From a virus: a DNA stretch of 39,554 nucleotides. A model generated the notes under the pieces. It searched no databases and had not been told where the DNA came from. It was given only the letters and a program-made list of their open reading frames with translations. The position numbers and the translations under genes were made by a program. The stretch spans positions 1-39,554 of IMG/VR virus record IMGVR_UViG_3300028625_000003. One strand, given 5' to 3'. Positions 1 through 39,554 of the stretch are shown here, one piece after another (the stretch's first letter is position 1; the number at the start of each line of letters is the position of its first letter).

Positions 1-127
1 CAGCAACGGTTCGAACGAGAGAAAGTGCGGGGCCTCGACCTGTTCAAAAAGCGCCAGCTTCCGCGCGTCCAGGCTCGGGACTTCCCCGGTTAGCGTCAAG
101 CCGGCCCAGGCGTCGAGCGGAAAGGTC
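1..127. repeat. Terminal direct repeat, copy 1 (identical to 39428..39554); signature of a circularly closed contig
   Basis: nt 1-127 (cagcaacggttcgaacgag...cgagcggaaaggtc) recur base-for-base as the last 127 nt of the window. Confidence 0.97.
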
Positions 128-450
128 TCGCCCGTGTTGGCCATCTCGTTCGGCCACTTGGTCAGGAACAGGAAGGTGTGCCAGGCTGCCGCGGCGCAGA
201 TCTGAAACACGCGACGCTGCCACTGCTGCTCGATCCACGGCCCGAACAGGTCGGCCGTCGAGCAGACAAAGATCTTGGCCGGCGTGGTCACCCGCAGCGG
301 CTCGTTCAGCCGCTCCGGGTGGAATGCCGGCTCGAACGACCTGTGGAAGCGCGTGGCCATCCGCTGGGCAAAACAGTACCAGCAGCCCGTTTTGCAGCCG
401 GTGACCGGGTTCCAGGTGTAGTCACACCACTCGATCTTGGTGCGGTTCAC
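1..450 (-). CDS. DUF5131 / phage Gp37-Gp68 family protein, N-terminal part (gene continues through the circular junction into 39212..39427)
   Basis: GTG at 450 preceded by GGAGGAGG. Translation VNRTKIEWCDYTWNPVTGCKTGCWYCFAQRMA... carries the family N-terminal signature including CX3CX2C. The frame is open to nt 1 and is the same frame as ORF 39212..39526. Not in the ORF track because it is split by the window edge. Confidence 0.8.
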   Translation of the reverse strand, partial: MNRTKIEWCDYTWNPVTGCKTGCWYCFAQRMATRFHRSFEPAFHPERLNEPLRVTTPAKIFVCSTADLFGPWIEQQWQRRVFQICAAAAWHTFLFLTKWPNEMANTGETFPLDAWAGLTLTGEVPSLDARKLALFEQVEAPHFLSFEPLL

Positions 451-680
451 TGTTCCTCCTCCCGGTACGGCCGCCGGTACGCCGGCTCTCCCGGCAACAC
501 TCCATCCGGCGCCTCGACCCGCTCCCACAGCTCGTCCCATATCTCCGGGAAGGCGTGCATGAGCCGTTCCGCGTTTCTGGTGTCCGCCTGGCGCATGGCG
601 GCCATAATGAGCGCCGCAAAGGGCTCGTTCTGGATGGCGATGGCGATCTGGATGCTGCGCGCGTAGTCGTAGTGGCTCAT
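447..680 (-). CDS. hypothetical protein (77 aa)
   Basis: Inside ORF 447..809. ATG at 680 follows a GGAGAC SD; its stop overlaps the downstream GTG (GTGA coupling at 447-450). Confidence 0.6.
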   Translation of the reverse strand: MSHYDYARSIQIAIAIQNEPFAALIMAAMRQADTRNAERLMHAFPEIWDELWERVEAPDGVLPGEPAYRRPYREEEQ

Positions 681-895
681 AGCGCCGTCTCCCGCTCCGG
701 GCCGGCCGGGTGCGCGGCACGGAGGATCTCGTCCGGCTCCAGCGCGCGCAGTCTCCGGCACACCGGACAATAGAAGTTGCCGTAGCGCACCGCGCCGCAC
801 TCCGGACACACCGGGTGCTCGTGAGGCCCGGTCTCCAGGCAGGTCAGGAACGGACAGGGTCCGCCAAAGTGCACGGCGCTGGCGTTCACGGGCAC
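677..895 (-). CDS. small zinc-ribbon protein (CPEC...CPVC)
   Basis: ORF track 677..895. GTG start, ATGA overlap with the next gene, two CxxC pairs. Confidence 0.55.
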   Translation of the reverse strand: MPVNASAVHFGGPCPFLTCLETGPHEHPVCPECGAVRYGNFYCPVCRRLRALEPDEILRAAHPAGPERETAL

Positions 896-993
896 ACCCC
901 CGCGGCGATCAGCTGCTGCTCCGCGTAGATGGTCAGGGCCACCAGGACCAGCCCCAGCAGGAAGAAGATGACGAAGACGACCTTATCGCCCAT
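886..993 (-). CDS. 35-aa single-pass membrane peptide (MGDKVVFVIFFLLGLVLVALTIYAEQQLIAAGVCP)
   Basis: ATG 993 sits 4-5 nt after AAGGAGGAG. Hydrophobic core, overlaps both neighbours; too short for the ORF track. Confidence 0.45.
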   Translation of the reverse strand: MGDKVVFVIFFLLGLVLVALTIYAEQQLIAAGVCP

Positions 994-1180
994 CGGGCTC
1001 CTCCTTCACAAACTGCTTGTGGAACGTGCTGGACTGGACCTCGTCCTTGGTGCCATCCGGCCAGACAACCTGGTGGACGACGGTGAAGCGGCCGGCCAGG
1101 ACTGCCTTGCGGTGGCCCGTGACACGGACGACCTGGTTGGTCTTTTTGTGGCGGTAGAGGCATTCGGCTGTCTCGCTCAT
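983..1180 (-). CDS. DUF1653-like small protein (YRHKKTNQVVRV motif), paralog of 1536..1733
   Basis: ORF track 983..1180; ATGA overlap with the upstream gene. Confidence 0.6.
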   Translation of the reverse strand: MSETAECLYRHKKTNQVVRVTGHRKAVLAGRFTVVHQVVWPDGTKDEVQSSTFHKQFVKEEPDGR

Positions 1181-1536
1181 AGGATCACCGGTGGGTCGAT
1201 CTCGGCGTCGTCATCTTCTTCCGCCCACTCTGGCGGTTCCGGCGGTTCGTCGTCGTCGGCCGGCGTGGTGTGGGCCGCCAATAGAGGCGGGGCGACGACG
1301 TACGGCGCGACCGGCGCGACGTGGAGCCGGTTCACCGCGCGCCGCATCGTCGCCTCGTCCGTCGGCGTGATCCCGTAGATCGCCTGGCCGGCAAAGAATT
1401 TGGTGTAGGCGGGTTGTTCCTCTGTCTCCGGCACGTCCACCCGCAGCATCGGCACGCCGGCGACGCTCTCCTCCGAGATTCGTCCCGCGATGACGTTGTG
1501 CCCCATGAGCTCCACAATGGCGAAAGTGTTCTCCAT
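1177..1536 (-). CDS. hypothetical protein with strongly acidic C-terminal tail
   Basis: ORF track 1177..1536; TGATG coupling at 1534-1538. C-terminus is DDDEPPEPPEWAEEDDDAEIDPPVIL. Confidence 0.65.
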   Translation of the reverse strand: MENTFAIVELMGHNVIAGRISEESVAGVPMLRVDVPETEEQPAYTKFFAGQAIYGITPTDEATMRRAVNRLHVAPVAPYVVAPPLLAAHTTPADDDEPPEPPEWAEEDDDAEIDPPVIL

Positions 1537-1733
1537 CAGGGTTTCTCCTCCACTCGTTCGTACTGGTTGCGCAGCTGGTCCCCGGTAACCTCGTGCCGTC
1601 CGCCCATGGGGCCGACGAGGGTAAAGACGCCGTACTGGATCGCGAGGGGCCCGCGGTCCTTTTTCGTGCGGAAGCGCACGACCTGGTAGCGGCGCCGGGT
1701 GATCTTGTGGCGGTAAACGCGCGGCGGGGTCAT
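1536..1733 (-). CDS. DUF1653-like small protein (YRHKITRRRYQVVRF motif)
   Basis: Inside ORF 1536..1796; ATG 1733 preceded by GGAGGAGC. Confidence 0.6.
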   Translation of the reverse strand: MTPPRVYRHKITRRRYQVVRFRTKKDRGPLAIQYGVFTLVGPMGGRHEVTGDQLRNQYERVEEKP

Positions 1734-1954
1734 AGCTCCTCCCGTTGCCGGAAGAAGGATTCCGCCTGGCGGCGCACGATCTGCAGCTCTTCCCACCGCG
1801 CGGCCGTCTCGGGGCCCCGGTCGTAGGCGATCCCGGCGGCGAGCAGCCGAGAAATCCAGCCGCGGGCTGTCTGTTGCGCCGGCGCCCGGGCGGCGGACAA
1901 GGCGTCGTTGGCCAGGCGGGATAACTCGTTCAGCTCCTCATTGGTCGGCGGCAT
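1730..1954 (-). CDS. hypothetical helical protein (74 aa)
   Basis: Inside ORF 1730..1969. The second ATG (1954) lies 4 nt after AAGGAGGG; ATGA overlap at 1730-1733. Confidence 0.55.
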   Translation of the reverse strand: MPPTNEELNELSRLANDALSAARAPAQQTARGWISRLLAAGIAYDRGPETAARWEELQIVRRQAESFFRQREEL

Positions 1955-2474
1955 AGAGCCCTCCTTCATTGTTCAGAAACACGCCCAGCAGCTCCACCGG
2001 CACGCACCCGTCCCGCTGCGTGACGTACTGCTCGTACCCCGGCCGGATCGCGTAGGCGGTTATGGCTACCAGGCGCCCCACGAGCGCGTCGACGTAGAAC
2101 GGCACCAACCCCAGCTGCCCGTTGGCGAGCCGGCATACGAGATAGCCCTTCGTGCCGTCCGCCGGCGCCGCCGGGTCGGCCCCACACTCCAGGTAGACGG
2201 TCGCACAGTAGCCGTTCCGCGCCGCCTCCAGGATCTGCCGCGCCACGTCCCCGTGGCGGGCCACCGCGTGGCCCTCGGCCCCGGCGACGTCCAGACCGAG
2301 CTGGTCCAGCGCGCCGGCCCGCGCCGCCTGCTGGACGACCGGCGCGGGGGCCAGGCTGATGCTCGGCGCCTCTAGCGGCGCCTGGCGCAGCGCGGGCCCC
2401 AGGACCACTACCCCGGCCAATACTACTATCGCGATCAGGAACAGGAACAAGGCCGCTTCCATCGTTGAGGCCAT
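1938..2474 (-). CDS. membrane-anchored hypothetical protein (N-terminal TM helix, 178 aa)
   Basis: ORF track 1938..2474. N-terminus is MEAALFLFLIAIVVLAGVVVLG. Confidence 0.6.
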   Translation of the reverse strand: MASTMEAALFLFLIAIVVLAGVVVLGPALRQAPLEAPSISLAPAPVVQQAARAGALDQLGLDVAGAEGHAVARHGDVARQILEAARNGYCATVYLECGADPAAPADGTKGYLVCRLANGQLGLVPFYVDALVGRLVAITAYAIRPGYEQYVTQRDGCVPVELLGVFLNNEGGLYAADQ

Positions 2475-2495
2475 GACCCACCTGCCTTTTTGGTA

Positions 2496-2523
2496 GGGGC
2501 CCGGCTCCCCGCGTCCGGGCCCC
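2496..2523 (-). other. 9-bp GC stem-loop upstream of gene 1938..2474
   Basis: GGGGCCCGG (2496-2504) pairs with CCGGGCCCC (2515-2523), 10-nt loop. No U-tract follows on the transcribed (minus) strand. Confidence 0.5.
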
Positions 2524-2592
2524 CCACTTGTGGTCGCCGCCCGCGGGGAGGGCGGTGGAACAAAGGGGCTTTATTTCTGGCGTCGCCCCGTG

Positions 2593-2661
2593 TGCCGGCC
2601 GCCGGAATCGAACCGGCCCTGTACCTCCCGTGGTCGCTCTACCATTTGAGCTACGACCGGC
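2593..2661 (-). tRNA. tRNA-like element with non-canonical (truncated) anticodon arm; possibly a pseudo-tRNA
   Basis: Minus strand reads GCCGGTC-GTA-GCTC-AAATGGTA-GAGC-G-ACC-ACGGGA-GGT-ACAGG-GCCGG-TTCGATT-CCGGC-GGCCGGC-A. Acceptor stem is 7 bp; the D arm (GG in the loop) and T arm are canonical. Only 3 bp plus a 6-nt loop stand where a 5-bp/7-nt anticodon arm should be. Total length 69 nt. Confidence 0.5.
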
Positions 2662-2930
2662 TTTTGGGGAAACGACCGGCTGCATTCCACCACTATCCGC
2701 AAGGGAGTCGTATCAGCCGTTAGGGAACTTCAGTGGGCTAGGCACCCCACAGGTCGTTTCCGCCTGCCTGTCGTCAGTCAACGCGCTGTCCTTCCGGGCT
2801 GGATGAGGGCCTGCGACTGGCGCGTTGTACTGCCTAAGTTGGGAAAGAGCTGTGTCGACTGCCCCGCCGTAACAGTGCCCTGCCAGGCCGCGGTGTCCCT
2901 GCGGGATACGCGAACGGGGCAGCCGGGTGG

Positions 2931-3716
2931 TTACCACTGGTCCGGGTCGTGGGGGTCCTTGGGCGCCCCGTTCTGGTCCGTGTACTCCTCGTACTCGGGC
3001 ACGTCGCCGATGGCCGCCTTGAACCGCGCGCGCAGCGCCAGGACGGCCGACTTCTGCTCGGGCGCGAGGTCCGGCCCCACCTGGAACTTGGCCACGCTGT
3101 AGGGCTGGCCCGCCGCGTTCATGGCGTCCGCGAGCTGGATGATCGTCTCGACGGTGAAGAAGTAGCGGGCCCGCCGGAGATCTTTCAGGTGGCTGGCGTA
3201 GACGTCGAACTCCACGCAGCTCGTGGGCGGGATCGTCAGGATGGCCGGCATGTCGCGCTCGGCCGGCAGGACCAGGAACCGCCGCATCTCCTTGCACGCC
3301 TTGCCCCTGCCGGCCCGCTTCGTGCCGTCCGGGCCGGCCTTGACCTCGCTGCCCCAGGCATTGTAGGGGCAGGAGAGGCAGTTGACCTGGACCACGCTGC
3401 CGTCGTCCCGGCTCCACAGGCCCTGGACGCCCCCGGCCGACCAGCACAACGGCCGCTTGTCGTCCGCGTCCTCGCCCAGGCGGTTCGGCCACAGGGCGCG
3501 CGTGATCATGCTGGCCAGGATGATGCCGCGGAACTCGGGAAAGACCTCTTTCTTGTCCAGGACGTTCTGGAACATGCCCGTCCCTCCGCCGGCGATGCGG
3601 TAGCGAGGCGGATGGTAGACGAAACTGTGCTCGTCGGCGGCGATCTCGGCCGCGACGGCCTGATCGATTTCGCTCAGGGCCCCGGCCGGGGCCGGCACAA
3701 CCAAATCCTTGCTCAT
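2931..3716 (-). CDS. hypothetical early protein with CxxC motif and acidic aromatic-ended C-terminal tail (possible ssDNA-binding/recombination accessory)
   Basis: ORF track 2931..3716; SD GGAGGAGACC before the ATG. Contains CLSCPYNAWGS...GKACK and ends ...EYEEYTDQNGAPKDPHDPDQW. Confidence 0.7.
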   Translation of the reverse strand: MSKDLVVPAPAGALSEIDQAVAAEIAADEHSFVYHPPRYRIAGGGTGMFQNVLDKKEVFPEFRGIILASMITRALWPNRLGEDADDKRPLCWSAGGVQGLWSRDDGSVVQVNCLSCPYNAWGSEVKAGPDGTKRAGRGKACKEMRRFLVLPAERDMPAILTIPPTSCVEFDVYASHLKDLRRARYFFTVETIIQLADAMNAAGQPYSVAKFQVGPDLAPEQKSAVLALRARFKAAIGDVPEYEEYTDQNGAPKDPHDPDQW

Positions 3717-3726
3717 GGTCTCCTCC

Positions 3727-4197
3727 TTACTCCAAGCTCAACACGTCCAGGAGCGCCGTTACGACCCGGCACCGGGCGTGCGCCATTTTCAGCTCCTGGT
3801 CGGCGATGCTGTACTCGAGCGCGGCCTGGGAAAAGGCCAGCTGCGCCGCGGCGTGGGCCTGGGCCGCCGCGCCATACACGCCGCCGTTCCCGGCCTCGGC
3901 GCGGAGGAGCACGGCCCGCTGCGCCTTGCGCGCCTCCTCATTCTTGCCGTTGATGCGGCCCTCGGGGAACGTCTCCCCCAGGACCAGCTCCGCCTCGGCG
4001 GCCTCGAGCATCTTGGCGGCCTCGTTCAAGCGCTCCTCGGCCTGGCCGCGGGCGGCGAGGCGCTGGCCCCAGGACTGCGTGGCCTGGGCGAGCTGGTCCA
4101 GCGCCGCCCCGGCCTGGACGATCGTCTGCTCGCGCGTGTCGTCGAGGGCCCGCGCGAGGACCTCTGCTACGAGCTGCTGCATTTGCTGGGCGTTCAT
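3727..4197 (-). CDS. hypothetical coiled-coil protein (156 aa)
   Basis: ORF track 3727..4197; GAGGAGGAATCG before the ATG. Confidence 0.65.
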   Translation of the reverse strand: MNAQQMQQLVAEVLARALDDTREQTIVQAGAALDQLAQATQSWGQRLAARGQAEERLNEAAKMLEAAEAELVLGETFPEGRINGKNEEARKAQRAVLLRAEAGNGGVYGAAAQAHAAAQLAFSQAALEYSIADQELKMAHARCRVVTALLDVLSLE

Positions 4198-4257
4198 CGA
4201 TTCCTCCTCTGTTTTCGTTCCCGGTCCCGAATCCGGTGAATCAAGGCGGTCGCCGCC

Positions 4258-4572
4258 TCAGCCTCCTGACAGCAGCCGCCCGGTCCGCGGGCTCCAGCGC
4301 TGGCCGCCGTAGCGGCCCGGGCCGTTGGGGTTGACCAGGAGCCGGCTGTCCTGCTCGACGTGCCCGCAGGGGCAGAGGAAGTAGATCAGCCGGTAGATGA
4401 TCCACTTGGGATCGGTCAGACCGAACGTCATCATCCGCTCCCCGCAGATTGGGCACTTCCGGCGGGAGGCCCGCACCCGGTAGGTGTGGCGCTCCGGGCA
4501 TTCGCACTGGGCGTCGCGGCCGTACAGCCGCAAAGGGGTGGCACATTCGGGGCCGGTTACGGGCTTAGGCAT
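4258..4572 (-). CDS. zinc-ribbon protein (104 aa)
   Basis: Inside ORF 4258..4848; ATG 4572 after GGAGGTG. Cys pattern CECPERH...CPICG...CPCGH. Confidence 0.6.
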   Translation of the reverse strand: MPKPVTGPECATPLRLYGRDAQCECPERHTYRVRASRRKCPICGERMMTFGLTDPKWIIYRLIYFLCPCGHVEQDSRLLVNPNGPGRYGGQRWSPRTGRLLSGG

Positions 4573-5008
4573 CGGGCACCTCCAGGAGAATGCGACCATC
4601 GGGGAAGCGGGTGAACGTCCACTCGACCTCCCACTCCCAGGGCCGGCCGGCAGGGGTCCCCGGCTGCCCCTGAGCGCCGGCCGGCCGAGAGGAGGAGAGG
4701 ACCGCGGCGCCAACGGCGGCCGCGGAGCGCGCCAACAGTCCGGGGCCCTCGCGTGCCCCACGTGCATTCCCGGCGCCGTTGGCGCGCTCCGGGGTCGACC
4801 AGCGCCGCATGATGCGATCGACCAGCGGAGCAAAGTTCTCCCGCGCAAAGCGGTGACTCACGACCGGCGCGCGGGCGACGAGGCAAAGAGCCACGACCTC
4901 GCTGGCCTTGAGGAGCCTGCCGCGGTGCAGGATGGCGTTGGCCTCGACCTGTGGGTGCTCGTCCAGGAACGCGGTGAGATCGGCGGAGGAGATGGTTTCG
5001 GGGTGCAT
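4565..5008 (-). CDS. hypothetical protein (147 aa)
   Basis: ORF track 4565..5008; AAGGAGCG SD. Confidence 0.6.
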   Translation of the reverse strand: MHPETISSADLTAFLDEHPQVEANAILHRGRLLKASEVVALCLVARAPVVSHRFARENFAPLVDRIMRRWSTPERANGAGNARGAREGPGLLARSAAAVGAAVLSSSRPAGAQGQPGTPAGRPWEWEVEWTFTRFPDGRILLEVPDA

Positions 5009-5011
5009 CGG

Positions 5012-5341
5012 CTACGCTCCTTGTGCCTTGGCGATGGCGGCGCGGAGGACGATGAGGCTCGCGCTCCAACACTCCCATGCGTCGCCCGCGGCGTCGTCTG
5101 TCGGAGGATCGGCTGCCAGGTACTTGTAGGCCAGCTCCGCGGCGGCGAGCAGGTCCGGCGCGGCGGCGATCAGGCGGGCGTTGGCCTCCACCGGCGCCCA
5201 GTCGTCCGGGCCGACGCGATGGAACGCCTCGGCGATGATCTGGCCGTCGCCGTCCATAATGGCCCGGTCGTTTCGCTGGTCGGCGGGAACGGGGCCGGCG
5301 ACGGTGAGGATGGTCCAGGGTCCCGGGGTAGGCTCAGACAC
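5012..5341 (-). CDS. hypothetical phage protein with NARLIAAAPDLL motif
   Basis: ORF track 5012..5341. GTG start after GGAGGTGG, overlapping the stop of the RHH gene. Confidence 0.65.
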   Translation of the reverse strand: MSEPTPGPWTILTVAGPVPADQRNDRAIMDGDGQIIAEAFHRVGPDDWAPVEANARLIAAAPDLLAAAELAYKYLAADPPTDDAAGDAWECWSASLIVLRAAIAKAQGA

Positions 5342-5540
5342 TGGCCACCTCCCGGCGGGCGTGCTGCAGGTAGAACAGCAGGGCCGCGTTCACCAGGCTG
5401 GAGCGGTCGGTGGGCACGCCCTGCCGGCGCAATTCCAGGATGTAAGTGTCGGTGGCAAAGAGCACGTCGGGGTCGAAGACCACCGAGGTCTTGTACTGGT
5501 CTTCCGGGATCCGGTCCTGCGTAACCAGGCGTTTTGGCAT
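5334..5540 (-). CDS. ribbon-helix-helix (Arc/CopG/MetJ-like) regulator, Cro-like position
   Basis: Inside ORF 5334..5603; ATG 5540 after GGAGGTAAA. The stretch KTSVVFDPDVLFATDTYILELRRQGVPTDRSSLVNAALLFYL fits a beta-alpha-alpha RHH pattern. First gene of the leftward operon. Confidence 0.65.
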   Translation of the reverse strand: MPKRLVTQDRIPEDQYKTSVVFDPDVLFATDTYILELRRQGVPTDRSSLVNAALLFYLQHARREVASV

Positions 5541-5574
5541 GGGGTTTACCTCCGTTGGACTAGAGACACCTAGA

Positions 5575-5603
5575 AGTATAACAGAATATGCCCGATTAGT
5601 CAA
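5575..5603 (-). promoter_or_regulatory. leftward early promoter (sigma70-like)
   Basis: Minus strand reads TTGACT (5603-5598), 17 nt, TATACT (5580-5575), about 35 nt upstream of the RHH gene ATG. Confidence 0.6.
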
Positions 5604-5606
5604 TTT

Positions 5607-5723
5607 GATAGGCCCTTGTTGTCATAGATTGGGGACGATTCTTTACTATGATTTACTGGGCCTATCTCTTATGACTAAACAGTTCCTTCAGTTTTCGCCG
5701 TTTTTTGATAAAATGGGCCTATG
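5607..5723. promoter_or_regulatory. three copies of a 9-bp operator-like motif GGGCCTAT(C/G)
   Basis: GATAGGCCC 5607-5615 (inverted, abutting the leftward -35); GGGCCTATC 5658-5666; GGGCCTATG 5715-5723 (overlapping the repressor start codon). All lie in the AT-rich divergent intergenic region. Confidence 0.5.
5706..5714 (+). promoter_or_regulatory. extended -10 promoter (TGaTAAAAT) placing the transcript start at or next to the repressor ATG (leaderless mRNA candidate)
   Basis: TG at 5706-5707 and TAAAAT at 5709-5714. The ATG at 5721 is 7 nt downstream and no SD precedes it. Confidence 0.4.
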
Positions 5724-6146
5724 ACTGAAGTCAGAGTTGGCACGTTATTACAGCGACTTCGGAAGGCCGCGGGGATGACACAAACCCGCTTGGCCGAAGA
5801 GTTGGGTTACGGTCAAGAATACGTGAGCCGCGTCGAGCGCGGCAAGCGGCCCCCCTCCTGGCGTTTCCTGGCCGCTTTCGCGGCGCTCATGCACGTGCCG
5901 GTCGAGGATCTGTTGCGGGCGGCCGGCTTGGCCGAGCAGCCGGAGATCGACGAGGTCGAGTTAGCCTCGTTGGTAGCGGCGCACCCTGATCTGGAAGCGG
6001 TTTTCTTGTACGCCCGTCAGGACCCGTCACTGCTGAAAGAGCTGGCCCGCTTCGCGCGGATGCTGGTCGCGGAGAAACAGCAGGCGGAGAAGCAGCGTGA
6101 ACAAGGCGGAGGAACTCCTGCAGCGTCTCGAGGCCCGAGCGACTGA
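5721..6146 (+). CDS. XRE-family HTH transcriptional regulator (CI-like repressor candidate)
   Basis: ORF track 5721..6146. HTH segment MTQTRLAEELGYGQEYVSRVERGKRPP. Confidence 0.8.
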   Translation: MTEVRVGTLLQRLRKAAGMTQTRLAEELGYGQEYVSRVERGKRPPSWRFLAAFAALMHVPVEDLLRAAGLAEQPEIDEVELASLVAAHPDLEAVFLYARQDPSLLKELARFARMLVAEKQQAEKQREQGGGTPAASRGPSD

Positions 6147-6396
6147 GCGCGCCCAATCCTTACTCTTCCTGCCCCTGGCGGTTTATGCCGGGGGCCTGCT
6201 CCTGCCCTTATTCCTGGGCTTCCCCGGTGTGTTTCTGGCCTTGCTGCTGGCCACGGCCGTGACGCTGCGGACGATGTTCCGCCTGCAGCGGATCATGCGC
6301 TGGACCATCGGCGAGGCCGCCACCGTCTATGCCGTGTGCGGTCGGATCGTCGAGTTCCGGGTCGTACCGGAGCTGCACATTGTAGGAGCGGAATAA
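6097..6396 (+). CDS. membrane protein (2 TM, 99 aa)
   Basis: ORF track 6097..6396; GTG after GGAGAAG. Hydrophobic stretch LLFLPLAVYAGGLLLPLFLGFPGVFLALLLATAV. Confidence 0.55.
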   Translation: MNKAEELLQRLEARATERAQSLLFLPLAVYAGGLLLPLFLGFPGVFLALLLATAVTLRTMFRLQRIMRWTIGEAATVYAVCGRIVEFRVVPELHIVGAE

Positions 6397-6410
6397 CAAG
6401 GAGGACATTG

Positions 6411-6668
6411 ATGGCCGAGGAAGCAAAACCCAAAGTAGCGGAAAAGAAGCCGGTCGCCCCGGCGGGGCCGGCGGTCCTGGTGCTGGCTGGGGTTATCGTC
6501 GGCCTATTGTTTGTCAGCGCCGGGCTGAACATGATCGGCCTGCGGTCCCAGGCGGGGAACACTGTGGCCGAGGCGTACTACCAGGCTAGTGGCTGGGCCT
6601 GTCTGGGCCTGGGGCTGTTCTGTGCCAGCGTGTTATGGACGCTGTCCTGGCTGGTGGGAAAAAAATAG
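6411..6668 (+). CDS. small membrane protein (2 TM, 85 aa)
   Basis: Inside ORF 6336..6668; ATG 6411 after AAGGAGGA. Confidence 0.6.
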   Translation: MAEEAKPKVAEKKPVAPAGPAVLVLAGVIVGLLFVSAGLNMIGLRSQAGNTVAEAYYQASGWACLGLGLFCASVLWTLSWLVGKK

Positions 6669-6788
6669 CGGCTGGCCCCTGGTGGCTGCTGGCGAACAGG
6701 TATAAGTCTCGCGTGCCCAACTGCCCCCTTCACGGGAAAACATTCCCCAAAAGCGTTTCATCTGGCGGAGGGGGCAATGAAACGGCCT

Positions 6789-6816
6789 TGTTCCGTCTGG
6801 GAAACCAGGCGGAACA
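6789..6816 (+). promoter_or_regulatory. conserved GAAA-tetraloop hairpin element, copy A (in the methyltransferase 5' leader)
   Basis: TGTTCCGTCTGG-GAAA-CCAGGCGGAACA forms a 12-bp stem (one G-U). The core TGGGAAACCAGRCGRAACA is shared with copies at 29284, 34817 and 35092. Confidence 0.7.
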
Positions 6817-6850
6817 GCTTGTTTGTGGATAATCCTTCCAGGAGACACTG

Positions 6851-8323
6851 ATGCCCAACACACTCTACTACGGCGACAATCTGCCGATCTTGCGCCAGCA
6901 CGTCGCCGACGAGTCGGTGGACCTGGTCTACCTGGATCCACCATTCAACTCCAACCGCTCCTACAACGTGCTGTTCAAGGACGAAGGCGGCCAGGAGTCT
7001 GCGGCCCAGATCGAAGCCTTCGCCGACGCTTGGCACTGGGATGCGGTCGCTGAGCGCACCTACCAGGAGCTGGTCACCGAGGCGCCGGCGCACGTGGGTC
7101 AGATGATTGGGGCACTCCGCCAGTTCATCGGTTCCAACCAGATGATGGCCTACCTGGTGATGATGGCCGCGCGGCTGGTGGAGCTGCATCGGGTGCTCAA
7201 AGAAACGGGTAGCCTGTACCTGCACTGCGATCCGACGGCGAGCCACTACTTGAAGGTGCTCATGGATGCTGTATTCGGGGCGACGACGTTCTTGAACGAG
7301 ATTATCTGGTATTATCGCGGGGCCGGAGTGCCCCACGACGCCAGGGCGCACAGACACGACGTTCTGCTGCATTACGCGAAGTCGGCGGGAAAGCAATATT
7401 TCGACCCTGATCCTATCCGGCGCCCGTATGCGCAAGCCACTACCGAGAGATTTAGCCATTACATCGGCAACGTGCGTGGTGGCAGGGATTTTGGTGTTCA
7501 GAAACTCAATCCAAAAGGGAAACACCCGGATGATGTGATTATTGATATACAACCAATAGCTCCTTCCGCGAGGGCTCGTTTGGGCTATCCCACCCAGAAG
7601 CCTGAAGAGTTGCTAACAGAGGTGATTGCGGCTAGCAGCAGAGAAGGAGATATTGTTCTAGACCCCTTCTGCGGCTGCGGCACCGCTATTGTAGTAGCCG
7701 AGCGACTGAAACGGCGGTGGATTGGTATCGACATCACCCACCTGGCCATCTCCTTGATCCGCTACCGGCTGGAGAGCTCCTTCCCGGGGATCCAGTTCGA
7801 GACCGTCGGGGAGCCCGAGGACCTCGGTTCCGCGCGGCAACTCGCCCAGGACGACCCTTACCAGTTCCAATGGTGGGCCCTCTCGCTCCTGCGGGCCAAG
7901 CCCCTGGGTGGGCAAGTGGGCAGCAAGAAAGGCAAGAAGGGTGCCGATCGGGGCATCGATGGGGTGATCAACTTTATCGACGATGCTTCGGGCAAGCCCA
8001 AGCGGGTGCTGGTCCAGGTAAAAGGCGGGGGCGTCAAGAGCGGCGACATTCGGGACTTGCACGGCGTGATCGACCGGGAGCAGGCGGCGATCGGTGTCTT
8101 TGTGACCCTGGAGCCGCCCTCGGGGCCGATGAAAACCGAGGCCGTCTCTGCGGGCTTCTATCACTCGCCTGGCTGGAATCAGGATTATCCCCGGTTGCAG
8201 ATTCTGACGATCGCCGAGCTGCTGGCCGGCGCCAAGGTTGCCATGCCGCCGGCGCACGGGACATTCAGGGAGGCGCCCCGGGCGCAGCAGGAGGATGGGC
8301 AGCAGATGGAGTTGGGGATGTAG
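6851..8323 (+). CDS. beta-class N6-adenine/N4-cytosine DNA methyltransferase fused to a C-terminal Mrr-like (PD-(D/E)xK) restriction-endonuclease-fold domain
   Basis: ORF track 6851..8323. Motif IV DPPF (LVYLDPPFNSN) lies upstream of motif I (VLDPFCGCGT). C-terminus GADRGIDGVINF...RVLVQVKGGG...IRDLHGV...GVFVT resembles an Mrr_cat core. Confidence 0.85.
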   Translation: MPNTLYYGDNLPILRQHVADESVDLVYLDPPFNSNRSYNVLFKDEGGQESAAQIEAFADAWHWDAVAERTYQELVTEAPAHVGQMIGALRQFIGSNQMMAYLVMMAARLVELHRVLKETGSLYLHCDPTASHYLKVLMDAVFGATTFLNEIIWYYRGAGVPHDARAHRHDVLLHYAKSAGKQYFDPDPIRRPYAQATTERFSHYIGNVRGGRDFGVQKLNPKGKHPDDVIIDIQPIAPSARARLGYPTQKPEELLTEVIAASSREGDIVLDPFCGCGTAIVVAERLKRRWIGIDITHLAISLIRYRLESSFPGIQFETVGEPEDLGSARQLAQDDPYQFQWWALSLLRAKPLGGQVGSKKGKKGADRGIDGVINFIDDASGKPKRVLVQVKGGGVKSGDIRDLHGVIDREQAAIGVFVTLEPPSGPMKTEAVSAGFYHSPGWNQDYPRLQILTIAELLAGAKVAMPPAHGTFREAPRAQQEDGQQMELGM

Positions 8324-8343
8324 TGTAGAGGAGGGAGGTCGAG

Positions 8344-8607
8344 ATGGAGTCCGTGATAGGCACAATTGCCAAGGACGGAGTGGTAGTAGTGACTGACATG
8401 GTTATACAGCTTGAGGCTCCTACGCGCGCGGGCTGGGGCGGTTCGTTCGTATTGTATCGACGAAGCATTTCCGCTGGACAATATGAACTGCAATTGCAGG
8501 ATGGCCGCCATGGCGATATCATAATACAAAGAGTTGACAGCGCGCACGTCACTGGTACAAGAGTAGTCCGCTTCATGGGAAACAGATCCCTACTTGGCGG
8601 AGAATAG
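8344..8607 (+). CDS. hypothetical small protein (87 aa) in a low-GC patch
   Basis: ORF track 8344..8607; GGAGGGAGG SD 5 nt upstream. Directly follows the methyltransferase. Confidence 0.55.
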   Translation: MESVIGTIAKDGVVVVTDMVIQLEAPTRAGWGGSFVLYRRSISAGQYELQLQDGRHGDIIIQRVDSAHVTGTRVVRFMGNRSLLGGE

Positions 8608-8651
8608 AATACCGGCCTGGAATCTATTGCTCCGGCGAGAAACTAGCCTCT

Positions 8652-8680
8652 TTGCTTTTCCCGCTTCTTTGTGCTATACT
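8652..8680 (+). promoter_or_regulatory. extended -10 promoter candidate (TTGCTT-17-TGcTATACT)
   Basis: TTGCTT 8652-8657, TG 8672-8673, TATACT 8675-8680. Confidence 0.45.
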
Positions 8681-8687
8681 ATCCCCA

Positions 8688-8718
8688 GCCCTCGGCGCGC
8701 CCCCGCTGCGCCGAGGGC
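8688..8718 (+). promoter_or_regulatory. 11-bp GC hairpin in the leader of the DUF2292-like ORF; its 3' arm contains that ORF's SD
   Basis: GCCCTCGGCGC (8688-8698) pairs with GCGCCGAGGGC (8708-8718), 9-nt loop. GAGGG at 8713-8717 lies 8 nt before TTG 8726. Confidence 0.6.
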
Positions 8719-8725
8719 CTGTCCT

Positions 8726-8914
8726 TTGGAACTGACCGACCAGGAACGCCGCTTGATCGAACTATTGCGCCGGCTCTACTGCGCCGACGTGCACCTCCAC
8801 GTCGAGCGCGGGGTCCTCGCCGTGCGCAGCCGGGTCGAGCAGAGCGTGCACCTCGATCGGCCGCTGGCCGGCCAGTTCGCGGAACTAGAACAAACTGTTG
8901 ACAAACCCCACTAG
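8726..8914 (+). CDS. DUF2292 (YezD)-like small protein (62 aa)
   Basis: Inside ORF 8594..8914 with a TTG start. ELTDQERRLIELLRRLYCADVHLHVERGVLAVRSRVEQSVHL resembles the YezD pattern. Start codon uncertain. Confidence 0.45.
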   Translation: MELTDQERRLIELLRRLYCADVHLHVERGVLAVRSRVEQSVHLDRPLAGQFAELEQTVDKPH

Positions 8915-8926
8915 ATGTGGTATGCT
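8898..8926 (+). promoter_or_regulatory. strong late-operon promoter (TTGACA-17-TGgTATGCT)
   Basis: TTGACA 8898-8903, 17-nt spacer, TG 8918-8919, TATGCT 8921-8926. Confidence 0.7.
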
Positions 8927-8967
8927 ATCCGTAGCTGAACACTACCTGTAGCCCGTATCCGGTCGAA

Positions 8968-9011
8968 CCGGGGGCAGCCTCTAAGGAGGTCTGTCCCCGG
9001 TTTTTGTATTT
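8968..9011 (+). terminator. intrinsic terminator between the late promoter and the first late gene (would end a ~75-nt leader RNA)
   Basis: CCGGGGGCAG (8968-8977) pairs with CTGTCCCCGG (8991-9000), with an inner CCTC/GAGG extension, followed by TTTTTGTATTT (9001-9011). Confidence 0.75.
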
Positions 9012-9026
9012 CAGGAGCCCGCTATC

Positions 9027-9830
9027 ATGCCCACCGCCGAAGCACAAGGCCTGATCCAGCTCGCGATCAACCTCGGGTTCGCCGCGACGATGTGCATCTT
9101 TGTCTTCGTCGCTTACCAGAAGTTGGTCAACCGGCTGGCCGACATCATCGAAGGCAATACCAAGGCGATGACCAACCTGCGCGCGGTCATCGTCGCTTTG
9201 TGTCAGCGCTGGGATAGCGCCGGGCGCCCGGATGCCAAGGTGGATCCGGCGATACCGGATGGCCGGCGCTGGTACGACGACCCGGAGGTGAATCGTGAGC
9301 GCACTCTGTATCTTTCTGCTGGGGATCATTGCCACAGTCGCCGCGCTGGTGGCGTTCGTCAACGTGCTGGTCTCCAAGTTCCTGAGCGGCAAACCCTGGT
9401 GGGAGAACCTGGACGGCCTGGTCAAGCGGATCGTGATGTTCGCGCTGGCCGTCCTCCTCGCCGTCGGCGTGTGGCTGCTCGCGCGCTTTATCCAGTGCGA
9501 GGGTGTGCCGGAATTACAGGCCGTCGTCGAGCTGATCATGGGCGCGGCCCTGCTCTACTTCTTCGGCAAGGCGCAGTACGAGCGCCGCCAGCGGAGCAAG
9601 GCGGAAGAGGCGCCGGGAGGCCCGCGGCGATGACGTTGCCGCCGCTGGATCCGCGGGCCCGCGCCGACCTGGTCCTGATCCGGGCCCTCGTCAAGGGCCT
9701 GCGCAGCCAGGCTATTGACCTGGTCGCCGCGGCCGACGATCTGCTGGCGCGGTTGGTCCCCGACCCGCCGGCGGGGTGGTTGCCGGGAGAGTCCGATGGC
9801 CCTGAAGCCCAAGCACCGCCAGTTCGTTGA
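9027..9830 (+). CDS. first late ORF: only the N-terminal ~89 codons (9027-9294) look coding (YvrJ-like/holin-like single-TM protein), but the frame has no stop until 9830
   Basis: ORF track 9027..9830; AGGAG SD. MPTAEAQGLIQLAINLGFAATMCIFVFVAYQKLVNRLADIIEGNTKAMTNL. The middle third is Arg-rich off-frame-looking sequence that overlaps ORF 9295..9633. Confidence 0.4.
   Translation: MPTAEAQGLIQLAINLGFAATMCIFVFVAYQKLVNRLADIIEGNTKAMTNLRAVIVALCQRWDSAGRPDAKVDPAIPDGRRWYDDPEVNRERTLYLSAGDHCHSRRAGGVRQRAGLQVPERQTLVGEPGRPGQADRDVRAGRPPRRRRVAARALYPVRGCAGITGRRRADHGRGPALLLRQGAVRAPPAEQGGRGAGRPAAMTLPPLDPRARADLVLIRALVKGLRSQAIDLVAAADDLLARLVPDPPAGWLPGESDGPEAQAPPVR
9295..9633 (+). CDS. membrane protein (3 TM, 112 aa; holin-like candidate)
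   Basis: ORF track 9295..9633; GTG after GGAGGTGAATC. High GC3 and clear TM segments; ATGA overlap with the next ORF. Confidence 0.65.
   Translation: MSALCIFLLGIIATVAALVAFVNVLVSKFLSGKPWWENLDGLVKRIVMFALAVLLAVGVWLLARFIQCEGVPELQAVVELIMGAALLYFFGKAQYERRQRSKAEEAPGGPRR
9630..9830 (+). CDS. hypothetical small protein (66 aa)
   Basis: ATG 9630 overlaps the TGA of 9295..9633. High GC3; same frame and stop as ORF 9027..9830. Confidence 0.5.
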   Translation: MTLPPLDPRARADLVLIRALVKGLRSQAIDLVAAADDLLARLVPDPPAGWLPGESDGPEAQAPPVR

Positions 9831-10284
9831 AGAGTACCTGCGCTGCTGGAACGCCAGTGAAGCGGCCCGGCGCGTGGGATACTCGCAGCGGAATGCCGAC
9901 GTCAACGGGCCACGGTTGCTGGTAAATGCTGGTATCCAGGAGGAGATCGAGCGCCGCATCGCCGAGACCAAGGTCTCGGCCGACGAGATCCTCCTGCGCT
10001 TGGCCGACCAGGCCCGCGGTTCGATGGCCGACTTCGTGACCATCGGGCCGGCCGGCGGCGTTACCGTGGACCTGCAAAAGGCGGAGCGGGCCGGGCTCCT
10101 GCACCTGGTGCACCGGCTCGAGGAGACCAAGTACGGTCTCAAGATCGAGCTGTACGACGCCCAGGCCGCGCTGATTACCCTGGGCAAGGGCCACGCCCTG
10201 TGGCGGGAGCAGGAGCCGCCGCCGCCGGGCCAGGTCAACGTGATCGTCGTGCGCCAGGTCGTGGACGATGGCCAGCCGGGTTGA
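9796..10284 (+). CDS. terS: terminase small subunit (P27/Terminase_2-like)
   Basis: Inside ORF 9715..10284. MALKPKHRQFVEEYLRCWNASEAARRVGYSQRNADVNGPRLL is the typical N-terminal HTH signature. Sits immediately upstream of TerL. Confidence 0.8.
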   Translation: MALKPKHRQFVEEYLRCWNASEAARRVGYSQRNADVNGPRLLVNAGIQEEIERRIAETKVSADEILLRLADQARGSMADFVTIGPAGGVTVDLQKAERAGLLHLVHRLEETKYGLKIELYDAQAALITLGKGHALWREQEPPPPGQVNVIVVRQVVDDGQPG

Positions 10285-11641
10285 CGAGTATCACTTCGCG
10301 GTACCCTTTACAACCGAAGACGAGCTCCGCCTGTTCGTCCAGGTGGCGTTCGGGGTGCGCATCCCCGACACGCCGGTCTGCCCGAACCATACGACGCCCT
10401 GGCGGGCCTTCGCCGACGCGTACTTTGCCCGCTCGCGGGTGGCGGTGTGGAAGGCCTCGCGCGGGTTCGGCGGCAAGACGTTCCTCCTCGCGCTCCTGGC
10501 CGCCGTGGAGGCGGCCTCCTTAGGCGCGAACGTGAACGTTCTGGGGGGCAGCGGCGAACAGTCCACCCGGGTCCTGGAGCACTCGCAGACGCTCTGGAAA
10601 GCGTCGAGCGCGCCGCGGGACCTCCTGTCCGGCGACGTGCAGCGCGAGACGCGCTTCCGGCGCGGGAACAAGGTCCGGGCGCTCCTGGCCTCGCAGGCTT
10701 CGGTCCGCGGGCCCCACCCGCAGCGATTGCGGTTGGACGAGGTCGACGAGATGGACGTCACCCTCCTGGACGCGGCCCTGGGCCAGCCGATGGAAGCCGG
10801 CAGCGGGATCCCGGTGCAGACGGTGCTGTCGAGCACCCACCAGTACGCCGACGGCACCATGACCGAGGTCCTGCGGCGGGCGGCGGAGAAGGGCTGGCCG
10901 GTCTACGAGTGGTGTTACCACGAGACGCAGGAGCCCCACGGGTGGCTGGCGCCGGCCGAGGTAGAGGGCAAGCGCAGCGACGTCACCGCGGCGATGTGGC
11001 AGGTCGAGTACGATCTGCAGGAGCCGTCCGCCGAGGCCCGCGCGATCCTCCCGGAGGCCGTGGCCCGGATGTTCGACCGTAGTTTAGGCGAGTTCGAGGG
11101 CCGGCCGGCCGAGTACATTGAAATCGAAGCCCCCGCGGAAGGCGCGGCGTACGCCACCGGCGCCGACTGGGCGCGCAAGCGGGACTGGACGGTGATCAGC
11201 ACGTTGCGGATCGACGTCCACCCCTGGCGGCTCGTCGCCTTCGAGCGCACCGGCCGGCGTCCCTGGCCGGTGATGGTCAAGGCGTTCGACGACCGGGTGC
11301 TGCGCTACCCGGGCCCGGCGGCCCACGACGGCACCGGGATCGGCGACGTCGTCGCCGGGTACATGCAAGCGGACGCGGAAGCGTTCTTGATGGTCGGCCG
11401 GCCGCGGGCGGATCTCCTATCGGAGTGTATCGCGGACCTCGAGCACGGCGCGATCGTGGGGCCGTGGATCCGCTGGGCCGAGTCCGAGCTCAGGTACGCC
11501 GCGGTGGACGACGTGTACGGGGCCGGGCATCTGCCCGACACCCTGGCCTCGCTGGCGTTGGCCCGGCGGGCGGCGCACAAACCACCGGCCAATCTGCCGG
11601 TGGTGTATGACGAAGCCGTGAGGGTGCGCATTGGCTACTAA
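10268..11641 (+). CDS. terL: terminase large subunit
   Basis: ORF track 10268..11641. Walker A ASRGFGGKT, Walker B LRLDEVDE; nuclease-domain acidic motifs GADWARKRDWTV and HDGTGIGD. Confidence 0.9.
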   Translation: MASRVDEYHFAVPFTTEDELRLFVQVAFGVRIPDTPVCPNHTTPWRAFADAYFARSRVAVWKASRGFGGKTFLLALLAAVEAASLGANVNVLGGSGEQSTRVLEHSQTLWKASSAPRDLLSGDVQRETRFRRGNKVRALLASQASVRGPHPQRLRLDEVDEMDVTLLDAALGQPMEAGSGIPVQTVLSSTHQYADGTMTEVLRRAAEKGWPVYEWCYHETQEPHGWLAPAEVEGKRSDVTAAMWQVEYDLQEPSAEARAILPEAVARMFDRSLGEFEGRPAEYIEIEAPAEGAAYATGADWARKRDWTVISTLRIDVHPWRLVAFERTGRRPWPVMVKAFDDRVLRYPGPAAHDGTGIGDVVAGYMQADAEAFLMVGRPRADLLSECIADLEHGAIVGPWIRWAESELRYAAVDDVYGAGHLPDTLASLALARRAAHKPPANLPVVYDEAVRVRIGY

Positions 11642-13223
11642 CCGTTCTCTACTCGAACGAATTGGCGATGCCTTCCTGGGCAAGCGCTTGACTCGCCTGG
11701 CCCGGCTCGAGGAGTCCCTGGAGACAATGCTCCAGCTGACCGGCTGGACGCGGAGCGGTGAGCAGTCGGCCACGCGCGACTTCTCCCCGCTCTCGCGCAA
11801 GGTCGCCCTGGACAACAGCCGCTACTACTGGACCTTCGATCCCAAGGCCGGCCAGGCCGTGCGGTTATACCGCGACTACGTCCTGGGCGGCGGGATGACC
11901 TACACGGCGCCCGACCCGCGCGTGCGCGACGTGATCGACGCCTTCTGGACCAGCGCGCGCAACGCCCCGTTCACGTCCTACCAGGCCCAGCAGAAGCTGA
12001 TCGAGCGCCTGGCGGTGGAGGGCGAGCTCTTCCTGGCCCAGCACACGAACCGCTTTACCGGGGACGTGGTCGTGCGCTCCCTGGATCCCGGGGAGGTTGA
12101 CGAGGTGATCACTGCCCCGGGCGACGACGCCTGGCCGCTCTACTACCAGCGCACCTGGTCGGAGAGGACGTGGGACTACGCCAGCCGTCTGTGGAAGAGC
12201 GAGAGCACGACGAAGTACTACCGCGACGTGAACAACGCCGACGAAGCGCACGACGAGATGAGCGACCGCGGCACCGAGGTGCAAGTACTCCACGTGGCGA
12301 TCAACACGCTGGGCACGCGCGGCGTCCCGGTGCTGTTCCGGGCCCTGCCCTGGGTCAAGGCGCACAAAGGCTTCATGGAGGACCGCGCGACAATCACCCT
12401 GGCCCTGGCGACCTTTGCCTTCCGCCAGAAGGTCAAGGGTAGCAAGGCCGCGGTGGATCGCCTGGCCACCACCTGGGACCAGACCGATATCCTGAGCCGC
12501 TACAACTACGGCGCCGCCGGCGGCCCCGAGCGCGCGGCCGGCGCGCGGACGCTGATCGAGAACGAAGCCGTGACCCTGGAGCAGCTCAAGACCGAGTCCG
12601 GCGCGTCCTCGGCCTACGTCGACGGCCGGATGCTCGTGCACGAGATCTGCGCCGCCACGGGCATCTTCGAGCACTATTTCGGCAATCCCGAGACCGGGAA
12701 CCTGGCCACGGCCACGGCGATGGAACTGCCCATGCTCAAGATGTTCGAGTCCTGGCAGCGGATCGTCGCCGCGGTGTACGAGGCGCTGTTCTACCTGGTG
12801 GTCGTGAAGGCGATCCAGTACGGCGCGCTCCCCGGCGCGGTGCGAAAGACTGACGTGGGCGGGGTCACGCTCTACGTCGTCGAGCCGGGCCGCGGGCCCG
12901 ACCCCGAAAGCGGGGCGACCACCGACCTGGACCTGGGCGTCCACGCGGCATTCCCGCCGATCGTGCAGCGGGACCTGGGCATCTACAGCGCCGCGATCAC
13001 CCAGGCCTTGGCCACCGGCGTCTTTGGAAACGCCATCGCCGACCCGCGCTACCGCGAGGCCGCGCGGCTGCTCCTCGGGGCGATCGGCGTGCCGAACCCC
13101 GAGGCCGTCATCGCCCAGGCCGAGGAGCTCGCGGCCGAGACTGCCGAGCCGGAGGGCCTCGCGCCCCAGGTCGAGGCGCTGCGGGCGCTCCTCCAGGAGG
13201 TGCTCGATGCTGCGCGCGCTTGA
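11631..13223 (+). CDS. portal protein
   Basis: ORF track 11631..13223. 530 aa, immediately after TerL and before a Mu-F/gp7-like gene. Confidence 0.75.
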   Translation: MATNRSLLERIGDAFLGKRLTRLARLEESLETMLQLTGWTRSGEQSATRDFSPLSRKVALDNSRYYWTFDPKAGQAVRLYRDYVLGGGMTYTAPDPRVRDVIDAFWTSARNAPFTSYQAQQKLIERLAVEGELFLAQHTNRFTGDVVVRSLDPGEVDEVITAPGDDAWPLYYQRTWSERTWDYASRLWKSESTTKYYRDVNNADEAHDEMSDRGTEVQVLHVAINTLGTRGVPVLFRALPWVKAHKGFMEDRATITLALATFAFRQKVKGSKAAVDRLATTWDQTDILSRYNYGAAGGPERAAGARTLIENEAVTLEQLKTESGASSAYVDGRMLVHEICAATGIFEHYFGNPETGNLATATAMELPMLKMFESWQRIVAAVYEALFYLVVVKAIQYGALPGAVRKTDVGGVTLYVVEPGRGPDPESGATTDLDLGVHAAFPPIVQRDLGIYSAAITQALATGVFGNAIADPRYREAARLLLGAIGVPNPEAVIAQAEELAAETAEPEGLAPQVEALRALLQEVLDAARA

Positions 13224-14004
13224 ACTGCGCCAGCTGCGCCCGGAGCAGCTGCGCCGGCTGCGGGAGACGCTCGATCGCCTGCTCGCCGAGGCCCGCGGTT
13301 GGACGGACGCGCAGAAGCAGGAGGCCCTGGACCTGGCGCGCAAGTGGCTGGACCAGGCCCGCGCGCGGCGCAAGACGAAGGAGGCCGCCCGGCTGCGCGA
13401 GCGCGCCGGCGCGGACGAGTTCACGCCCGCGGAGCAGGCTGACCTGTTCCAGGACCTGGCGGACGAGACCGCGCAGCTGATCGCCGACACGGCGGCCCGG
13501 GTAGGCGCGGGCGAGATCACGCCCCACCAGTTCTACCTGGACATGGAGCGCTACATCACGCTCCACTGGCGGGCCGCCTACATCGTCGGCAAGGTTGCCG
13601 CCGGCGGGGACGAGAAGCTGACGCGCTCCGAGGAGAAGGCCCTGTGGGCCGCGCGCAACGAGCAGATCAAGTACCTGAACAAATTCTACCAGGCGGTGCG
13701 CGATGGCCAACTCAGCGCGGCGCAGATCGGCGCCCGCGCGGGCCTCTACGCCCGGGCGATCCAGGCCCCCTACCACCGCGGCCAGGCCGGGGCCTACGGG
13801 GACCTCCGGCTGCCCCAGGTGCCGGGGGACGGCAAGACGCGCTGCCGCACGAACTGCCAGTGCCGGCTGCGCTACGAGCTGGTCCACGACGCCGACGGCA
13901 ACGTCGTCGCCGTCAACGTCTACTGGGAGCTGGGCGTCGCCGAGCACTGCGACGACTGTATCGGGCTCGCCGCGCGGTGGAACCCGCTGCGGGTGGAGGT
14001 CTAG
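13207..14004 (+). CDS. head morphogenesis protein (Mu gpF / SPP1 gp7-like minor capsid protein)
   Basis: Inside ORF 13024..14004; ATG 13207. C-terminal PGDGKTRCRTNCQCRLRYE motif; follows the portal gene. Confidence 0.7.
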   Translation: MLRALELRQLRPEQLRRLRETLDRLLAEARGWTDAQKQEALDLARKWLDQARARRKTKEAARLRERAGADEFTPAEQADLFQDLADETAQLIADTAARVGAGEITPHQFYLDMERYITLHWRAAYIVGKVAAGGDEKLTRSEEKALWAARNEQIKYLNKFYQAVRDGQLSAAQIGARAGLYARAIQAPYHRGQAGAYGDLRLPQVPGDGKTRCRTNCQCRLRYELVHDADGNVVAVNVYWELGVAEHCDDCIGLAARWNPLRVEV

Positions 14005-15684
14005 ATGACGCAGGTTCGCGAGGTCATCCGCAAGGACGGCTCGGAGATCGTCCTGTACTCCAGCGACGGGGAGAAGATCCTCGGGCGCTTCCCCTTCGGC
14101 AAGGGGAAGAAGTACAAGGACGAGACGGCCGCCCGCGCCGCGGCGCACGAGCGCGAGGGGCAGATCGAGATCTTCAAGCAGCACGAATCGCGCCTGGGGC
14201 CGGCCGTGACGGCGGCCCTGGCCGAGGTGGGGGCCAAGCACACCGGCTCGGAGCTGGTTCTCCTGGACAAGGTCATCCGCTACCTGGAGATCATCCGGGA
14301 CGGCGAGATCACCGCCGCGGAGGCGGAGGAGCTGAAGAAAATGGGCATCAACGTCAAACCGACGACCGAAAGCGCGCAGCGGGAGGCCGCGCCGGCCGAC
14401 TCGTTCGAGGACAAGTCGCGCGCGGTCTACGACGCCTGGCGCGCGCTGTACCCCTGGCAGGACGGCGTCCCGCAGCCCGACGTCGTCGGCACCTACGAGG
14501 GCTACGTCATCGCCCGCGACGGCGCCGACTACTACCAGGTCAGTTATCAGGTGGGCGCGGACGGCGGGATCACCTTCGCCGACCGGGCGAGCTGGGCTGC
14601 GGTGGAGCTGGTGTGGCAGCCGGCCGGCGCGACCGAGCCAGAGGGAGAAGAGGCGTCGGAAGAGGCGCCGGCGGCCGAAAGCGCGCCCGGCGTGGTCGAC
14701 CTGGTCTACACCGCCACGGTGCACGAGGCCGCGGTGGACGACGCCGGCAACCTGGACTGCGTGCTGATCGAGGCCGGCGAATCGGCGAACGGCAACGTCT
14801 ACAGCCCGGAGGTCCTGGCCGCCGCGGCGCCCCTGTTCGTCGGGGTGCAGATGTACGCCGACCACCCGACGCGCTCGGAAGAGCACGAGCGGCCCGAGCG
14901 CAGCGTCCGGGACCTCGTCGGCCGGGTGACCGAGGCCCGCTTCGAGGACGGCAAGATTCGCGCCCGGGCGCGGCTCTCGGCGGCGGCCGGTTGGCTCAAG
15001 ACGCTGGTCCAGGAGAAGATCGCCGGCGACCTGTCGATCAACGCGCAGGGCCGCGGGCGCAAGGAAGACGGCAAATTCATCGTCGAGGCGATCACCGCCG
15101 CGCGGTCGGCCGACTTCGTCACGACCGGGGCGGCGCGTGGGCGGGTCCTCGCGGTGCTGGAAGCCTACCGCCCGGACTCCTGGGAAATGCTCACCGTGGA
15201 AAACCTTTCCGAGCATCGCCCCGACATTCTCAACGAACTCGCTTCCCGCGAGCGCGACAAGCTCTATCGCGGGAAAGAGGAAACGCTGCGGGAGGCGCAG
15301 GCCGCGCCGGCCCTGCGCGAAGAGCTCGAGACAACGAAGAAACGCGTCGCGGAACTGGAAACCCAGCTCGAGTCTCGCGCGGTGGCCGACGTCGTCGCAC
15401 AACTCCTATCCGCCGAGACGGCCTTGCCCGAAGCGGCGCGCGAGGAAGTGCGCCGGCAGCTCGCCGGCGTCAGCCTCGTGGACGCCCCGGCCCGCACCGC
15501 CGCGGCCATCCAGGCCCAGAAGGCGCTCGTTGCCCAGGTCCTGGAGGCCGGCACTGTGCGCGGTCACGGGGGCAGCTCCAGTAGCAGTGGCGGGGACGAG
15601 GCCCACCGCCGCCTGGTCGAAGCATACATCAACGGGGGCCTCAGCAACGAACAGGCCGAAATCGCGGCCCGTGGGAGGATGTAA
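14005..15684 (+). CDS. prohead protease-like / scaffolding fusion protein
   Basis: ORF track 14005..15684. Central GESANGNVYSPEVL...YADHPTRSE...VGRVTEARFEDGKIRARARL resembles phage prohead protease folds. The C-terminus is coiled-coil (ELETTKKRVAELETQLES). Confidence 0.55.
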   Translation: MTQVREVIRKDGSEIVLYSSDGEKILGRFPFGKGKKYKDETAARAAAHEREGQIEIFKQHESRLGPAVTAALAEVGAKHTGSELVLLDKVIRYLEIIRDGEITAAEAEELKKMGINVKPTTESAQREAAPADSFEDKSRAVYDAWRALYPWQDGVPQPDVVGTYEGYVIARDGADYYQVSYQVGADGGITFADRASWAAVELVWQPAGATEPEGEEASEEAPAAESAPGVVDLVYTATVHEAAVDDAGNLDCVLIEAGESANGNVYSPEVLAAAAPLFVGVQMYADHPTRSEEHERPERSVRDLVGRVTEARFEDGKIRARARLSAAAGWLKTLVQEKIAGDLSINAQGRGRKEDGKFIVEAITAARSADFVTTGAARGRVLAVLEAYRPDSWEMLTVENLSEHRPDILNELASRERDKLYRGKEETLREAQAAPALREELETTKKRVAELETQLESRAVADVVAQLLSAETALPEAAREEVRRQLAGVSLVDAPARTAAAIQAQKALVAQVLEAGTVRGHGGSSSSSGGDEAHRRLVEAYINGGLSNEQAEIAARGRM

Positions 15685-15687
15685 CTC

Positions 15688-16746
15688 ATGCCTACGAATC
15701 AGATCTACAAGCCCGGCTGGCAGCTGGGCGGCATCACCTGCACCAACCCGGCCACGCCGACCGCCGGCGGGCCGGTGCGCCTCGGCTTCAACACCGGCAT
15801 CTGCCTGGTCGAGGAAGGCGAGGGCGGCAACCCGGCCGGCCAGGCCACCGTGGACTTTGGCCCCGGGATCTGGGACCTGTCCGTCACCGACACGGTCGGC
15901 GGCGGGATCGCCGTTGGGGATACGCTCTTCTATCACGACGGCGCGCCTCCGACGATCGACAACCTGACGACCGCCGGCTTCTTCTACGGCTTCGCCCTGG
16001 AAGCCGTGGGGGCCGGCCTCACGGCCACCATCCAGGTGATGCACGTGCCGGCTCCCGGCAGTGGCACCCTGGGCGCTGGCACCATCGCCACGGTCAACCT
16101 GGCGCCCGGCATTCTCTCCGCCGACGCGCTCGGGCGGGCCCTCCTGGCGGCCGGCTACTTCGACGCGGCCACGCTGCTGGCGGGGATCGCCGCCGGCGCC
16201 TTCGACAACGCGGCGCTCCTGAACGCCATCCCCGCGAACGCCTTCGACAATGCGTTCCTGCTCCAGGCCATCGCCAACGGCGCCTTCGTGGCCGACGCGG
16301 CCACCCGGGCGCTGTTCGCCAACGGCATCTGGGAGCAGGGCCAGCTGGCGGCCAACGGCTTCGACGGCACCATCGCCGCCGACGTGCCCGACCTCAACAC
16401 GGAGGGCGGTTTGACGCTGACCTTCGTCATCCCGGTGACCAACGTGGCCACCCACGACGTCGACGTCGTCTCGACGCACGACATCCGCGTCATCGACGCC
16501 TGGTTCGTCAAGACCGGCGGCGCCGGCGGGGCCGCCGACACCATCCAGGTCCAGACCGGCGCCGGCGCGGCGATCAGCAACGCCATGGACGCGAACATCG
16601 CCGACCAGGCGATCGTTCGGGCCGGCACCATCGACGACGCGACCCACCGCATCGCCGCGGCCGGCACGCTGCGCATTCACTCCAACAACGGCGGCGCGGG
16701 CAACTGCGCTGGCATCGCCTACGTCACGGCTGTCCGCGTGGCCTAG
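15688..16746 (+). CDS. DUF2190-like head decoration/cement domain fused to a repeat-containing C-terminal extension
   Basis: ORF track 15688..16746. The N-terminal ~120 aa fit the DUF2190 pattern. Internal repeats GAFDNAALLNAIPANAFDNAFLLQAIANGAF. Confidence 0.55.
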   Translation: MPTNQIYKPGWQLGGITCTNPATPTAGGPVRLGFNTGICLVEEGEGGNPAGQATVDFGPGIWDLSVTDTVGGGIAVGDTLFYHDGAPPTIDNLTTAGFFYGFALEAVGAGLTATIQVMHVPAPGSGTLGAGTIATVNLAPGILSADALGRALLAAGYFDAATLLAGIAAGAFDNAALLNAIPANAFDNAFLLQAIANGAFVADAATRALFANGIWEQGQLAANGFDGTIAADVPDLNTEGGLTLTFVIPVTNVATHDVDVVSTHDIRVIDAWFVKTGGAGGAADTIQVQTGAGAAISNAMDANIADQAIVRAGTIDDATHRIAAAGTLRIHSNNGGAGNCAGIAYVTAVRVA

Positions 16747-16777
16747 CACTGAGCAGCAAAAACGGAGGAACAAACCT

Positions 16778-17974
16778 ATGGCACCCGAGTTTTGGGAACT
16801 GCGCGAGGCCATGACCGCGGCCGACGCTACGATTGACCGGCTGCTGGCCGGGGCCGGCGTGCCCCTGCGCGGCCGCGAGCTGACCGACGAGCAGAAGGCG
16901 CGACTCGCGGCCGTCCAGGAGTTCATCAACGAGGCCGCCCGCGGGCGTGTGCCGCTGCACCGTATCCAGGAAGCGCTCAGCACGAGCGACTTCCCGACCC
17001 TGCTGGGCACCAACCTCGACCGCGAGCTCCTGGCCCAGTACGAGACCTATCCCGCGACCTGGCAGAACTATTGCGACCGCGGGGTGGTCGACGACTTCAA
17101 CCAGAAGACCCTGATCGCCCTGGACGGGCTGGAAGGGTCCTACTTCCCGGCCTATCCCCAGCCGGATGGCGCCGAGCCCATCGTGGACGAGGGCCTGACC
17201 GAGACGATCTACACCACGCAGGTCAACGTCTACTCCAAGAAAGTGGGCGTGTCCTTCCGGGCCCTGGTGAACGACCGCCTGCGCGGGCTCGCCCGCATCC
17301 CGCAGAAGCTGGCCCTGGGCGCGCGGCGCACCGAGGAACGGTTCGCCACCACGCTGTTCGTGGACGCCAACGGCCCCCACGTCACCCTGTATAGCAACGC
17401 CAATCTGAACAAGGTGACGGTGGCCTGTGGCGGCACCCTGAACAACCCGACCCTGTCCGTCGCCGGGCTGCAGGACGCCTTCCTGGTCCTGGCACGGCAG
17501 GTCGGCGCCGATGGCGAGCCCATCGTCATCGACGCGGTCGAGCTGGTGGTCCCGCCGGCCCTGGAGGTCACGGCGCAGAACATCGTCAACGCCGTGCAGA
17601 TCCTGGCGGTCGAGGCCGGCGGCACGGCCAACCAGCAGATCTGGGCGGCCAACTGGATGGCCAAGCGCTGCCGCGTGTCGGTCAACCCGTACATCCCGAT
17701 CGTCGCGCCCGTGGCCGCGGGCCACACCAGCTGGTTCCTCTTCGCCAACCCGAAGGTGGGCCGGCCGGCGCTGCGGCTGGACTTTCTGGCCGGCTTCGAG
17801 CAGCCCGGGCTGTACCAGAAGACCCCCAACACCCAGCGGGTGGGCGGGGGCGTCGAGGCCCTCCTGGGCGACTTCGATACCATGGAGACGACCTGGAAAG
17901 GCCTGCACATCGTCGGGGGCACCCGCCTCGATCCCCGCGCGACCGTGGCCAGCTTTGGCACGAACGCGCCGTAA
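16778..17974 (+). CDS. major capsid protein (HK97 fold, Mu gpT-like)
   Basis: ORF track 16778..17974. 398 aa, positioned after the protease/scaffold and decoration genes; strong SD. Confidence 0.8.
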   Translation: MAPEFWELREAMTAADATIDRLLAGAGVPLRGRELTDEQKARLAAVQEFINEAARGRVPLHRIQEALSTSDFPTLLGTNLDRELLAQYETYPATWQNYCDRGVVDDFNQKTLIALDGLEGSYFPAYPQPDGAEPIVDEGLTETIYTTQVNVYSKKVGVSFRALVNDRLRGLARIPQKLALGARRTEERFATTLFVDANGPHVTLYSNANLNKVTVACGGTLNNPTLSVAGLQDAFLVLARQVGADGEPIVIDAVELVVPPALEVTAQNIVNAVQILAVEAGGTANQQIWAANWMAKRCRVSVNPYIPIVAPVAAGHTSWFLFANPKVGRPALRLDFLAGFEQPGLYQKTPNTQRVGGGVEALLGDFDTMETTWKGLHIVGGTRLDPRATVASFGTNAP

Positions 17975-17990
17975 CCCATACCAACCGAGC

Positions 17991-18022
17991 GGTGGGGGCC
18001 GGGCCCGCGCCTGGCCCCCACC
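17991..18022 (+). other. perfect 10-bp GC stem-loop directly after the major capsid gene
   Basis: GGTGGGGGCC (17991-18000) pairs with GGCCCCCACC (18013-18022); no U-tract. Confidence 0.6.
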
Positions 18023-18034
18023 ACCGAGGACCCG

Positions 18035-18235
18035 ATGGACCAGCCTCTGCCCAACCCGGTAACGGTAGCCGACTTCTACCTGGCGGCGATCCTGGAGGAG
18101 CTGCGGGCCCTGCGGGCCGCGATCGAGCGACCCGTGACCGTGCTGAGCATGCCGGCCGAAACGGACTTCCTGGGTGGCGGGCCCGTGGCCCCCCCCGCGC
18201 CCCGGTCCCGCCGGCGGAAGACGCCCGGAGGATAA
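18035..18235 (+). CDS. hypothetical small structural-module protein (66 aa)
   Basis: ORF track 18035..18235. Confidence 0.5.
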   Translation: MDQPLPNPVTVADFYLAAILEELRALRAAIERPVTVLSMPAETDFLGGGPVAPPAPRSRRRKTPGG

Positions 18236-18236
18236 G

Positions 18237-18662
18237 ATGCCCTACAACGCGGACAATAGCGGCGTGACGGCGCTGACCGGCGTCACCTACACGGCGGGGA
18301 CCCTGCCGACGACGGCGCAGGTCACGGCGTTTCGCGCGGCGGCCGCGGCGGACATCAACGCGATCCTGAAGGCGCGCGGCTACACCGTGCCGGCGACCGG
18401 GGTGAACGACGTCGTGCTGCTGGCCGACTACGAGAACCTGGGCGCCGCGGTCAAGGCCGAACAGGCCGCGTACCGGGGCAACGTCCAGCAGCCGCGCGTG
18501 ACCGAGTGGAACAAGAAGTACGAGGACTTCCTGAACCGCCTGCGCCTGGGCCAGGCCGACCTCCTGGACCAGGTCGCCGAGGGGCAGCTGGAGCCGTACT
18601 GGACGAGCGCCCCGGCGATCCGCCGCGACGACTACTTCCGGCCGGAGGAGCTGGACCTATGA
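18237..18662 (+). CDS. head-tail connector/adaptor-like protein
   Basis: Inside ORF 18174..18662; ATG 18237 after GGAGGATAAG. Assigned by position after the capsid gene. Confidence 0.55.
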   Translation: MPYNADNSGVTALTGVTYTAGTLPTTAQVTAFRAAAAADINAILKARGYTVPATGVNDVVLLADYENLGAAVKAEQAAYRGNVQQPRVTEWNKKYEDFLNRLRLGQADLLDQVAEGQLEPYWTSAPAIRRDDYFRPEELDL

Positions 18663-19159
18663 AGTGGGCCGGCGATACCCGCATTCGGCTGATGGGCTGC
18701 ACGCTCCATGTGCGCATGCCCGGTTTCGACGCGGACTCGTGGGTCCGGCGCTACGAGGAGCTGCGCGGCCGGGGCAAGAACCTGCTCCCCGTCTTCGAGC
18801 GCTTCGGGCGCTACCTGCTCGAGTCGGTCGACAGGAACTTTGCCGCCGAGGGCCGGCCGTCCCGCTGGGCGGCGCTGAGCCCGCGGTACGCCGCCCGCAA
18901 GGCGCGCCAGTTCCCCGGCAAGGGGATCCTCGAGGCGACGGGGCAAATGCGGACCGGGTTTTGGTACACCGCCTCGGCCCAGACCGTGAAGGTCGGCAAC
19001 AAGAACCGTTGGTGGTGGATCGTGCACCAGCAGGGGACGGACAACCTGTTTCGCCGGGGGATCCACCTGCCCCGGCGCGTCATCCTGCTCTTACAGGCCC
19101 AGGACAAGGCGGTACTGACTCGCTGGGTGCGCGCCTACCTGCGCACCGGGACGGTGTAG
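18659..19159 (+). CDS. virion morphogenesis / tail completion protein (Mu gpG / P2 gpS-like)
   Basis: Inside ORF 18506..19159; ATGA overlap at 18659. NFAAEGRPSRWAALSPRYAARK...GILEATGQMRTGF...WWWIVHQQG fits the family pattern. Confidence 0.6.
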   Translation: MKWAGDTRIRLMGCTLHVRMPGFDADSWVRRYEELRGRGKNLLPVFERFGRYLLESVDRNFAAEGRPSRWAALSPRYAARKARQFPGKGILEATGQMRTGFWYTASAQTVKVGNKNRWWWIVHQQGTDNLFRRGIHLPRRVILLLQAQDKAVLTRWVRAYLRTGTV

Positions 19160-19160
19160 C

Positions 19161-19658
19161 ATGGGCGTCGCGCACGAGCTGGCCGACCAGGTCATCGCCC
19201 TCCTGCGGGTCGCTCCCGCCTTCGCGGGAGTCAACGCGTGGGTGCCGTGGTTCGCGCCGACGATTATCCCGCAGAACCTCTTTCCCCTGGCCGAGGTCCC
19301 GATCGTGTCCCAGGACGAGGGCCAGCACGATACCAAGTACCACGAGTACGCCTACACGGGCGGGGTCATCTTCAACGTGCAGTACATCGACACCCTGGTC
19401 CCGGACCCCGTGACAAAGGTCTGCGCCGTCCCGAGCGCGGATCTGTGCAGCGGCCTGGCCGACGCGGCCCGCCTGATCCTGATGGCCGCCCAGAGCCTGG
19501 GAGACTTTGTGACAACGGACGGCAAGGAGCGGGTCTATCGCGTCGACGTGTCCACGCCGTCGTACGTCATGGGCCCCAGCCGCACGGCCCGGCCGGACAA
19601 TCTGGAAAACCGCGCCGCCCTCGATCTTGTGATCTGGACGCGCCGGCAGCTCTGGTAA
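19161..19658 (+). CDS. neck/tail terminator-like protein
   Basis: ORF track 19161..19658; assigned by position. Confidence 0.5.
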   Translation: MGVAHELADQVIALLRVAPAFAGVNAWVPWFAPTIIPQNLFPLAEVPIVSQDEGQHDTKYHEYAYTGGVIFNVQYIDTLVPDPVTKVCAVPSADLCSGLADAARLILMAAQSLGDFVTTDGKERVYRVDVSTPSYVMGPSRTARPDNLENRAALDLVIWTRRQLW

Positions 19659-19671
19659 CAGGGGGCAAGCT

Positions 19672-20658
19672 ATGGGCATCATCTACGGAACTGGTTTCGA
19701 AGTCGGAGCGCTCCCCGTGGCGGCAGCGGATTACAGCGCGGCCGGCGTGGCCATCTCCACCACGAAGAAGAAGACGGGCTCCTACAGCGTATCGCTCCTG
19801 CCCACGGGGGGAGACGCCTGGATCCGCTTCCCGCTTCCCGGCAGCCCCACGGACGTCTATCTCTCGGCATGGTTCTACCCGGCCTCGTCCGGGTCGGGCC
19901 GGATCATGGCTTCCGTGGTCGACGACGCGGCCGGCGTCGTCGAGGTCCGGCTGCTGGCCGATCACTGGGCGGCTTACGTGAACGGCGCCCTCGTCGCCAC
20001 GGGGACGCACACCCTGGACGACCTCGAGGCGTGGCACCTCCTGCAGGTGCGCTTCAAGATCCACGACACGGACGGCAAGATTCAGGTCGTCATGGACGGC
20101 CATCTCGACATCGACTACACCGGGGACACCAAGATCGCCGGCGGCGCGCACTGGGATTACTTCCGCCTGTTGAACAACACGCCGAGCACGGCCACGATCT
20201 ACCTCGACGACCTGACCATCGCGACGGGGGGCTGGCCCGGCGACATCAACTATGAAGCCATCGTCCCCGACGGCGCGGGCAGCGTGACCCAGTGGACGCC
20301 CTCGGCCGGCGCGAACTGGGACTGCGTCGAGGAGGTCCCCCCCTCCGACGCGGAGTACGTGTCGGCCGCGCTGGACGCCAAGAAGGACACCTACAGCCTC
20401 TCGGCGTGGACGGCCACCGCCAAGCGGCCGGTCGCGGTGATTGTCTGGCTCCGCGCCTTCCTTACCGCGCCGGGGGCGGAGCAGGTCAAGCACTACCTCG
20501 TCGCCGCGGGCGGGGACACGAGCACGGGGGCGGCCGTATCCCTGGACACGACCCCGCTCCACTATCAAAACGTCGTCGATCTCGACCCCGACACGGCCCT
20601 TCCGTGGCAGGCCGGCGCGATTGCCGGCATCGAGGTCGGGCAAGAATCGGAGGTCTGA
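19672..20658 (+). CDS. jelly-roll (LamG/concanavalin-like) domain protein of unknown structural role
   Basis: ORF track 19672..20658. Beta-rich sequence between the neck genes and the tail tube gene. Confidence 0.5.
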   Translation: MGIIYGTGFEVGALPVAAADYSAAGVAISTTKKKTGSYSVSLLPTGGDAWIRFPLPGSPTDVYLSAWFYPASSGSGRIMASVVDDAAGVVEVRLLADHWAAYVNGALVATGTHTLDDLEAWHLLQVRFKIHDTDGKIQVVMDGHLDIDYTGDTKIAGGAHWDYFRLLNNTPSTATIYLDDLTIATGGWPGDINYEAIVPDGAGSVTQWTPSAGANWDCVEEVPPSDAEYVSAALDAKKDTYSLSAWTATAKRPVAVIVWLRAFLTAPGAEQVKHYLVAAGGDTSTGAAVSLDTTPLHYQNVVDLDPDTALPWQAGAIAGIEVGQESEV

Positions 20659-20659
20659 T

Positions 20660-21757
20660 ATGGCCATCCAGGTATCCCAAACGCTGGCCGAGATCGCATG
20701 GAGGCAAGAACACGCTATGGACGCCGCATCTGAACACGTACTTTTTGCGCCAGAAGCCCTGTACGGCACCTACGTCCCCGCGACGAAGGCCCTGCCCGTG
20801 ACCACGTTCAACGTCACGAGCCGGCGCTCCCTGATCGAACCCGAGCTGACCAGTTTCGGCCGGCAGCAGGGCGTCGTCGTCCAGGGAGAGAAGCCCGTCA
20901 ACGGGTCGCTCGTCCTGCCCTTCTTCCCGCAGTACATGGGGACGCTTTTCAAGGCCGCTATGACGGCGGCCGTCTCGACGCAGCAGGGCGGGACGATTGC
21001 CTACCGCCACAAGCTGCTGCCGGACGACACCGCTCCCCTGGGCAGCCTGTCCTTCGAGAAGCAGTTCAGCGCGTCGGAAGCCCAGTTCATCAAAGGGGCC
21101 AAGATCAAGAAGATCACCATCTCCTGCAAGGCCAAGGAGATCGCGGTCGTGACCCTGGAATTTGACGCCCAGGACGACGCCTGGGTTGGGGGAACGTGGG
21201 ACGACGACGGCACGGCCGCGCCCACGGAGTCGGTTGTTCTGCCGTATCCGACCACGCTGCAGCTGCCCTTCCGCTTCTACCAGGGGGTCGTCAAGAAGGG
21301 GGGGACCCTGTCCGTCGTATCGGGCGAGATCGTCGTCGCGGCCGGCACCGAGCTGGCCTCCGTCGAGGCCGCCGAAATCACCATCGAGTGCGGCCAGGAC
21401 CCCTTCTACGGCCTGCTCGGCAAGCCCACGGCCGGCGCGATCCGGGACCTGGGGCGCAAGGTGACGTGCAAGCTGGACCTCGACTGGATCGCCGCGGGGG
21501 ACGACTTCATCGACGACGGCCGGACGGCCGCCGAGACGGTCGTACAGCTCTACTTCACCGGGCCGAACATCGCCGGGATCTACAACTACGAGGGGATCAT
21601 CACCCTGGCCCGGTGCGTCCCGCCGCAGCCCGAGCCGCCGGCGATCGCCGGTTCGAAGGCCCGGCGCTCTCACAGCGTCGAGTACCGCTGCAAGCGGGAG
21701 CTGACCATCGACCAGGACGTCGGGATCGTCATCCAGAACGCGGAAACGTCGATCTAA
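20660..21757 (+). CDS. major tail (tube) protein
   Basis: Inside ORF 20441..21757; ATG 20660 after GGAGG. Sits immediately upstream of the G/GT chaperones and tape measure. Confidence 0.65.
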   Translation: MAIQVSQTLAEIAWRQEHAMDAASEHVLFAPEALYGTYVPATKALPVTTFNVTSRRSLIEPELTSFGRQQGVVVQGEKPVNGSLVLPFFPQYMGTLFKAAMTAAVSTQQGGTIAYRHKLLPDDTAPLGSLSFEKQFSASEAQFIKGAKIKKITISCKAKEIAVVTLEFDAQDDAWVGGTWDDDGTAAPTESVVLPYPTTLQLPFRFYQGVVKKGGTLSVVSGEIVVAAGTELASVEAAEITIECGQDPFYGLLGKPTAGAIRDLGRKVTCKLDLDWIAAGDDFIDDGRTAAETVVQLYFTGPNIAGIYNYEGIITLARCVPPQPEPPAIAGSKARRSHSVEYRCKRELTIDQDVGIVIQNAETSI

Positions 21758-21768
21758 GGGGGACCGGT

Positions 21769-22140
21769 ATGCTGATCGGCAGCGAAGAAACTCACGTCGA
21801 GGTCGGGCCGGACTGGTACGACCTGAAAACCTGGCTGGGCTGGTATGACGCGGCCGAGATCGAGGCGGCCAAGCGCAAGATGATCGTCCCCATCTCCGGC
21901 GGGCAGCTCGTCGCTGAGGGGGCCGTCGAGGTCGTCGTCAGGGGCGCGCCGCCCGATCTGGCCCGGCTGCGCGCCCGCCTGGTGCGCTGGAGCCATAGCG
22001 AGGCGATCACGGAGGACAGCATCAAGCGCATCCCTCGCGCTCACGCCAAAGCGCTGTTGGCCAAGATCGCCGAGCTCGACCGGGCGGAAGACGACCTGGC
22101 CCTGGCGGACGCGGAAAAAAAAGGATCGTCCGCCGGCTGA
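21769..22140 (+). CDS. tail assembly chaperone (gpG-like)
   Basis: Inside ORF 21196..22140; ATG 21769. Ends 16 nt after an A8 slippery run. Confidence 0.7.
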   Translation: MLIGSEETHVEVGPDWYDLKTWLGWYDAAEIEAAKRKMIVPISGGQLVAEGAVEVVVRGAPPDLARLRARLVRWSHSEAITEDSIKRIPRAHAKALLAKIAELDRAEDDLALADAEKKGSSAG

Positions 22141-22397
22141 TCCGCGATGCCGTGATCTTTGATCGGCGGGACGTTACCCCGGCCGGGCGCGAGGCCGACG
22201 AGTGGGACACGATCTGTAGGGCCGTCGATCTGCGCCAAGCCCAGACGCTCGTCGAGAAGGGCCTGGCGCCCTCCTACCAGGCCCTCGGGCTGCGCACGGC
22301 TGACGACCAGGTCCCGAACTGGCTGCTGCGCGCCCTGGCCTACATGGACGCGGTGACCGAAGAAGCCCTGTGGGATCGCGGGAAACCTACACCATGA
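21769..22397 (+). CDS. tail assembly chaperone frameshift product (gpGT-like), -1 shift at 22116-22122
   Basis: The -1 frame is open from 22122 to TGA 22395-22397 (ORF 22152..22397). That stop overlaps the ATG of the tape measure gene. Confidence 0.6.
22115..22122 (+). other. programmed -1 ribosomal frameshift slippery site (A AAA AAA)
   Basis: gcg gaa aaa aaa gga in the zero frame: an A8 run in the canonical G/GT position. Confidence 0.65.
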
Positions 22398-24487
22398 GCG
22401 AAACCGAGAACATCGGCCTACAGATCACATCCGAATCGGACCTGTCGGCTATCGACCGCTTCATCGAGGCCCTGCGCGCCATTGAGACGGAAGGGGGCAA
22501 CCTGGCCGGCGCCCTCGAGCAGGCCAGGGAAGGGGCCGCGAACGCGGAAGAGGCGACGAAGAAGGCGGGGGAGACGGCCGAGAACGGGGCCAAGGGCTTC
22601 AAGATCCTCGGCCTGTCCCTGACCGACCTCAAAAGCGGTCTTGGCCTCGTCACGGGGGGACTCAAAACGATCGCCGGCGTCGTCAAGTCGGCCATCGGCG
22701 AGATCACCTCCGTCACGACAAAGATCGACGACATCGGCGACATCGCCGCCCTGACCGGGGACAAGGTCGAGAACGTCTCCCGCCTGGCCGGCGCGTTCGG
22801 CGAGCTGGGCATCCCCCTCGGCACGCTCGAGGGCACCCTGCGGCCCTTCAACGACGCCCTGGCCGACTCGGTTGCCCGGGCGCGAGAAGGGGCGGACACC
22901 CTGCCGCCGTTCGGCCAGCGCATGCGGGACATGGGCATCGCCATGACCGACGCCGCGGGGAACGCCCGTTCCCTGGCGGAGATGTTCCCCGAGATCGTGC
23001 GCGGCCTGAACGAGCACTATCTCGGGGCGGAGCGGGCCGCCGCGGCGACGGACATCTTTGGGCGCGGGGCCAATGACCTCGTCGACATCCTCTCCAAGAC
23101 CCCGGAAGAGCTCGACGCTCTGATCGAGCGGTCCGACCTGCTCGGGACGACCCTCACCGACAAAACCGTCGCGGCCGCGGAGACGTTCAACAACACCCTG
23201 TCGGAGCTCAAGCAAGTTGGGGAAGCCTGGAAACAGCACATTATCATGGCTGTCCTCCCGGCCGTCCAGGAGTTAACGGATGGCCTCCTGGCACTGCACC
23301 GCGCCGGCATGGAAAACACCGCTATGCAGCAGGAGGCCGAGTCATTCCTCAAGCGGTACGCCGAGGCCCACGGCCTGGTCATCGACGCGACCAAGCGAGC
23401 GGCGCCGCCCCTGATCGACCTGACCGGCCTGACGGACACCCTGTTCGCCTCGGACCGCAAGCTCGAGGGCCAGATGGCCGAGACCCGCAACCGCCTGGAG
23501 GAAGCGATCCGCTGGACGGAAAAATACGGGGACGCGGAGCAGAAGCTCGCCGACATCCTGACGGTCTATTATGCGTCGAGCGGCATGGCCGCCGAGAACT
23601 ACCTGCTCGGCGCACTGGGCGGCCTGGACACCGAGATGCGGGCGCGGGAACGGCAAGAGCGGGCCATCACCGCGCAGCAGGACCGCAGGCGCCAGGTCCT
23701 CGAGGACGGCAGCCTGCTCGAACAGCGCTCCGGGGACGTGATCGTCGCGGCCCTCGACGCCTCGGCGCAGGCTGCCGAGGACGCGACGCCCTCGTTTGGG
23801 GAATGGGCGCAGGCCGTGTCCGACGCCACCTACGAAGCCGGGGTGCTCGCGGATCAGCTCTACGACCTGCACATGGGCTCCATTGAGGGCCGGCTGGCCA
23901 TCGAGGAATACGGGCGCAAGTTTGACGAGGCCTTTGCCAGGGGCCTCACCGTCGACAATATCGGCAGCCTGGTGCAAGGGCTGGCCAACGCCACGACCAA
24001 GGCGCAGGAGCTGGGCGACAATCTGCCGCAATCCCAGCTCGACGATCTCAAGGGCCGCGCGGAAGACCTGCGCGGGGCCCTGGCCGGGCTGGACTTGACC
24101 CCGGAGGAGCGCGCCGCCCTGACCGAATGGCTGAACATTATCAATGGGCAGCTGGGCGACATCAAGACTAGCGCCGACAACGCGGCCGGGGCCATGAGCG
24201 GCGTAGGGCGCGGCACCACTCCTGGAGGGGGCGGCACCGCCGTGCCCATTGCCAATGCCGCCGGCGGCGAGATCCAGCGTACCGGCTGGTCCCTGGTTCA
24301 CCGCGGCGAGATCATCTACAATCCCGCCGAGCCGGGCGGGGGCAGCGGCTACCAGGAAGCCGTGCGGAAAGGAAAGGGGATTCCGACCCCCGCCGCCGCG
24401 GCAGCCGCGCCGATCATCGTCCAGGTCGTTCTCGATCGTAAAGTCGTCGCCGAGGCCGTCGCCAAGAGCGTGGCGGCGGCGCGGTGA
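22394..24487 (+). CDS. tape measure protein
   Basis: Inside ORF 22370..24487. 697 aa, helical and Ala/Glu/Leu-rich; follows G/GT. Confidence 0.85.
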   Translation: MSETENIGLQITSESDLSAIDRFIEALRAIETEGGNLAGALEQAREGAANAEEATKKAGETAENGAKGFKILGLSLTDLKSGLGLVTGGLKTIAGVVKSAIGEITSVTTKIDDIGDIAALTGDKVENVSRLAGAFGELGIPLGTLEGTLRPFNDALADSVARAREGADTLPPFGQRMRDMGIAMTDAAGNARSLAEMFPEIVRGLNEHYLGAERAAAATDIFGRGANDLVDILSKTPEELDALIERSDLLGTTLTDKTVAAAETFNNTLSELKQVGEAWKQHIIMAVLPAVQELTDGLLALHRAGMENTAMQQEAESFLKRYAEAHGLVIDATKRAAPPLIDLTGLTDTLFASDRKLEGQMAETRNRLEEAIRWTEKYGDAEQKLADILTVYYASSGMAAENYLLGALGGLDTEMRARERQERAITAQQDRRRQVLEDGSLLEQRSGDVIVAALDASAQAAEDATPSFGEWAQAVSDATYEAGVLADQLYDLHMGSIEGRLAIEEYGRKFDEAFARGLTVDNIGSLVQGLANATTKAQELGDNLPQSQLDDLKGRAEDLRGALAGLDLTPEERAALTEWLNIINGQLGDIKTSADNAAGAMSGVGRGTTPGGGGTAVPIANAAGGEIQRTGWSLVHRGEIIYNPAEPGGGSGYQEAVRKGKGIPTPAAAAAAPIIVQVVLDRKVVAEAVAKSVAAAR

Positions 24488-24499
24488 CGGGGGGAATCC

Positions 24500-25903
24500 A
24501 TGGCCACCCACTTGCTCCGGTTGTACACGTCGGCGGGGACGGCGCTCAACACCTTCCCCATCTGGACGGAGGAGTTCAATCCCATTCCCTGCCGTGTCGA
24601 TCCCGCCACGATCGAGGGGATGGTTCGCAACGGCCAAGATCCCGACCTCCTGCTCCCGCCCATCGAACAGCCCTGGTCGGGAATGCTGCTTGACAACAGC
24701 CCGACCAAGACGGTGCGCCAGGCCCTGAACGAGATCGAGGCCGTTCTCGTGCAGGCGGCCATCCGCAAGACGCGGCGGGCCGGCGTGCGGGCCTTCCTGG
24801 AGGTCGACGTCGACGGCGCGGGCGACTACTGGCGCAGCGAGATTTTCGGGGGGGACGTGGCCCTGCAATCGGGGGAGCTCGGCATTCCCTGGCTGGCCGG
24901 CAAGGTGAGGATCTCCGGCACACTGCTCCGCTCGTTCTGCTGGGAAGGGGCCAAGACGGCCATCGATCTGAACAACGGCCACGGCGGGGGCACGACCGGC
25001 ATCCAGATCGACAATGCCCACGACGTCGGCGGCCGTGACAACTACGGGGCGTTCGCCGGCATCGACGGCGTGGTCCCGGCGCCCATCCACGTCAGCCTGG
25101 AGAACACCCTGAACGACCCGGCCAACACCTACCGGATCTACGCGGGGCAGATGGTCTTGTTCAGCGGCGCGACCTTTCCCTCGGGCGTCAGAGAGGGGGA
25201 GCTGGGGGACGGCGGCGTCGACCACGTCTGCGCGTCCTGCTCGAACGACGGTTACAGCACGTTCGCCGTCCCGGCCGCGGACGGCCGCATCACCTACTGG
25301 TCGCTGACCGGGGGGACGGGCTGGCTGCGCACCGACCAGGTGCGGCACTGGCTGATTATGGCCCGCGTCCACTCCGCCGTGCCGACCGGCATGGTGGCCT
25401 CGTGCAAGATCGCCTTTCCCACGGGGGCGACGACGACGCCTATCGTCTGGACGAACCCTGTCGTCCTGACGGCCGGGGCCCATTCCCGCCAGGTCCTGGG
25501 CATCCTGCGCATCGCCCCGTGGCTGGCCGGCGACACCTCGACCCTGGCCTCGATGCAGCTGGAGCTGTGGGGCTACGTCGCGGGCGGCGGCAGCCTCGAC
25601 CTCGATTGCCTCGATTGCGTTCCCCTGGATCACTGGCGCATCTACAACCCGATCACGCGCGGCCTGGCCTTCGGGGACACCTTCAACGACGACGCCACGG
25701 AAGGGCTGATCTACGTCGACCACGACGCCGGGGGGATCACCGGGCACTCGGGGCTGTACATCCCGCAGGGGCCGGGGCTGTACGCCTGGCCCGGCAAGAC
25801 ACAATCCATGATCTTTTACGAAACGAACGACGCGGGGGCTGCCGAGGTCGACCGCACCCACACCCTGACGGCGTGGTATCGCCCGCGGAGGCTGACGCTG
25901 TGA
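24500..25903 (+). CDS. distal tail protein-like (minor tail protein)
   Basis: ORF track 24500..25903; first gene after the tape measure. Confidence 0.5.
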   Translation: MATHLLRLYTSAGTALNTFPIWTEEFNPIPCRVDPATIEGMVRNGQDPDLLLPPIEQPWSGMLLDNSPTKTVRQALNEIEAVLVQAAIRKTRRAGVRAFLEVDVDGAGDYWRSEIFGGDVALQSGELGIPWLAGKVRISGTLLRSFCWEGAKTAIDLNNGHGGGTTGIQIDNAHDVGGRDNYGAFAGIDGVVPAPIHVSLENTLNDPANTYRIYAGQMVLFSGATFPSGVREGELGDGGVDHVCASCSNDGYSTFAVPAADGRITYWSLTGGTGWLRTDQVRHWLIMARVHSAVPTGMVASCKIAFPTGATTTPIVWTNPVVLTAGAHSRQVLGILRIAPWLAGDTSTLASMQLELWGYVAGGGSLDLDCLDCVPLDHWRIYNPITRGLAFGDTFNDDATEGLIYVDHDAGGITGHSGLYIPQGPGLYAWPGKTQSMIFYETNDAGAAEVDRTHTLTAWYRPRRLTL

Positions 25904-27513
25904 GCGACAAAGACACCCGCCTGGCCGCGACGGTCTTCGACCGCAGCTTCGCCGCCGCTCCCGGGTTTCCTCCTGTCGAGCTGGTGGTGCAGGGCTTCAG
26001 CGTGGACTTGTTCGGAGCGGTCGAAGCCCAGATCGACGCGCAGGGCGATCTGCTGTCCTTGTGGGAGCTGTTCCGCTGGCTGCGCGCCCACGTCGAGCTG
26101 GACGCGGACCGCCCGGAAGCGGCCTTCGTCGGCTTCATCAACTCGGTGACGGTGCACACGGGGAGGGCCGCCTACACGGCGACCCTCTCGCGGGTCTTCA
26201 ACAAGGTCTACGTCGTCTACAGCGAGATCGCGGGGGGGACGCAGACGACGCCGCAGAAGACGACGGCGGCGTCGGATACGGAGAGCCAGGCGATCTACGG
26301 GATCAAGGAAGGGATCGCCACGCTCAACGATTCGACCGCGGAAGCCGCGGAGGCCTACCGGGACAGCCTGATCACCGGGGACGCCGCCCAAAGCTGGCCG
26401 CGCCTGGACCCGGAACAGGGCAGCATGGACAGCACGCCGGCGGCTGAGATCACCCTGCGGGGCTACTGGGACACCCTCGCTCTCTGGCGGTATTTCGGCC
26501 GGCCGCCGGCCCAGGAAGCCTACGACGTCGAGCCGCCCACGGTGGCCGACAAGCAGCGCTTCGGAGACGACACGGACAGGGCCGGCGTCGCGCAATCGTT
26601 CACCCTGACGGCCGGCGAGGACTTTAACCTGGCCAGCGTGTCGTTCTACATCCAGAAGGTTTCCCCTTCCGGGGGGGCGTGGCCGGTTGGCAATGACGTC
26701 GTCGTCGAGGTCTGCCCGGACGACGGGGCCGGAGATCCGGACTTCATGTCCCCAATCGAGTCCATTACGCTCCTGGCGAGCGACATCACCCCACAGCTCG
26801 TCAAGGTGACGGTGATCTTTTCGAACACGAACCCTCTTTCGGCGACGGCGCCCCTCGACTACTGGCTCGTTCTGGGGCACACCGGCGCGGACGACCCCGA
26901 TCACTACTACTTCGTCGGGACGCCCGAAGCGGCCGGCCATCCGGGGAAATTCCGCATCTACGACAGCGTCGCGGGAACGTGGTCGGCCCGCGTTCCGGAC
27001 GCCGACCTGTCCTTCGTGATCGGGGGGACCATCGAGACGACGACCCTGATCGCCGGCGTGGTTTCCGGCGTCGGGCAGTTCTTTGCCGGGACGTCCATCC
27101 TGACGGCTGGCGGGATCTATCAGAGCGCGTACCGCAACGGGGACGACCTGGCGGGGGACGTGATCGTCGATCTCCTGAACGTCAGGACGGCGGCCGGGGA
27201 GCGGCTGACGGCCCGTGTCGACAAGGACCGCTACCTCGTCGTCGACACGACCCCGGCCTTCGACAAGGACGAGCTGGCCTTCTTCGTGGGAGCGGGCGGC
27301 CTCTTGTACGACAAGGCCGGCGAGCTCGTCCCCGCGCACGTCTGTCCCGTGGGCCAGTGGATCGGCTTTCTCGACTTGCCGGACGGATTCGAGGACAGCA
27401 GCCTCGTCAAGTTCGGGCCGTTCCTGGCGGAGCGTGGCGAGTACCGTGTTGGGGAAGGCTGGCGCGTCTATCGCGCCGATCCCCTCGACGCCTTCTCGAC
27501 CGGCATGGGGTAA
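25900..27513 (+). CDS. tail tip / baseplate-like minor tail protein
   Basis: Inside ORF 25402..27513; GTG 25900 overlaps the preceding TGA (GTGA). Confidence 0.5.
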   Translation: MSDKDTRLAATVFDRSFAAAPGFPPVELVVQGFSVDLFGAVEAQIDAQGDLLSLWELFRWLRAHVELDADRPEAAFVGFINSVTVHTGRAAYTATLSRVFNKVYVVYSEIAGGTQTTPQKTTAASDTESQAIYGIKEGIATLNDSTAEAAEAYRDSLITGDAAQSWPRLDPEQGSMDSTPAAEITLRGYWDTLALWRYFGRPPAQEAYDVEPPTVADKQRFGDDTDRAGVAQSFTLTAGEDFNLASVSFYIQKVSPSGGAWPVGNDVVVEVCPDDGAGDPDFMSPIESITLLASDITPQLVKVTVIFSNTNPLSATAPLDYWLVLGHTGADDPDHYYFVGTPEAAGHPGKFRIYDSVAGTWSARVPDADLSFVIGGTIETTTLIAGVVSGVGQFFAGTSILTAGGIYQSAYRNGDDLAGDVIVDLLNVRTAAGERLTARVDKDRYLVVDTTPAFDKDELAFFVGAGGLLYDKAGELVPAHVCPVGQWIGFLDLPDGFEDSSLVKFGPFLAERGEYRVGEGWRVYRADPLDAFSTGMG

Positions 27514-27516
27514 ACC

Positions 27517-29079
27517 ATGAAAAACACGAAACAGACGCGCACCCAATGGCCCTTGATTCAGCGCCGGATCGGCGCGACCGCGGCCGCCTCGCCCGTATCG
27601 TCGGAGCACGATCCCGTGTCTCTCTCGACGGAGCTTGCCGACGTCTTGTCGGTTGGGGCCACCCAGGAACTCGACCTGGACACGCAAGTCAAGAACAAGG
27701 TCTTGGCCGGGCCATCCGCCGGCGCGGACGCGAAGCCCGCGTTCCGGCTCCTGGTCGCCGACGACATACCATCCCCGGGCCTGCATGCCGCCGTGACCCT
27801 GGCCGCCAGCGCGACGCCGATTCTCGGCCTGACCGGGCAAGATGTCTCCTTCGACGACCAGGATGCCGCGACTGTCCTGGCAGGCCCGGCGCCAGGCTAC
27901 CCATCCGCTGCCCCTGCCTTTCGGTCGCTCGTTTATCAGGACTTCTGGACGCTGCTGCCCGGCTGTAAACCGGCGATGACTCCGTATACGGCCACGATAG
28001 AAAACCCGTGCCTCATTGTCGATGCCTCGGCGGGCAACGTTGTCATCCAGCTCGACGCTGGCATGCCGAACGGGGCCATCGTCGCCATTGTGAAGTCGGA
28101 CGGGAGCACTTACACGGTCACCTTCACCGGGACTGGCGGGGACACCGTTTTGGGGAACGTTACGCTGGACAAACAGTATACGGCCGTGATGTTCCAGCAT
28201 TATAGCAGTGGCTGGCATCCTCTCGGTACTTTCAAGCTCGTCGCCGACCACGACCTGATCGCCAAGCACACCTACACTGGCGGCTCTGCGCTGGACGTGG
28301 TTGGCCTCTCCGCGGCCAGCACGCCGGCGCTGCTGACGCCCTCGGCGAACCCCGGCGCGGCCAGCGCCATCCTCAAGAGTGACGCCGCGGGCAAGGTGCA
28401 GCTCGTGGCGATGGGGATCAACAATGCCGTCCCCGCCGCGGCCGGCGACGTCCACGCCGGGGCCGACATCCGGGCGGCCGGGGGATGCTACCTCGGGGGC
28501 GTCGGCGCCGATCCACCGGCCGGCGCTCTCCAGACGACGGATTACGTTGCTGCCGGCGGCGGCGTCCACGTGGGCGAGACGACCGACCCGGGGGACGACG
28601 TGCTGGCCATTTCCTCCTATTCTCTGCGTCGTGTTGTCGTCAAGACGGGCCTATCTGACAATGTTGCCACCGCCGTCTTCACCATCACCACCACCAATGA
28701 GGCCGGCGACACGGACGGGGGCGGTTTTTACTGTCACGTGCGGGCCCTGGTAGGGCATGGAATAGCCAATAACGCGGCGAATGACGCGGCAATGGCCTAT
28801 CAGGGGGCCTTTGTGCGAGCAGCGCTGAATACGGGGGCGGGAGGAAACTCGACGGTGGTGGACCTGGTCAACTCCACCACCCTGCGCGCCGCGACAAATG
28901 CCCTGGCTCGCCAGATCGACAGGATAACGATGACTGTCACGGAAACCAGCGAGTACGTGCAGACAGTGAACTTCACAGTTGACTTGTCAGGAGCGTCCGT
29001 GGGAACTGCCGAGGTGATTGCCGAGGTCGAGCTGATCTGGTATGGGTATCTAACCGCTCCCATCATCGCGGCGGCCTAG
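27517..29079 (+). CDS. tail fibre protein
   Basis: ORF track 27517..29079. An N-terminal tail-fibre anchor motif occurs twice: VLAGPSAGADAKPAFRLLVADDIP and VLAGPAPGYPSAAPAFRSLVYQDF. Confidence 0.7.
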   Translation: MKNTKQTRTQWPLIQRRIGATAAASPVSSEHDPVSLSTELADVLSVGATQELDLDTQVKNKVLAGPSAGADAKPAFRLLVADDIPSPGLHAAVTLAASATPILGLTGQDVSFDDQDAATVLAGPAPGYPSAAPAFRSLVYQDFWTLLPGCKPAMTPYTATIENPCLIVDASAGNVVIQLDAGMPNGAIVAIVKSDGSTYTVTFTGTGGDTVLGNVTLDKQYTAVMFQHYSSGWHPLGTFKLVADHDLIAKHTYTGGSALDVVGLSAASTPALLTPSANPGAASAILKSDAAGKVQLVAMGINNAVPAAAGDVHAGADIRAAGGCYLGGVGADPPAGALQTTDYVAAGGGVHVGETTDPGDDVLAISSYSLRRVVVKTGLSDNVATAVFTITTTNEAGDTDGGGFYCHVRALVGHGIANNAANDAAMAYQGAFVRAALNTGAGGNSTVVDLVNSTTLRAATNALARQIDRITMTVTETSEYVQTVNFTVDLSGASVGTAEVIAEVELIWYGYLTAPIIAAA

Positions 29080-29283
29080 ATCTAGAGGAGATGATCGGGC
29101 ATTGGAGACAGGCCGCCGGGCTGGGCGATCGGTGAGCGCTACGAGTAGGACCAACCACCGGGGCATTTTCATGCGCGTGTCCGACCTCCTCAGGCTGCCG
29201 CCGGCGCTGTTGGCTGGAGACCGGCGGCCAAGGCAACCTGTATAGTGCCCGGCAAGATGCGTGTGTCCATCGACTACTCCGGC

Positions 29284-29315
29284 GTTGTTTCGTCTGGTTT
29301 CCCAGCCGTAACAAC
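29284..29315 (-). promoter_or_regulatory. conserved GAAA-tetraloop hairpin element, copy B
   Basis: Minus strand reads GTTGTTACGGCTGG-GAAA-CCAGACGAAACAAC. Starts 5 nt after the TAA of gene 29321..30124. Confidence 0.65.
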
Positions 29316-29320
29316 ACGCT

Positions 29321-30124
29321 TTATGTGCCTGCCCCCTTTGCCTGGGCTGCCTGGGCTGCCCGGCTGGGCTGGGTGGGTGGGCCGTGTTCGAGTAAAATCG
29401 CCGGTATGTTGACATATTGCCAGTAGCTTTGAATGGACCGCAGCGCCTCCTCGAGGTCCGCGGCAAAGCGCCCGCAGCCCCCGGGGCCCCGGTCTACGAC
29501 CAGGCGCAGCGGGGCCGTGGTCAGGACCTGGAGCACCGCGTCGTACCACTGCCGCTCCCGGCTCGTCGGGCCCGCCTGGTCGTCCACCCAGTTCGAGCGC
29601 GCCAGGCCCACGGCTTTCTGGCGGGGATCGCAGCCCTGCTGCTCGGTGTAGGCCCAGGCCACCTTGACGAAGTCGGCGACGGCCGTTTGCGCGCGCACAC
29701 GCGGCCCATTCAGCCCGTGGATGGGGATATCGCCCCGCGCGGGGGCGGGCCCGGCCGGCTGGTAGCGGTTTGTGCGCGGGCGGCCCGGCTCGCCGATGTA
29801 GCCGTCGTGATTGAGGTCGATGCCCAGCTCGTCCTCCAGCGCCCAACGCCGTAGCCGCTCCTCCGTCGCCTGTTGTTCCTGCAGCCGCGCCTGTGCCTCG
29901 GCCTGGCGCACCTCCGCGCTACTGTGGGCCGCGTCGTGGACGGCCGTCAGCGCCGCGGTGACGGCGCCACAGAACCCGACGAGGCCGGCCAGGACGCCGG
30001 GGATCCCCAGCATCGCCGCGGCGACGGCGCGCAGATCCCCGCCGCCGGCGCGCAGGACCAGCACGGTGGCGGCACAAAGCAGGCCACTCAAACCCAACAG
30101 CAACAGGTGCGTCCAGATCTTCAT
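29321..30124 (-). CDS. membrane protein (2 N-terminal TM, coiled coil, DxNxDG-containing C-terminal domain), function unknown
   Basis: ORF track 29321..30124; ATGA overlap with the upstream small membrane gene. Confidence 0.65.
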   Translation of the reverse strand: MKIWTHLLLLGLSGLLCAATVLVLRAGGGDLRAVAAAMLGIPGVLAGLVGFCGAVTAALTAVHDAAHSSAEVRQAEAQARLQEQQATEERLRRWALEDELGIDLNHDGYIGEPGRPRTNRYQPAGPAPARGDIPIHGLNGPRVRAQTAVADFVKVAWAYTEQQGCDPRQKAVGLARSNWVDDQAGPTSRERQWYDAVLQVLTTAPLRLVVDRGPGGCGRFAADLEEALRSIQSYWQYVNIPAILLEHGPPTQPSRAAQAAQAKGAGT

Positions 30125-30306
30125 CGTGCCACCACCAGCCAGAGAATGACCACCAGCGCGATCAGCACCGCCGCGGCCAGGAGGAGGATGGCGTCGACGC
30201 GCCCCTGGCCGCGCGTGCGGCGGTGCCGGCCGAGCACGCCGAGGACCAGGGCCAGGAGGAGCGCCAGGAGCGAGCCGGAGAGCCAGTCCAGGAAGGTCAT
30301 AGCCAT
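30121..30306 (-). CDS. small 2-TM membrane protein (holin-like size and topology)
   Basis: ORF track 30121..30306. Confidence 0.55.
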   Translation of the reverse strand: MAMTFLDWLSGSLLALLLALVLGVLGRHRRTRGQGRVDAILLLAAAVLIALVVILWLVVAR

Positions 30307-30366
30307 TTCTCCAAAACCTTCACACCGCGTTCTACTTTTAGCCGCAAGCGTTCTGAAAACTGCCCC

Positions 30367-30403
30367 TTGACAATCTATCTAGATTCTGGTATAATCTAGA
30401 TAG
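30367..30403 (+). promoter_or_regulatory. perfect consensus sigma70 promoter with an overlapping 10-bp inverted-repeat operator
   Basis: TTGACA 30367-30372, 17-nt spacer, TGg, TATAAT 30390-30395. CTATCTAGAT (30375-30384) and ATCTAGATAG (30394-30403) are exact reverse complements. Confidence 0.8.
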
Positions 30404-30438
30404 TAAAGATGATTGAGCGCAAGCAAGGAGGAGAACCG

Positions 30439-30720
30439 ATGAATCAGAGCAAAGAACAGGCCCAGCAAGAGGCGCGGCAGATGCGGGATAGCAAGGGCGG
30501 TGGCCCGGTTCAAATCCGCTGGATCGATGAGGATGGTGTGGGGCTGGTCTTTTTCGATGCGGCCCCCTGGGAGCTGCGGGTCGAGTGGGCCGTAGCCCCC
30601 CGCGAGCACCACCAATTAAGCCGGGCCGAACAGGCCGCCCTGTTGCGTGCCCAGCCCGATGATATGGCCCGCCACTGGAGCATTCAGGAAGAAGAGCTGT
30701 ACCGCGAATTCTATGGATAA
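30439..30720 (+). CDS. small acidic hypothetical protein (93 aa)
   Basis: Inside ORF 30409..30720; ATG 30439 lies 6 nt after AAGGAGGAG. Confidence 0.65.
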   Translation: MNQSKEQAQQEARQMRDSKGGGPVQIRWIDEDGVGLVFFDAAPWELRVEWAVAPREHHQLSRAEQAALLRAQPDDMARHWSIQEEELYREFYG

Positions 30721-30736
30721 GAAAAGGAGGAACCCA

Positions 30737-31363
30737 ATGAGCAGCACAATCGGCCTGTACTTGGACATCTCGCAGGAAGCCGCGAACCAACTCCGGGACC
30801 GCCTCAACAGGCTGGCCTTTCGCCTGGGATACAGCGCCCGGCGTGGCCCCACTTACGGCGAGGGCAATCTCGCCGCCCTGCTCCAGGGCGTCGACGCTGG
30901 CGATTGCGAGATCGTCCGGCGCCGCTACTGGGCCCGCGACGACAACGACCTCTTTGATGGCCTGATCGGCTGGGCCAATATCTACCCGCCGTCCTCCGCG
31001 GTCGTGGCCGCGGCCCTGGCCGATGTGCCGGAGAAATACCGCGCCGCCATCGAGGGTGCATTTAGCGCCGGGGCTATGGACCTGCGGCCCGTGCCGCCGG
31101 GGGGCATGGCCTCCTGGGGCCGCGTGGACCGCTGGGCCATCGACCTGGCCGAGGACTGGAGCGCCGAATTCGGGCTGGCTATAGATGCCGATCTGTGGGC
31201 CGAGGACGAGTGCCACGACGCCGCATACAGCTTCGCCCTGGATGTCGCCACCGCCACCGACCAGGAACTGCAGGCCAGGCTGGCCGGCGACCCCACCGCG
31301 GGCCAGGGCACCGCCTGGGGCATCGACGAGGAGACGGACCGGGCATGGTACGCGGCCCGCTAG
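30737..31363 (+). CDS. acidic hypothetical protein (208 aa) with a possible N-terminal ribbon-helix-helix
   Basis: Inside ORF 30647..31363; ATG 30737 after AAAGGAGGAA. N-terminus TIGLYLDISQEAANQLRDRLNRLAFRLG...NLAALLQGV. Confidence 0.65.
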   Translation: MSSTIGLYLDISQEAANQLRDRLNRLAFRLGYSARRGPTYGEGNLAALLQGVDAGDCEIVRRRYWARDDNDLFDGLIGWANIYPPSSAVVAAALADVPEKYRAAIEGAFSAGAMDLRPVPPGGMASWGRVDRWAIDLAEDWSAEFGLAIDADLWAEDECHDAAYSFALDVATATDQELQARLAGDPTAGQGTAWGIDEETDRAWYAAR

Positions 31364-31375
31364 TCGCCGTCCCTC

Positions 31376-31411
31376 AAGCCCCTGCCCCCCGCGGGCGGGG
31401 GCTTTGCTTTG
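31376..31411 (+). terminator. intrinsic terminator closing the two-gene plus-strand cassette
   Basis: GCCCC(T)GCCC...GGGC(G)GGGGC forms a ~10-12-bp GC stem followed by TTTGCTTTG. Confidence 0.7.
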
Positions 31412-31416
31412 CCGCA

Positions 31417-31752
31417 TCATCTCCCCTCCTCCCCCGCGAGCAGTTGCCGCCACGCGCTGCGGCTCTCCGGCAGCGGCAGCTCTAGCCCCAGGCACAGCAC
31501 CGCCAGCGCCCGTGCGTACCATTGGCAGTAAGCCACGTCGCGGCCGGCCAGTTGCACCGTGAGACACAGCGATTCGCACAGCGGCAGGAGTCGATCGGCG
31601 GCGAAAACGGCGTTGCGGTTCAGCGCCCGCATGAGGTGGCCCAGGCTAGTATTGAACGGGTGCGCGGTGTCGTCCGGGGCCGGGCCGGCCGCGATAAGGA
31701 CAAGGGCGCGGGCATTGAGCATGTCGCAGGAGATGAGGTATTCGTGGGTCAT
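31417..31752 (-). CDS. hypothetical protein (111 aa)
   Basis: ORF track 31417..31752; ATGA overlap with the upstream gene. Confidence 0.55.
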   Translation of the reverse strand: MTHEYLISCDMLNARALVLIAAGPAPDDTAHPFNTSLGHLMRALNRNAVFAADRLLPLCESLCLTVQLAGRDVAYCQWYARALAVLCLGLELPLPESRSAWRQLLAGEEGR

Positions 31753-31958
31753 CTCCCCCCCCTGGCCCTCGCCACGGCGTACAGCACGCCCCCGACCACC
31801 ACGGCCGCGACGACGACCACGGCGAGATAGAACAGCGGCGAGATCTCCGTTCCGGGCTGCGGCTCCGGTACCGCGGCCATGACCTGCGCCTCGAGCCGCG
31901 GCATGTAGACCAGGGCGGCGATGCCCACGGCGGCGAGCAGTAGGGCGATGGCGATCAT
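31749..31958 (-). CDS. small 2-TM membrane protein (69 aa)
   Basis: Inside ORF 31749..32051; ATG 31958 after AGGAGG. Confidence 0.55.
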   Translation of the reverse strand: MIAIALLLAAVGIAALVYMPRLEAQVMAAVPEPQPGTEISPLFYLAVVVVAAVVVGGVLYAVARARGGR

Positions 31959-32563
31959 TGCGCCTCCTGTGCTTGGCTCACGGCGGCACGTGCGCGGCAT
32001 TGCCGCAGGTGCGCGGCGTACTGCGGCTGGCTCTCGCAGGTGCGGCCGCACAGCGGGCAGTCATACCGCTTGTGCCCGTTGCCGGGTGCGGGGTGCGGTT
32101 CCGTTTCCTCGGCACTTTCGCGCAACTCCGCAGGTTTCGTAACACGCGCGGGCGCAGGAGGCGCCGGCTTTACGGCGGGCCGCGCATCCATCCGGCGGAA
32201 ATACGCCAGGGCGACAATGAGCGCGGGAATCGGCAGCGCCAGTGCCCAGTCGCCGCCGTAGTAGCGGAGGTGGTACGCCCCGGAAATCACCGTCAGGCCG
32301 GCCGCGACGAACCAGCGTACGGCGTATTGCCGCCAGTCGGAGCGGCTGTAGCGGGCGGCGATATTGACGGCGCGATAGTGGCCCAGGTCGACCAGTACCC
32401 CCAGGGGCAGGGCGACGAACCAGGGATCGACCGCGCTCAGGATGGCGATATAGTGCGCGGCGGACACGATCACCAGGAGCGGTACGAGGTCGCCGTCTTC
32501 GAACCAGCGCACGAGCCAGCGGGCCGCGGCGGCAATCCAGGCGAGCGGGCGGCGGGCGGTCAT
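31955..32563 (-). CDS. polytopic membrane protein with a C-terminal cytoplasmic zinc-finger (CPLCGRTCESQPQYAAHLRQC)
   Basis: Inside ORF 31955..32707; ATG 32563 after GGAGG. About 4 hydrophobic helices. Confidence 0.6.
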   Translation of the reverse strand: MTARRPLAWIAAAARWLVRWFEDGDLVPLLVIVSAAHYIAILSAVDPWFVALPLGVLVDLGHYRAVNIAARYSRSDWRQYAVRWFVAAGLTVISGAYHLRYYGGDWALALPIPALIVALAYFRRMDARPAVKPAPPAPARVTKPAELRESAEETEPHPAPGNGHKRYDCPLCGRTCESQPQYAAHLRQCRARAAVSQAQEAQ

Positions 32564-32817
32564 TTCGCAGCCTCCATCTCTGCCACGATGCGCGGCACGT
32601 CGCACTTGTCGATATCCCCGCAGCATGTAGTCAGCTCCCCCGGTAGGCTGCGGCACGCGCCATAGCTGCCGTTGTAGGCCGGGGTGCGGCCGCAATAGAA
32701 CGGGCAATAGTCGTCCATCAGAAAGCGGTGGGCCAGCGCCTCTTTGCTCACAATCGGCATAGTGCGGCGGATAAAATCCCCGTCGTGATAGTCGATGAAC
32801 GTATACGTCTCAGTCAT
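32560..32817 (-). CDS. Cys-rich small protein (85 aa)
   Basis: Inside ORF 32560..33186; ATG 32817 after GGAGGAGGAG. Confidence 0.6.
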   Translation of the reverse strand: MTETYTFIDYHDGDFIRRTMPIVSKEALAHRFLMDDYCPFYCGRTPAYNGSYGACRSLPGELTTCCGDIDKCDVPRIVAEMEAAK

Positions 32818-33440
32818 CACTCCTCCTCCCCCGCGAGTGCATCCAGGCGGGCGGCCCAGGCGCGGGCGGCGGCGCGTTCCGTGCGTTTCAGCGGGCGCGC
32901 GCCAGCAGCCCGCAACAGCCCCGCCGCGTCCGGCGGGAACGTGGCCCGGAGGCGGGCGAGTTCTTCGCCCAGCTCCCCGGCGAGGTCGGCCTGGGCCATT
33001 GCTACGCCCTGGGCATCTCGCCATAAGCGACGGTACAACCTGGCAACATGCTTCCACCGCGCGGCCCACCGGCGGGAAACGGCGAGGGCGTCCCGGCAGG
33101 CGGCCCAACTCAGGTCCTGGGCCGTCACGAGGACACGCAGGCGTTCGTTTTCGGCGGCGAGGCGGTCGCGTTCCCAGGCGTTGCAACTAGCCCTCCCCCG
33201 CGCCTCCTCTTCCTCTTTCCGCAAGCGGTCTCCTTCATGCGCGGCGTTCTGCCAGTTGACCCGGCGCAACTCCGATTCCTTCCGCAGCCGCTCCACCTCG
33301 GCGGCGAGGCGGTCGCGTTCCACTAGCAACGCAGCGATACGATTGTTCAGTTCGCACCGTTCCGGCGTGCCATCGAATACTAGCGGCGGGTCGAATTGAA
33401 CGTTGAGCAGGCATCCATCGGTGGGCATTTCGTCGTCCAT
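32817..33440 (-). CDS. coiled-coil protein (207 aa)
   Basis: Inside ORF 32817..33656; ATG 33440 after AAGGAGGAATGAC. Confidence 0.6.
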   Translation of the reverse strand: MDDEMPTDGCLLNVQFDPPLVFDGTPERCELNNRIAALLVERDRLAAEVERLRKESELRRVNWQNAAHEGDRLRKEEEEARGRASCNAWERDRLAAENERLRVLVTAQDLSWAACRDALAVSRRWAARWKHVARLYRRLWRDAQGVAMAQADLAGELGEELARLRATFPPDAAGLLRAAGARPLKRTERAAARAWAARLDALAGEEE

Positions 33441-33441
33441 G

Positions 33442-33723
33442 TCATTCCTCCTTGCTCTCCAATGCCCGCAGCTCTCGCGCCGCCGCCGCCAGTTGCAGGG
33501 CGTGGTTGTTGTCCCCGTCCGCCGCCAGCGCAATGGCGAGCGAGTCCAGCAGGTCGGGGTCCAGGTGCGCCAGGACGCGGCGACAGGCGTCGCGGTCGGC
33601 GGCGATGCTCTTGGCCTCTTGCGCCAGTCCCGCGATGTAATCCGCCAATTTGCCAATCATCTCTGTTTCGCCGGCAATGGCCTTTGCCGCTTCTTGGGCA
33701 AATCTGTCAAAGGCACTCATCAT
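33442..33723 (-). CDS. hypothetical helical protein (about 92 aa)
   Basis: ORF track 33442..33723. Tandem ATGs at 33723 and 33720 after AAGGAGGA. Confidence 0.6.
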   Translation of the reverse strand: MMSAFDRFAQEAAKAIAGETEMIGKLADYIAGLAQEAKSIAADRDACRRVLAHLDPDLLDSLAIALAADGDNNHALQLAAAARELRALESKEE

Positions 33724-33734
33724 TCCTCCTTGTC

Positions 33735-34157
33735 TCAGTGGAAACCCACGTCCTGGCCCGCCTCGTGCGCCTCCCGCAGCCCGTTGATAAACTGCTGCGT
33801 TTTCGCCCGCCAGTTGCCGATGTGTCCGGGATCGTCGCCGTCGGGCAGGAGTGGCAGTAGTTCGGCCAGGCGGTCAGCCAGCGGGCCGCAGTATATGGCA
33901 GGAATCCACCCGTCACAATCGGAATGATCCAACAGCACATGGAGCACATCGGGCCGCAGGGCATCCCATTTGATAGGCAGGCATTGATACCATTCCTGGT
34001 CCTCGCAGCCCGCAAACGCATAATGATGGCCCATCGGAAAAAAACCTTCCATCAAATCCAATGGGGGCAACCCGGCAACCTCCGCCAACTTTTTCCGCCA
34101 GCGCATAAAGGCACTGTAGGCTCCGTGCCAGCAATCGTGCGACGTATCGAGTCCCAT
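33735..34157 (-). CDS. hypothetical protein (140 aa, His/Cys/Trp-rich)
   Basis: Inside ORF 33735..34370; ATG 34157 after AAGGAGGACTGAT. Confidence 0.6.
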   Translation of the reverse strand: MGLDTSHDCWHGAYSAFMRWRKKLAEVAGLPPLDLMEGFFPMGHHYAFAGCEDQEWYQCLPIKWDALRPDVLHVLLDHSDCDGWIPAIYCGPLADRLAELLPLLPDGDDPGHIGNWRAKTQQFINGLREAHEAGQDVGFH

Positions 34158-34158
34158 A

Positions 34159-34407
34159 TCAGTCCTCCTTGTCTCGATAGCATTCCGCACTACAGCGGCA
34201 GTCACCCGGCCGCACAACCTGCATCGGCGCCCCGCAGCGGGGGCAGGTCGCGGGCCAGGTGGAGCCAAAGCCGTCGCTGACCGTGGCGAGCCGGCTGCGG
34301 TAGTCGGAGCATCCGGCCGGCCCGATGCAACGGGCGCCGGTGAATGTGCAACAGCCGATAGAGCCGTCACCCAGGCCGTACCACGAAAAGCATTCCATAG
34401 GATTCAT
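34159..34407 (-). CDS. Cys-rich zinc-ribbon protein (82 aa)
   Basis: Inside ORF 34159..34431. Cys pattern CPRCGAPM...CRCSAEC. Confidence 0.55.
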   Translation of the reverse strand: MNPMECFSWYGLGDGSIGCCTFTGARCIGPAGCSDYRSRLATVSDGFGSTWPATCPRCGAPMQVVRPGDCRCSAECYRDKED

Positions 34408-34802
34408 CGCCCATGCTCCTGTTGATGGCACTCCTCACAGTACGTTACCAAGTCCCGCTTCCTCTCGGGCAGCCGCAGCGCGTACCACCACCATTTTCGG
34501 TACGTCCCCGGCAGGTGATGCGCCTCCATATGCCACTCTTCATCGGCCCGGCATCGCTGGCAGGTCCACCCGTCGCGCCGCTTCACCTGCCAGGACAGCC
34601 GATGCCAGCGGCGGCTGTTCAGGTAGCGGCGGTACCAGAACCACCAGTCGCCCCAGCGCGCGTTCACCGGCCAGGCCAACACGACCGCCGCCCCGGCCAG
34701 GACGACCAGGCCGGCGACCAGCCCGGGCTGCAGCCGGGTGGTGAGCCAGCCGGCCAGGCCGGCGGCCAGGAGAGTGAGGACACCGAGCAGGATCCTACGC
34801 AT
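34404..34802 (-). CDS. HNH endonuclease domain preceded by two N-terminal transmembrane helices
   Basis: Inside ORF 34404..35057; ATG 34802 after GGAGG. TM segments ILLGVLTLLAAGLAGWL and GLVAGLVVLAGAAVVLAW. HNH core WTCQRCRA...MEAHHL...LVTYCEECHQQEH. Confidence 0.7.
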   Translation of the reverse strand: MRRILLGVLTLLAAGLAGWLTTRLQPGLVAGLVVLAGAAVVLAWPVNARWGDWWFWYRRYLNSRRWHRLSWQVKRRDGWTCQRCRADEEWHMEAHHLPGTYRKWWWYALRLPERKRDLVTYCEECHQQEHGR

Positions 34803-35079
34803 CGGCGGCCTCCAGCATTGTTTCGTCTGGTTTCCCAGATGCAACAACGCGCTCCTGGTACGCCGCCAGCAGTTGCTGGCCGGCGCGGAAGAAATCGCCG
34901 CCGGTGGTCTGGACCGCGGCGCGGACCTGGTCGCGGGTAGCCACCAGGCAGCGCTTGAATTCAACCTCGCCGATCGGCAGTCGGCAATAGTAGTCGCCGG
35001 CGATGAGCAGGACCGCCGTGGCCACGTTGTAGTAGCAAAGTTCCAAGGCCCGCGCAAACGTCAACGGTCTATCGCGCAT
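34795..35079 (-). CDS. hypothetical protein (94 aa)
   Basis: Inside ORF 34795..35310; ATG 35079 after GGAGGGGG. Confidence 0.55.
   Translation of the reverse strand: MRDRPLTFARALELCYYNVATAVLLIAGDYYCRLPIGEVEFKRCLVATRDQVRAAVQTTGGDFFRAGQQLLAAYQERVVASGKPDETMLEAADA
34817..34848 (-). promoter_or_regulatory. conserved GAAA-tetraloop hairpin element, copy C
   Basis: Minus strand reads GTTGTTGCATCTGG-GAAA-CCAGACGAAACAAT. Ends 14 nt before ATG 34802 with GGAGG in between. Confidence 0.65.
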
Positions 35080-35897
35080 CACGCCCCCTCCGTTGTTCCG
35101 TCTGGTTTCCCACCCGCACCAACCCACCCCACCTTTTCCCGCCAGGCGGCGAGTGCAGCCGCGCAGCCCTCGGGGGGCGGATAGTCCCAGCGTACGGCGT
35201 CGCGCAATACATACCGCGCGATGCGTTCGCAGATTGTGCCCAAATCTGGAATGCGAGCGATCTTGTCGCTGCGATCGGCGTGGTACCCAGGATTGCCGGC
35301 CATGTGCCACAGCACGGCCCGCATGGCCCCCAGGTCCTGGGCCCGCAGCGCCCGGGCCAGCTCCTGCACGGTCGCCTCGCGCAGTTTCCGGGCCTCCTCT
35401 TTCCGCTGCTCCTCAGCCGCCGCCCGCTCCGCCGCCCGCTCCGCCGTTGCCTTCTCCCGGCAGGAGGAGCAGAGGAAGTCGCGGTGGTCGATGGTCCCCT
35501 CGTAGGGGGCAAAGTCGCTCGCCGGCTTGGACTGGTCGCAGCGCGTGCACGTCTTGCGCGGTTCCGGCGGGGACGGCGGCGCGGCCGCGGCCTTTTTCGC
35601 GGCGTGATGCCGGCGCACCGCGGTCACGCGATGCTGCTTCCCACACTCCCGGCAGAAGAGCTGGCGGCCCCCGACGTTGCCCCGGGCGAGGTTCTTGCTG
35701 AATTCAGTGATAGGCTTGACCACGCCGCACTCCACACAGCGGCGGGTCTCCTCTCCCAGCACCTCGACGGCCTCTACCGGGGGAGCGGGCTCGACAGGCG
35801 CATAGTCGGCGCATCCCGAGCAGGCCTGGGGCGTGGGGAGAACGTTGCGGCGGTCGCAGTTCCGGCCATGGCGGTGGCGGCAATCGGCGCTGGCCAT
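35079..35897 (-). CDS. Cys-rich protein with two CxxC-(22-24 aa)-CxxC zinc-ribbon repeats and a helical C-terminal domain (regulator candidate)
   Basis: Part of ORF 35079..36554. ATG 35897, with GTG 35762 as an alternative start. Repeats CVECGVVKPITEF...CRECG and CTRCDQSKPASDF...CSSC. Confidence 0.55.
   Translation of the reverse strand: MASADCRHRHGRNCDRRNVLPTPQACSGCADYAPVEPAPPVEAVEVLGEETRRCVECGVVKPITEFSKNLARGNVGGRQLFCRECGKQHRVTAVRRHHAAKKAAAAPPSPPEPRKTCTRCDQSKPASDFAPYEGTIDHRDFLCSSCREKATAERAAERAAAEEQRKEEARKLREATVQELARALRAQDLGAMRAVLWHMAGNPGYHADRSDKIARIPDLGTICERIARYVLRDAVRWDYPPPEGCAAALAAWREKVGWVGAGGKPDGTTEGA
35092..35123 (-). promoter_or_regulatory. conserved GAAA-tetraloop hairpin element, copy D
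   Basis: Minus strand reads GTTGGTGCGGGTGG-GAAA-CCAGACGGAACAAC. Ends 12 nt before ATG 35079 with GGAGGGGG in between. Confidence 0.6.
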
Positions 35898-36361
35898 CTG
35901 GCTGGCCAGGAGGTGAGCCGGGACGAGGAAATCGACGGCCCGAGCACCAGCGTCCCCGTCACCCACCCGTCCTGGACCAGCCCCGGGATCTCCAACGCCA
36001 GGGGCCAGGGGATCTCCCCGGCGATCTGCAGCTCCTGGATCCGCGGGAGGTCCTCCGGGTGCGCATAGTCGCAGACCCGCACCCGCCAGCTCTGGCTCCC
36101 GATACGGAGCGTCCCCGTCCGGTTGCGGTCCGTCCGGTACCAGGTCGCCACGCACCATTCCCCCGGGGCCGGCCGAACGTTCTGCCGGGCCGCGATCCCG
36201 CACTTCTCCGTCGCCGGACAGGTCCAGTCTCCCCAGGTCGGCCCGTATAGCACGATCTTGCCCGTCCTCTGCTCTGTCCAGGAGGGCATTGACCCGGACG
36301 TGGTCGTCGTAGGTGGGGAAGAGATCCCCAGCACCAGGGCGATCAGTAGATCGATCAGCAT
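35774..36361 (-). CDS. secreted/anchored RlpA- or 3D-like double-psi beta-barrel protein (candidate peptidoglycan lytic enzyme)
   Basis: ORF track 35774..36361. N-terminal signal-anchor MLIDLLIALVLGISS. GKIVLYGPTWGD...WRVRVCDYAHPEDLPR...GWVTGTLVL is loosely RlpA-like by eye. The last ~40 codons overlap the next gene. Confidence 0.5.
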   Translation of the reverse strand: MLIDLLIALVLGISSPPTTTTSGSMPSWTEQRTGKIVLYGPTWGDWTCPATEKCGIAARQNVRPAPGEWCVATWYRTDRNRTGTLRIGSQSWRVRVCDYAHPEDLPRIQELQIAGEIPWPLALEIPGLVQDGWVTGTLVLGPSISSSRLTSWPARWPAPIAATAMAGTATAATFSPRPRPARDAPTMRLSSPLPR

Positions 36362-36464
36362 GGTGATACTCCTCGAGCAGCTGCACCAGCCGCGCGTTTG
36401 CTCTCGTCAATTGCTCGTTCTGGCGGAGCAGGGATTGCACGAAAAGGGTCTCGGTATGGTTCAT
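36362..36464 (-). CDS. short coding-looking ORF (MNHTETLFVQSLLRQNEQLTRANARLVQLLEEYHH...) with no stop codon of its own
   Basis: ATG 36464 overlaps the upstream TGA (TGATG). The frame stays open down to 35079 (ORF 35079..36554). Confidence 0.3.
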
Positions 36465-36583
36465 CAGCTCAACTCCTTGGCGGATTCCTTGGTAAACGTC
36501 ACCCGCGGCACCTTGTTCAGGGCCTTGCGCCGGGCGGCGAGATGGCGCAAGCATGCGGCACAGACGACGGAGATGTGCACCAT
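36464..36583 (-). CDS. 39-aa basic peptide (MVHISVVCAACLRHLAARRKALNKVPRVTFTKESAKELS)
   Basis: ATG 36583 lies 7 nt after the AAGGAG at the end of dnaB; inside ORF 36464..36763. Confidence 0.4.
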   Translation of the reverse strand: MVHISVVCAACLRHLAARRKALNKVPRVTFTKESAKELS

Positions 36584-36587
36584 CGGG

Positions 36588-37865
36588 TCACTCCTTGAAC
36601 CGGAAACGCGGGCCGTCGAAGAAGAGGGTCCCCTCTCCCAGGGGGCCATTTCTATTCTTGGCGATGGCCCAGTTGACGATGTCGAAGCCGGCCGAGGTGG
36701 CTTTCTGGCCCTTGGCGTCCAGCTCGTTCCACAGAAACACGACCGTGTGGGCGTCCTGTTCATACTGCCCCGACTCCCGCAGGGAGCGCAGCGTGGGACG
36801 CTCGCCTTCGCCGTGCAGCCGATTGAGCTGGGAGACGGCGACCAGCGGCACCCGCAGCTCCATCGCCAGGCGCTTCAGGCCCTTCGAGATGTTCGTGTTC
36901 TGCTCCACCAGGCTCTTGCCGCCGGCGTCCATGATCTGCACGTAGTCGACGACCACCAGGTCCAGGGAGCTCCCCGCCTGCCGGCGGAGGGCCTCCGCCC
37001 GGAGAGCCTCCGCGTCGAACGGCCCGGGCAGAAAGGCCACCGCGCCCGGCCACGCCTCCACTTCGCCCAGGCGGCCGGCCACGCGGGCCTTGCCGTCCTC
37101 GGACAGCAAAGCCAACTCGCACGCGTCGTCCCAGCCAAGCCCGGCCAGCCGGCACAGCCGCCGGCGGTAGAGATCGTCGGGGGGCATTTCCAGGGTGGCA
37201 AACAGGACCTGCCGGCCGTCCTGGGCATTATGGTCGGCCAGCATCTCGGCCAGGGCGGTTTTCCCCACCCCCGGCCTGCCGGCCAGGATCAGGAAGGCGC
37301 CGGGCCGCAGCATGATCCGGGCGTCCAGGGAGGGGACGCCGAAGCGCGGCCGCGGGGCTTGCCGGTCGACCCGCATCTCCTCCAGCAGGGCGCTGGCGAC
37401 GGCTTTGCTCTCGACGGCGCCGCCGCTCGCGACACCTTGCTCCTCCCGCAGGGTTTTCAGCGCCTGGGCGAACGGGTCGCCGGCGGTGTAGGCCAGGGAG
37501 CCTAGCGTTGCGAGCGTGCCCAGGTACCGGCGGGCCCGCGCCGCGTGGGCCACCTGCGTGGCGTAATACTCGGCGTGCACCGGCACGGGCGCGGCGTCGA
37601 CCAGGGCGCCGAGCGCCGCGGGCCCGCCCACCTCGTCCAGCTGCCCGCGCGCCTCGAGTTCGCCGGCCAGCGTGGCCAGGTCACACGGGACCTGGCGCTC
37701 CAGGAGGGCAAGAGCCGCCTCGTAGATCGCGCGCCGGCGGGAATCGTAGAAGTCGGCGGGCCGCAGCAGCGGGCTGACGAACAGAATCACGTCCCGGTGG
37801 GTCAAGAGGCACCCCAACACGGCCCGCTCCGCCTCGTCGGCTCGCGGCAGATCGTTACGCGCCAC
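36588..37865 (-). CDS. dnaB: replicative DNA helicase (DnaB family)
   Basis: Inside ORF 36588..38117; GTG 37865 after GGAGGAGG. N-domain AERAVLGCLL, Walker A GRPGVGKTALA, Walker B LVVVDYVQ. Confidence 0.85.
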   Translation of the reverse strand: MARNDLPRADEAERAVLGCLLTHRDVILFVSPLLRPADFYDSRRRAIYEAALALLERQVPCDLATLAGELEARGQLDEVGGPAALGALVDAAPVPVHAEYYATQVAHAARARRYLGTLATLGSLAYTAGDPFAQALKTLREEQGVASGGAVESKAVASALLEEMRVDRQAPRPRFGVPSLDARIMLRPGAFLILAGRPGVGKTALAEMLADHNAQDGRQVLFATLEMPPDDLYRRRLCRLAGLGWDDACELALLSEDGKARVAGRLGEVEAWPGAVAFLPGPFDAEALRAEALRRQAGSSLDLVVVDYVQIMDAGGKSLVEQNTNISKGLKRLAMELRVPLVAVSQLNRLHGEGERPTLRSLRESGQYEQDAHTVVFLWNELDAKGQKATSAGFDIVNWAIAKNRNGPLGEGTLFFDGPRFRFKE

Positions 37866-38682
37866 GGCGTTCCTCCTCCGCGCGCAGCGCGGCCGCCCGG
37901 GCCTCCAGGGCCGCCCGGCGCGCCGCCCCGCCGCCTTCGTCTTCGCTGCCGGAGCCGACCACGTGTCCCTCGCGCTGCCAGCGCTCCAGAATTTTCCGCG
38001 CATAGCTCCAGTTGCGGGCATTGTGCGCCACGGCCTCCAGGATGGCGTCGTGGATCCACCACGGCGGGTACTCCCGCGCCGCTTCCTCCAGAAGCTGGGC
38101 GTCCAGGGGCCCGGCAATCCCGAAAGCCGCCGCGTAGTCGGCGCAGACGCTCTCGAACGTCACGGCGGCGCCGGCGGCAGGCGCTCCTGCTCCTGCTCCG
38201 CCTCCGGTTCCATTTCCGTCTCCCAACTCCCCGCTCCTGCTCCTACTCCTGGCCGCAGATTGCGGCAGTCTGCCGCAGTCTGCGGCAGTCTGCGGCAGCT
38301 CGTCTTTCCACGTGCGCACCCGATCCTGCCACCCGGGAGGCGCCGGGTATTTGCTCGGATAGGCGCGCCGTTGCCCGTCATTCCATGTCCACCAGGATAG
38401 GAACTGCAGAAGCTCCGTGCCGTCGTCGGCGGTATAGGCGCAAATCATCCCCACGGCGGCCATGCGCTCCACGGCAGAAGCGATACTCGTGAGGGTGATC
38501 TTGTCGACCAGCGGGAAAACCTGCGCTTTGATCCAGCGCGGATCGTTCAACATGCGCCCCTGGTCGTCGCCCCAGGGGATCAGCCACGTGGCCACCAGGA
38601 TCGCCGAAGGGTCCTCCAGGTCGGCCATGCTCCGGGATACGCTGATGCTGCGATGCAGAACGCGCCCGTCTTTGCTGGGCAT
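37855..38682 (-). CDS. replication initiator / replisome organiser with a DnaD-like C-terminal domain
   Basis: ORF track 37855..38682. C-terminus YAAAFGIAGPLDAQLLEEAAREYPPWWIHDAILEAVAHNARNWSYARKILERWQREG fits the DnaD/DnaB_2 pattern. Sits immediately upstream of the helicase. Confidence 0.7.
   Translation of the reverse strand: MPSKDGRVLHRSISVSRSMADLEDPSAILVATWLIPWGDDQGRMLNDPRWIKAQVFPLVDKITLTSIASAVERMAAVGMICAYTADDGTELLQFLSWWTWNDGQRRAYPSKYPAPPGWQDRVRTWKDELPQTAADCGRLPQSAARSRSRSGELGDGNGTGGGAGAGAPAAGAAVTFESVCADYAAAFGIAGPLDAQLLEEAAREYPPWWIHDAILEAVAHNARNWSYARKILERWQREGHVVGSGSEDEGGGAARRAALEARAAALRAEEERRGA
38251..38300. repeat. five tandem 10-bp repeats TGC(G/C)GCAGTC (iteron-like), inside the linker of the initiator gene
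   Basis: ggccgcagat tgcggcagtc tgccgcagtc tgcggcagtc tgcggcagct. Adjacent hexamer repeats (CTCCTG/CTCCGC) lie at about 38170-38250. Confidence 0.8.
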
Positions 38683-38685
38683 GTT

Positions 38686-39048
38686 TTACTCCTTGGCGGT
38701 GGGGACCAGGCGTCCCCGCTCGTCCCGCCCATTGGCCACCCGCGCCAATCCCCCGGCGCGATGCCAGGCCCGCTTGTCCCCGGCGGTGGCCACGCGGTAG
38801 CCCTTCCGGCCCCAGGCTGCGAGCAGCCGGTGGACTTCCGCCGCGCCGAACATCCGGACGCGCTCGGTATAGCGGGCCCGCGTCCAGGCCGCATAGTGCC
38901 CCTGCTCCCGGTGCCAGTCGTTGTGGCATTGGCTGTGGCAGGGCACCGTCTCTCCGGCCGGATCGCCGCCGTCGACGCGAGGTACCAGGTGATGGTGGTG
39001 GAGTTCGTCGGGCGAGATCTCGCGGTGACAGAAGAAACAGGTGGTCAC
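38686..39048 (-). CDS. HNH endonuclease
   Basis: ORF track 38686..39048; GTG after GGAGGG. CFFCHREISPDELHHHHLVPRVDGG...VPCHSQCHNDWH. Confidence 0.8.
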   Translation of the reverse strand: MTTCFFCHREISPDELHHHHLVPRVDGGDPAGETVPCHSQCHNDWHREQGHYAAWTRARYTERVRMFGAAEVHRLLAAWGRKGYRVATAGDKRAWHRAGGLARVANGRDERGRLVPTAKE

Positions 39049-39212
39049 GGTACCCTCCGGCGGCCGGCCATACTGCGGAGCAGCTGGTCTAGGCAGCAGA
39101 TCACGTCCCAGCGGTGCAGGCGATGGCTGCCGCAGCGGGGGCAGAGGGACGGGCGGATGTAATAGGCGATATCGCCGGGGCCATAGGTCGTACCGCAGTG
39201 GGGACAGAACAT
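39045..39212 (-). CDS. zinc-ribbon protein (55 aa)
   Basis: Inside ORF 39045..39233; ATG 39212 overlaps the stop of the DUF5131 gene. MFCPHCG...CPRCG. Confidence 0.55.
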   Translation of the reverse strand: MFCPHCGTTYGPGDIAYYIRPSLCPRCGSHRLHRWDVICCLDQLLRSMAGRRRVP

Positions 39213-39554
39213 CAGCGCAGCTCCTCCGGCCATTCCTGGCGCAGCTCGCCCGGCCAGTAGGGCCGGAGATTGTTCTTCATAAAGACCGGGATCTCGTAGC
39301 GCGCCGCGGCGTCAAGGATTGGGTCAATCCACGCTGCGGAGGGGGCGTGCTGCTTGGCCCCGGCCCCGGTATAAGCCCCGACGATGACCCACTCGATATT
39401 CCACAGGTTGAGGTCTGGCGGCGGCCCCAGCAACGGTTCGAACGAGAGAAAGTGCGGGGCCTCGACCTGTTCAAAAAGCGCCAGCTTCCGCGCGTCCAGG
39501 CTCGGGACTTCCCCGGTTAGCGTCAAGCCGGCCCAGGCGTCGAGCGGAAAGGTC
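39212..39554 (-). CDS. DUF5131 / Gp37-Gp68 family protein, C-terminal part (same gene as 1..450; 39428..39554 duplicates 1..127)
   Basis: ORF track 39212..39526. The frame is open to the window end and continues into nt 128..450 after circularisation. Confidence 0.8.
   Translation of the reverse strand, partial: TFPLDAWAGLTLTGEVPSLDARKLALFEQVEAPHFLSFEPLLGPPPDLNLWNIEWVIVGAYTGAGAKQHAPSAAWIDPILDAAARYEIPVFMKNNLRPYWPGELRQEWPEELR
39428..39554. repeat. Terminal direct repeat, copy 2
   Basis: Identical to nt 1-127. Confidence 0.97.

Follow-up and report, generated by a model that had tools for sequence, protein, structure and literature searches.

How can a phage express its late genes when a strong intrinsic terminator stands between a near-consensus promoter and the first late start codon? 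This question is raised by the IMG/VR virus record IMGVR_UViG_3300028625_000003, which was analysed as a single stretch of 39,554 bp with a G+C content of 67.6% (hereafter referred to as the window). A DUF5131 gene is split over both ends of the window, pointing to a circular or complete, phage-like genome, and near-identical contigs from four other samples (L048-L051; SRR8476429, ERZ27257506 and JGI 3300009838 are among the sources of such contigs) show that its sequence is not an assembly oddity. Besides a minus-strand arm with replication-type genes, the genome has a plus-strand arm (Table 1), which starts with an XRE-type HTH gene, two membrane ORFs, an MTase-REase fusion (6851-8323) and a low-GC gap, and continues with a small ORF, a holin-like gene (9027), terS (9796), terL (10268) and ~19-20 kb of structural genes. 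The first late gene matches the holin family phrog_4898 (E = 2.6e-4; an intact 90-aa version of the protein is present in L049 and L050) and the terminase gene matches Terminase_2 (E = 3.5e-23); no integrase is recognised in the genome. Among bacterial genomes, relatives of the TerL protein are found only in prophages in Vicinamibacterales (Acidobacteriota) MAGs, at 46-61% identity, and the GenBank phage collection, searched at the DNA and protein levels, contains no match to the region, to TerL or to either type of small protein described below. Our best explanation, to which we give an even chance of being right, is that the late promoter is gated by antitermination, following the logic of lambda PR'-tR', and that this gate is part of a conserved regulatory cassette.

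Table 1. Features of the window discussed in the text, with positions counted from its first base.
Feature	Position	Strand	Description
Minus-strand arm		-	Replication-type genes: DnaB-like helicase (36588-37865), replication initiator, HNH nucleases
Plus-strand arm	5721-29079	+	XRE-type HTH gene through structural genes
Promoter P2	8652..8680	+	Weak -35 TTGCTT, 17-bp spacer, extended -10 TGcTATACT; predicted start A8687
5' hairpin of the P2 transcript	8688..8718	+	-27.9 kcal/mol, z = -4.6; followed by U-rich CUGUCCUUUGG
Small ORF	8726..8914	+	62 aa, TTG start, stop codon TAG (8912-8914) inside the P3 spacer
Promoter P3	8898..8926	+	TTGACA-17-TGgTATGCT, near-consensus sigma-70-type with extended -10: -35 TTGACA (8898-8903), 17-bp spacer, TG (8918-8919), -10 TATGCT (8921-8926); predicted start A8933
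P3 leader	8933..8967	+	35 nt; contains the -10-like AACACT (8938-8943)
Mini-hairpin	8959..8971	+	CCGG-TCGAA-CCGG; candidate antiterminator or protein-binding element; its 3' half (8968-8971) is the first four bases of the terminator 5' arm
Intrinsic terminator	8968..9011	+	14-pair hairpin (8968-9000) with one bulge: 5' arm CCGGGGGCAGCCTC (8968-8981), loop TAAG, 3' arm GAGGTCTGTCCCCGG (8986-9000); then T-tract TTTTTGTATTT (9001-9011)
SD and first late gene	9013..9299	+	SD AGGAG (9013-9017), ATG at 9027; holin-like small membrane protein

P3 matches the consensus at 10 of 12 positions in addition to its extended -10 element, and is one of only three promoters in the window that reach at least 10/12 and carry a TG motif. 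The other two are 5603(-), which serves the early arm, and 30367(+), a perfect 12/12 match; two weaker extended -10 promoters are found at 5687 and 8652. The terminator downstream of P3 folds, together with its flanks, at -32.1 kcal/mol (z = -5.9, with 0 of 200 shuffles as good) and is the only site on both strands of the 39.5-kb window to pass a strict RNAfold-based filter (hairpin of -14 kcal/mol or lower that ends no more than 2 nt from a run of at least four Ts, with at least six Ts in 10); another terminator scan overlooks it on account of the bulge and a limit on the loop. A first-pass annotation of this DNA had described both elements and likened them to lambda PR'-tR'. P3, its start near 8933, the hairpin, the T-tract and the 16-nt distance to the first late ATG are all as it placed them, and the presence of a constitutive-type promoter and a terminator upstream of the late genes supports the comparison. 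It had also named a promoter downstream of 9011 as the competing source of late transcripts; our promoter scan finds neither a consensus nor an extended -10 promoter in the interval from 9011 to the late genes. Since no promoter-like site is seen there and the T-tract ends only 16 nt from the ATG, transcription of the late operon must pass the hairpin, and RNA terminated at this site is predicted to be 75-77 nt long in the window.

Diverged relatives of the region were reached by searching metagenomic contigs with the small protein and the holin-like protein, and they belong to three protein lineages: that of the window, with L054, L052, L058 and the more distant L056/L057; that of L059/L060; and that of L061, L063 and L064. 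L062 carries the terminator only. The whole cassette is kept in seven to at least eight independent relatives across the three lineages, in an order that is seen in every contig of sufficient length: P2, a 5' hairpin with a purine-rich 3' arm, a TTG or GTG start, the small ORF, P3 over the end of this ORF, a 24-35 nt leader, the terminator, an SD and the first late gene. Promoter, leader and terminator recur in L052, L054, L058, L059/L060, L061, L063 and L064. The conserved unit, of ~360 bp, extends beyond the part described in the first-pass annotation. It is always located immediately 5' of the first late gene, but the genes around it vary. Upstream are the MTase in the window, a kinase in L059, a PhD/ParE pair in L063 and, in L052 and L054, early genes that are divergently transcribed; downstream, the first late gene is holin-like in the window, L058, L059, L061 and L062 and a different one in L052 and L063. 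Judged by these neighbourhoods, the cassette acts like a portable module with a fixed place ahead of the late operon.

Within this module, the P3 spacer is 17 bp in all cases and the -10 carries a TGn extension, with TTGACA, TTGACG or TAGACA as -35. P3 overlaps the end of the small ORF in all relatives, among them L056, whose small protein has 54% identity. In two of the lineages the ORF stops within the P3 spacer; in the L061 lineage, its stop codon corresponds to +4 to +6 of the P3 transcript. In the terminator, the base CCGGG/CCCGG is constant, stem positions 6, 8, 9 and 10 differ in both arms, and the upper part of the stem is wholly different (CCUC/GAGG, CUCCAC/GUGGAG, CCCC/GGGG, CGAUCCC/GGGGUCG) or absent; a run of 4-6 Ts always follows. 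Even when given a non-structural alignment, RNAalifold reports double changes in 5 of the 14 pairs. Hence the element combines a G+C-rich hairpin, an adjoining U-tract and compensatory change, as an intrinsic terminator should. The AAGGAGG sequence that had been noticed in the terminator loop is there in the window and is absent from L052, L061 and L062, and so it is not a conserved part of the design.

Two further sets of relatives depart from this order. L056/L057 keep the small protein and P3 and have a different leader, with no mini-hairpin and no obvious terminator within the 230 nt available; this leader gives a full-length match to the c-di-GMP-II aptamer at 34.4 bits, which is below the gathering score (E = 1e-4 to 7e-6). 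This riboswitch-like sequence points to the P3 leader as a slot in which different devices control elongation. In L001 and L027, which are more distant TerL relatives, a promoter, a small ORF and a strong terminator precede the late genes and there is no second promoter, so that read-through would be obligatory there too. Obligatory read-through of a terminator ahead of the late genes therefore seems to be common in this group of phages.

The product of the gene within the cassette is expected to accumulate slowly. P2, its predicted promoter, is located ~245 nt upstream of P3 and has equivalents at the same place in L052, L054, L058, L056, L059 and L063. The predicted start is one base ahead of the 5' hairpin, the 3' arm of which holds GAGGG, 7-8 nt before the TTG and the sole SD-like sequence for the small ORF. 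This hairpin, including its purine-rich 3' arm, is kept in L052, L054, L058, L056, L059, L063 and L064 with stem sequences that are all different. The ORF itself has a clear coding signal (GC3 frame). The P2 mRNA is predicted to be monocistronic and ~320 nt long (8687 to ~9007), with a hairpin at both ends: the terminator doubles as the 3' end of this transcript, a role overlooked in the first-pass annotation.

The small proteins are 57-68 aa long across the relatives. Homologs of the window protein (P0001-P0005) form a tiny family, with three clusters at 90% identity among 5.8 billion proteins and two representatives at 50% identity (E < 1e-10) among 1.84 billion. The window protein has no Pfam match even at E <= 10 and no PHROG match, and sequence searches of the PDB return nothing or designed coiled coils only. 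In the third lineage, two positional homologs, P0012 and P0013, reach 24.2 and 22.6 bits with the DUF2292 model (PF10055), for which the gathering score is 22, and hhalign aligns the window group with the P0012-14 group at 88.9% probability (E = 2.4e-6, 31 columns). The window protein can therefore be called DUF2292-like indirectly, via relatives above the Pfam threshold, which lends support to the same label in the first-pass annotation. The small ORFs of L001, L027 and L059 give no significant hhalign match to the family and are considered positional analogs. No nucleic-acid-, DNA- or RNAP-binding domain is detectable in the small protein, and AlphaFold2, run on the sequence alone and with five sequences, predicts one long helix of 39 residues from an alignment too shallow to trust. 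A literature search on DUF2292 and YezD did not find a functional study, and to our knowledge RNA binding by DUF2292 proteins has never been demonstrated.

Between P3 and the terminator, the leader is under purifying selection: among the four sequences of the window lineage that were compared, variation affects 8 of 43 leader columns, compared with 28 of the 50 third-codon positions in the neighbouring ORF (Fisher p = 2.7e-4). Conservation peaks at +21 to +43. A short CCGG-N5-CCGG mini-hairpin of 4-5 bp (-4.6 to -5.3 kcal/mol) occurs at the same position in all three lineages. Its stem is invariant and so provides no covariation, and its loop differs by lineage, being TCGAA in the window, TAAAT in L059 and ATGAG in L061, L063 and L064. 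The motif on its own is not rare in the window, with 11 observed occurrences against ~6 expected; in combination with CCCGG and a T-run it is absent from all other loci compared, including 47 TerL-related loci. Rfam covariance models give no gathering-level match over 8300-9100 and, with permissive filters, only chance-level matches on the P2 hairpin and none on 8898-9026.

How might these elements work together? From the sequence elements and their conservation we infer termination, its relief and the factor responsible. A sigma-70-type host RNA polymerase would start constitutively at P3 (~8933) and by default stop at the intrinsic terminator, with release at ~9007-9009 of a ~75-nt RNA, keeping the ~20-kb holin, terminase and structural operon off. 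Meanwhile, the 62-aa DUF2292-like protein would accumulate slowly, owing to the weak P2, the TTG start codon and the hairpin that hides the ribosome-binding site, and once accumulated it would suppress termination, thereby acting as a timer. In the proposed model, the protein binds the conserved leader and stabilises the CCGG-N5-CCGG mini-hairpin, which would sequester the bottom four bases of the terminator 5' arm so that the stem cannot reach the U-tract; such an action at the RNA level could be either passive, as in RAT/ANTAR systems, or N/boxB-like. The DUF2292-like protein is the likeliest candidate for the antitermination factor, because its gene is the only one that travels with P3 and the terminator, and because a weak -35, an occluded SD and a TTG or GTG start suit a slow timer. 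The zinc-ribbon protein encoded at 35079..35897, offered as another candidate in the first-pass annotation, is dropped, as its matches are to Lar-like, HNH and endonuclease VII families and nothing connects it to the cassette. We also rejected repression of P3 by the HTH protein as a general mechanism (the putative operator GGGCCTAT is absent from P3, and L052 and L054 lack this particular HTH gene), as well as translation-coupled attenuation, since the distance from the ORF stop to the mini-hairpin is not conserved (45 nt in the window lineage and ~11 nt in the L061 lineage).

Whether the protein would act on RNA or on DNA bears on the first of the rival explanations, in which the small protein or another phage protein, working in the manner of the Q type (lambda Q, 21Q, 82Q or AlpA-like), binds P3 DNA and is loaded onto a sigma-paused RNA polymerase, making it terminator-resistant. 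As with Q and PR', the regulator gene abuts a constitutive promoter followed by a terminator, and the linkage of P3 to the ORF persists in L056 despite its different leader. In the window lineage, there is also a TG and, at +6 to +11, a hexamer resembling a -10 element that carries the key A2 and T6 (AACACT, AATACT or CATACT). However, no such A2/T6 hexamer is found in the leaders of L059 or L061-L064, conservation peaks beyond the expected position of a pause element, the P3 spacers share no motif across lineages, and family searches give no Q, AlpA or HTH match, with no Q-family or AlpA-like protein among the non-structural ORFs by Pfam and PHROG. Size is a further objection: Q proteins are well over 100 aa, far above the 57-68 aa of the candidate. 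AlpA, with functional residues numbered up to 142, is likewise larger, even though it illustrates that non-homologous proteins can use this mechanism (PMC9371919). Consequently, we consider the Q-type reading quite unlikely and think that the candidate more probably acts on RNA than by Q-like loading on DNA. This preference follows from the position of the conservation peak, from the bases that the mini-hairpin shares with the terminator 5' arm and from its loop, which tracks the protein lineage as boxB tracks N; L056/L057, which keep the protein and P3 with another leader, argue against the mini-hairpin as the target of the protein. Of the reading in the first-pass annotation, the gate logic and the DUF2292-like candidate hold, while a strict Q-type factor is doubtful given the lineage-restricted hexamer and a ~60-aa protein in which no DNA-binding domain is seen.

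Late transcripts could in principle arise by leaky termination alone, and intrinsic terminators are rarely 100% efficient. In this alternative, which strikes us as unlikely, no dedicated antiterminator exists; the hairpin serves mainly to end and stabilise the P2 mRNA, with an insulating or attenuating role, and the late operon is expressed through leak from the very strong P3 or through a general host-polymerase/Nus change. The terminator does end the P2 unit, L001 and L027 have a promoter, ORF and terminator without P3, and, as the first-pass annotation had remarked, no antiterminator is recognisable, in that no ORF of the genome matches Q, N or an annotated antiterminator family. On the other hand, a terminator that folds at -32 kcal/mol, carries a T5 run and stands 16 nt ahead of the most-needed genes would be costly unless regulated, P3 sits between the ORF and the terminator in every member, and both the purifying selection on the leader and the conserved mini-hairpin are left unexplained. 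We see even less reason to regard the terminated RNA (~65-78 nt) as a trans-acting sRNA resembling lambda 6S or StxS, be it besides or instead of gating, and think this improbable. It would have a conserved single-stranded 5' region followed by a Rho-independent terminator, as well as a seed conserved within the lineage, and there is a precedent in StxS, a short PR' transcript that is reported to be a regulatory sRNA (PMC7547250). Yet the seeds differ among the three lineages, no target in the phage genome rises above shuffled seeds (the strongest duplex with a non-self site reaches -43.1 kcal/mol, and the shuffles reach -34.7 to -43.7 kcal/mol), and transcription of the late genes would still lack an explanation.

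Antitermination gating, as preferred here, has several known counterparts. The cassette resembles the lambdoid PR'-tR'/Q system with its 6S RNA and the AlpA-PalpB-tB system of P. aeruginosa, as a constitutive sigma-70 promoter precedes a late or lysis operon, an intrinsic terminator would give a short abortive RNA, the regulator gene adjoins the promoter upstream and lysis genes come first. In contrast to lambda, where the terminator is located at +194, the terminator is found here at +36 to +79, and unlike in the Q and AlpA systems there is no Q or AlpA homolog, the pause element is confined to one lineage, a DUF2292-like protein of ~60 aa is the candidate factor and the terminator also ends the mRNA of the regulator. 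With the BglG/SacY/LicT-RAT and ANTAR (AmiR, NasR, EutV) systems, it shares a small weak hairpin that uses bases of the terminator 5' arm and that is conserved in sequence while the remaining terminator drifts; for CAT and ANTAR, an RNA-binding module of ~55-60 aa would suffice. The differences are that no protein with a CAT, PRD or ANTAR domain is found by Pfam, that a single 4-5-bp hairpin is present and that the operon is a phage late rather than a catabolic one. Lambda N/nut is similar in having a small basic protein and, between promoter and terminator, a short boxB stem with a 5-nt loop that differs between phage lineages along with the protein, whereas here no boxA-like element is identified, the protein gene is upstream of the site with a separate promoter and there is no similarity to N. 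Xp10 p7 and gp39 of Thermus phage P23-45 are also very small phage proteins; with them, the host polymerase is reported to pass intrinsic terminators, and no specific nucleic-acid site is required (PMC3351154). These proteins have no homology to the candidate and act genome-wide with inhibition of promoters, and a site-independent model would leave the conserved leader unexplained. Finally, StxS of the Shiga-toxin phage PR' is likewise a short terminated transcript from an always-on late promoter, in contrast to which no target above shuffled controls is seen in the phage genome here.

If the proposed gate is correct, it would provide a first function for the DUF2292-like proteins of these phages, add a distinct and very small factor to N, Q, put, p7, gp39 and AlpA, and offer a first way to approach the timing of gene expression in phages whose nearest TerL relatives from bacterial genomes occur in Vicinamibacterales (Acidobacteriota) prophages. 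More tentatively, and with the balance in our view tilting against it, DUF2292-like mini-proteins may constitute a new class of antiterminators that work in a portable late-timing cassette in Acidobacteriota-type hosts, with a c-di-GMP-II-like riboswitch occupying the slot in a sister lineage. With its compact size and consensus sigma-70 signals, the cassette is directly testable in a heterologous host and, if it works, it would be a ready-made timer for synthetic biology.

Pattern searches were extended beyond these relatives. An exact-pattern scan with the 20-nt leader core and a scan with a second leader pattern find no match in viral contigs, and the lone metagenome match to the leader core, in L055, is within an 881-aa ORF and is regarded as a chance match. 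A loose P3+AGCTGAA pattern returns 104 loci, with the cassette in none; two unrelated contigs among them, L065 and L149, have the promoter-then-terminator layout only.

Layouts with a near-consensus promoter and, 3' of it, a strong intrinsic terminator just ahead of the first late gene are also found in two loci of large terminase subunit (TerL) relatives with 64-65% identity (L001, 828-1160, and L027, 2445-2780). Here, the promoter is followed by an ORF of 65-70 aa, the terminator and then the first late gene; a second promoter is absent from both stretches, and the similarity of the small ORFs to that of the window is not significant. In a further TerL relative (L019, 4722-4960), the late region is preceded by a consensus promoter with a small gene behind it, whose product of about 67 aa resembles an excisionase/MerR-type HTH protein when judged by eye. 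Different small proteins may fill the regulator slot ahead of the late operon. The pattern TTGACA-17-TGnTAnnnT also occurs in two viral contigs that are unrelated and lower in GC content (L065, 5455-5570, and L149, 121-230). Their start falls at AGCTGAA, a terminator follows at about +62 to +66, and the unit in L149 lies just 5' of a structural gene. Promoter-then-terminator units ahead of late genes may be widespread.

In a Vicinamibacterales prophage region (L045, 4446-4615), a promoter-like site precedes a pair of long hairpins that exclude each other; the second terminates in TTTTTGTTTG, and the arrangement is attenuator-like. A transposase remnant adjoins this region. L056 carries a sister cassette whose small protein (P0005) is 54% identical to that of the window. 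Its leader (705-787), directly 3' of P3, the promoter that in the window precedes the terminator, matches the c-di-GMP-II riboswitch aptamer model (RF01786, Rfam) over its full length; the score of 34.4 bits falls short of the gathering score (53.5), and E = 1e-4 to 7e-6. This leader, identical in sequence in L057, sits where the window carries its 35-nt leader and terminator.

Several further features surround the cassette or lie elsewhere in the window (table).

Coordinates of further features in the window
Feature	Position	Strand	Remark
Early leftward promoter	5603-5575	-	TTGACT-17-TGtTATACT
Extended -10	5706-5714		TGATAAAAT; upstream of XRE HTH gene
Low-GC stretch	8324-8650		~50%; 3' of MTase-REase fusion
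Holin-like region ORFs	9027-9299 / 9295-9633		
Plus-strand island	30367-31402	+	within minus-strand arm
Two unknown genes	30439-30720, 30737-31363	+	behind 30367-30395 promoter

In the low-GC stretch, the upstream half of P3 recurs in degenerate form (ACAAAGAGTTGACA at 8526-8539, then TGGTACAAG), without the -7 T, and the 87-aa ORF of this stretch (8344-8607) has no family match. The promoter of the plus-strand island (30367-30395) matches the consensus at 12/12 positions, has a TG and drives the two genes; the hairpin GCCCCCCGCGGGCGGGGGC plus TTTGCTTTGC is located 3' of them. The region 5575-5722 looks like a divergent switch. The window contains four exact copies of GGGCCTAT, and three of them fall within this region (5608-, 5658+ and 5715+). 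If transcribed from the extended -10, the XRE HTH gene (ATG 5721) would be leaderless.

No integrase was recognised in the window. A DUF5131 gene is divided between its two ends (1-450 and 39212-39553, minus strand), an indication that the genome, at about 39.5 kb, is circular or complete. Finally, a G run at about 9284 is one G shorter in the window and the near-identical contig L048 than in L049 and L050; because of this missing G, the GTGA stop/start overlap is lost and the holin-like ORF extends to 9830 in the window. The difference is due either to an error in assembly or to a frameshift variant that occurs naturally.

Follow-up and report, generated by a model that had tools for sequence, protein, structure and literature searches.

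A probable Aca-like, self-repressing accessory operon with exchangeable cargo in phages of uncultivated hosts

A two-gene cassette in the virus record IMGVR_UViG_3300028625_000003 of IMG/VR is probably an Aca-like, autorepressed accessory operon with swappable cargo, and its regulator has a possible effector domain as fusion partner. The analysed stretch of DNA, 39,554 nucleotides in full, is called the window throughout. The regulatory part of this reading is well supported by comparison among phages, and we consider it highly probable that the N-terminal domain of the second gene product (ORF2) and the operator at the cassette promoter form a self-repressing module. A role of the cargo in counter-defence or host takeover is a plausible but tentative proposal, made because of the architecture of the operon and because an ADP-ribosyltransferase and mini-GNATs occupy the same slot in other phages. 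In what follows, we describe the cassette, the distribution of its parts among phages, and the alternative readings that have to be weighed.

Organization of the cassette

The cassette is encoded on the plus strand, and the genes on both sides of it run leftward; they occupy positions 29321-30306 on one side and extend from 31417 onward on the other. All features of the self-contained, two-gene unit that an earlier sequence-only reading had recognized here are present, and an independent gene call on the public contig gave the same pair of genes. ORF1 (30439-30720, plus strand) encodes an acidic protein of 93 aa (pI 4.96) and has GGAGG 7 nt upstream, and ORF2 (30737-31363, plus strand) encodes an acidic protein of 208 aa (pI 4.30) and has AGGAGG 6 nt upstream, in agreement with the acidic nature and strong Shine-Dalgarno sequences attributed to both. 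The gap between the two genes is 16 bp. Downstream of ORF2, an intrinsic terminator-like hairpin (31376-31411, plus strand) is formed by a 12-bp G+C stem (31376-31404) followed by UUUGCUUUG, and it sits between the convergent ORF2 and a 111-aa leftward gene ending at 31417. Both elements of the terminator that was thought to close the unit are present, though the stem (-26.3 kcal/mol) reaches a z-score of only -1.75 against shuffles of the same G+C-rich stretch. An equivalent unit at another locus (L012) is followed by a closely resembling hairpin and tail.

The cassette promoter (30367-30395, plus strand) has the sigma-70 form TTGACA-17-TGgTATAAT. Specifically, the -35 element TTGACA (30367-30372) is followed by a 17-nt spacer, with an extended -10 TG at 30387-30388 and the -10 element TATAAT at 30390-30395. 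This is the sole 12/12 consensus match in the window and has the extended -10 in addition, whereas the runners-up, at 8898 and 5603, reach 10/12; the description of the cassette promoter as the best in the window was thus confirmed. The promoter region (132 bp) has 44% G+C as opposed to 68% G+C in the genome.

Searches of GenBank phages by tblastn (ORF1 and ORF2) and by megablast (19.5 kb of the window) gave no match. Relatives of the flanking genes, which were sought for an empty site, were not found in GenBank phages or IMG/VR. The same cassette is present in L005 with another left flank, the mosaic junction being located at window position 30260, and this different flank denotes mosaicism rather than an empty site.

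Operator palindromes at the promoter

Two palindromic units overlie the promoter. Operator O1 (30373-30384), the 12-bp palindrome ATCTA-TC-TAGAT, abuts the -35 element, fills the spacer and is a perfect match to ATCTANNTAGAT. Operator O2 (30394-30405), ATCTA-GA-TAGTA, covers the final 2 nt of the -10 element together with the predicted start site, and it starts 21 bp downstream of the start of O1. The pair of 10-bp inverted repeats first noticed at the promoter is exact, and its arms are really 11 nt long (CTATCTAGATT at 30375-30385 and AATCTAGATAG at 30393-30403) and 100% complementary. A single long inverted repeat, however, describes the arrangement less well than two 12-bp palindromes of the form ATCTA-N2-TAGAT with a spacing of 21 bp. 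Exact copies of ATCTAGAT occur at only two places in 39.5 kb, namely the two promoter repeat sites. Likewise, ATCTANNTAGAT with at most one mismatch has a single match, at 30373, where shuffled sequence would give 0.09 matches, in a test run on the window only.

The phage has a main, divergent switch of the CI/XRE type, marked by an XRE protein at 5721-6146. A CI/XRE repressor was considered as regulator of the cassette and rejected, because the repeated motif at the main switch (GGGCCTAT) is unlike the cassette operator and no ATCTA-type site is found there.

Domain composition of ORF2

An exhaustive HMMER search resolved ORF2 into two separate phage modules, an N-domain and a C-domain, the genes of which are not neighbours elsewhere. 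Their fusion was observed in one lineage only, which comprises the window, L010 and L011. The architecture proposed from the letters, i.e., a promoter with an operator, a small acidic ORF and a downstream autorepressor, holds in its outline, but the gene taken for the autorepressor is a two-module fusion.

The N-domain (residues 1-62; 30737-30922, plus strand) is basic (pI 9.1) and is the candidate DNA-binding autorepressor module. It is represented by about 50 cluster representatives, with E-values down to 3e-21 in the exhaustive HMMER search, and is almost always N-terminal. The consensus reads M.TIGLYF..L.Q.EANALR.RLN..A..LGY.A.RGPT.G.GNLAALL.AID.GE., with Arg, Asn, and Thr positions conserved among the aligned members, and in one member (P0065) the domain is tandemly duplicated. 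Another candidate, P0064 (2515 aa, seven weak N-domain matches), is an ankyrin-repeat protein and was discarded, since the matches are a repeat artefact.

Searches of Pfam, PDB, PHROG, and NCBIfam with the N-domain gave no match. No HTH model of Pfam was significant on ORF2 or on 51 N-domain members (the best, DUF2089-HTH, reached E=0.08 in 4 of the 51), and the RHH families of Pfam did not match the same proteins at E up to 1. Comparison of the N-domain with RHH references by hhalign returned a probability of 1%, which is a weak test either way. The AlphaFold model of ORF2 has a pLDDT of 26-44 over residues 1-70, and Foldseek found no meaningful match for it. The RHH fold previously read from a strand/helix/helix pattern at the N-terminus of ORF2 is a possible one: the residue pattern fits if a loop insertion is allowed, but neither the RHH models of Pfam nor hhalign lend it support. 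We regard the N-domain as a probable autorepressor of an undescribed family, its DNA binding being suggested by co-occurrence with the operator motif.

The C-domain (residues 68-205; 30938-31351, plus strand) is acidic and Trp-rich (pI 4.05; 27 D+E and 7 W in 142 aa). As a phage module in its own right, it has 8 stand-alone representatives of 122-204 aa in the exhaustive HMMER search. At L016, a separate gene encodes it; this gene is preceded by 320 bp of intergenic DNA, and neither an N-domain gene nor ORF1 is close by. The family has no significant match in PDB or PHROG; a PDB profile hit to a segment of a portal protein (E=0.14) was treated as chance. The C-domain is a possible effector or partner-binding domain.

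The putative regulatory module in other phages

Seven phage lineages (GC 51-68%) have an N-domain gene in an operon under a sigma-70-like promoter with ATCTA-N2-TAGAT units. These are the window with L010; L013; L014 with L191, counted as one lineage (cargo 75% identical); L185; L186; L188; and L190, a small sample of loci that includes several short contigs. Across the seven lineages, the palindrome units are found in the spacer and/or at -10/+1. A unit at the position of O1 is also present in L013, L014, L185, L186, L190, and L191, and one at the -10/+1 edge in these same loci and in L188, which has a single unit only. The promoters before the N-domain operons of L013, L190, L186, and L185 are near-identical. 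At L010 the units are displaced, one being upstream of the -35 element and one in the spacer, and L189 is an N-domain locus without a recognizable operator.

The perfect palindrome occurs once per locus (twice in L185) and invariably at the promoter of the N-domain operon. The central 2 bp of the palindrome differ (TC, GA, GG, TA, GC, and AT) and its 5-bp half-sites are conserved, the pattern that binding by a dimer would lead one to expect. The N-domain proteins that accompany these conserved half-sites are only 40-70% identical. An all-against-all BLASTP comparison of the window, L010, L012, L013, L014, L185, L186, L188, and L189 revealed the N-domain as the sole shared protein. The guilt-by-association test that had been proposed, i.e., whether different small ORFs stand next to a conserved ORF2, was thus positive for the N-terminal 60 residues of ORF2, but whole ORF2 is not the conserved unit.

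A reciprocal, DNA-side scan of IMG/VR with the paired-operator pattern retrieved four distinct loci with GC >0.5 and a TTGACA or TTGCAA -35 element. Two of these four are both of the positive controls, with clear N-domain genes, and the remaining two share a small protein that is possibly a distant, short-loop relative of the N-domain, a link that is statistically weak. The motif is present at L193 and L202, where the N-domain relative is only doubtful. AT-rich matches of the scan had neither a TTGACA/TTGCAA-type -35 element at that position nor an N-domain gene. As a negative control, the looser pattern CTATCTAG-N6-8-TATWATCTA was searched in IMG/VR and GTDB; it gave chance matches only, in A+T-rich genomes, and the N-domain gene was absent from 1.27 Mb of them.

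Cargo genes

The regulator is accompanied by one to six unrelated genes, and the cargo is different in each of the seven lineages while the N-domain is constant. In the window the cargo is ORF1, and in L014/L191 it is an acidic protein of 102-107 aa. L186 and L202 each have a mini-GNAT (46% identical to one another), L190 has an ADP-ribosyltransferase (PF03496, E=7.6e-19), and L185 and L013 have three to six orphan ORFs. Searches of all cargo with Pfam, and of the window proteins with PHROGs and PADLOC, detected no known Acr or anti-defence protein. A GNAT-type Acr, AcrVA5, has been described (PMC11021501).

ORF1 itself is a swappable cargo gene. Compared with two homologues, it has a dN/dS of ~0.1 at dS >1, which indicates purifying selection. 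Its GC3 of 0.71 is below that of the other genes measured (0.83-0.92), and only three non-identical homologues were found among 5.8 billion proteins. ORF1 homologues (83% identity) are present at L006-L009 without ORF2, behind a different consensus promoter and followed by unrelated genes, and L011 has a variant of ORF1 whose C-terminal half is unrelated. The occurrence in other regulatory contexts, the low GC3, and the mosaic junction in L005 suggest that ORF1 behaves as mobile cargo.

Neither ORF1 nor ORF2 matched any entry in Pfam, PHROG, NCBIfam, PADLOC, or PDB, which bears out the initial remark that no family is recognizable for either protein. PDB sequence profiles gave nothing significant for ORF1, a k-mer-seeded protein search with ORF1 and ORF2 returned only close relatives of the cassette itself, and profiles of ORF1 or whole ORF2 had no matches in IMG/VR, JGI metagenomes, or GTDB genomes. 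Structure prediction followed by Foldseek, another suggestion of the sequence-only reading, was carried out for both proteins but was uninformative: from shallow alignments, AlphaFold2 reached pLDDT values of 48 and 56 for the two proteins, and all Foldseek matches had E >0.6.

Discussion

The arrangement of promoter, operators, and genes allows a sequence of events to be proposed. Host sigma-70 RNA polymerase would fire at the consensus promoter once the DNA enters the cell, giving ORF1 and ORF2. The basic N-terminal 60 residues of ORF2 would then bind both ATCTA-N2-TAGAT palindromes, most likely with one dimer on each. With a distance of about two helical turns between them, both units would lie on one face of the DNA. 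Since O1 is in the -35/-10 spacer and O2 over the -10 edge and start site, polymerase should be kept out, and the operon silenced, when they are occupied. Position and comparison thus point to a burst of expression that may be followed by negative feedback. Regulator and operator would constitute a portable module, and the genes beneath it would be interchangeable. In the window phage the cargo would comprise ORF1 and the acidic, Trp-rich domain that forms one polypeptide with the regulator, and cargo proteins would most likely be early accessory proteins acting on host or defence components.

The same regulatory module could also govern cargo that serves the lysogen, i.e., a classical moron expressed from the prophage for superinfection exclusion, host fitness, or conversion, with autorepression holding a steady low level instead of permitting a burst. 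We consider this unlikely. The phage does have a CI/XRE-type protein at a divergent switch, but the scanned ORFs did not include an integrase. The self-contained promoter and terminator, the orientation opposite to the neighbours, the atypical GC3 of ORF1, and the mosaic junction at the left edge of the cassette in L005 are all as expected of a moron, yet no close relative without the unit was found in GenBank phages or IMG/VR to show insertion, and in most other lineages the module is co-oriented at the end of the early/replication gene block and not inserted in the late region. The ADP-ribosyltransferase in the L190 slot could equally be a toxin/effector gene, but the sequences of ORF1 and ORF2 show no signal for membrane insertion or secretion, which exclusion proteins typically have. 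Morons (Juhala et al. 2000) are defined by their absence from otherwise syntenic relatives. To our knowledge, they do not as a rule come with an autorepressor of their own and a conserved operator. The cassette is like them in being an autonomous promoter-gene-terminator unit between phage modules, with a first gene of atypical composition, and unlike them in having a putative dedicated autorepressor and a conserved operator. The moron concept is used in PMC2920897 and PMC2629481.

Two further readings concern the regulator. The palindromes might be bound by a host regulator or by another phage protein, in which case the N-domain would not bind DNA and could be, e.g., a protein-protein interaction module. 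This we judge quite improbable: although PDB, Pfam, and hhalign allow no DNA-binding fold to be assigned to the N-domain, it is basic, almost always located at the extreme N-terminus, and carries conserved Arg, Asn, and Thr positions. The N-domain of L189 without the motif, and the motif of L193 and L202 beside doubtful N-domain relatives, would fit another binder. On the other hand, the N-domain is the sole protein common to the loci compared, the complete genome has the motif only at the promoter of the N-domain-encoding operon, and the range of locus GC (51-68%) makes a single host factor unlikely. The cassette had also been likened to a toxin-antitoxin module, and a type II-like pair would have ORF2 as antitoxin (DNA-binding N-terminus, toxin-binding C-terminus) and ORF1 as toxin. 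The pair is compact, with its 16-bp gap, and antitoxins typically have an N-terminal DNA-binding module and autoregulation at promoter palindromes. Nevertheless, ORF1 is acidic and matched no toxin family, L006-L009 have ORF1 but not ORF2, and L016 has the C-domain but not ORF1. Moreover, the regulator is accompanied by one to six unrelated genes, which is incompatible with a constant pair of partners, and we regard this reading as very improbable indeed.

The Aca-like reading can be set against several known systems. Aca proteins repress strong acr promoters via inverted repeats over the core promoter (PMC13551039, PMC9410906, PMC9638941), and Aca-regulated anti-CRISPR and anti-defence operons are also covered in PMC6765145. 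Like these operons, the cassette and its relatives combine a strong promoter, presumably constitutive and independent of phage factors, with inverted repeats that overlie the core promoter around -10. A small, putative regulator gene is kept while its neighbours change, and the cargo is made up mostly of unannotated small proteins with occasional enzymes. The differences lie in the window-type operator, a 12-bp palindrome present twice ~21 bp apart, and in that the N-domain loci, where repression is predicted, come from uncultivated phages (GC 51-68%) and have no known acr gene in their operons. Unlike Aca1-Aca13, which are HTH proteins, the N-domain has no significant HTH match in Pfam. Aca14, an RHH protein reported in 2026, was the first non-HTH Aca (PMC13551039); its prototype is WP_005725436.1 of Pasteurella multocida. 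The N-domain, by contrast, matches no RHH model. It does resemble the RHH proteins Arc, Mnt, and CopG in its predicted order of a beta-strand (TIGLYF), a first helix (A), a turn with Gly, and a second helix (B), all in the first ~60 residues. These repressors have short promoter palindromes bound by more than one dimer, as is proposed for the N-domain. TraY is a single-chain tandem RHH protein, to which the tandemly duplicated N-domain of P0065 bears a likeness. Unlike Arc, Mnt, and CopG, however, the N-domain has a ~6-8-residue insertion (A.RGPT.G.G) between helices A and B and an extra conserved strand-like segment after helix B, and the RHH profile comparison was not significant.

Regulators fused to inhibitors provide another parallel. 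AcrIIA1 is said to be such a bifunctional fusion (Osuna et al. 2020). ORF2 resembles fusions of the AcrIIA1/AcrIF24 type in joining a putative N-terminal promoter-binding module to a domain that is also stand-alone in other phages, and differs from them in that its C-domain is only a possible effector and the fusion is found only in the window/L010/L011 lineage. Some Acr proteins have a built-in regulatory domain (PMC13551039, PMC9410906, PMC9638941), and regulator-inhibitor fusions include AcrIF24 (PMC9638941), AcrIE10 (PMC13530269), and AcrIF25, with its RHH domain (PMC13551039).

If true, the Aca-like reading of the cassette would add a regulator family that is invisible to Pfam, NCBIfam, and PHROGs, and a short, specific operator (duplicate ATCTA-N2-TAGAT over a consensus promoter) suited to direct DNA searches. 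Anti-CRISPR and other counter-defence proteins are discovered mainly through guilt by association with Aca regulators, an approach largely limited to HTH Aca families of cultivated Proteobacteria and Firmicutes. The cassette and its relatives would give a first cargo list from phages of uncultivated hosts, consisting of ORF1, the C-domain, the acidic 102-107-aa protein, the mini-GNATs, the ADP-ribosyltransferase, and >10 orphans. A bolder and rather doubtful step would be to see in the N-domain a new Aca class with a previously unrecognized fold family, distinct both from canonical HTH proteins and from any RHH that databases recognize and equipped with a portable 12-bp operator, and in ORF1, the C-domain, and about a dozen orphan families new immunity inhibitors. 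Should this be the case, the immune systems inhibited would be those of uncultivated bacteria from soil and wastewater, mostly of high G+C. ORF2 would then unite regulator and inhibitor in a natural fusion, and the operator motif could be used as a sequence tag to mine counter-defence genes in metagenomes. The N-domain and its palindrome, with conserved half-sites and a variable centre, would in addition make a clean, testable protein-DNA recognition pair.

The cassette in its genomic setting

At about 39.5 kb and 68% G+C, the window amounts to a practically complete genome from an uncultivated tailed phage. An ENA metagenome contig (ERZ27257502 k141_260099; 39,568 bp) was 100% identical to it across the 20.3 kb retrieved and wrapped from the window's end to its start, and no DNA-level relatives of positions 20000-39554 (19.5 kb) were found among GenBank phages. 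Early and replication genes (DnaB helicase, replication initiator, HNH nucleases) run leftward, while the rightward block comprises methyltransferase, small and large terminase, portal, protease-capsid, tape measure and tail genes. The main regulatory switch is divergent and lies near 5.6 kb (5575-6146): a leftward promoter (TTGACT-17-TATACT, 5603-5575) faces away from the gene of a 141-aa XRE/HTH_31 protein (5721-6146; Pfam E=8e-17), beside which the intergenic region carries GGGCCTAT three times (5610-5617 in reverse complement, 5659-5666 and 5716-5723). Between this switch and the terminase genes, a 490-aa DNA methyltransferase gene (6851-8323; phrog_67, E=2e-57) is bracketed by long, 12-13-bp hairpins (6788-6817 and 8688-8718), as if it were a separate insertion.

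On one side of the plus-strand cassette is the tail module, with two leftward membrane-protein genes; on the other, starting at 31417, is the far end of the leftward early block. Every element listed by the sequence-only reading was found in place. Its promoter, TTGACA-17-TGgTATAAT (30367-30395), is indeed the best in the window, as the sole site scoring 12/12 with an extended -10; the inverted repeat is exact, with arms that are in fact 11 nt each, and the exact ATCTAGAT is absent from the rest of the genome. G+C content falls to 44% in the promoter region, against 68% genome-wide. ORF1 (30439-30720, 93 aa) and ORF2 (30737-31363, 208 aa) have strong Shine-Dalgarno sequences 6-7 nt upstream (GGAGG and AGGAGG, respectively), encode acidic proteins (pI 4.96 and 4.30), and were also called as genes, independently, on public contigs. 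The unit is closed by a terminator (31376-31411) made of a 12-bp G+C hairpin (-26.3 kcal/mol) and a U-rich tail. For ORF1, a dN/dS of about 0.1 with saturated synonymous sites points to strong purifying selection.

Divergent from the cassette, on the minus strand (29321-30306), are genes for a 61-aa protein with two transmembrane segments and a 267-aa protein with N-terminal transmembrane segments; neither matched a family, and they may have lysis or membrane functions. Both units share a 132-bp A+T-rich intergenic region in which no leftward promoter of at least 9/12 was found, so the cassette's predicted operators might also influence expression of the membrane-protein genes. A 44-bp direct repeat (86% identical) has one copy directly after the stop of the 267-aa gene (29277-29320) and another within the early region (34810-34853); it may mark a boundary, serve in recombination or act as a shared terminator.

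ORF2 as a two-module protein

As anticipated, neither protein could be assigned to a family: ORF1 and ORF2 had no match in Pfam, PHROGs, PADLOC, NCBIfam or PDB sequences. A k-mer-seeded search of 5.8 billion proteins returned cassette relatives only; identical copies aside, ORF2 had a single homologue and ORF1 had three. Exhaustive HMMER searches matched residues 1-62 and 68-205 to separate protein sets, making ORF2 a fusion of two modules. The N-domain (residues 1-62; basic, pI 9.1) is represented by about 50 cluster representatives of 49-230 aa, almost always at the extreme N-terminus, and has the ordered signature TIGLYF; ..Q.EANALR.RLN..A..LGY;.A.RGPT.G.GN; LAALL.AID.GE. In one member (P0054) a T5orf172/MUG113 domain is fused ahead of it, and in another (P0065) the module is duplicated in tandem within one chain. 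The C-domain (residues 68-205) is Trp-rich and very acidic (pI 4.05), and its set comprises eight stand-alone proteins of 122-204 aa; in locus L016 it is a separate gene, 3' of a 320-bp intergenic region. Neither family had significant PDB sequence relatives or PHROG matches, the N-domain family had no Pfam match, and the two domains were not seen as neighbours outside ORF2 in the loci examined.

The N-domain's residue pattern fits the proposed ribbon-helix-helix (RHH) fold (N-terminal strand, helix A and a Gly-Tyr-Thr/Ser turn), and the tandem-duplicated P0065 is also compatible. Helix B would have to be preceded by 6-8 inserted residues. No RHH model matched the N-domain, and hhalign against reference RHH sequences, a weak test in either direction, gave a probability of 1%. 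The AlphaFold model, built from two sequences only, was unreliable over the N-domain. Either its fold is RHH in a divergent form, or it is a new one.

A recurrent candidate operator accompanies the N-domain

Contigs encoding N-domain proteins were fetched from unrelated metagenomes and their promoters aligned, which revealed one recurrent promoter-operator design: TTGACAATCTATCTAGattctgGTATAATCTAGaTAG in the window, TTGACAATCTATCTAGtaatgtgGTATAATCTAGgTAG in L013, TTGACATCTATCTAGATatactgTATAATTCTAGgTAG in L186, TTGACAaATCTATATAGATtatTATAATATCTATATAGAT in L185, TTGCAAtTTCTATCTAGTTatgtTATTATCTATCTAGAT in L014, TTGCAAtTTCTAATTAGATaccgTATAATCTAATTAGAT in L191 and TTGACAaTTCTAGCTAGActgtggTATAATCTAGATAGAA in L190. 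What these promoters share is a 12-bp palindrome, ATCTA-N2-TAGAT, with half-sites kept and a variable centre (TC, GA, GG, TA, GC, AT). It usually occurs in two copies with starts 20-23 bp apart, one adjoining the -35 and the other spanning the -10/+1 edge. L188 has only the -10-proximal unit (TATAATCTAGCTAGA), the window's closest relative (L010) has one unit in the spacer and the other ahead of the -35, and no recognisable operator was found in L189, also an N-domain locus. Each locus has one perfect match (two in L185), every time at the operator-promoter; at up to one mismatch, the window has one occurrence against 0.09 expected by chance. A 99.8% identical cassette (L005) carries a point variant of the spacer copy, TAGAT to TAGGT. 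In L013, the main operator-promoter is preceded, at a distance of about 170 bp, by a second CTATCTAG-containing site (tATTATCTATtCTATCTAGtaatATCTA, 4620-4650). This may be an additional regulated promoter, of the kind reported for Aca (anti-CRISPR-associated) proteins controlling neighbouring operons.

Loci with the N-domain span 51% to 68% G+C, and in all-against-all BLASTP that included control loci, this domain was the sole protein common to the window and the eight other N-domain loci. No N-domain gene occurred in 1.27 Mb of A+T-rich chance matches to a loose DNA pattern. With a stricter paired-operator pattern, 12 stretches were recovered from IMG/VR, among them four distinct loci with G+C >0.5 and a proper -35. 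Two of the four were positive controls, in which N-domain genes are clear; the remaining pair, L193/L198 and L202, have in common a small protein (35% identical between them) that resembles a form of the module with a shorter loop and is weakly linked to it by hmmsearch (E=0.003, small database) and hhalign (P=0.009).

Cargo genes change between lineages

Between promoter and N-domain gene, each lineage carries different genes. The expectation of a conserved ORF2 beside changing small ORFs was borne out at the level of the N-domain, not of the whole ORF2, which is a fusion. This position is taken by ORF1 in the window and, in L014 and L191, by an acidic 102-107-aa protein (75% identical between the two); L188 has one orphan of 168 aa there, L185 three orphans and L013 six. 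L190 encodes a 150-aa ADP-ribosyltransferase (7315-7767; PF03496, E=7.6e-19). Mini-GNAT acetyltransferases of about 105-111 aa are encoded in L186 (9663-9998) and L202 (first minus-strand ORF behind the promoter); the two are homologues with 46% identity. Csf3-like genes (PF27782) are common to the phages of L013 (N-domain alone) and L016 (C-domain alone); L016 is also flanked by radical-SAM and PAPS-reductase genes and L013 by a Vut_1 gene, suggesting that pathways for DNA modification or of the queuosine type lie close to these modules.

Three observations mark ORF1 itself as mobile accessory cargo. Its GC3 is atypically low (0.71, against 0.83-0.92 in the other genes measured). A variant in L011 (P0006, 55-300) is about 85% identical over its N-terminal two-thirds, unrelated in its C-terminal third and still followed by an ORF2 homologue, indicating recombination within ORF1. 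In L005 (sample ERR7570003, 1-367), the cassette sits on an unrelated left flank, with a junction at window position 30260, inside the 61-aa leftward gene. ORF1 homologues (83% identity) also occur in L006-L009 under a different perfect consensus promoter without the palindrome, followed by unrelated small genes.

An Aca-like reading of the unit

In the window, the two predicted operators lie in the promoter spacer (30373-30384) and at the -10/+1 edge (30394-30405), placed as for a repressor excluding RNA polymerase. Palindromy implies that one dimer would occupy each unit, and the spacing of about two helical turns would put both on the same DNA face, favouring cooperative binding. The comparison shows that N-domain and palindrome occur together, and in what geometry; from this we infer binding by the N-domain, repression and timing. 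The GGGCCTAT operator at the XRE switch differs from ATCTA-N2-TAGAT, and since the latter is unique to the cassette promoter in the complete genome, local autoregulation would be expected rather than a global programme.

In anti-CRISPR operons the promoter is strong and its core is overlaid by inverted repeats, the regulator is conserved, and the cargo varies and mostly lacks annotation; the same literature covers Aca14, an RHH-type regulator described recently, and Acr proteins that contain a regulatory domain of their own (PMC13551039, PMC9410906, PMC9638941, PMC13530269). Our unit resembles acr-aca loci in all four features. The acr-aca-like proposal holds for the architecture and is well supported by comparison for the regulator/operator logic; the cargo may have an anti-defence role. 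The unit was assigned to no named Aca family, its regulator having no significant match to HTH or RHH models. A toxin-antitoxin pair, also proposed, is contradicted by the free recombination of ORF1, C-domain and regulator partners. A moron, whose cargo serves the lysogen, is a serious alternative, and cargo function is the weakest part of our interpretation. ADP-ribosyltransferases and GNATs belong to the kinds of enzyme with which phages modify proteins of the host or its defences. Among anti-CRISPRs, AcrVA5 is of the GNAT type (PMC11021501); no cargo protein matched a known anti-defence protein.

Overall, the unit is best described as a putative Aca-like autorepressed accessory operon, with a regulator of an undescribed family and a conserved, portable operator; the C-domain fused to the regulator in this phage may be an effector. 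The N-domain and its palindrome form a clean, testable protein-DNA pair; if the reading is right, counter-defence genes of uncultivated phages could be mined through this regulator family and its DNA tag.

Follow-up and report, generated by a model that had tools for sequence, protein, structure and literature searches.

The window analysed here is a stretch of 39,554 nucleotides, and its source is an uncultivated phage from sludge. It carries a hairpin-forming element of 32 bases in four copies (A to D), each in the sense orientation, with the coordinates and sequences that a sequence-only reading of this DNA had assigned to them (Table 1). Scanning the window for TGGGAAACCAGRCGRAACA at a tolerance of 3 mismatches returned 4 matches while 0.03 were expected from shuffled sequences, and 0 of 100 shuffles reached 4 matches. 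A covariance model scored the four copies at 46–52 bits and the next match, an unrelated one, at 13.6 bits, and no fifth copy was found in the window by this model with its filters off. The arm pairing reported earlier was confirmed as 12/12 in A, about 12/14 in B and C, and 10/14 in D. The stems comprise 10–14 positions with 0–4 mismatches and fold with −7 to −13 kcal/mol except for copy A, which forms a perfect hairpin of 13 bp with −22.5 kcal/mol.

Table 1. Copies of the element and the genes flanking them in the window.
Feature	Position	Strand	Sequence or description
Copy A	6787..6818	+	CTTGTTCCGTCTGG-GAAA-CCAGGCGGAACAGC, then CTTGTTTGTG
Copy B	29284..29315	-	GTTGTTACGGCTGG-GAAA-CCAGACGAAACAAC, then GCCGGAG
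Copy C	34817..34848	-	GTTGTTGCATCTGG-GAAA-CCAGACGAAACAAT, then GCTGGAGGCCGCCG-ATG
Copy D	35092..35123	-	GTTGGTGCGGGTGG-GAAA-CCAGACGGAACAAC, then GGAGGGGGCGTG-ATG
24-codon upstream ORF	6777..6851	+	MKRPCSVWETRRNSLFVDNPSRRH*; inferred, uncalled by gene finders
Methyltransferase gene	6851..8323	+	N6/N4 DNA methyltransferase fused to Mrr-like / inactive restriction-endonuclease domain
267-aa gene	29321..30124	-	unknown function; final called gene in a leftward unit of two genes
HNH-like endonuclease gene	34404..34802	-	132 aa, hydrophobic N-terminus
94-aa ORFan gene	34795..35079	-	lies between D and C; start-to-start distance 275 bp
227-aa gene	35079..35762	-	Lar-like / endonuclease VII-like zinc-ribbon protein

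Copy A is followed by the methyltransferase gene, whose GC3 of 0.76 is low for this genome. Placing this copy simply in an untranslated leader, as had been done before, is contradicted by a 24-codon ORF that possesses its own Shine-Dalgarno (SD) sequence (GGAGGGGG), passes through the copy and ends in TGATG with its TGA overlapping the methyltransferase ATG. Copy B sits 5 nt past the stop codon of the 267-aa gene, within a convergent gap of 241 nt. Its described position ahead of an ATG stood as far as the spacer of 13 nt is concerned, but this ATG opens only an uncalled 26-codon ORF, and no called gene lies between copy B and the convergent late gene. Copy C overlaps the final codons of the 94-aa gene, for whose protein no homologue but itself was found in 5.8 billion clusters, and has the HNH gene downstream, as does the copy of the related phage L062 described below. 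The tail of the 227-aa protein, ...AAWREKVGWVGAGGKPDGTTEGA*, is encoded across copy D, and the same tail also terminates three other upstream genes in relatives. C and D do lie inside the 3' ends of upstream coding sequences, with the correction that the coding sequence holding D is the 227-aa gene and not a 491-aa ORF. Both are located deep within a leftward operon of about 13 kb, and copy B belongs to a separate two-gene unit.

The spacers of 13, 14 and 12 nt between the element and the next ATG in B, C and D, respectively, were confirmed, with GGAG standing in between. The chance that 2 or more of 4 random sites lie no further than 15 nt upstream of a called start is P = 9e-4, and the positional bias toward starts was estimated at P of about 1e-3 to 1e-4, indicating that the claimed placement at gene starts is beyond chance. 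Copy A, together with a tentative copy in the relative L014, is 31–35 nt away from the ATG, unlike the 12–14 nt elsewhere. For A, C, D and the copies in L062, L126 and L014, the stop codon of the ORF crossing the element lies on or adjoins the next ATG, with TGATG, ATGCGTAG/ATGCGTAA and ATGA as the stop/start overlaps; most other junctions of this genome are coupled without the element. In coupled genes, SD and AUG are usually enclosed in a local hairpin. A second local hairpin of this kind includes both the SD and the AUG after C, the SD after the L126 copy is folded likewise, and the second hairpin after D covers the AUG and leaves the SD free. The segment from −32 to −13 of the genes after C and D is the most A-rich among 61 genes, and A-rich/ACA tracts directly 5' of the SD are also found on other genes of this phage.

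Across the element, 7–9 of 11 codons end in A or T despite a genome GC3 of about 0.84–0.91, and the rare codons AAA, CCA and ACA (24%, 4.9% and 5% usage, respectively) are reused in C and D, indicating a constraint on nucleotides. The earlier view that conservation acts at the nucleotide rather than the protein level thus gained support. C, D and the copies in L062, L126 and L014 are read in one frame giving G-x-P-[DS], copy A is read in another frame, and copy B is outside any called gene.

Diverged copies after the DnaB gene were identified in relatives, confidently in L062 (7558–7589; 29.8 bits, E 2e-6) and in L126 (2890–2921; 20.2 bits, E 3e-4), the latter being independently anchored by the upstream conserved peptide AAWRE.VGW, and tentatively in L014, whose copy came from a structure-aware search. 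No copy was found in L013/L019 (DnaB 60–66% identical) or in L059, L060 and L061. The L062 and L126 copies keep the same spacing of 12–14 nt to the ATG with GGAG in between. The loop reads GAAA in the window, CAAU in L062, AUUA in L126 and AAAA in L014; the GAAA loop, described earlier as almost invariant and of GNRA type, is therefore constant only inside this genome. Despite the loop change, the hairpin geometry is kept, with the inner stem CUGG/CCAG and the outer stem UUGUU/AACAA retained in relatives, and the complementarity of the arms is preserved across lineages with DnaB only 43–50% identical. The best-conserved part consists of the 3' arm and the SD sequence. By a hand count on the alignment, L062 agrees with C at 33/35 positions over the 3' arm, SD and start, and the adjoining HNH coding DNA is about 72% identical between L062 and the window. 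Recent copying or gene conversion, instead of selection, could also account for the high 3'-arm identity among the copies themselves. The genes downstream of orthologous copies differ, being the 94-aa ORFan, the HNH gene, a membrane protein gene and a homologue of a 195-aa gene.

The compensatory changes that the sequence-only reading had proposed to look for with a covariance model were absent among the five confident copies, and covariation was seen only once the tentative L014 copy was included. The sense and antisense strands fold about equally, and a hand tally of the alignment showed G-U and A-C departures to be balanced between the strands. These balanced wobble departures do not point to selection on the RNA strand.

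At the junction that is occupied in the window by D, the 94-aa ORFan and C, L062 contains a single copy. The upstream flank of this single copy fits the flank of D (74% vs 59% for the flank of C), and its downstream flank matches the flank of C, indicating that the copies bound a one-gene indel. The repeated copies are joints where single genes differ between related phages. In the variant L065, the junction to a different gene of 347 aa falls 30 nt upstream of D. The 94-aa gene has a homologue of 38% identity in the close variant L060, and no copy directly precedes that homologue. The position of the copies at an indel boundary had been missed in the sequence-only reading.

Megablast found no close relatives among INPHARED phages, and the capsid protein search gave nothing above 38% identity. 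Exact-pattern searches of IMG/VR, GTDB genomes and metagenomes returned this phage and apparently chance single matches only, a corrected viral pattern scan returned the known L014 site and unrelated sequences only, and protein-anchored searches of IMG/VR with the 491-aa ORF, the 267-aa protein and the HNH alignment returned nothing. The exact 19-mer was matched 11 times, each as a single match, in GTDB species representatives (185,579 species, one genome each), where about 17 chance matches were expected by our rough estimate. With genome matches at chance level and, in metagenomes, this phage plus single matches only, the element is not a host REP-type repeat, the case set against it in the sequence-only reading, and an uptake sequence was rejected on the same grounds. 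Rfam gave no gathering-score match over the window and no match at E up to 5 around the copies.

How might such an element work? We tentatively favour a portable cassette of gene junctions, one that would couple or attenuate how the following gene is translated and would double as a recombination joint. The cassette would be lineage-specific and about 35–45 nt in length, with an imperfect, relatively A/T-rich inverted repeat arranged as outer stem UUGUU/AACAA, inner stem CUGG/CCAG, 4-nt loop, A-rich 3' arm and GGAG. Its original setting may have been the last codons of a small post-DnaB ORF running straight into the next gene, from which the window phage would have copied it to three further junctions. 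Positioned on the polycistronic mRNA at about −45 to −13 relative to the start of the next gene, the hairpin would limit independent ribosome entry, while ribosomes ending the upstream ORF, with a stop codon that overlaps or abuts the next ATG, would open the hairpin and so free both the SD and the A-rich tract. For the accessory gene that follows (HNH nuclease, ORFan or methyltransferase), translation would then be coupled to that of the upstream ORF and capped by it, with the 24-codon leader ORF taking the upstream role at copy A. We infer this coupling mechanism from the anatomy of the junctions, and several features count against it: the hairpin itself leaves the SD unsequestered, most other junctions are coupled without the element, copy B has no called downstream gene, copy A and the L014 copy stand further from the ATG, L060 lacks a copy at its homologue of the 94-aa gene, and neither compensatory changes among the confident copies nor a difference between the strands was seen. 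A reading to which we give only a slight chance has a gene-capture system carried by the phage recombine at the hairpin, so that cassettes would be exchanged much as in an integron but without integrase. Of the structure- or sequence-specific nucleases encoded on either side of the hairpin, the endonuclease VII-like 227-aa protein or else the HNH protein would in this case cut the extruded palindrome, and the ORFan with its own copy and SD would be inserted or excised as a cassette that is translation-ready on arrival.

By contrast with the junction cassette model, the element could act as a DNA-level site, in which the inverted repeat or an asymmetric 14-bp half (CCAGRCGRAACAAY) is bound by a phage protein; we regard this as possible but rather unlikely. 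The binder would be a DNA-binding, replication or recombination protein. The site would then resemble the inverted repeats of mycobacteriophage ESAS or the stoperators of L5, and its role would be to control transcription across the junctions or to mark DNA transactions. Departures in one arm are uncompensated in the other among the confident copies, the same argument by which Pope et al. preferred binding to DNA in the case of ESAS (PMC3203893), and the lack of a wobble strand bias, the about equal folding of both strands and the greater nearness of one arm to consensus, as in ESAS, all agree with it. So do the dispersal of the copies in one orientation at gene boundaries, like stoperators (PMC9283540), the adjoining of orthologous copies to replication genes, and the perfect palindrome of copy A that is expected of a highest-affinity site. 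However, the immunity region has another repeat, GGGCCTAT, in three copies and neither a copy of the element nor a half-site, isolated half-sites are found nowhere else, and no candidate binding protein was found among the ORFs scanned. Furthermore, at 28–32 bp and with a centre that is not conserved, the palindrome is longer than one would expect of an operator bound by a simple dimer, and DNA binding leaves the tight SD placement after the element unexplained. The main idea of the sequence-only reading, an RNA operator through which a trans-acting repressor or activator co-regulates the nuclease and methylase genes, appears to us less probable still. It would fit with the element abutting the SD, with primary sequence conservation of the 3' arm beyond pairing needs, and with downstream genes encoding potentially toxic DNA enzymes. 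Against it, no two lineages share the hairpin loop, on which recognition usually depends most, the sense strand is without G-U excess, and no RNA-binding protein was recognised among the ORFs scanned. The change of downstream genes between orthologous copies also indicates that there is no stable regulon.

Transcript punctuation, with the element as a terminator, attenuator, processing site or 3'-end stabiliser between expression units, is an improbable explanation. Copy A, which lies at the end of the CI-like operon and has a perfect 13-bp stem followed by the U-rich CTTGTTTGTG, was the only copy flagged by the scan for intrinsic terminators (G+C-rich hairpin with a U-tract directly after it). 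Copy B, for its part, comes 5 nt after the last stop codon of its unit and is the sole local hairpin of the convergent gap in the centroid folds of both strands. No U-tract follows B, C, D or the copies in relatives, however, and C, D and the relatives' copies are within coding sequence, before the stop codon, so that a transcript ending inside them would be a non-stop mRNA. Canonical terminators are used elsewhere in this genome (31384–31402 and 8688–8718). RNase III sites consist of about two turns (~20 bp) of largely continuous double-stranded RNA, and stems of only 10–14 interrupted pairs are too short and too interrupted for the RNase III processing that had been proposed. A similarly low probability is given to an element with no function of its own, in which the 3' end of the small post-DnaB gene and its junction were duplicated as a recombination by-product, carrying the peptide ...AAWRE.VGW...G-x-P-D... 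along during gene insertion. The common G-x-P-[DS] frame of C, D and the L062, L126 and L014 copies speaks for such an origin, as does the fact that copies bound an indel. The tail of the 94-aa protein (LLAAYQERVVASGKPDET) moreover resembles that of the 227-aa protein (LAAWREKVGWVGAGGKPDGT), suggesting that the duplication reaches upstream of the hairpin. But A in its different frame and B outside a called gene do not conform to it, the rare A/T-ending codons in every in-frame copy point to nucleotide-level selection, and arm complementarity was held across lineages whose DnaB proteins are 43–50% identical. Finally, we consider it very improbable that the element is a solitary CRISPR-repeat mimic (an RNA anti-CRISPR) titrating host Cas proteins. 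With 32 nt and an end in ...GAAAC-AAC, it has a length and GTTG...CAAC ends that we take to resemble those of CRISPR repeats. No array with the exact 19-mer and no locus with several spaced matches to it was found in the 185,579 species genomes or the metagenome collection, and copies that lie within coding sequence, are unlike each other and drift in loop and arms between relatives do not fit with a mimic.

Among known systems, the closest analogues appear to be the ESAS/SAS of mycobacteriophages and the PeSLs of T4-type phages. The ESAS/SAS of Cluster K mycobacteriophages (Pope et al. 2011, PMC3203893; 2025 survey PMC12699233) are likewise imperfect inverted repeats with a short spacer, directly 5' of an SD block and start, that occur in several copies per genome at non-structural genes only and nearly all in one orientation. 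As in the element, one ESAS arm is nearer consensus with uncompensated departures, and the ESAS/SAS consensus differs between sub-lineages. The sequences are unrelated (SAS is GGGATAGGAGCCC, and ESAS arms are 17 bp), the phage group is different and the host phylum probably so. A Cluster K genome has 11–19 SAS sites, of which about half come with an ESAS, compared with 4 copies here, and most copies here, unlike SAS/ESAS, lie within the 3' end of an upstream ORF and bound a gene indel. On sequence grounds, we would thus call the element an analogue of SAS/ESAS rather than a member, sharing the architecture and not the sequence consensus. The function of SAS/ESAS was itself still awaiting experimental verification as of the 2025 survey (PMC12699233). 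PeSLs are regulatory cassettes with short conserved stem-loop motifs repeated at the borders of small ORFans in variable regions, and recombination between their copies inserts, deletes or replaces single genes in close relatives (Arbiol et al. 2010, PMC2839356; PMC4122927). This is similar to D and C bracketing the 94-aa ORFan that is absent from L062. However, a PeSL combines a strong sigma-70 early promoter with a terminator stem-loop in intergenic DNA, whereas the element is without promoter, has an SD and mostly overlaps coding sequence.

Likeness to two other systems is more distant. Stoperators of Cluster A mycobacteriophages, bound by L5 gp71 (PMC9283540, PMC6550527), share with the element an asymmetric conserved motif that is found at gene boundaries, dispersed over the two genome arms of a temperate phage and oriented with transcription. 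They also serve as the early-promoter operator bound by the immunity repressor and are non-palindromic, whereas the immunity region here holds the GGGCCTAT repeats and no copy of the element. The boxB/nut antitermination sites of lambda-type phages, which had been suggested earlier, resemble the element in being small hairpins of early phage transcripts whose loop is A-rich and GNRA-like. In such sites a boxA element stands a few nt upstream of the hairpin. A search for boxA (CGCTCTTWA, at most 1 mismatch) gave 4 matches in comparison with 7 by chance, none of them near the copies. The promoter-like site at 5575–5603, contained with the immunity region in 5541–5775, is far from C and D, and B is in a separate unit, so that none of the three is promoter-proximal. 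The stem has 14 positions instead of the 5 bp of boxB, and the loop, which in boxB is a conserved GNRA-like one recognised by N, varies in relatives; the boxB/nut suggestion was not supported by these comparisons.

Short repeats at start sites have so far been catalogued in few phage groups, namely as SAS/ESAS, PeSLs and stoperators, and the element adds an independent case. The phage lineage concerned is a different one, high in GC and uncultivated, and was found in metagenomes from wastewater and digesters. The element is tractable in two respects, as its diverged orthologues reveal the stems, the 3' arm and the SD to be constrained and the loop to be free, and as the two copies around a single ORFan gene missing in a relative constitute a natural experiment. 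If coupling holds true, the element would be a natural counterpart of the synthetic 'bicistronic design' for context-independent translation initiation and would offer a route for plugging new genes into a GC-rich operon with immediate expression. If DNA binding applies instead, it would point to an unrecognised regulator.

Several further candidate classes were rejected. A sigma-70, sigma-54, ECF or phage RNA polymerase promoter was dismissed because no fitting hexamers are present in or next to the copies and because the transcription start would fall inside the downstream gene. A C-terminal tag at the protein level fails as the sole explanation on account of the other frame of copy A and the nucleotide-level constraint, and a −1 frameshift at A_AAG_GGG before B (...GKPDETTPE*) is unsupported, with a spacer of 17 nt that is too long. 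A DGR hairpin was excluded by the lack of a reverse-transcriptase match among the ORFs scanned and of a TR/VR repeat. The core sites of integron attC are ordered R''(RYYYAAC)...R'(GTTRRRY) and act together with an integron integrase; no integrase was found in a Pfam/PHROGs scan of most, though not all, window ORFs, and the GTT...AAC order in the element is, by inspection, the reverse of that in attC. A ParB/parS centromere was rejected given that no ParB/ParA was found among the ORFs scanned and that the centre differs. The outer TGTTCC...GGAACA of the element recalls the ends of parS.

All four copies of the hairpin element, each with a GAAA loop, lie where the sequence-only reading had placed them, and its figures for pairing and for the spacing to the next ATG were correct. 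They are the only copies in the window, against 0.03 expected by chance; a covariance search with filters off found no fifth, and, terminal overlap aside, they form the top repeat family of the genome. The proposed bias toward gene starts was confirmed (two or more of the four sites no further than 15 nt from a called start, P = 9e-4; three or more no further than 40 nt, P = 1e-4), and the placement of the copies relative to gene starts is not chance. By contrast, some flanking assignments had to be revised. Copy A, thought to occupy an untranslated leader, is inside a 24-codon ORF (6777-6851) with its own strong SD and a TGA overlapping the methyltransferase ATG. Copy D belongs to the 227-aa Lar-like/endonuclease VII-like gene and not to a 491-aa ORF; the latter (35079-36554, minus strand) is probably not one gene, and gene finders call there the 227-aa gene and a 195-aa gene in another frame (35774-36361, GC3 0.86). 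The N-terminal peptide MNHTETLFVQSLLRQNEQL (from 36464) has homologues that start a 315-aa call in the relative L062 and the gene after the small ORF in the relative L014. Copy B, in a 241-nt gap between convergent units, does precede an ATG, but this opens only an uncalled 26-codon ORF. A heptamer A_AAG_GGG (X_XXY_YYZ, zero frame) is found just 5' of copy B (29328-29334, minus strand), three codons ahead of the stop codon that closes the 267-aa gene. Ribosomes slipping into the −1 frame at this point would translate B as ...KRVVTAGKPDETTPE followed by a stop, with a tail matching that of the L062 copy; the 17-nt spacer from heptamer to hairpin is long for a frameshift stimulator.

Since the first 127 nt (positions 1-127) recur unchanged at 39428-39554 as a terminal direct repeat, the 39,554-nt window represents a complete phage-like genome of 39,427 bp, circular/circularly permuted or terminally redundant, with a G+C content of 67.6%. 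Contigs identical or at least 99% identical to it occur in several assemblies, including an activated-sludge metagenome, and their gene calls provide the gene map of the window. No close isolated phage was found: megablast gave no match, and the capsid protein matches none above 38% identity. No integrase, ParA/B or protelomerase was detected in the set of window ORFs that Pfam or PHROGs scans covered, and none of the four accessory-block genes has a family match.

Features of the phage genome and the small post-DnaB ORF of its relatives (window coordinates unless a relative is named)
Feature	Coordinates	Strand or direction	Remarks
Element copy A	6787-6818	+
Element copy B	29284-29315	-
Element copy C	34817-34848	-
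Element copy D	35092-35123	-
Small cro-like gene, 68 aa	5334-5540	-	gene call; faces CI-like gene
AT-rich immunity-type switch	5541-5774		between cro-like and CI-like genes; three GGGCCTAT/ATAGGCCC repeats; promoter-like site TTGACT-17-TATACT inside
CI-like HTH_3 gene, 123 aa	5775-6146	+	gene call
N6/N4 DNA methyltransferase	6851-8323		fused to Mrr-like/NACHT-associated inactive restriction-endonuclease domain
Strong terminator	8688-8718		in 703-nt gap 3' of methyltransferase gene
Promoter-like site	8898-8926		same gap; late genes follow
Late operon	9027-29079	rightward	small terminase, capsid, tail genes
Three tandem 42-nt (14-codon) repeats (CTTCGAC...GCCTTCG)	16158-16288		in 352-aa gene just 5' of major capsid gene
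Four-gene accessory block	29321-31363		93 aa and 208 aa on +; 59 aa and 267 aa on -
Promoter of accessory block	30367-30395		its own; perfect consensus TTGACA-17-TATAAT
Terminator at accessory block	31384-31402
Long early operon	5540, across window ends, to 31417	leftward	includes DnaD-like initiator and DnaB helicase
HNH gene	34404-34802	-	after copy C
94-aa gene	34795-35079	-	between copies D and C
227-aa gene	35079-35762	-	holds copy D
Small ORF directly after DnaB, 39 aa	36464-36583
Same, L126, 69 aa	L126:2728-2937
Same, L014, about 55 aa	L014:9318-9485
DUF5131 gene, 221 aa	39212..450	-	across artificial window ends

Diverged copies were found in three relatives (L062, L126 and, tentatively, L014); the majority of relatives, namely L013/L019, L059, L060 and L061, have none. 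L062, syntenic with the window at 72-79% nucleotide identity, carries one copy (TTTGTTACACCTGG-CAAT-CCAGACGAAACAAC, then GCCGGAGGCCGCCG-ATG; 29.8 bits, E 2e-6) directly 5' of its HNH homologue. The L126 copy (CTTGTTGCGCCTGG-ATTA-CCAGACATAGCAAC, then GCCGAAGGAGGAGTG-ATG; 20.2 bits, E 3e-4) lies in the last codons of the 69-aa ORF right after DnaB, which is 43% identical to that of the window. AAWREGVGW occurs near the end of this ORF, AAWREKVGW before D and WRERVGF before the L062 copy; because this AAWRE.VGW-type peptide is common to all three, the homology of the L126 copy rests on more than structure. In L014 (DnaB 50% identical), the candidate TTGCCGGAGTTGG-AAAA-CCAAGTGTAGCAA has the identical 30-nt geometry and lies in the small ORF after DnaB; it is weak (12 bits, E 1.3) and is counted as a copy tentatively. 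The position of this small ORF is conserved across the relatives. The ORF of L126 combines the N-terminal M.HI... motif seen in the 39-aa ORF of the window with a C-terminal AAWRE.VGW tail, which in the window ends the 227-aa gene instead. That L126 joins a motif and a tail which the window has apart suggests insertion of genes into an ancestral small post-DnaB gene.

The single L062 copy corresponds to D, the 94-aa gene and C together: its upstream flank matches that of D at 74% versus 59% for C, and its downstream flank matches that of C (GCYGGAGGCCGCCGATGCGTA). The 94-aa gene is an ORFan, and its tail (LLAAYQERVVASGKPDET) resembles the 227-aa tail as a diverged duplicate would. A moron-like methyltransferase unit with long flanking gaps, its own terminator and a low GC3 (0.76) has copy A at its 5' edge, and the accessory block that is missing from L019 has copy B at its edge. 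The post-DnaB region (34368-35762) is a mosaicism hot spot among near-identical phages (L017/L023, L032, L060, L061, L065), with breakpoints at 35439, where the variants L060 and L061 switch, at 35153, which is 30 nt 5' of D and where L065 has an unrelated 347-aa gene body joined to the window sequence, and at 33720 (L017). The HNH gene carries a 66-nt insertion in L032 and L065, L060 has extra genes, one of them with a motif that we read from its sequence as PD-(D/E)XK-like, and L017 has a Lar-domain gene.

Conservation extends over positions 2-4 and 6 of the outer stem (UUG.U/A.CAA), positions 12-14 of the inner stem (UGG/CCA), the 4-nt loop length and the 3' arm with the SD, while loop sequence and stem positions 1, 7 and 10 vary. 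The L062 3' arm equals that of B at 14/14 positions (21/21 over 21 nt including GCCGGAG), and L062 and C agree at 33/35 across the stretch that begins with the 3' arm and ends with the start codon (our count, one alignment); the adjacent HNH coding DNA of L062 and the window is about 72% identical. Every in-frame copy has 7-9 of 11 codons ending in A/T despite a GC3 of 0.84-0.91, indicating constraint on nucleotides, as had been claimed. A protein motif was rejected as the sole explanation: the codons AAA, CCA and ACA (24%, 4.9% and 5% usage) recur in C and D, copy A is in another frame, and copy B is outside its gene.

Copies A, C, D, L062, L126 and L014 are each read through by an ORF that ends on or next to the following ATG. 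A local hairpin takes in the downstream SD, the AUG or both, and the A-rich 3' arm fits a phage-wide habit of setting A-rich/ACA tracts immediately ahead of the SD. Based on these features, we suggest, at somewhat less than even confidence, that the element may be a portable junction with two roles, one in translation and one as a homology patch. It would mask the A-rich entry site until an upstream ribosome opens it, and this opening would couple and cap translation of the next gene; being repeated, it could double as a homology patch for gene gain and loss. Copy A, with its leader ORF, resembles the synthetic bicistronic design.

The structure itself does not single out RNA. Among the five confident copies, 81% of cells are paired, and the proposed covariance check found no compensatory changes. 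Once L126 and L014 are included, both sides change in four pairs; 18-35 of 500 shuffles reach the observed values, and these changes derive from L014, the tentative copy. Folding is about equal for the sense and antisense strands, and G-U and A-C departures are balanced (about six each; our tally, one alignment). A hairpin or palindrome is plausibly under selection, and the data fit RNA and DNA alike; a DNA-binding site is unlikely, yet deserves consideration, and the promoter scan rejected the element as a promoter. An RNA operator recognized by a trans-acting factor is a little less likely again. A boxB/nut-like site, proposed earlier, was rejected: boxA is missing, the copies lie outside promoter-proximal positions, and the loop varies. 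Transcript punctuation is doubtful; copy A was flagged as an intrinsic terminator (13-bp stem, then CTTGTTTGTG), and the stems are too short and interrupted for the RNase III site that had been considered. Functionless duplication, against which the codon endings can be set, is about equally doubtful. A host or CRISPR repeat was rejected: the exact 19-mer gave 11 single matches in 185,579 species (one genome each), close to our rough chance expectation for a collection of this size, and in a metagenome scan it matched this phage plus single matches only, with no arrays. Both scans thus spoke against the host REP-type repeat that would have undermined the sequence-only reading, and mimicry of a CRISPR repeat is scarcely credible.

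No Rfam family matched, even at E up to 5, and the closest described systems are the ESAS/SAS of Cluster K mycobacteriophages and the PeSL cassettes of T4-type phages. The element resembles ESAS/SAS, likewise without known function, in architecture, arm asymmetry and absence of compensation (PMC3203893, PMC12699233). PeSLs, regulatory stem-loop motifs that recur at the borders of ORFans and mediate modular shuffling, are similar in that role (PMC2839356). The element belongs to neither by sequence or composition, and is a new element of the same general sort.
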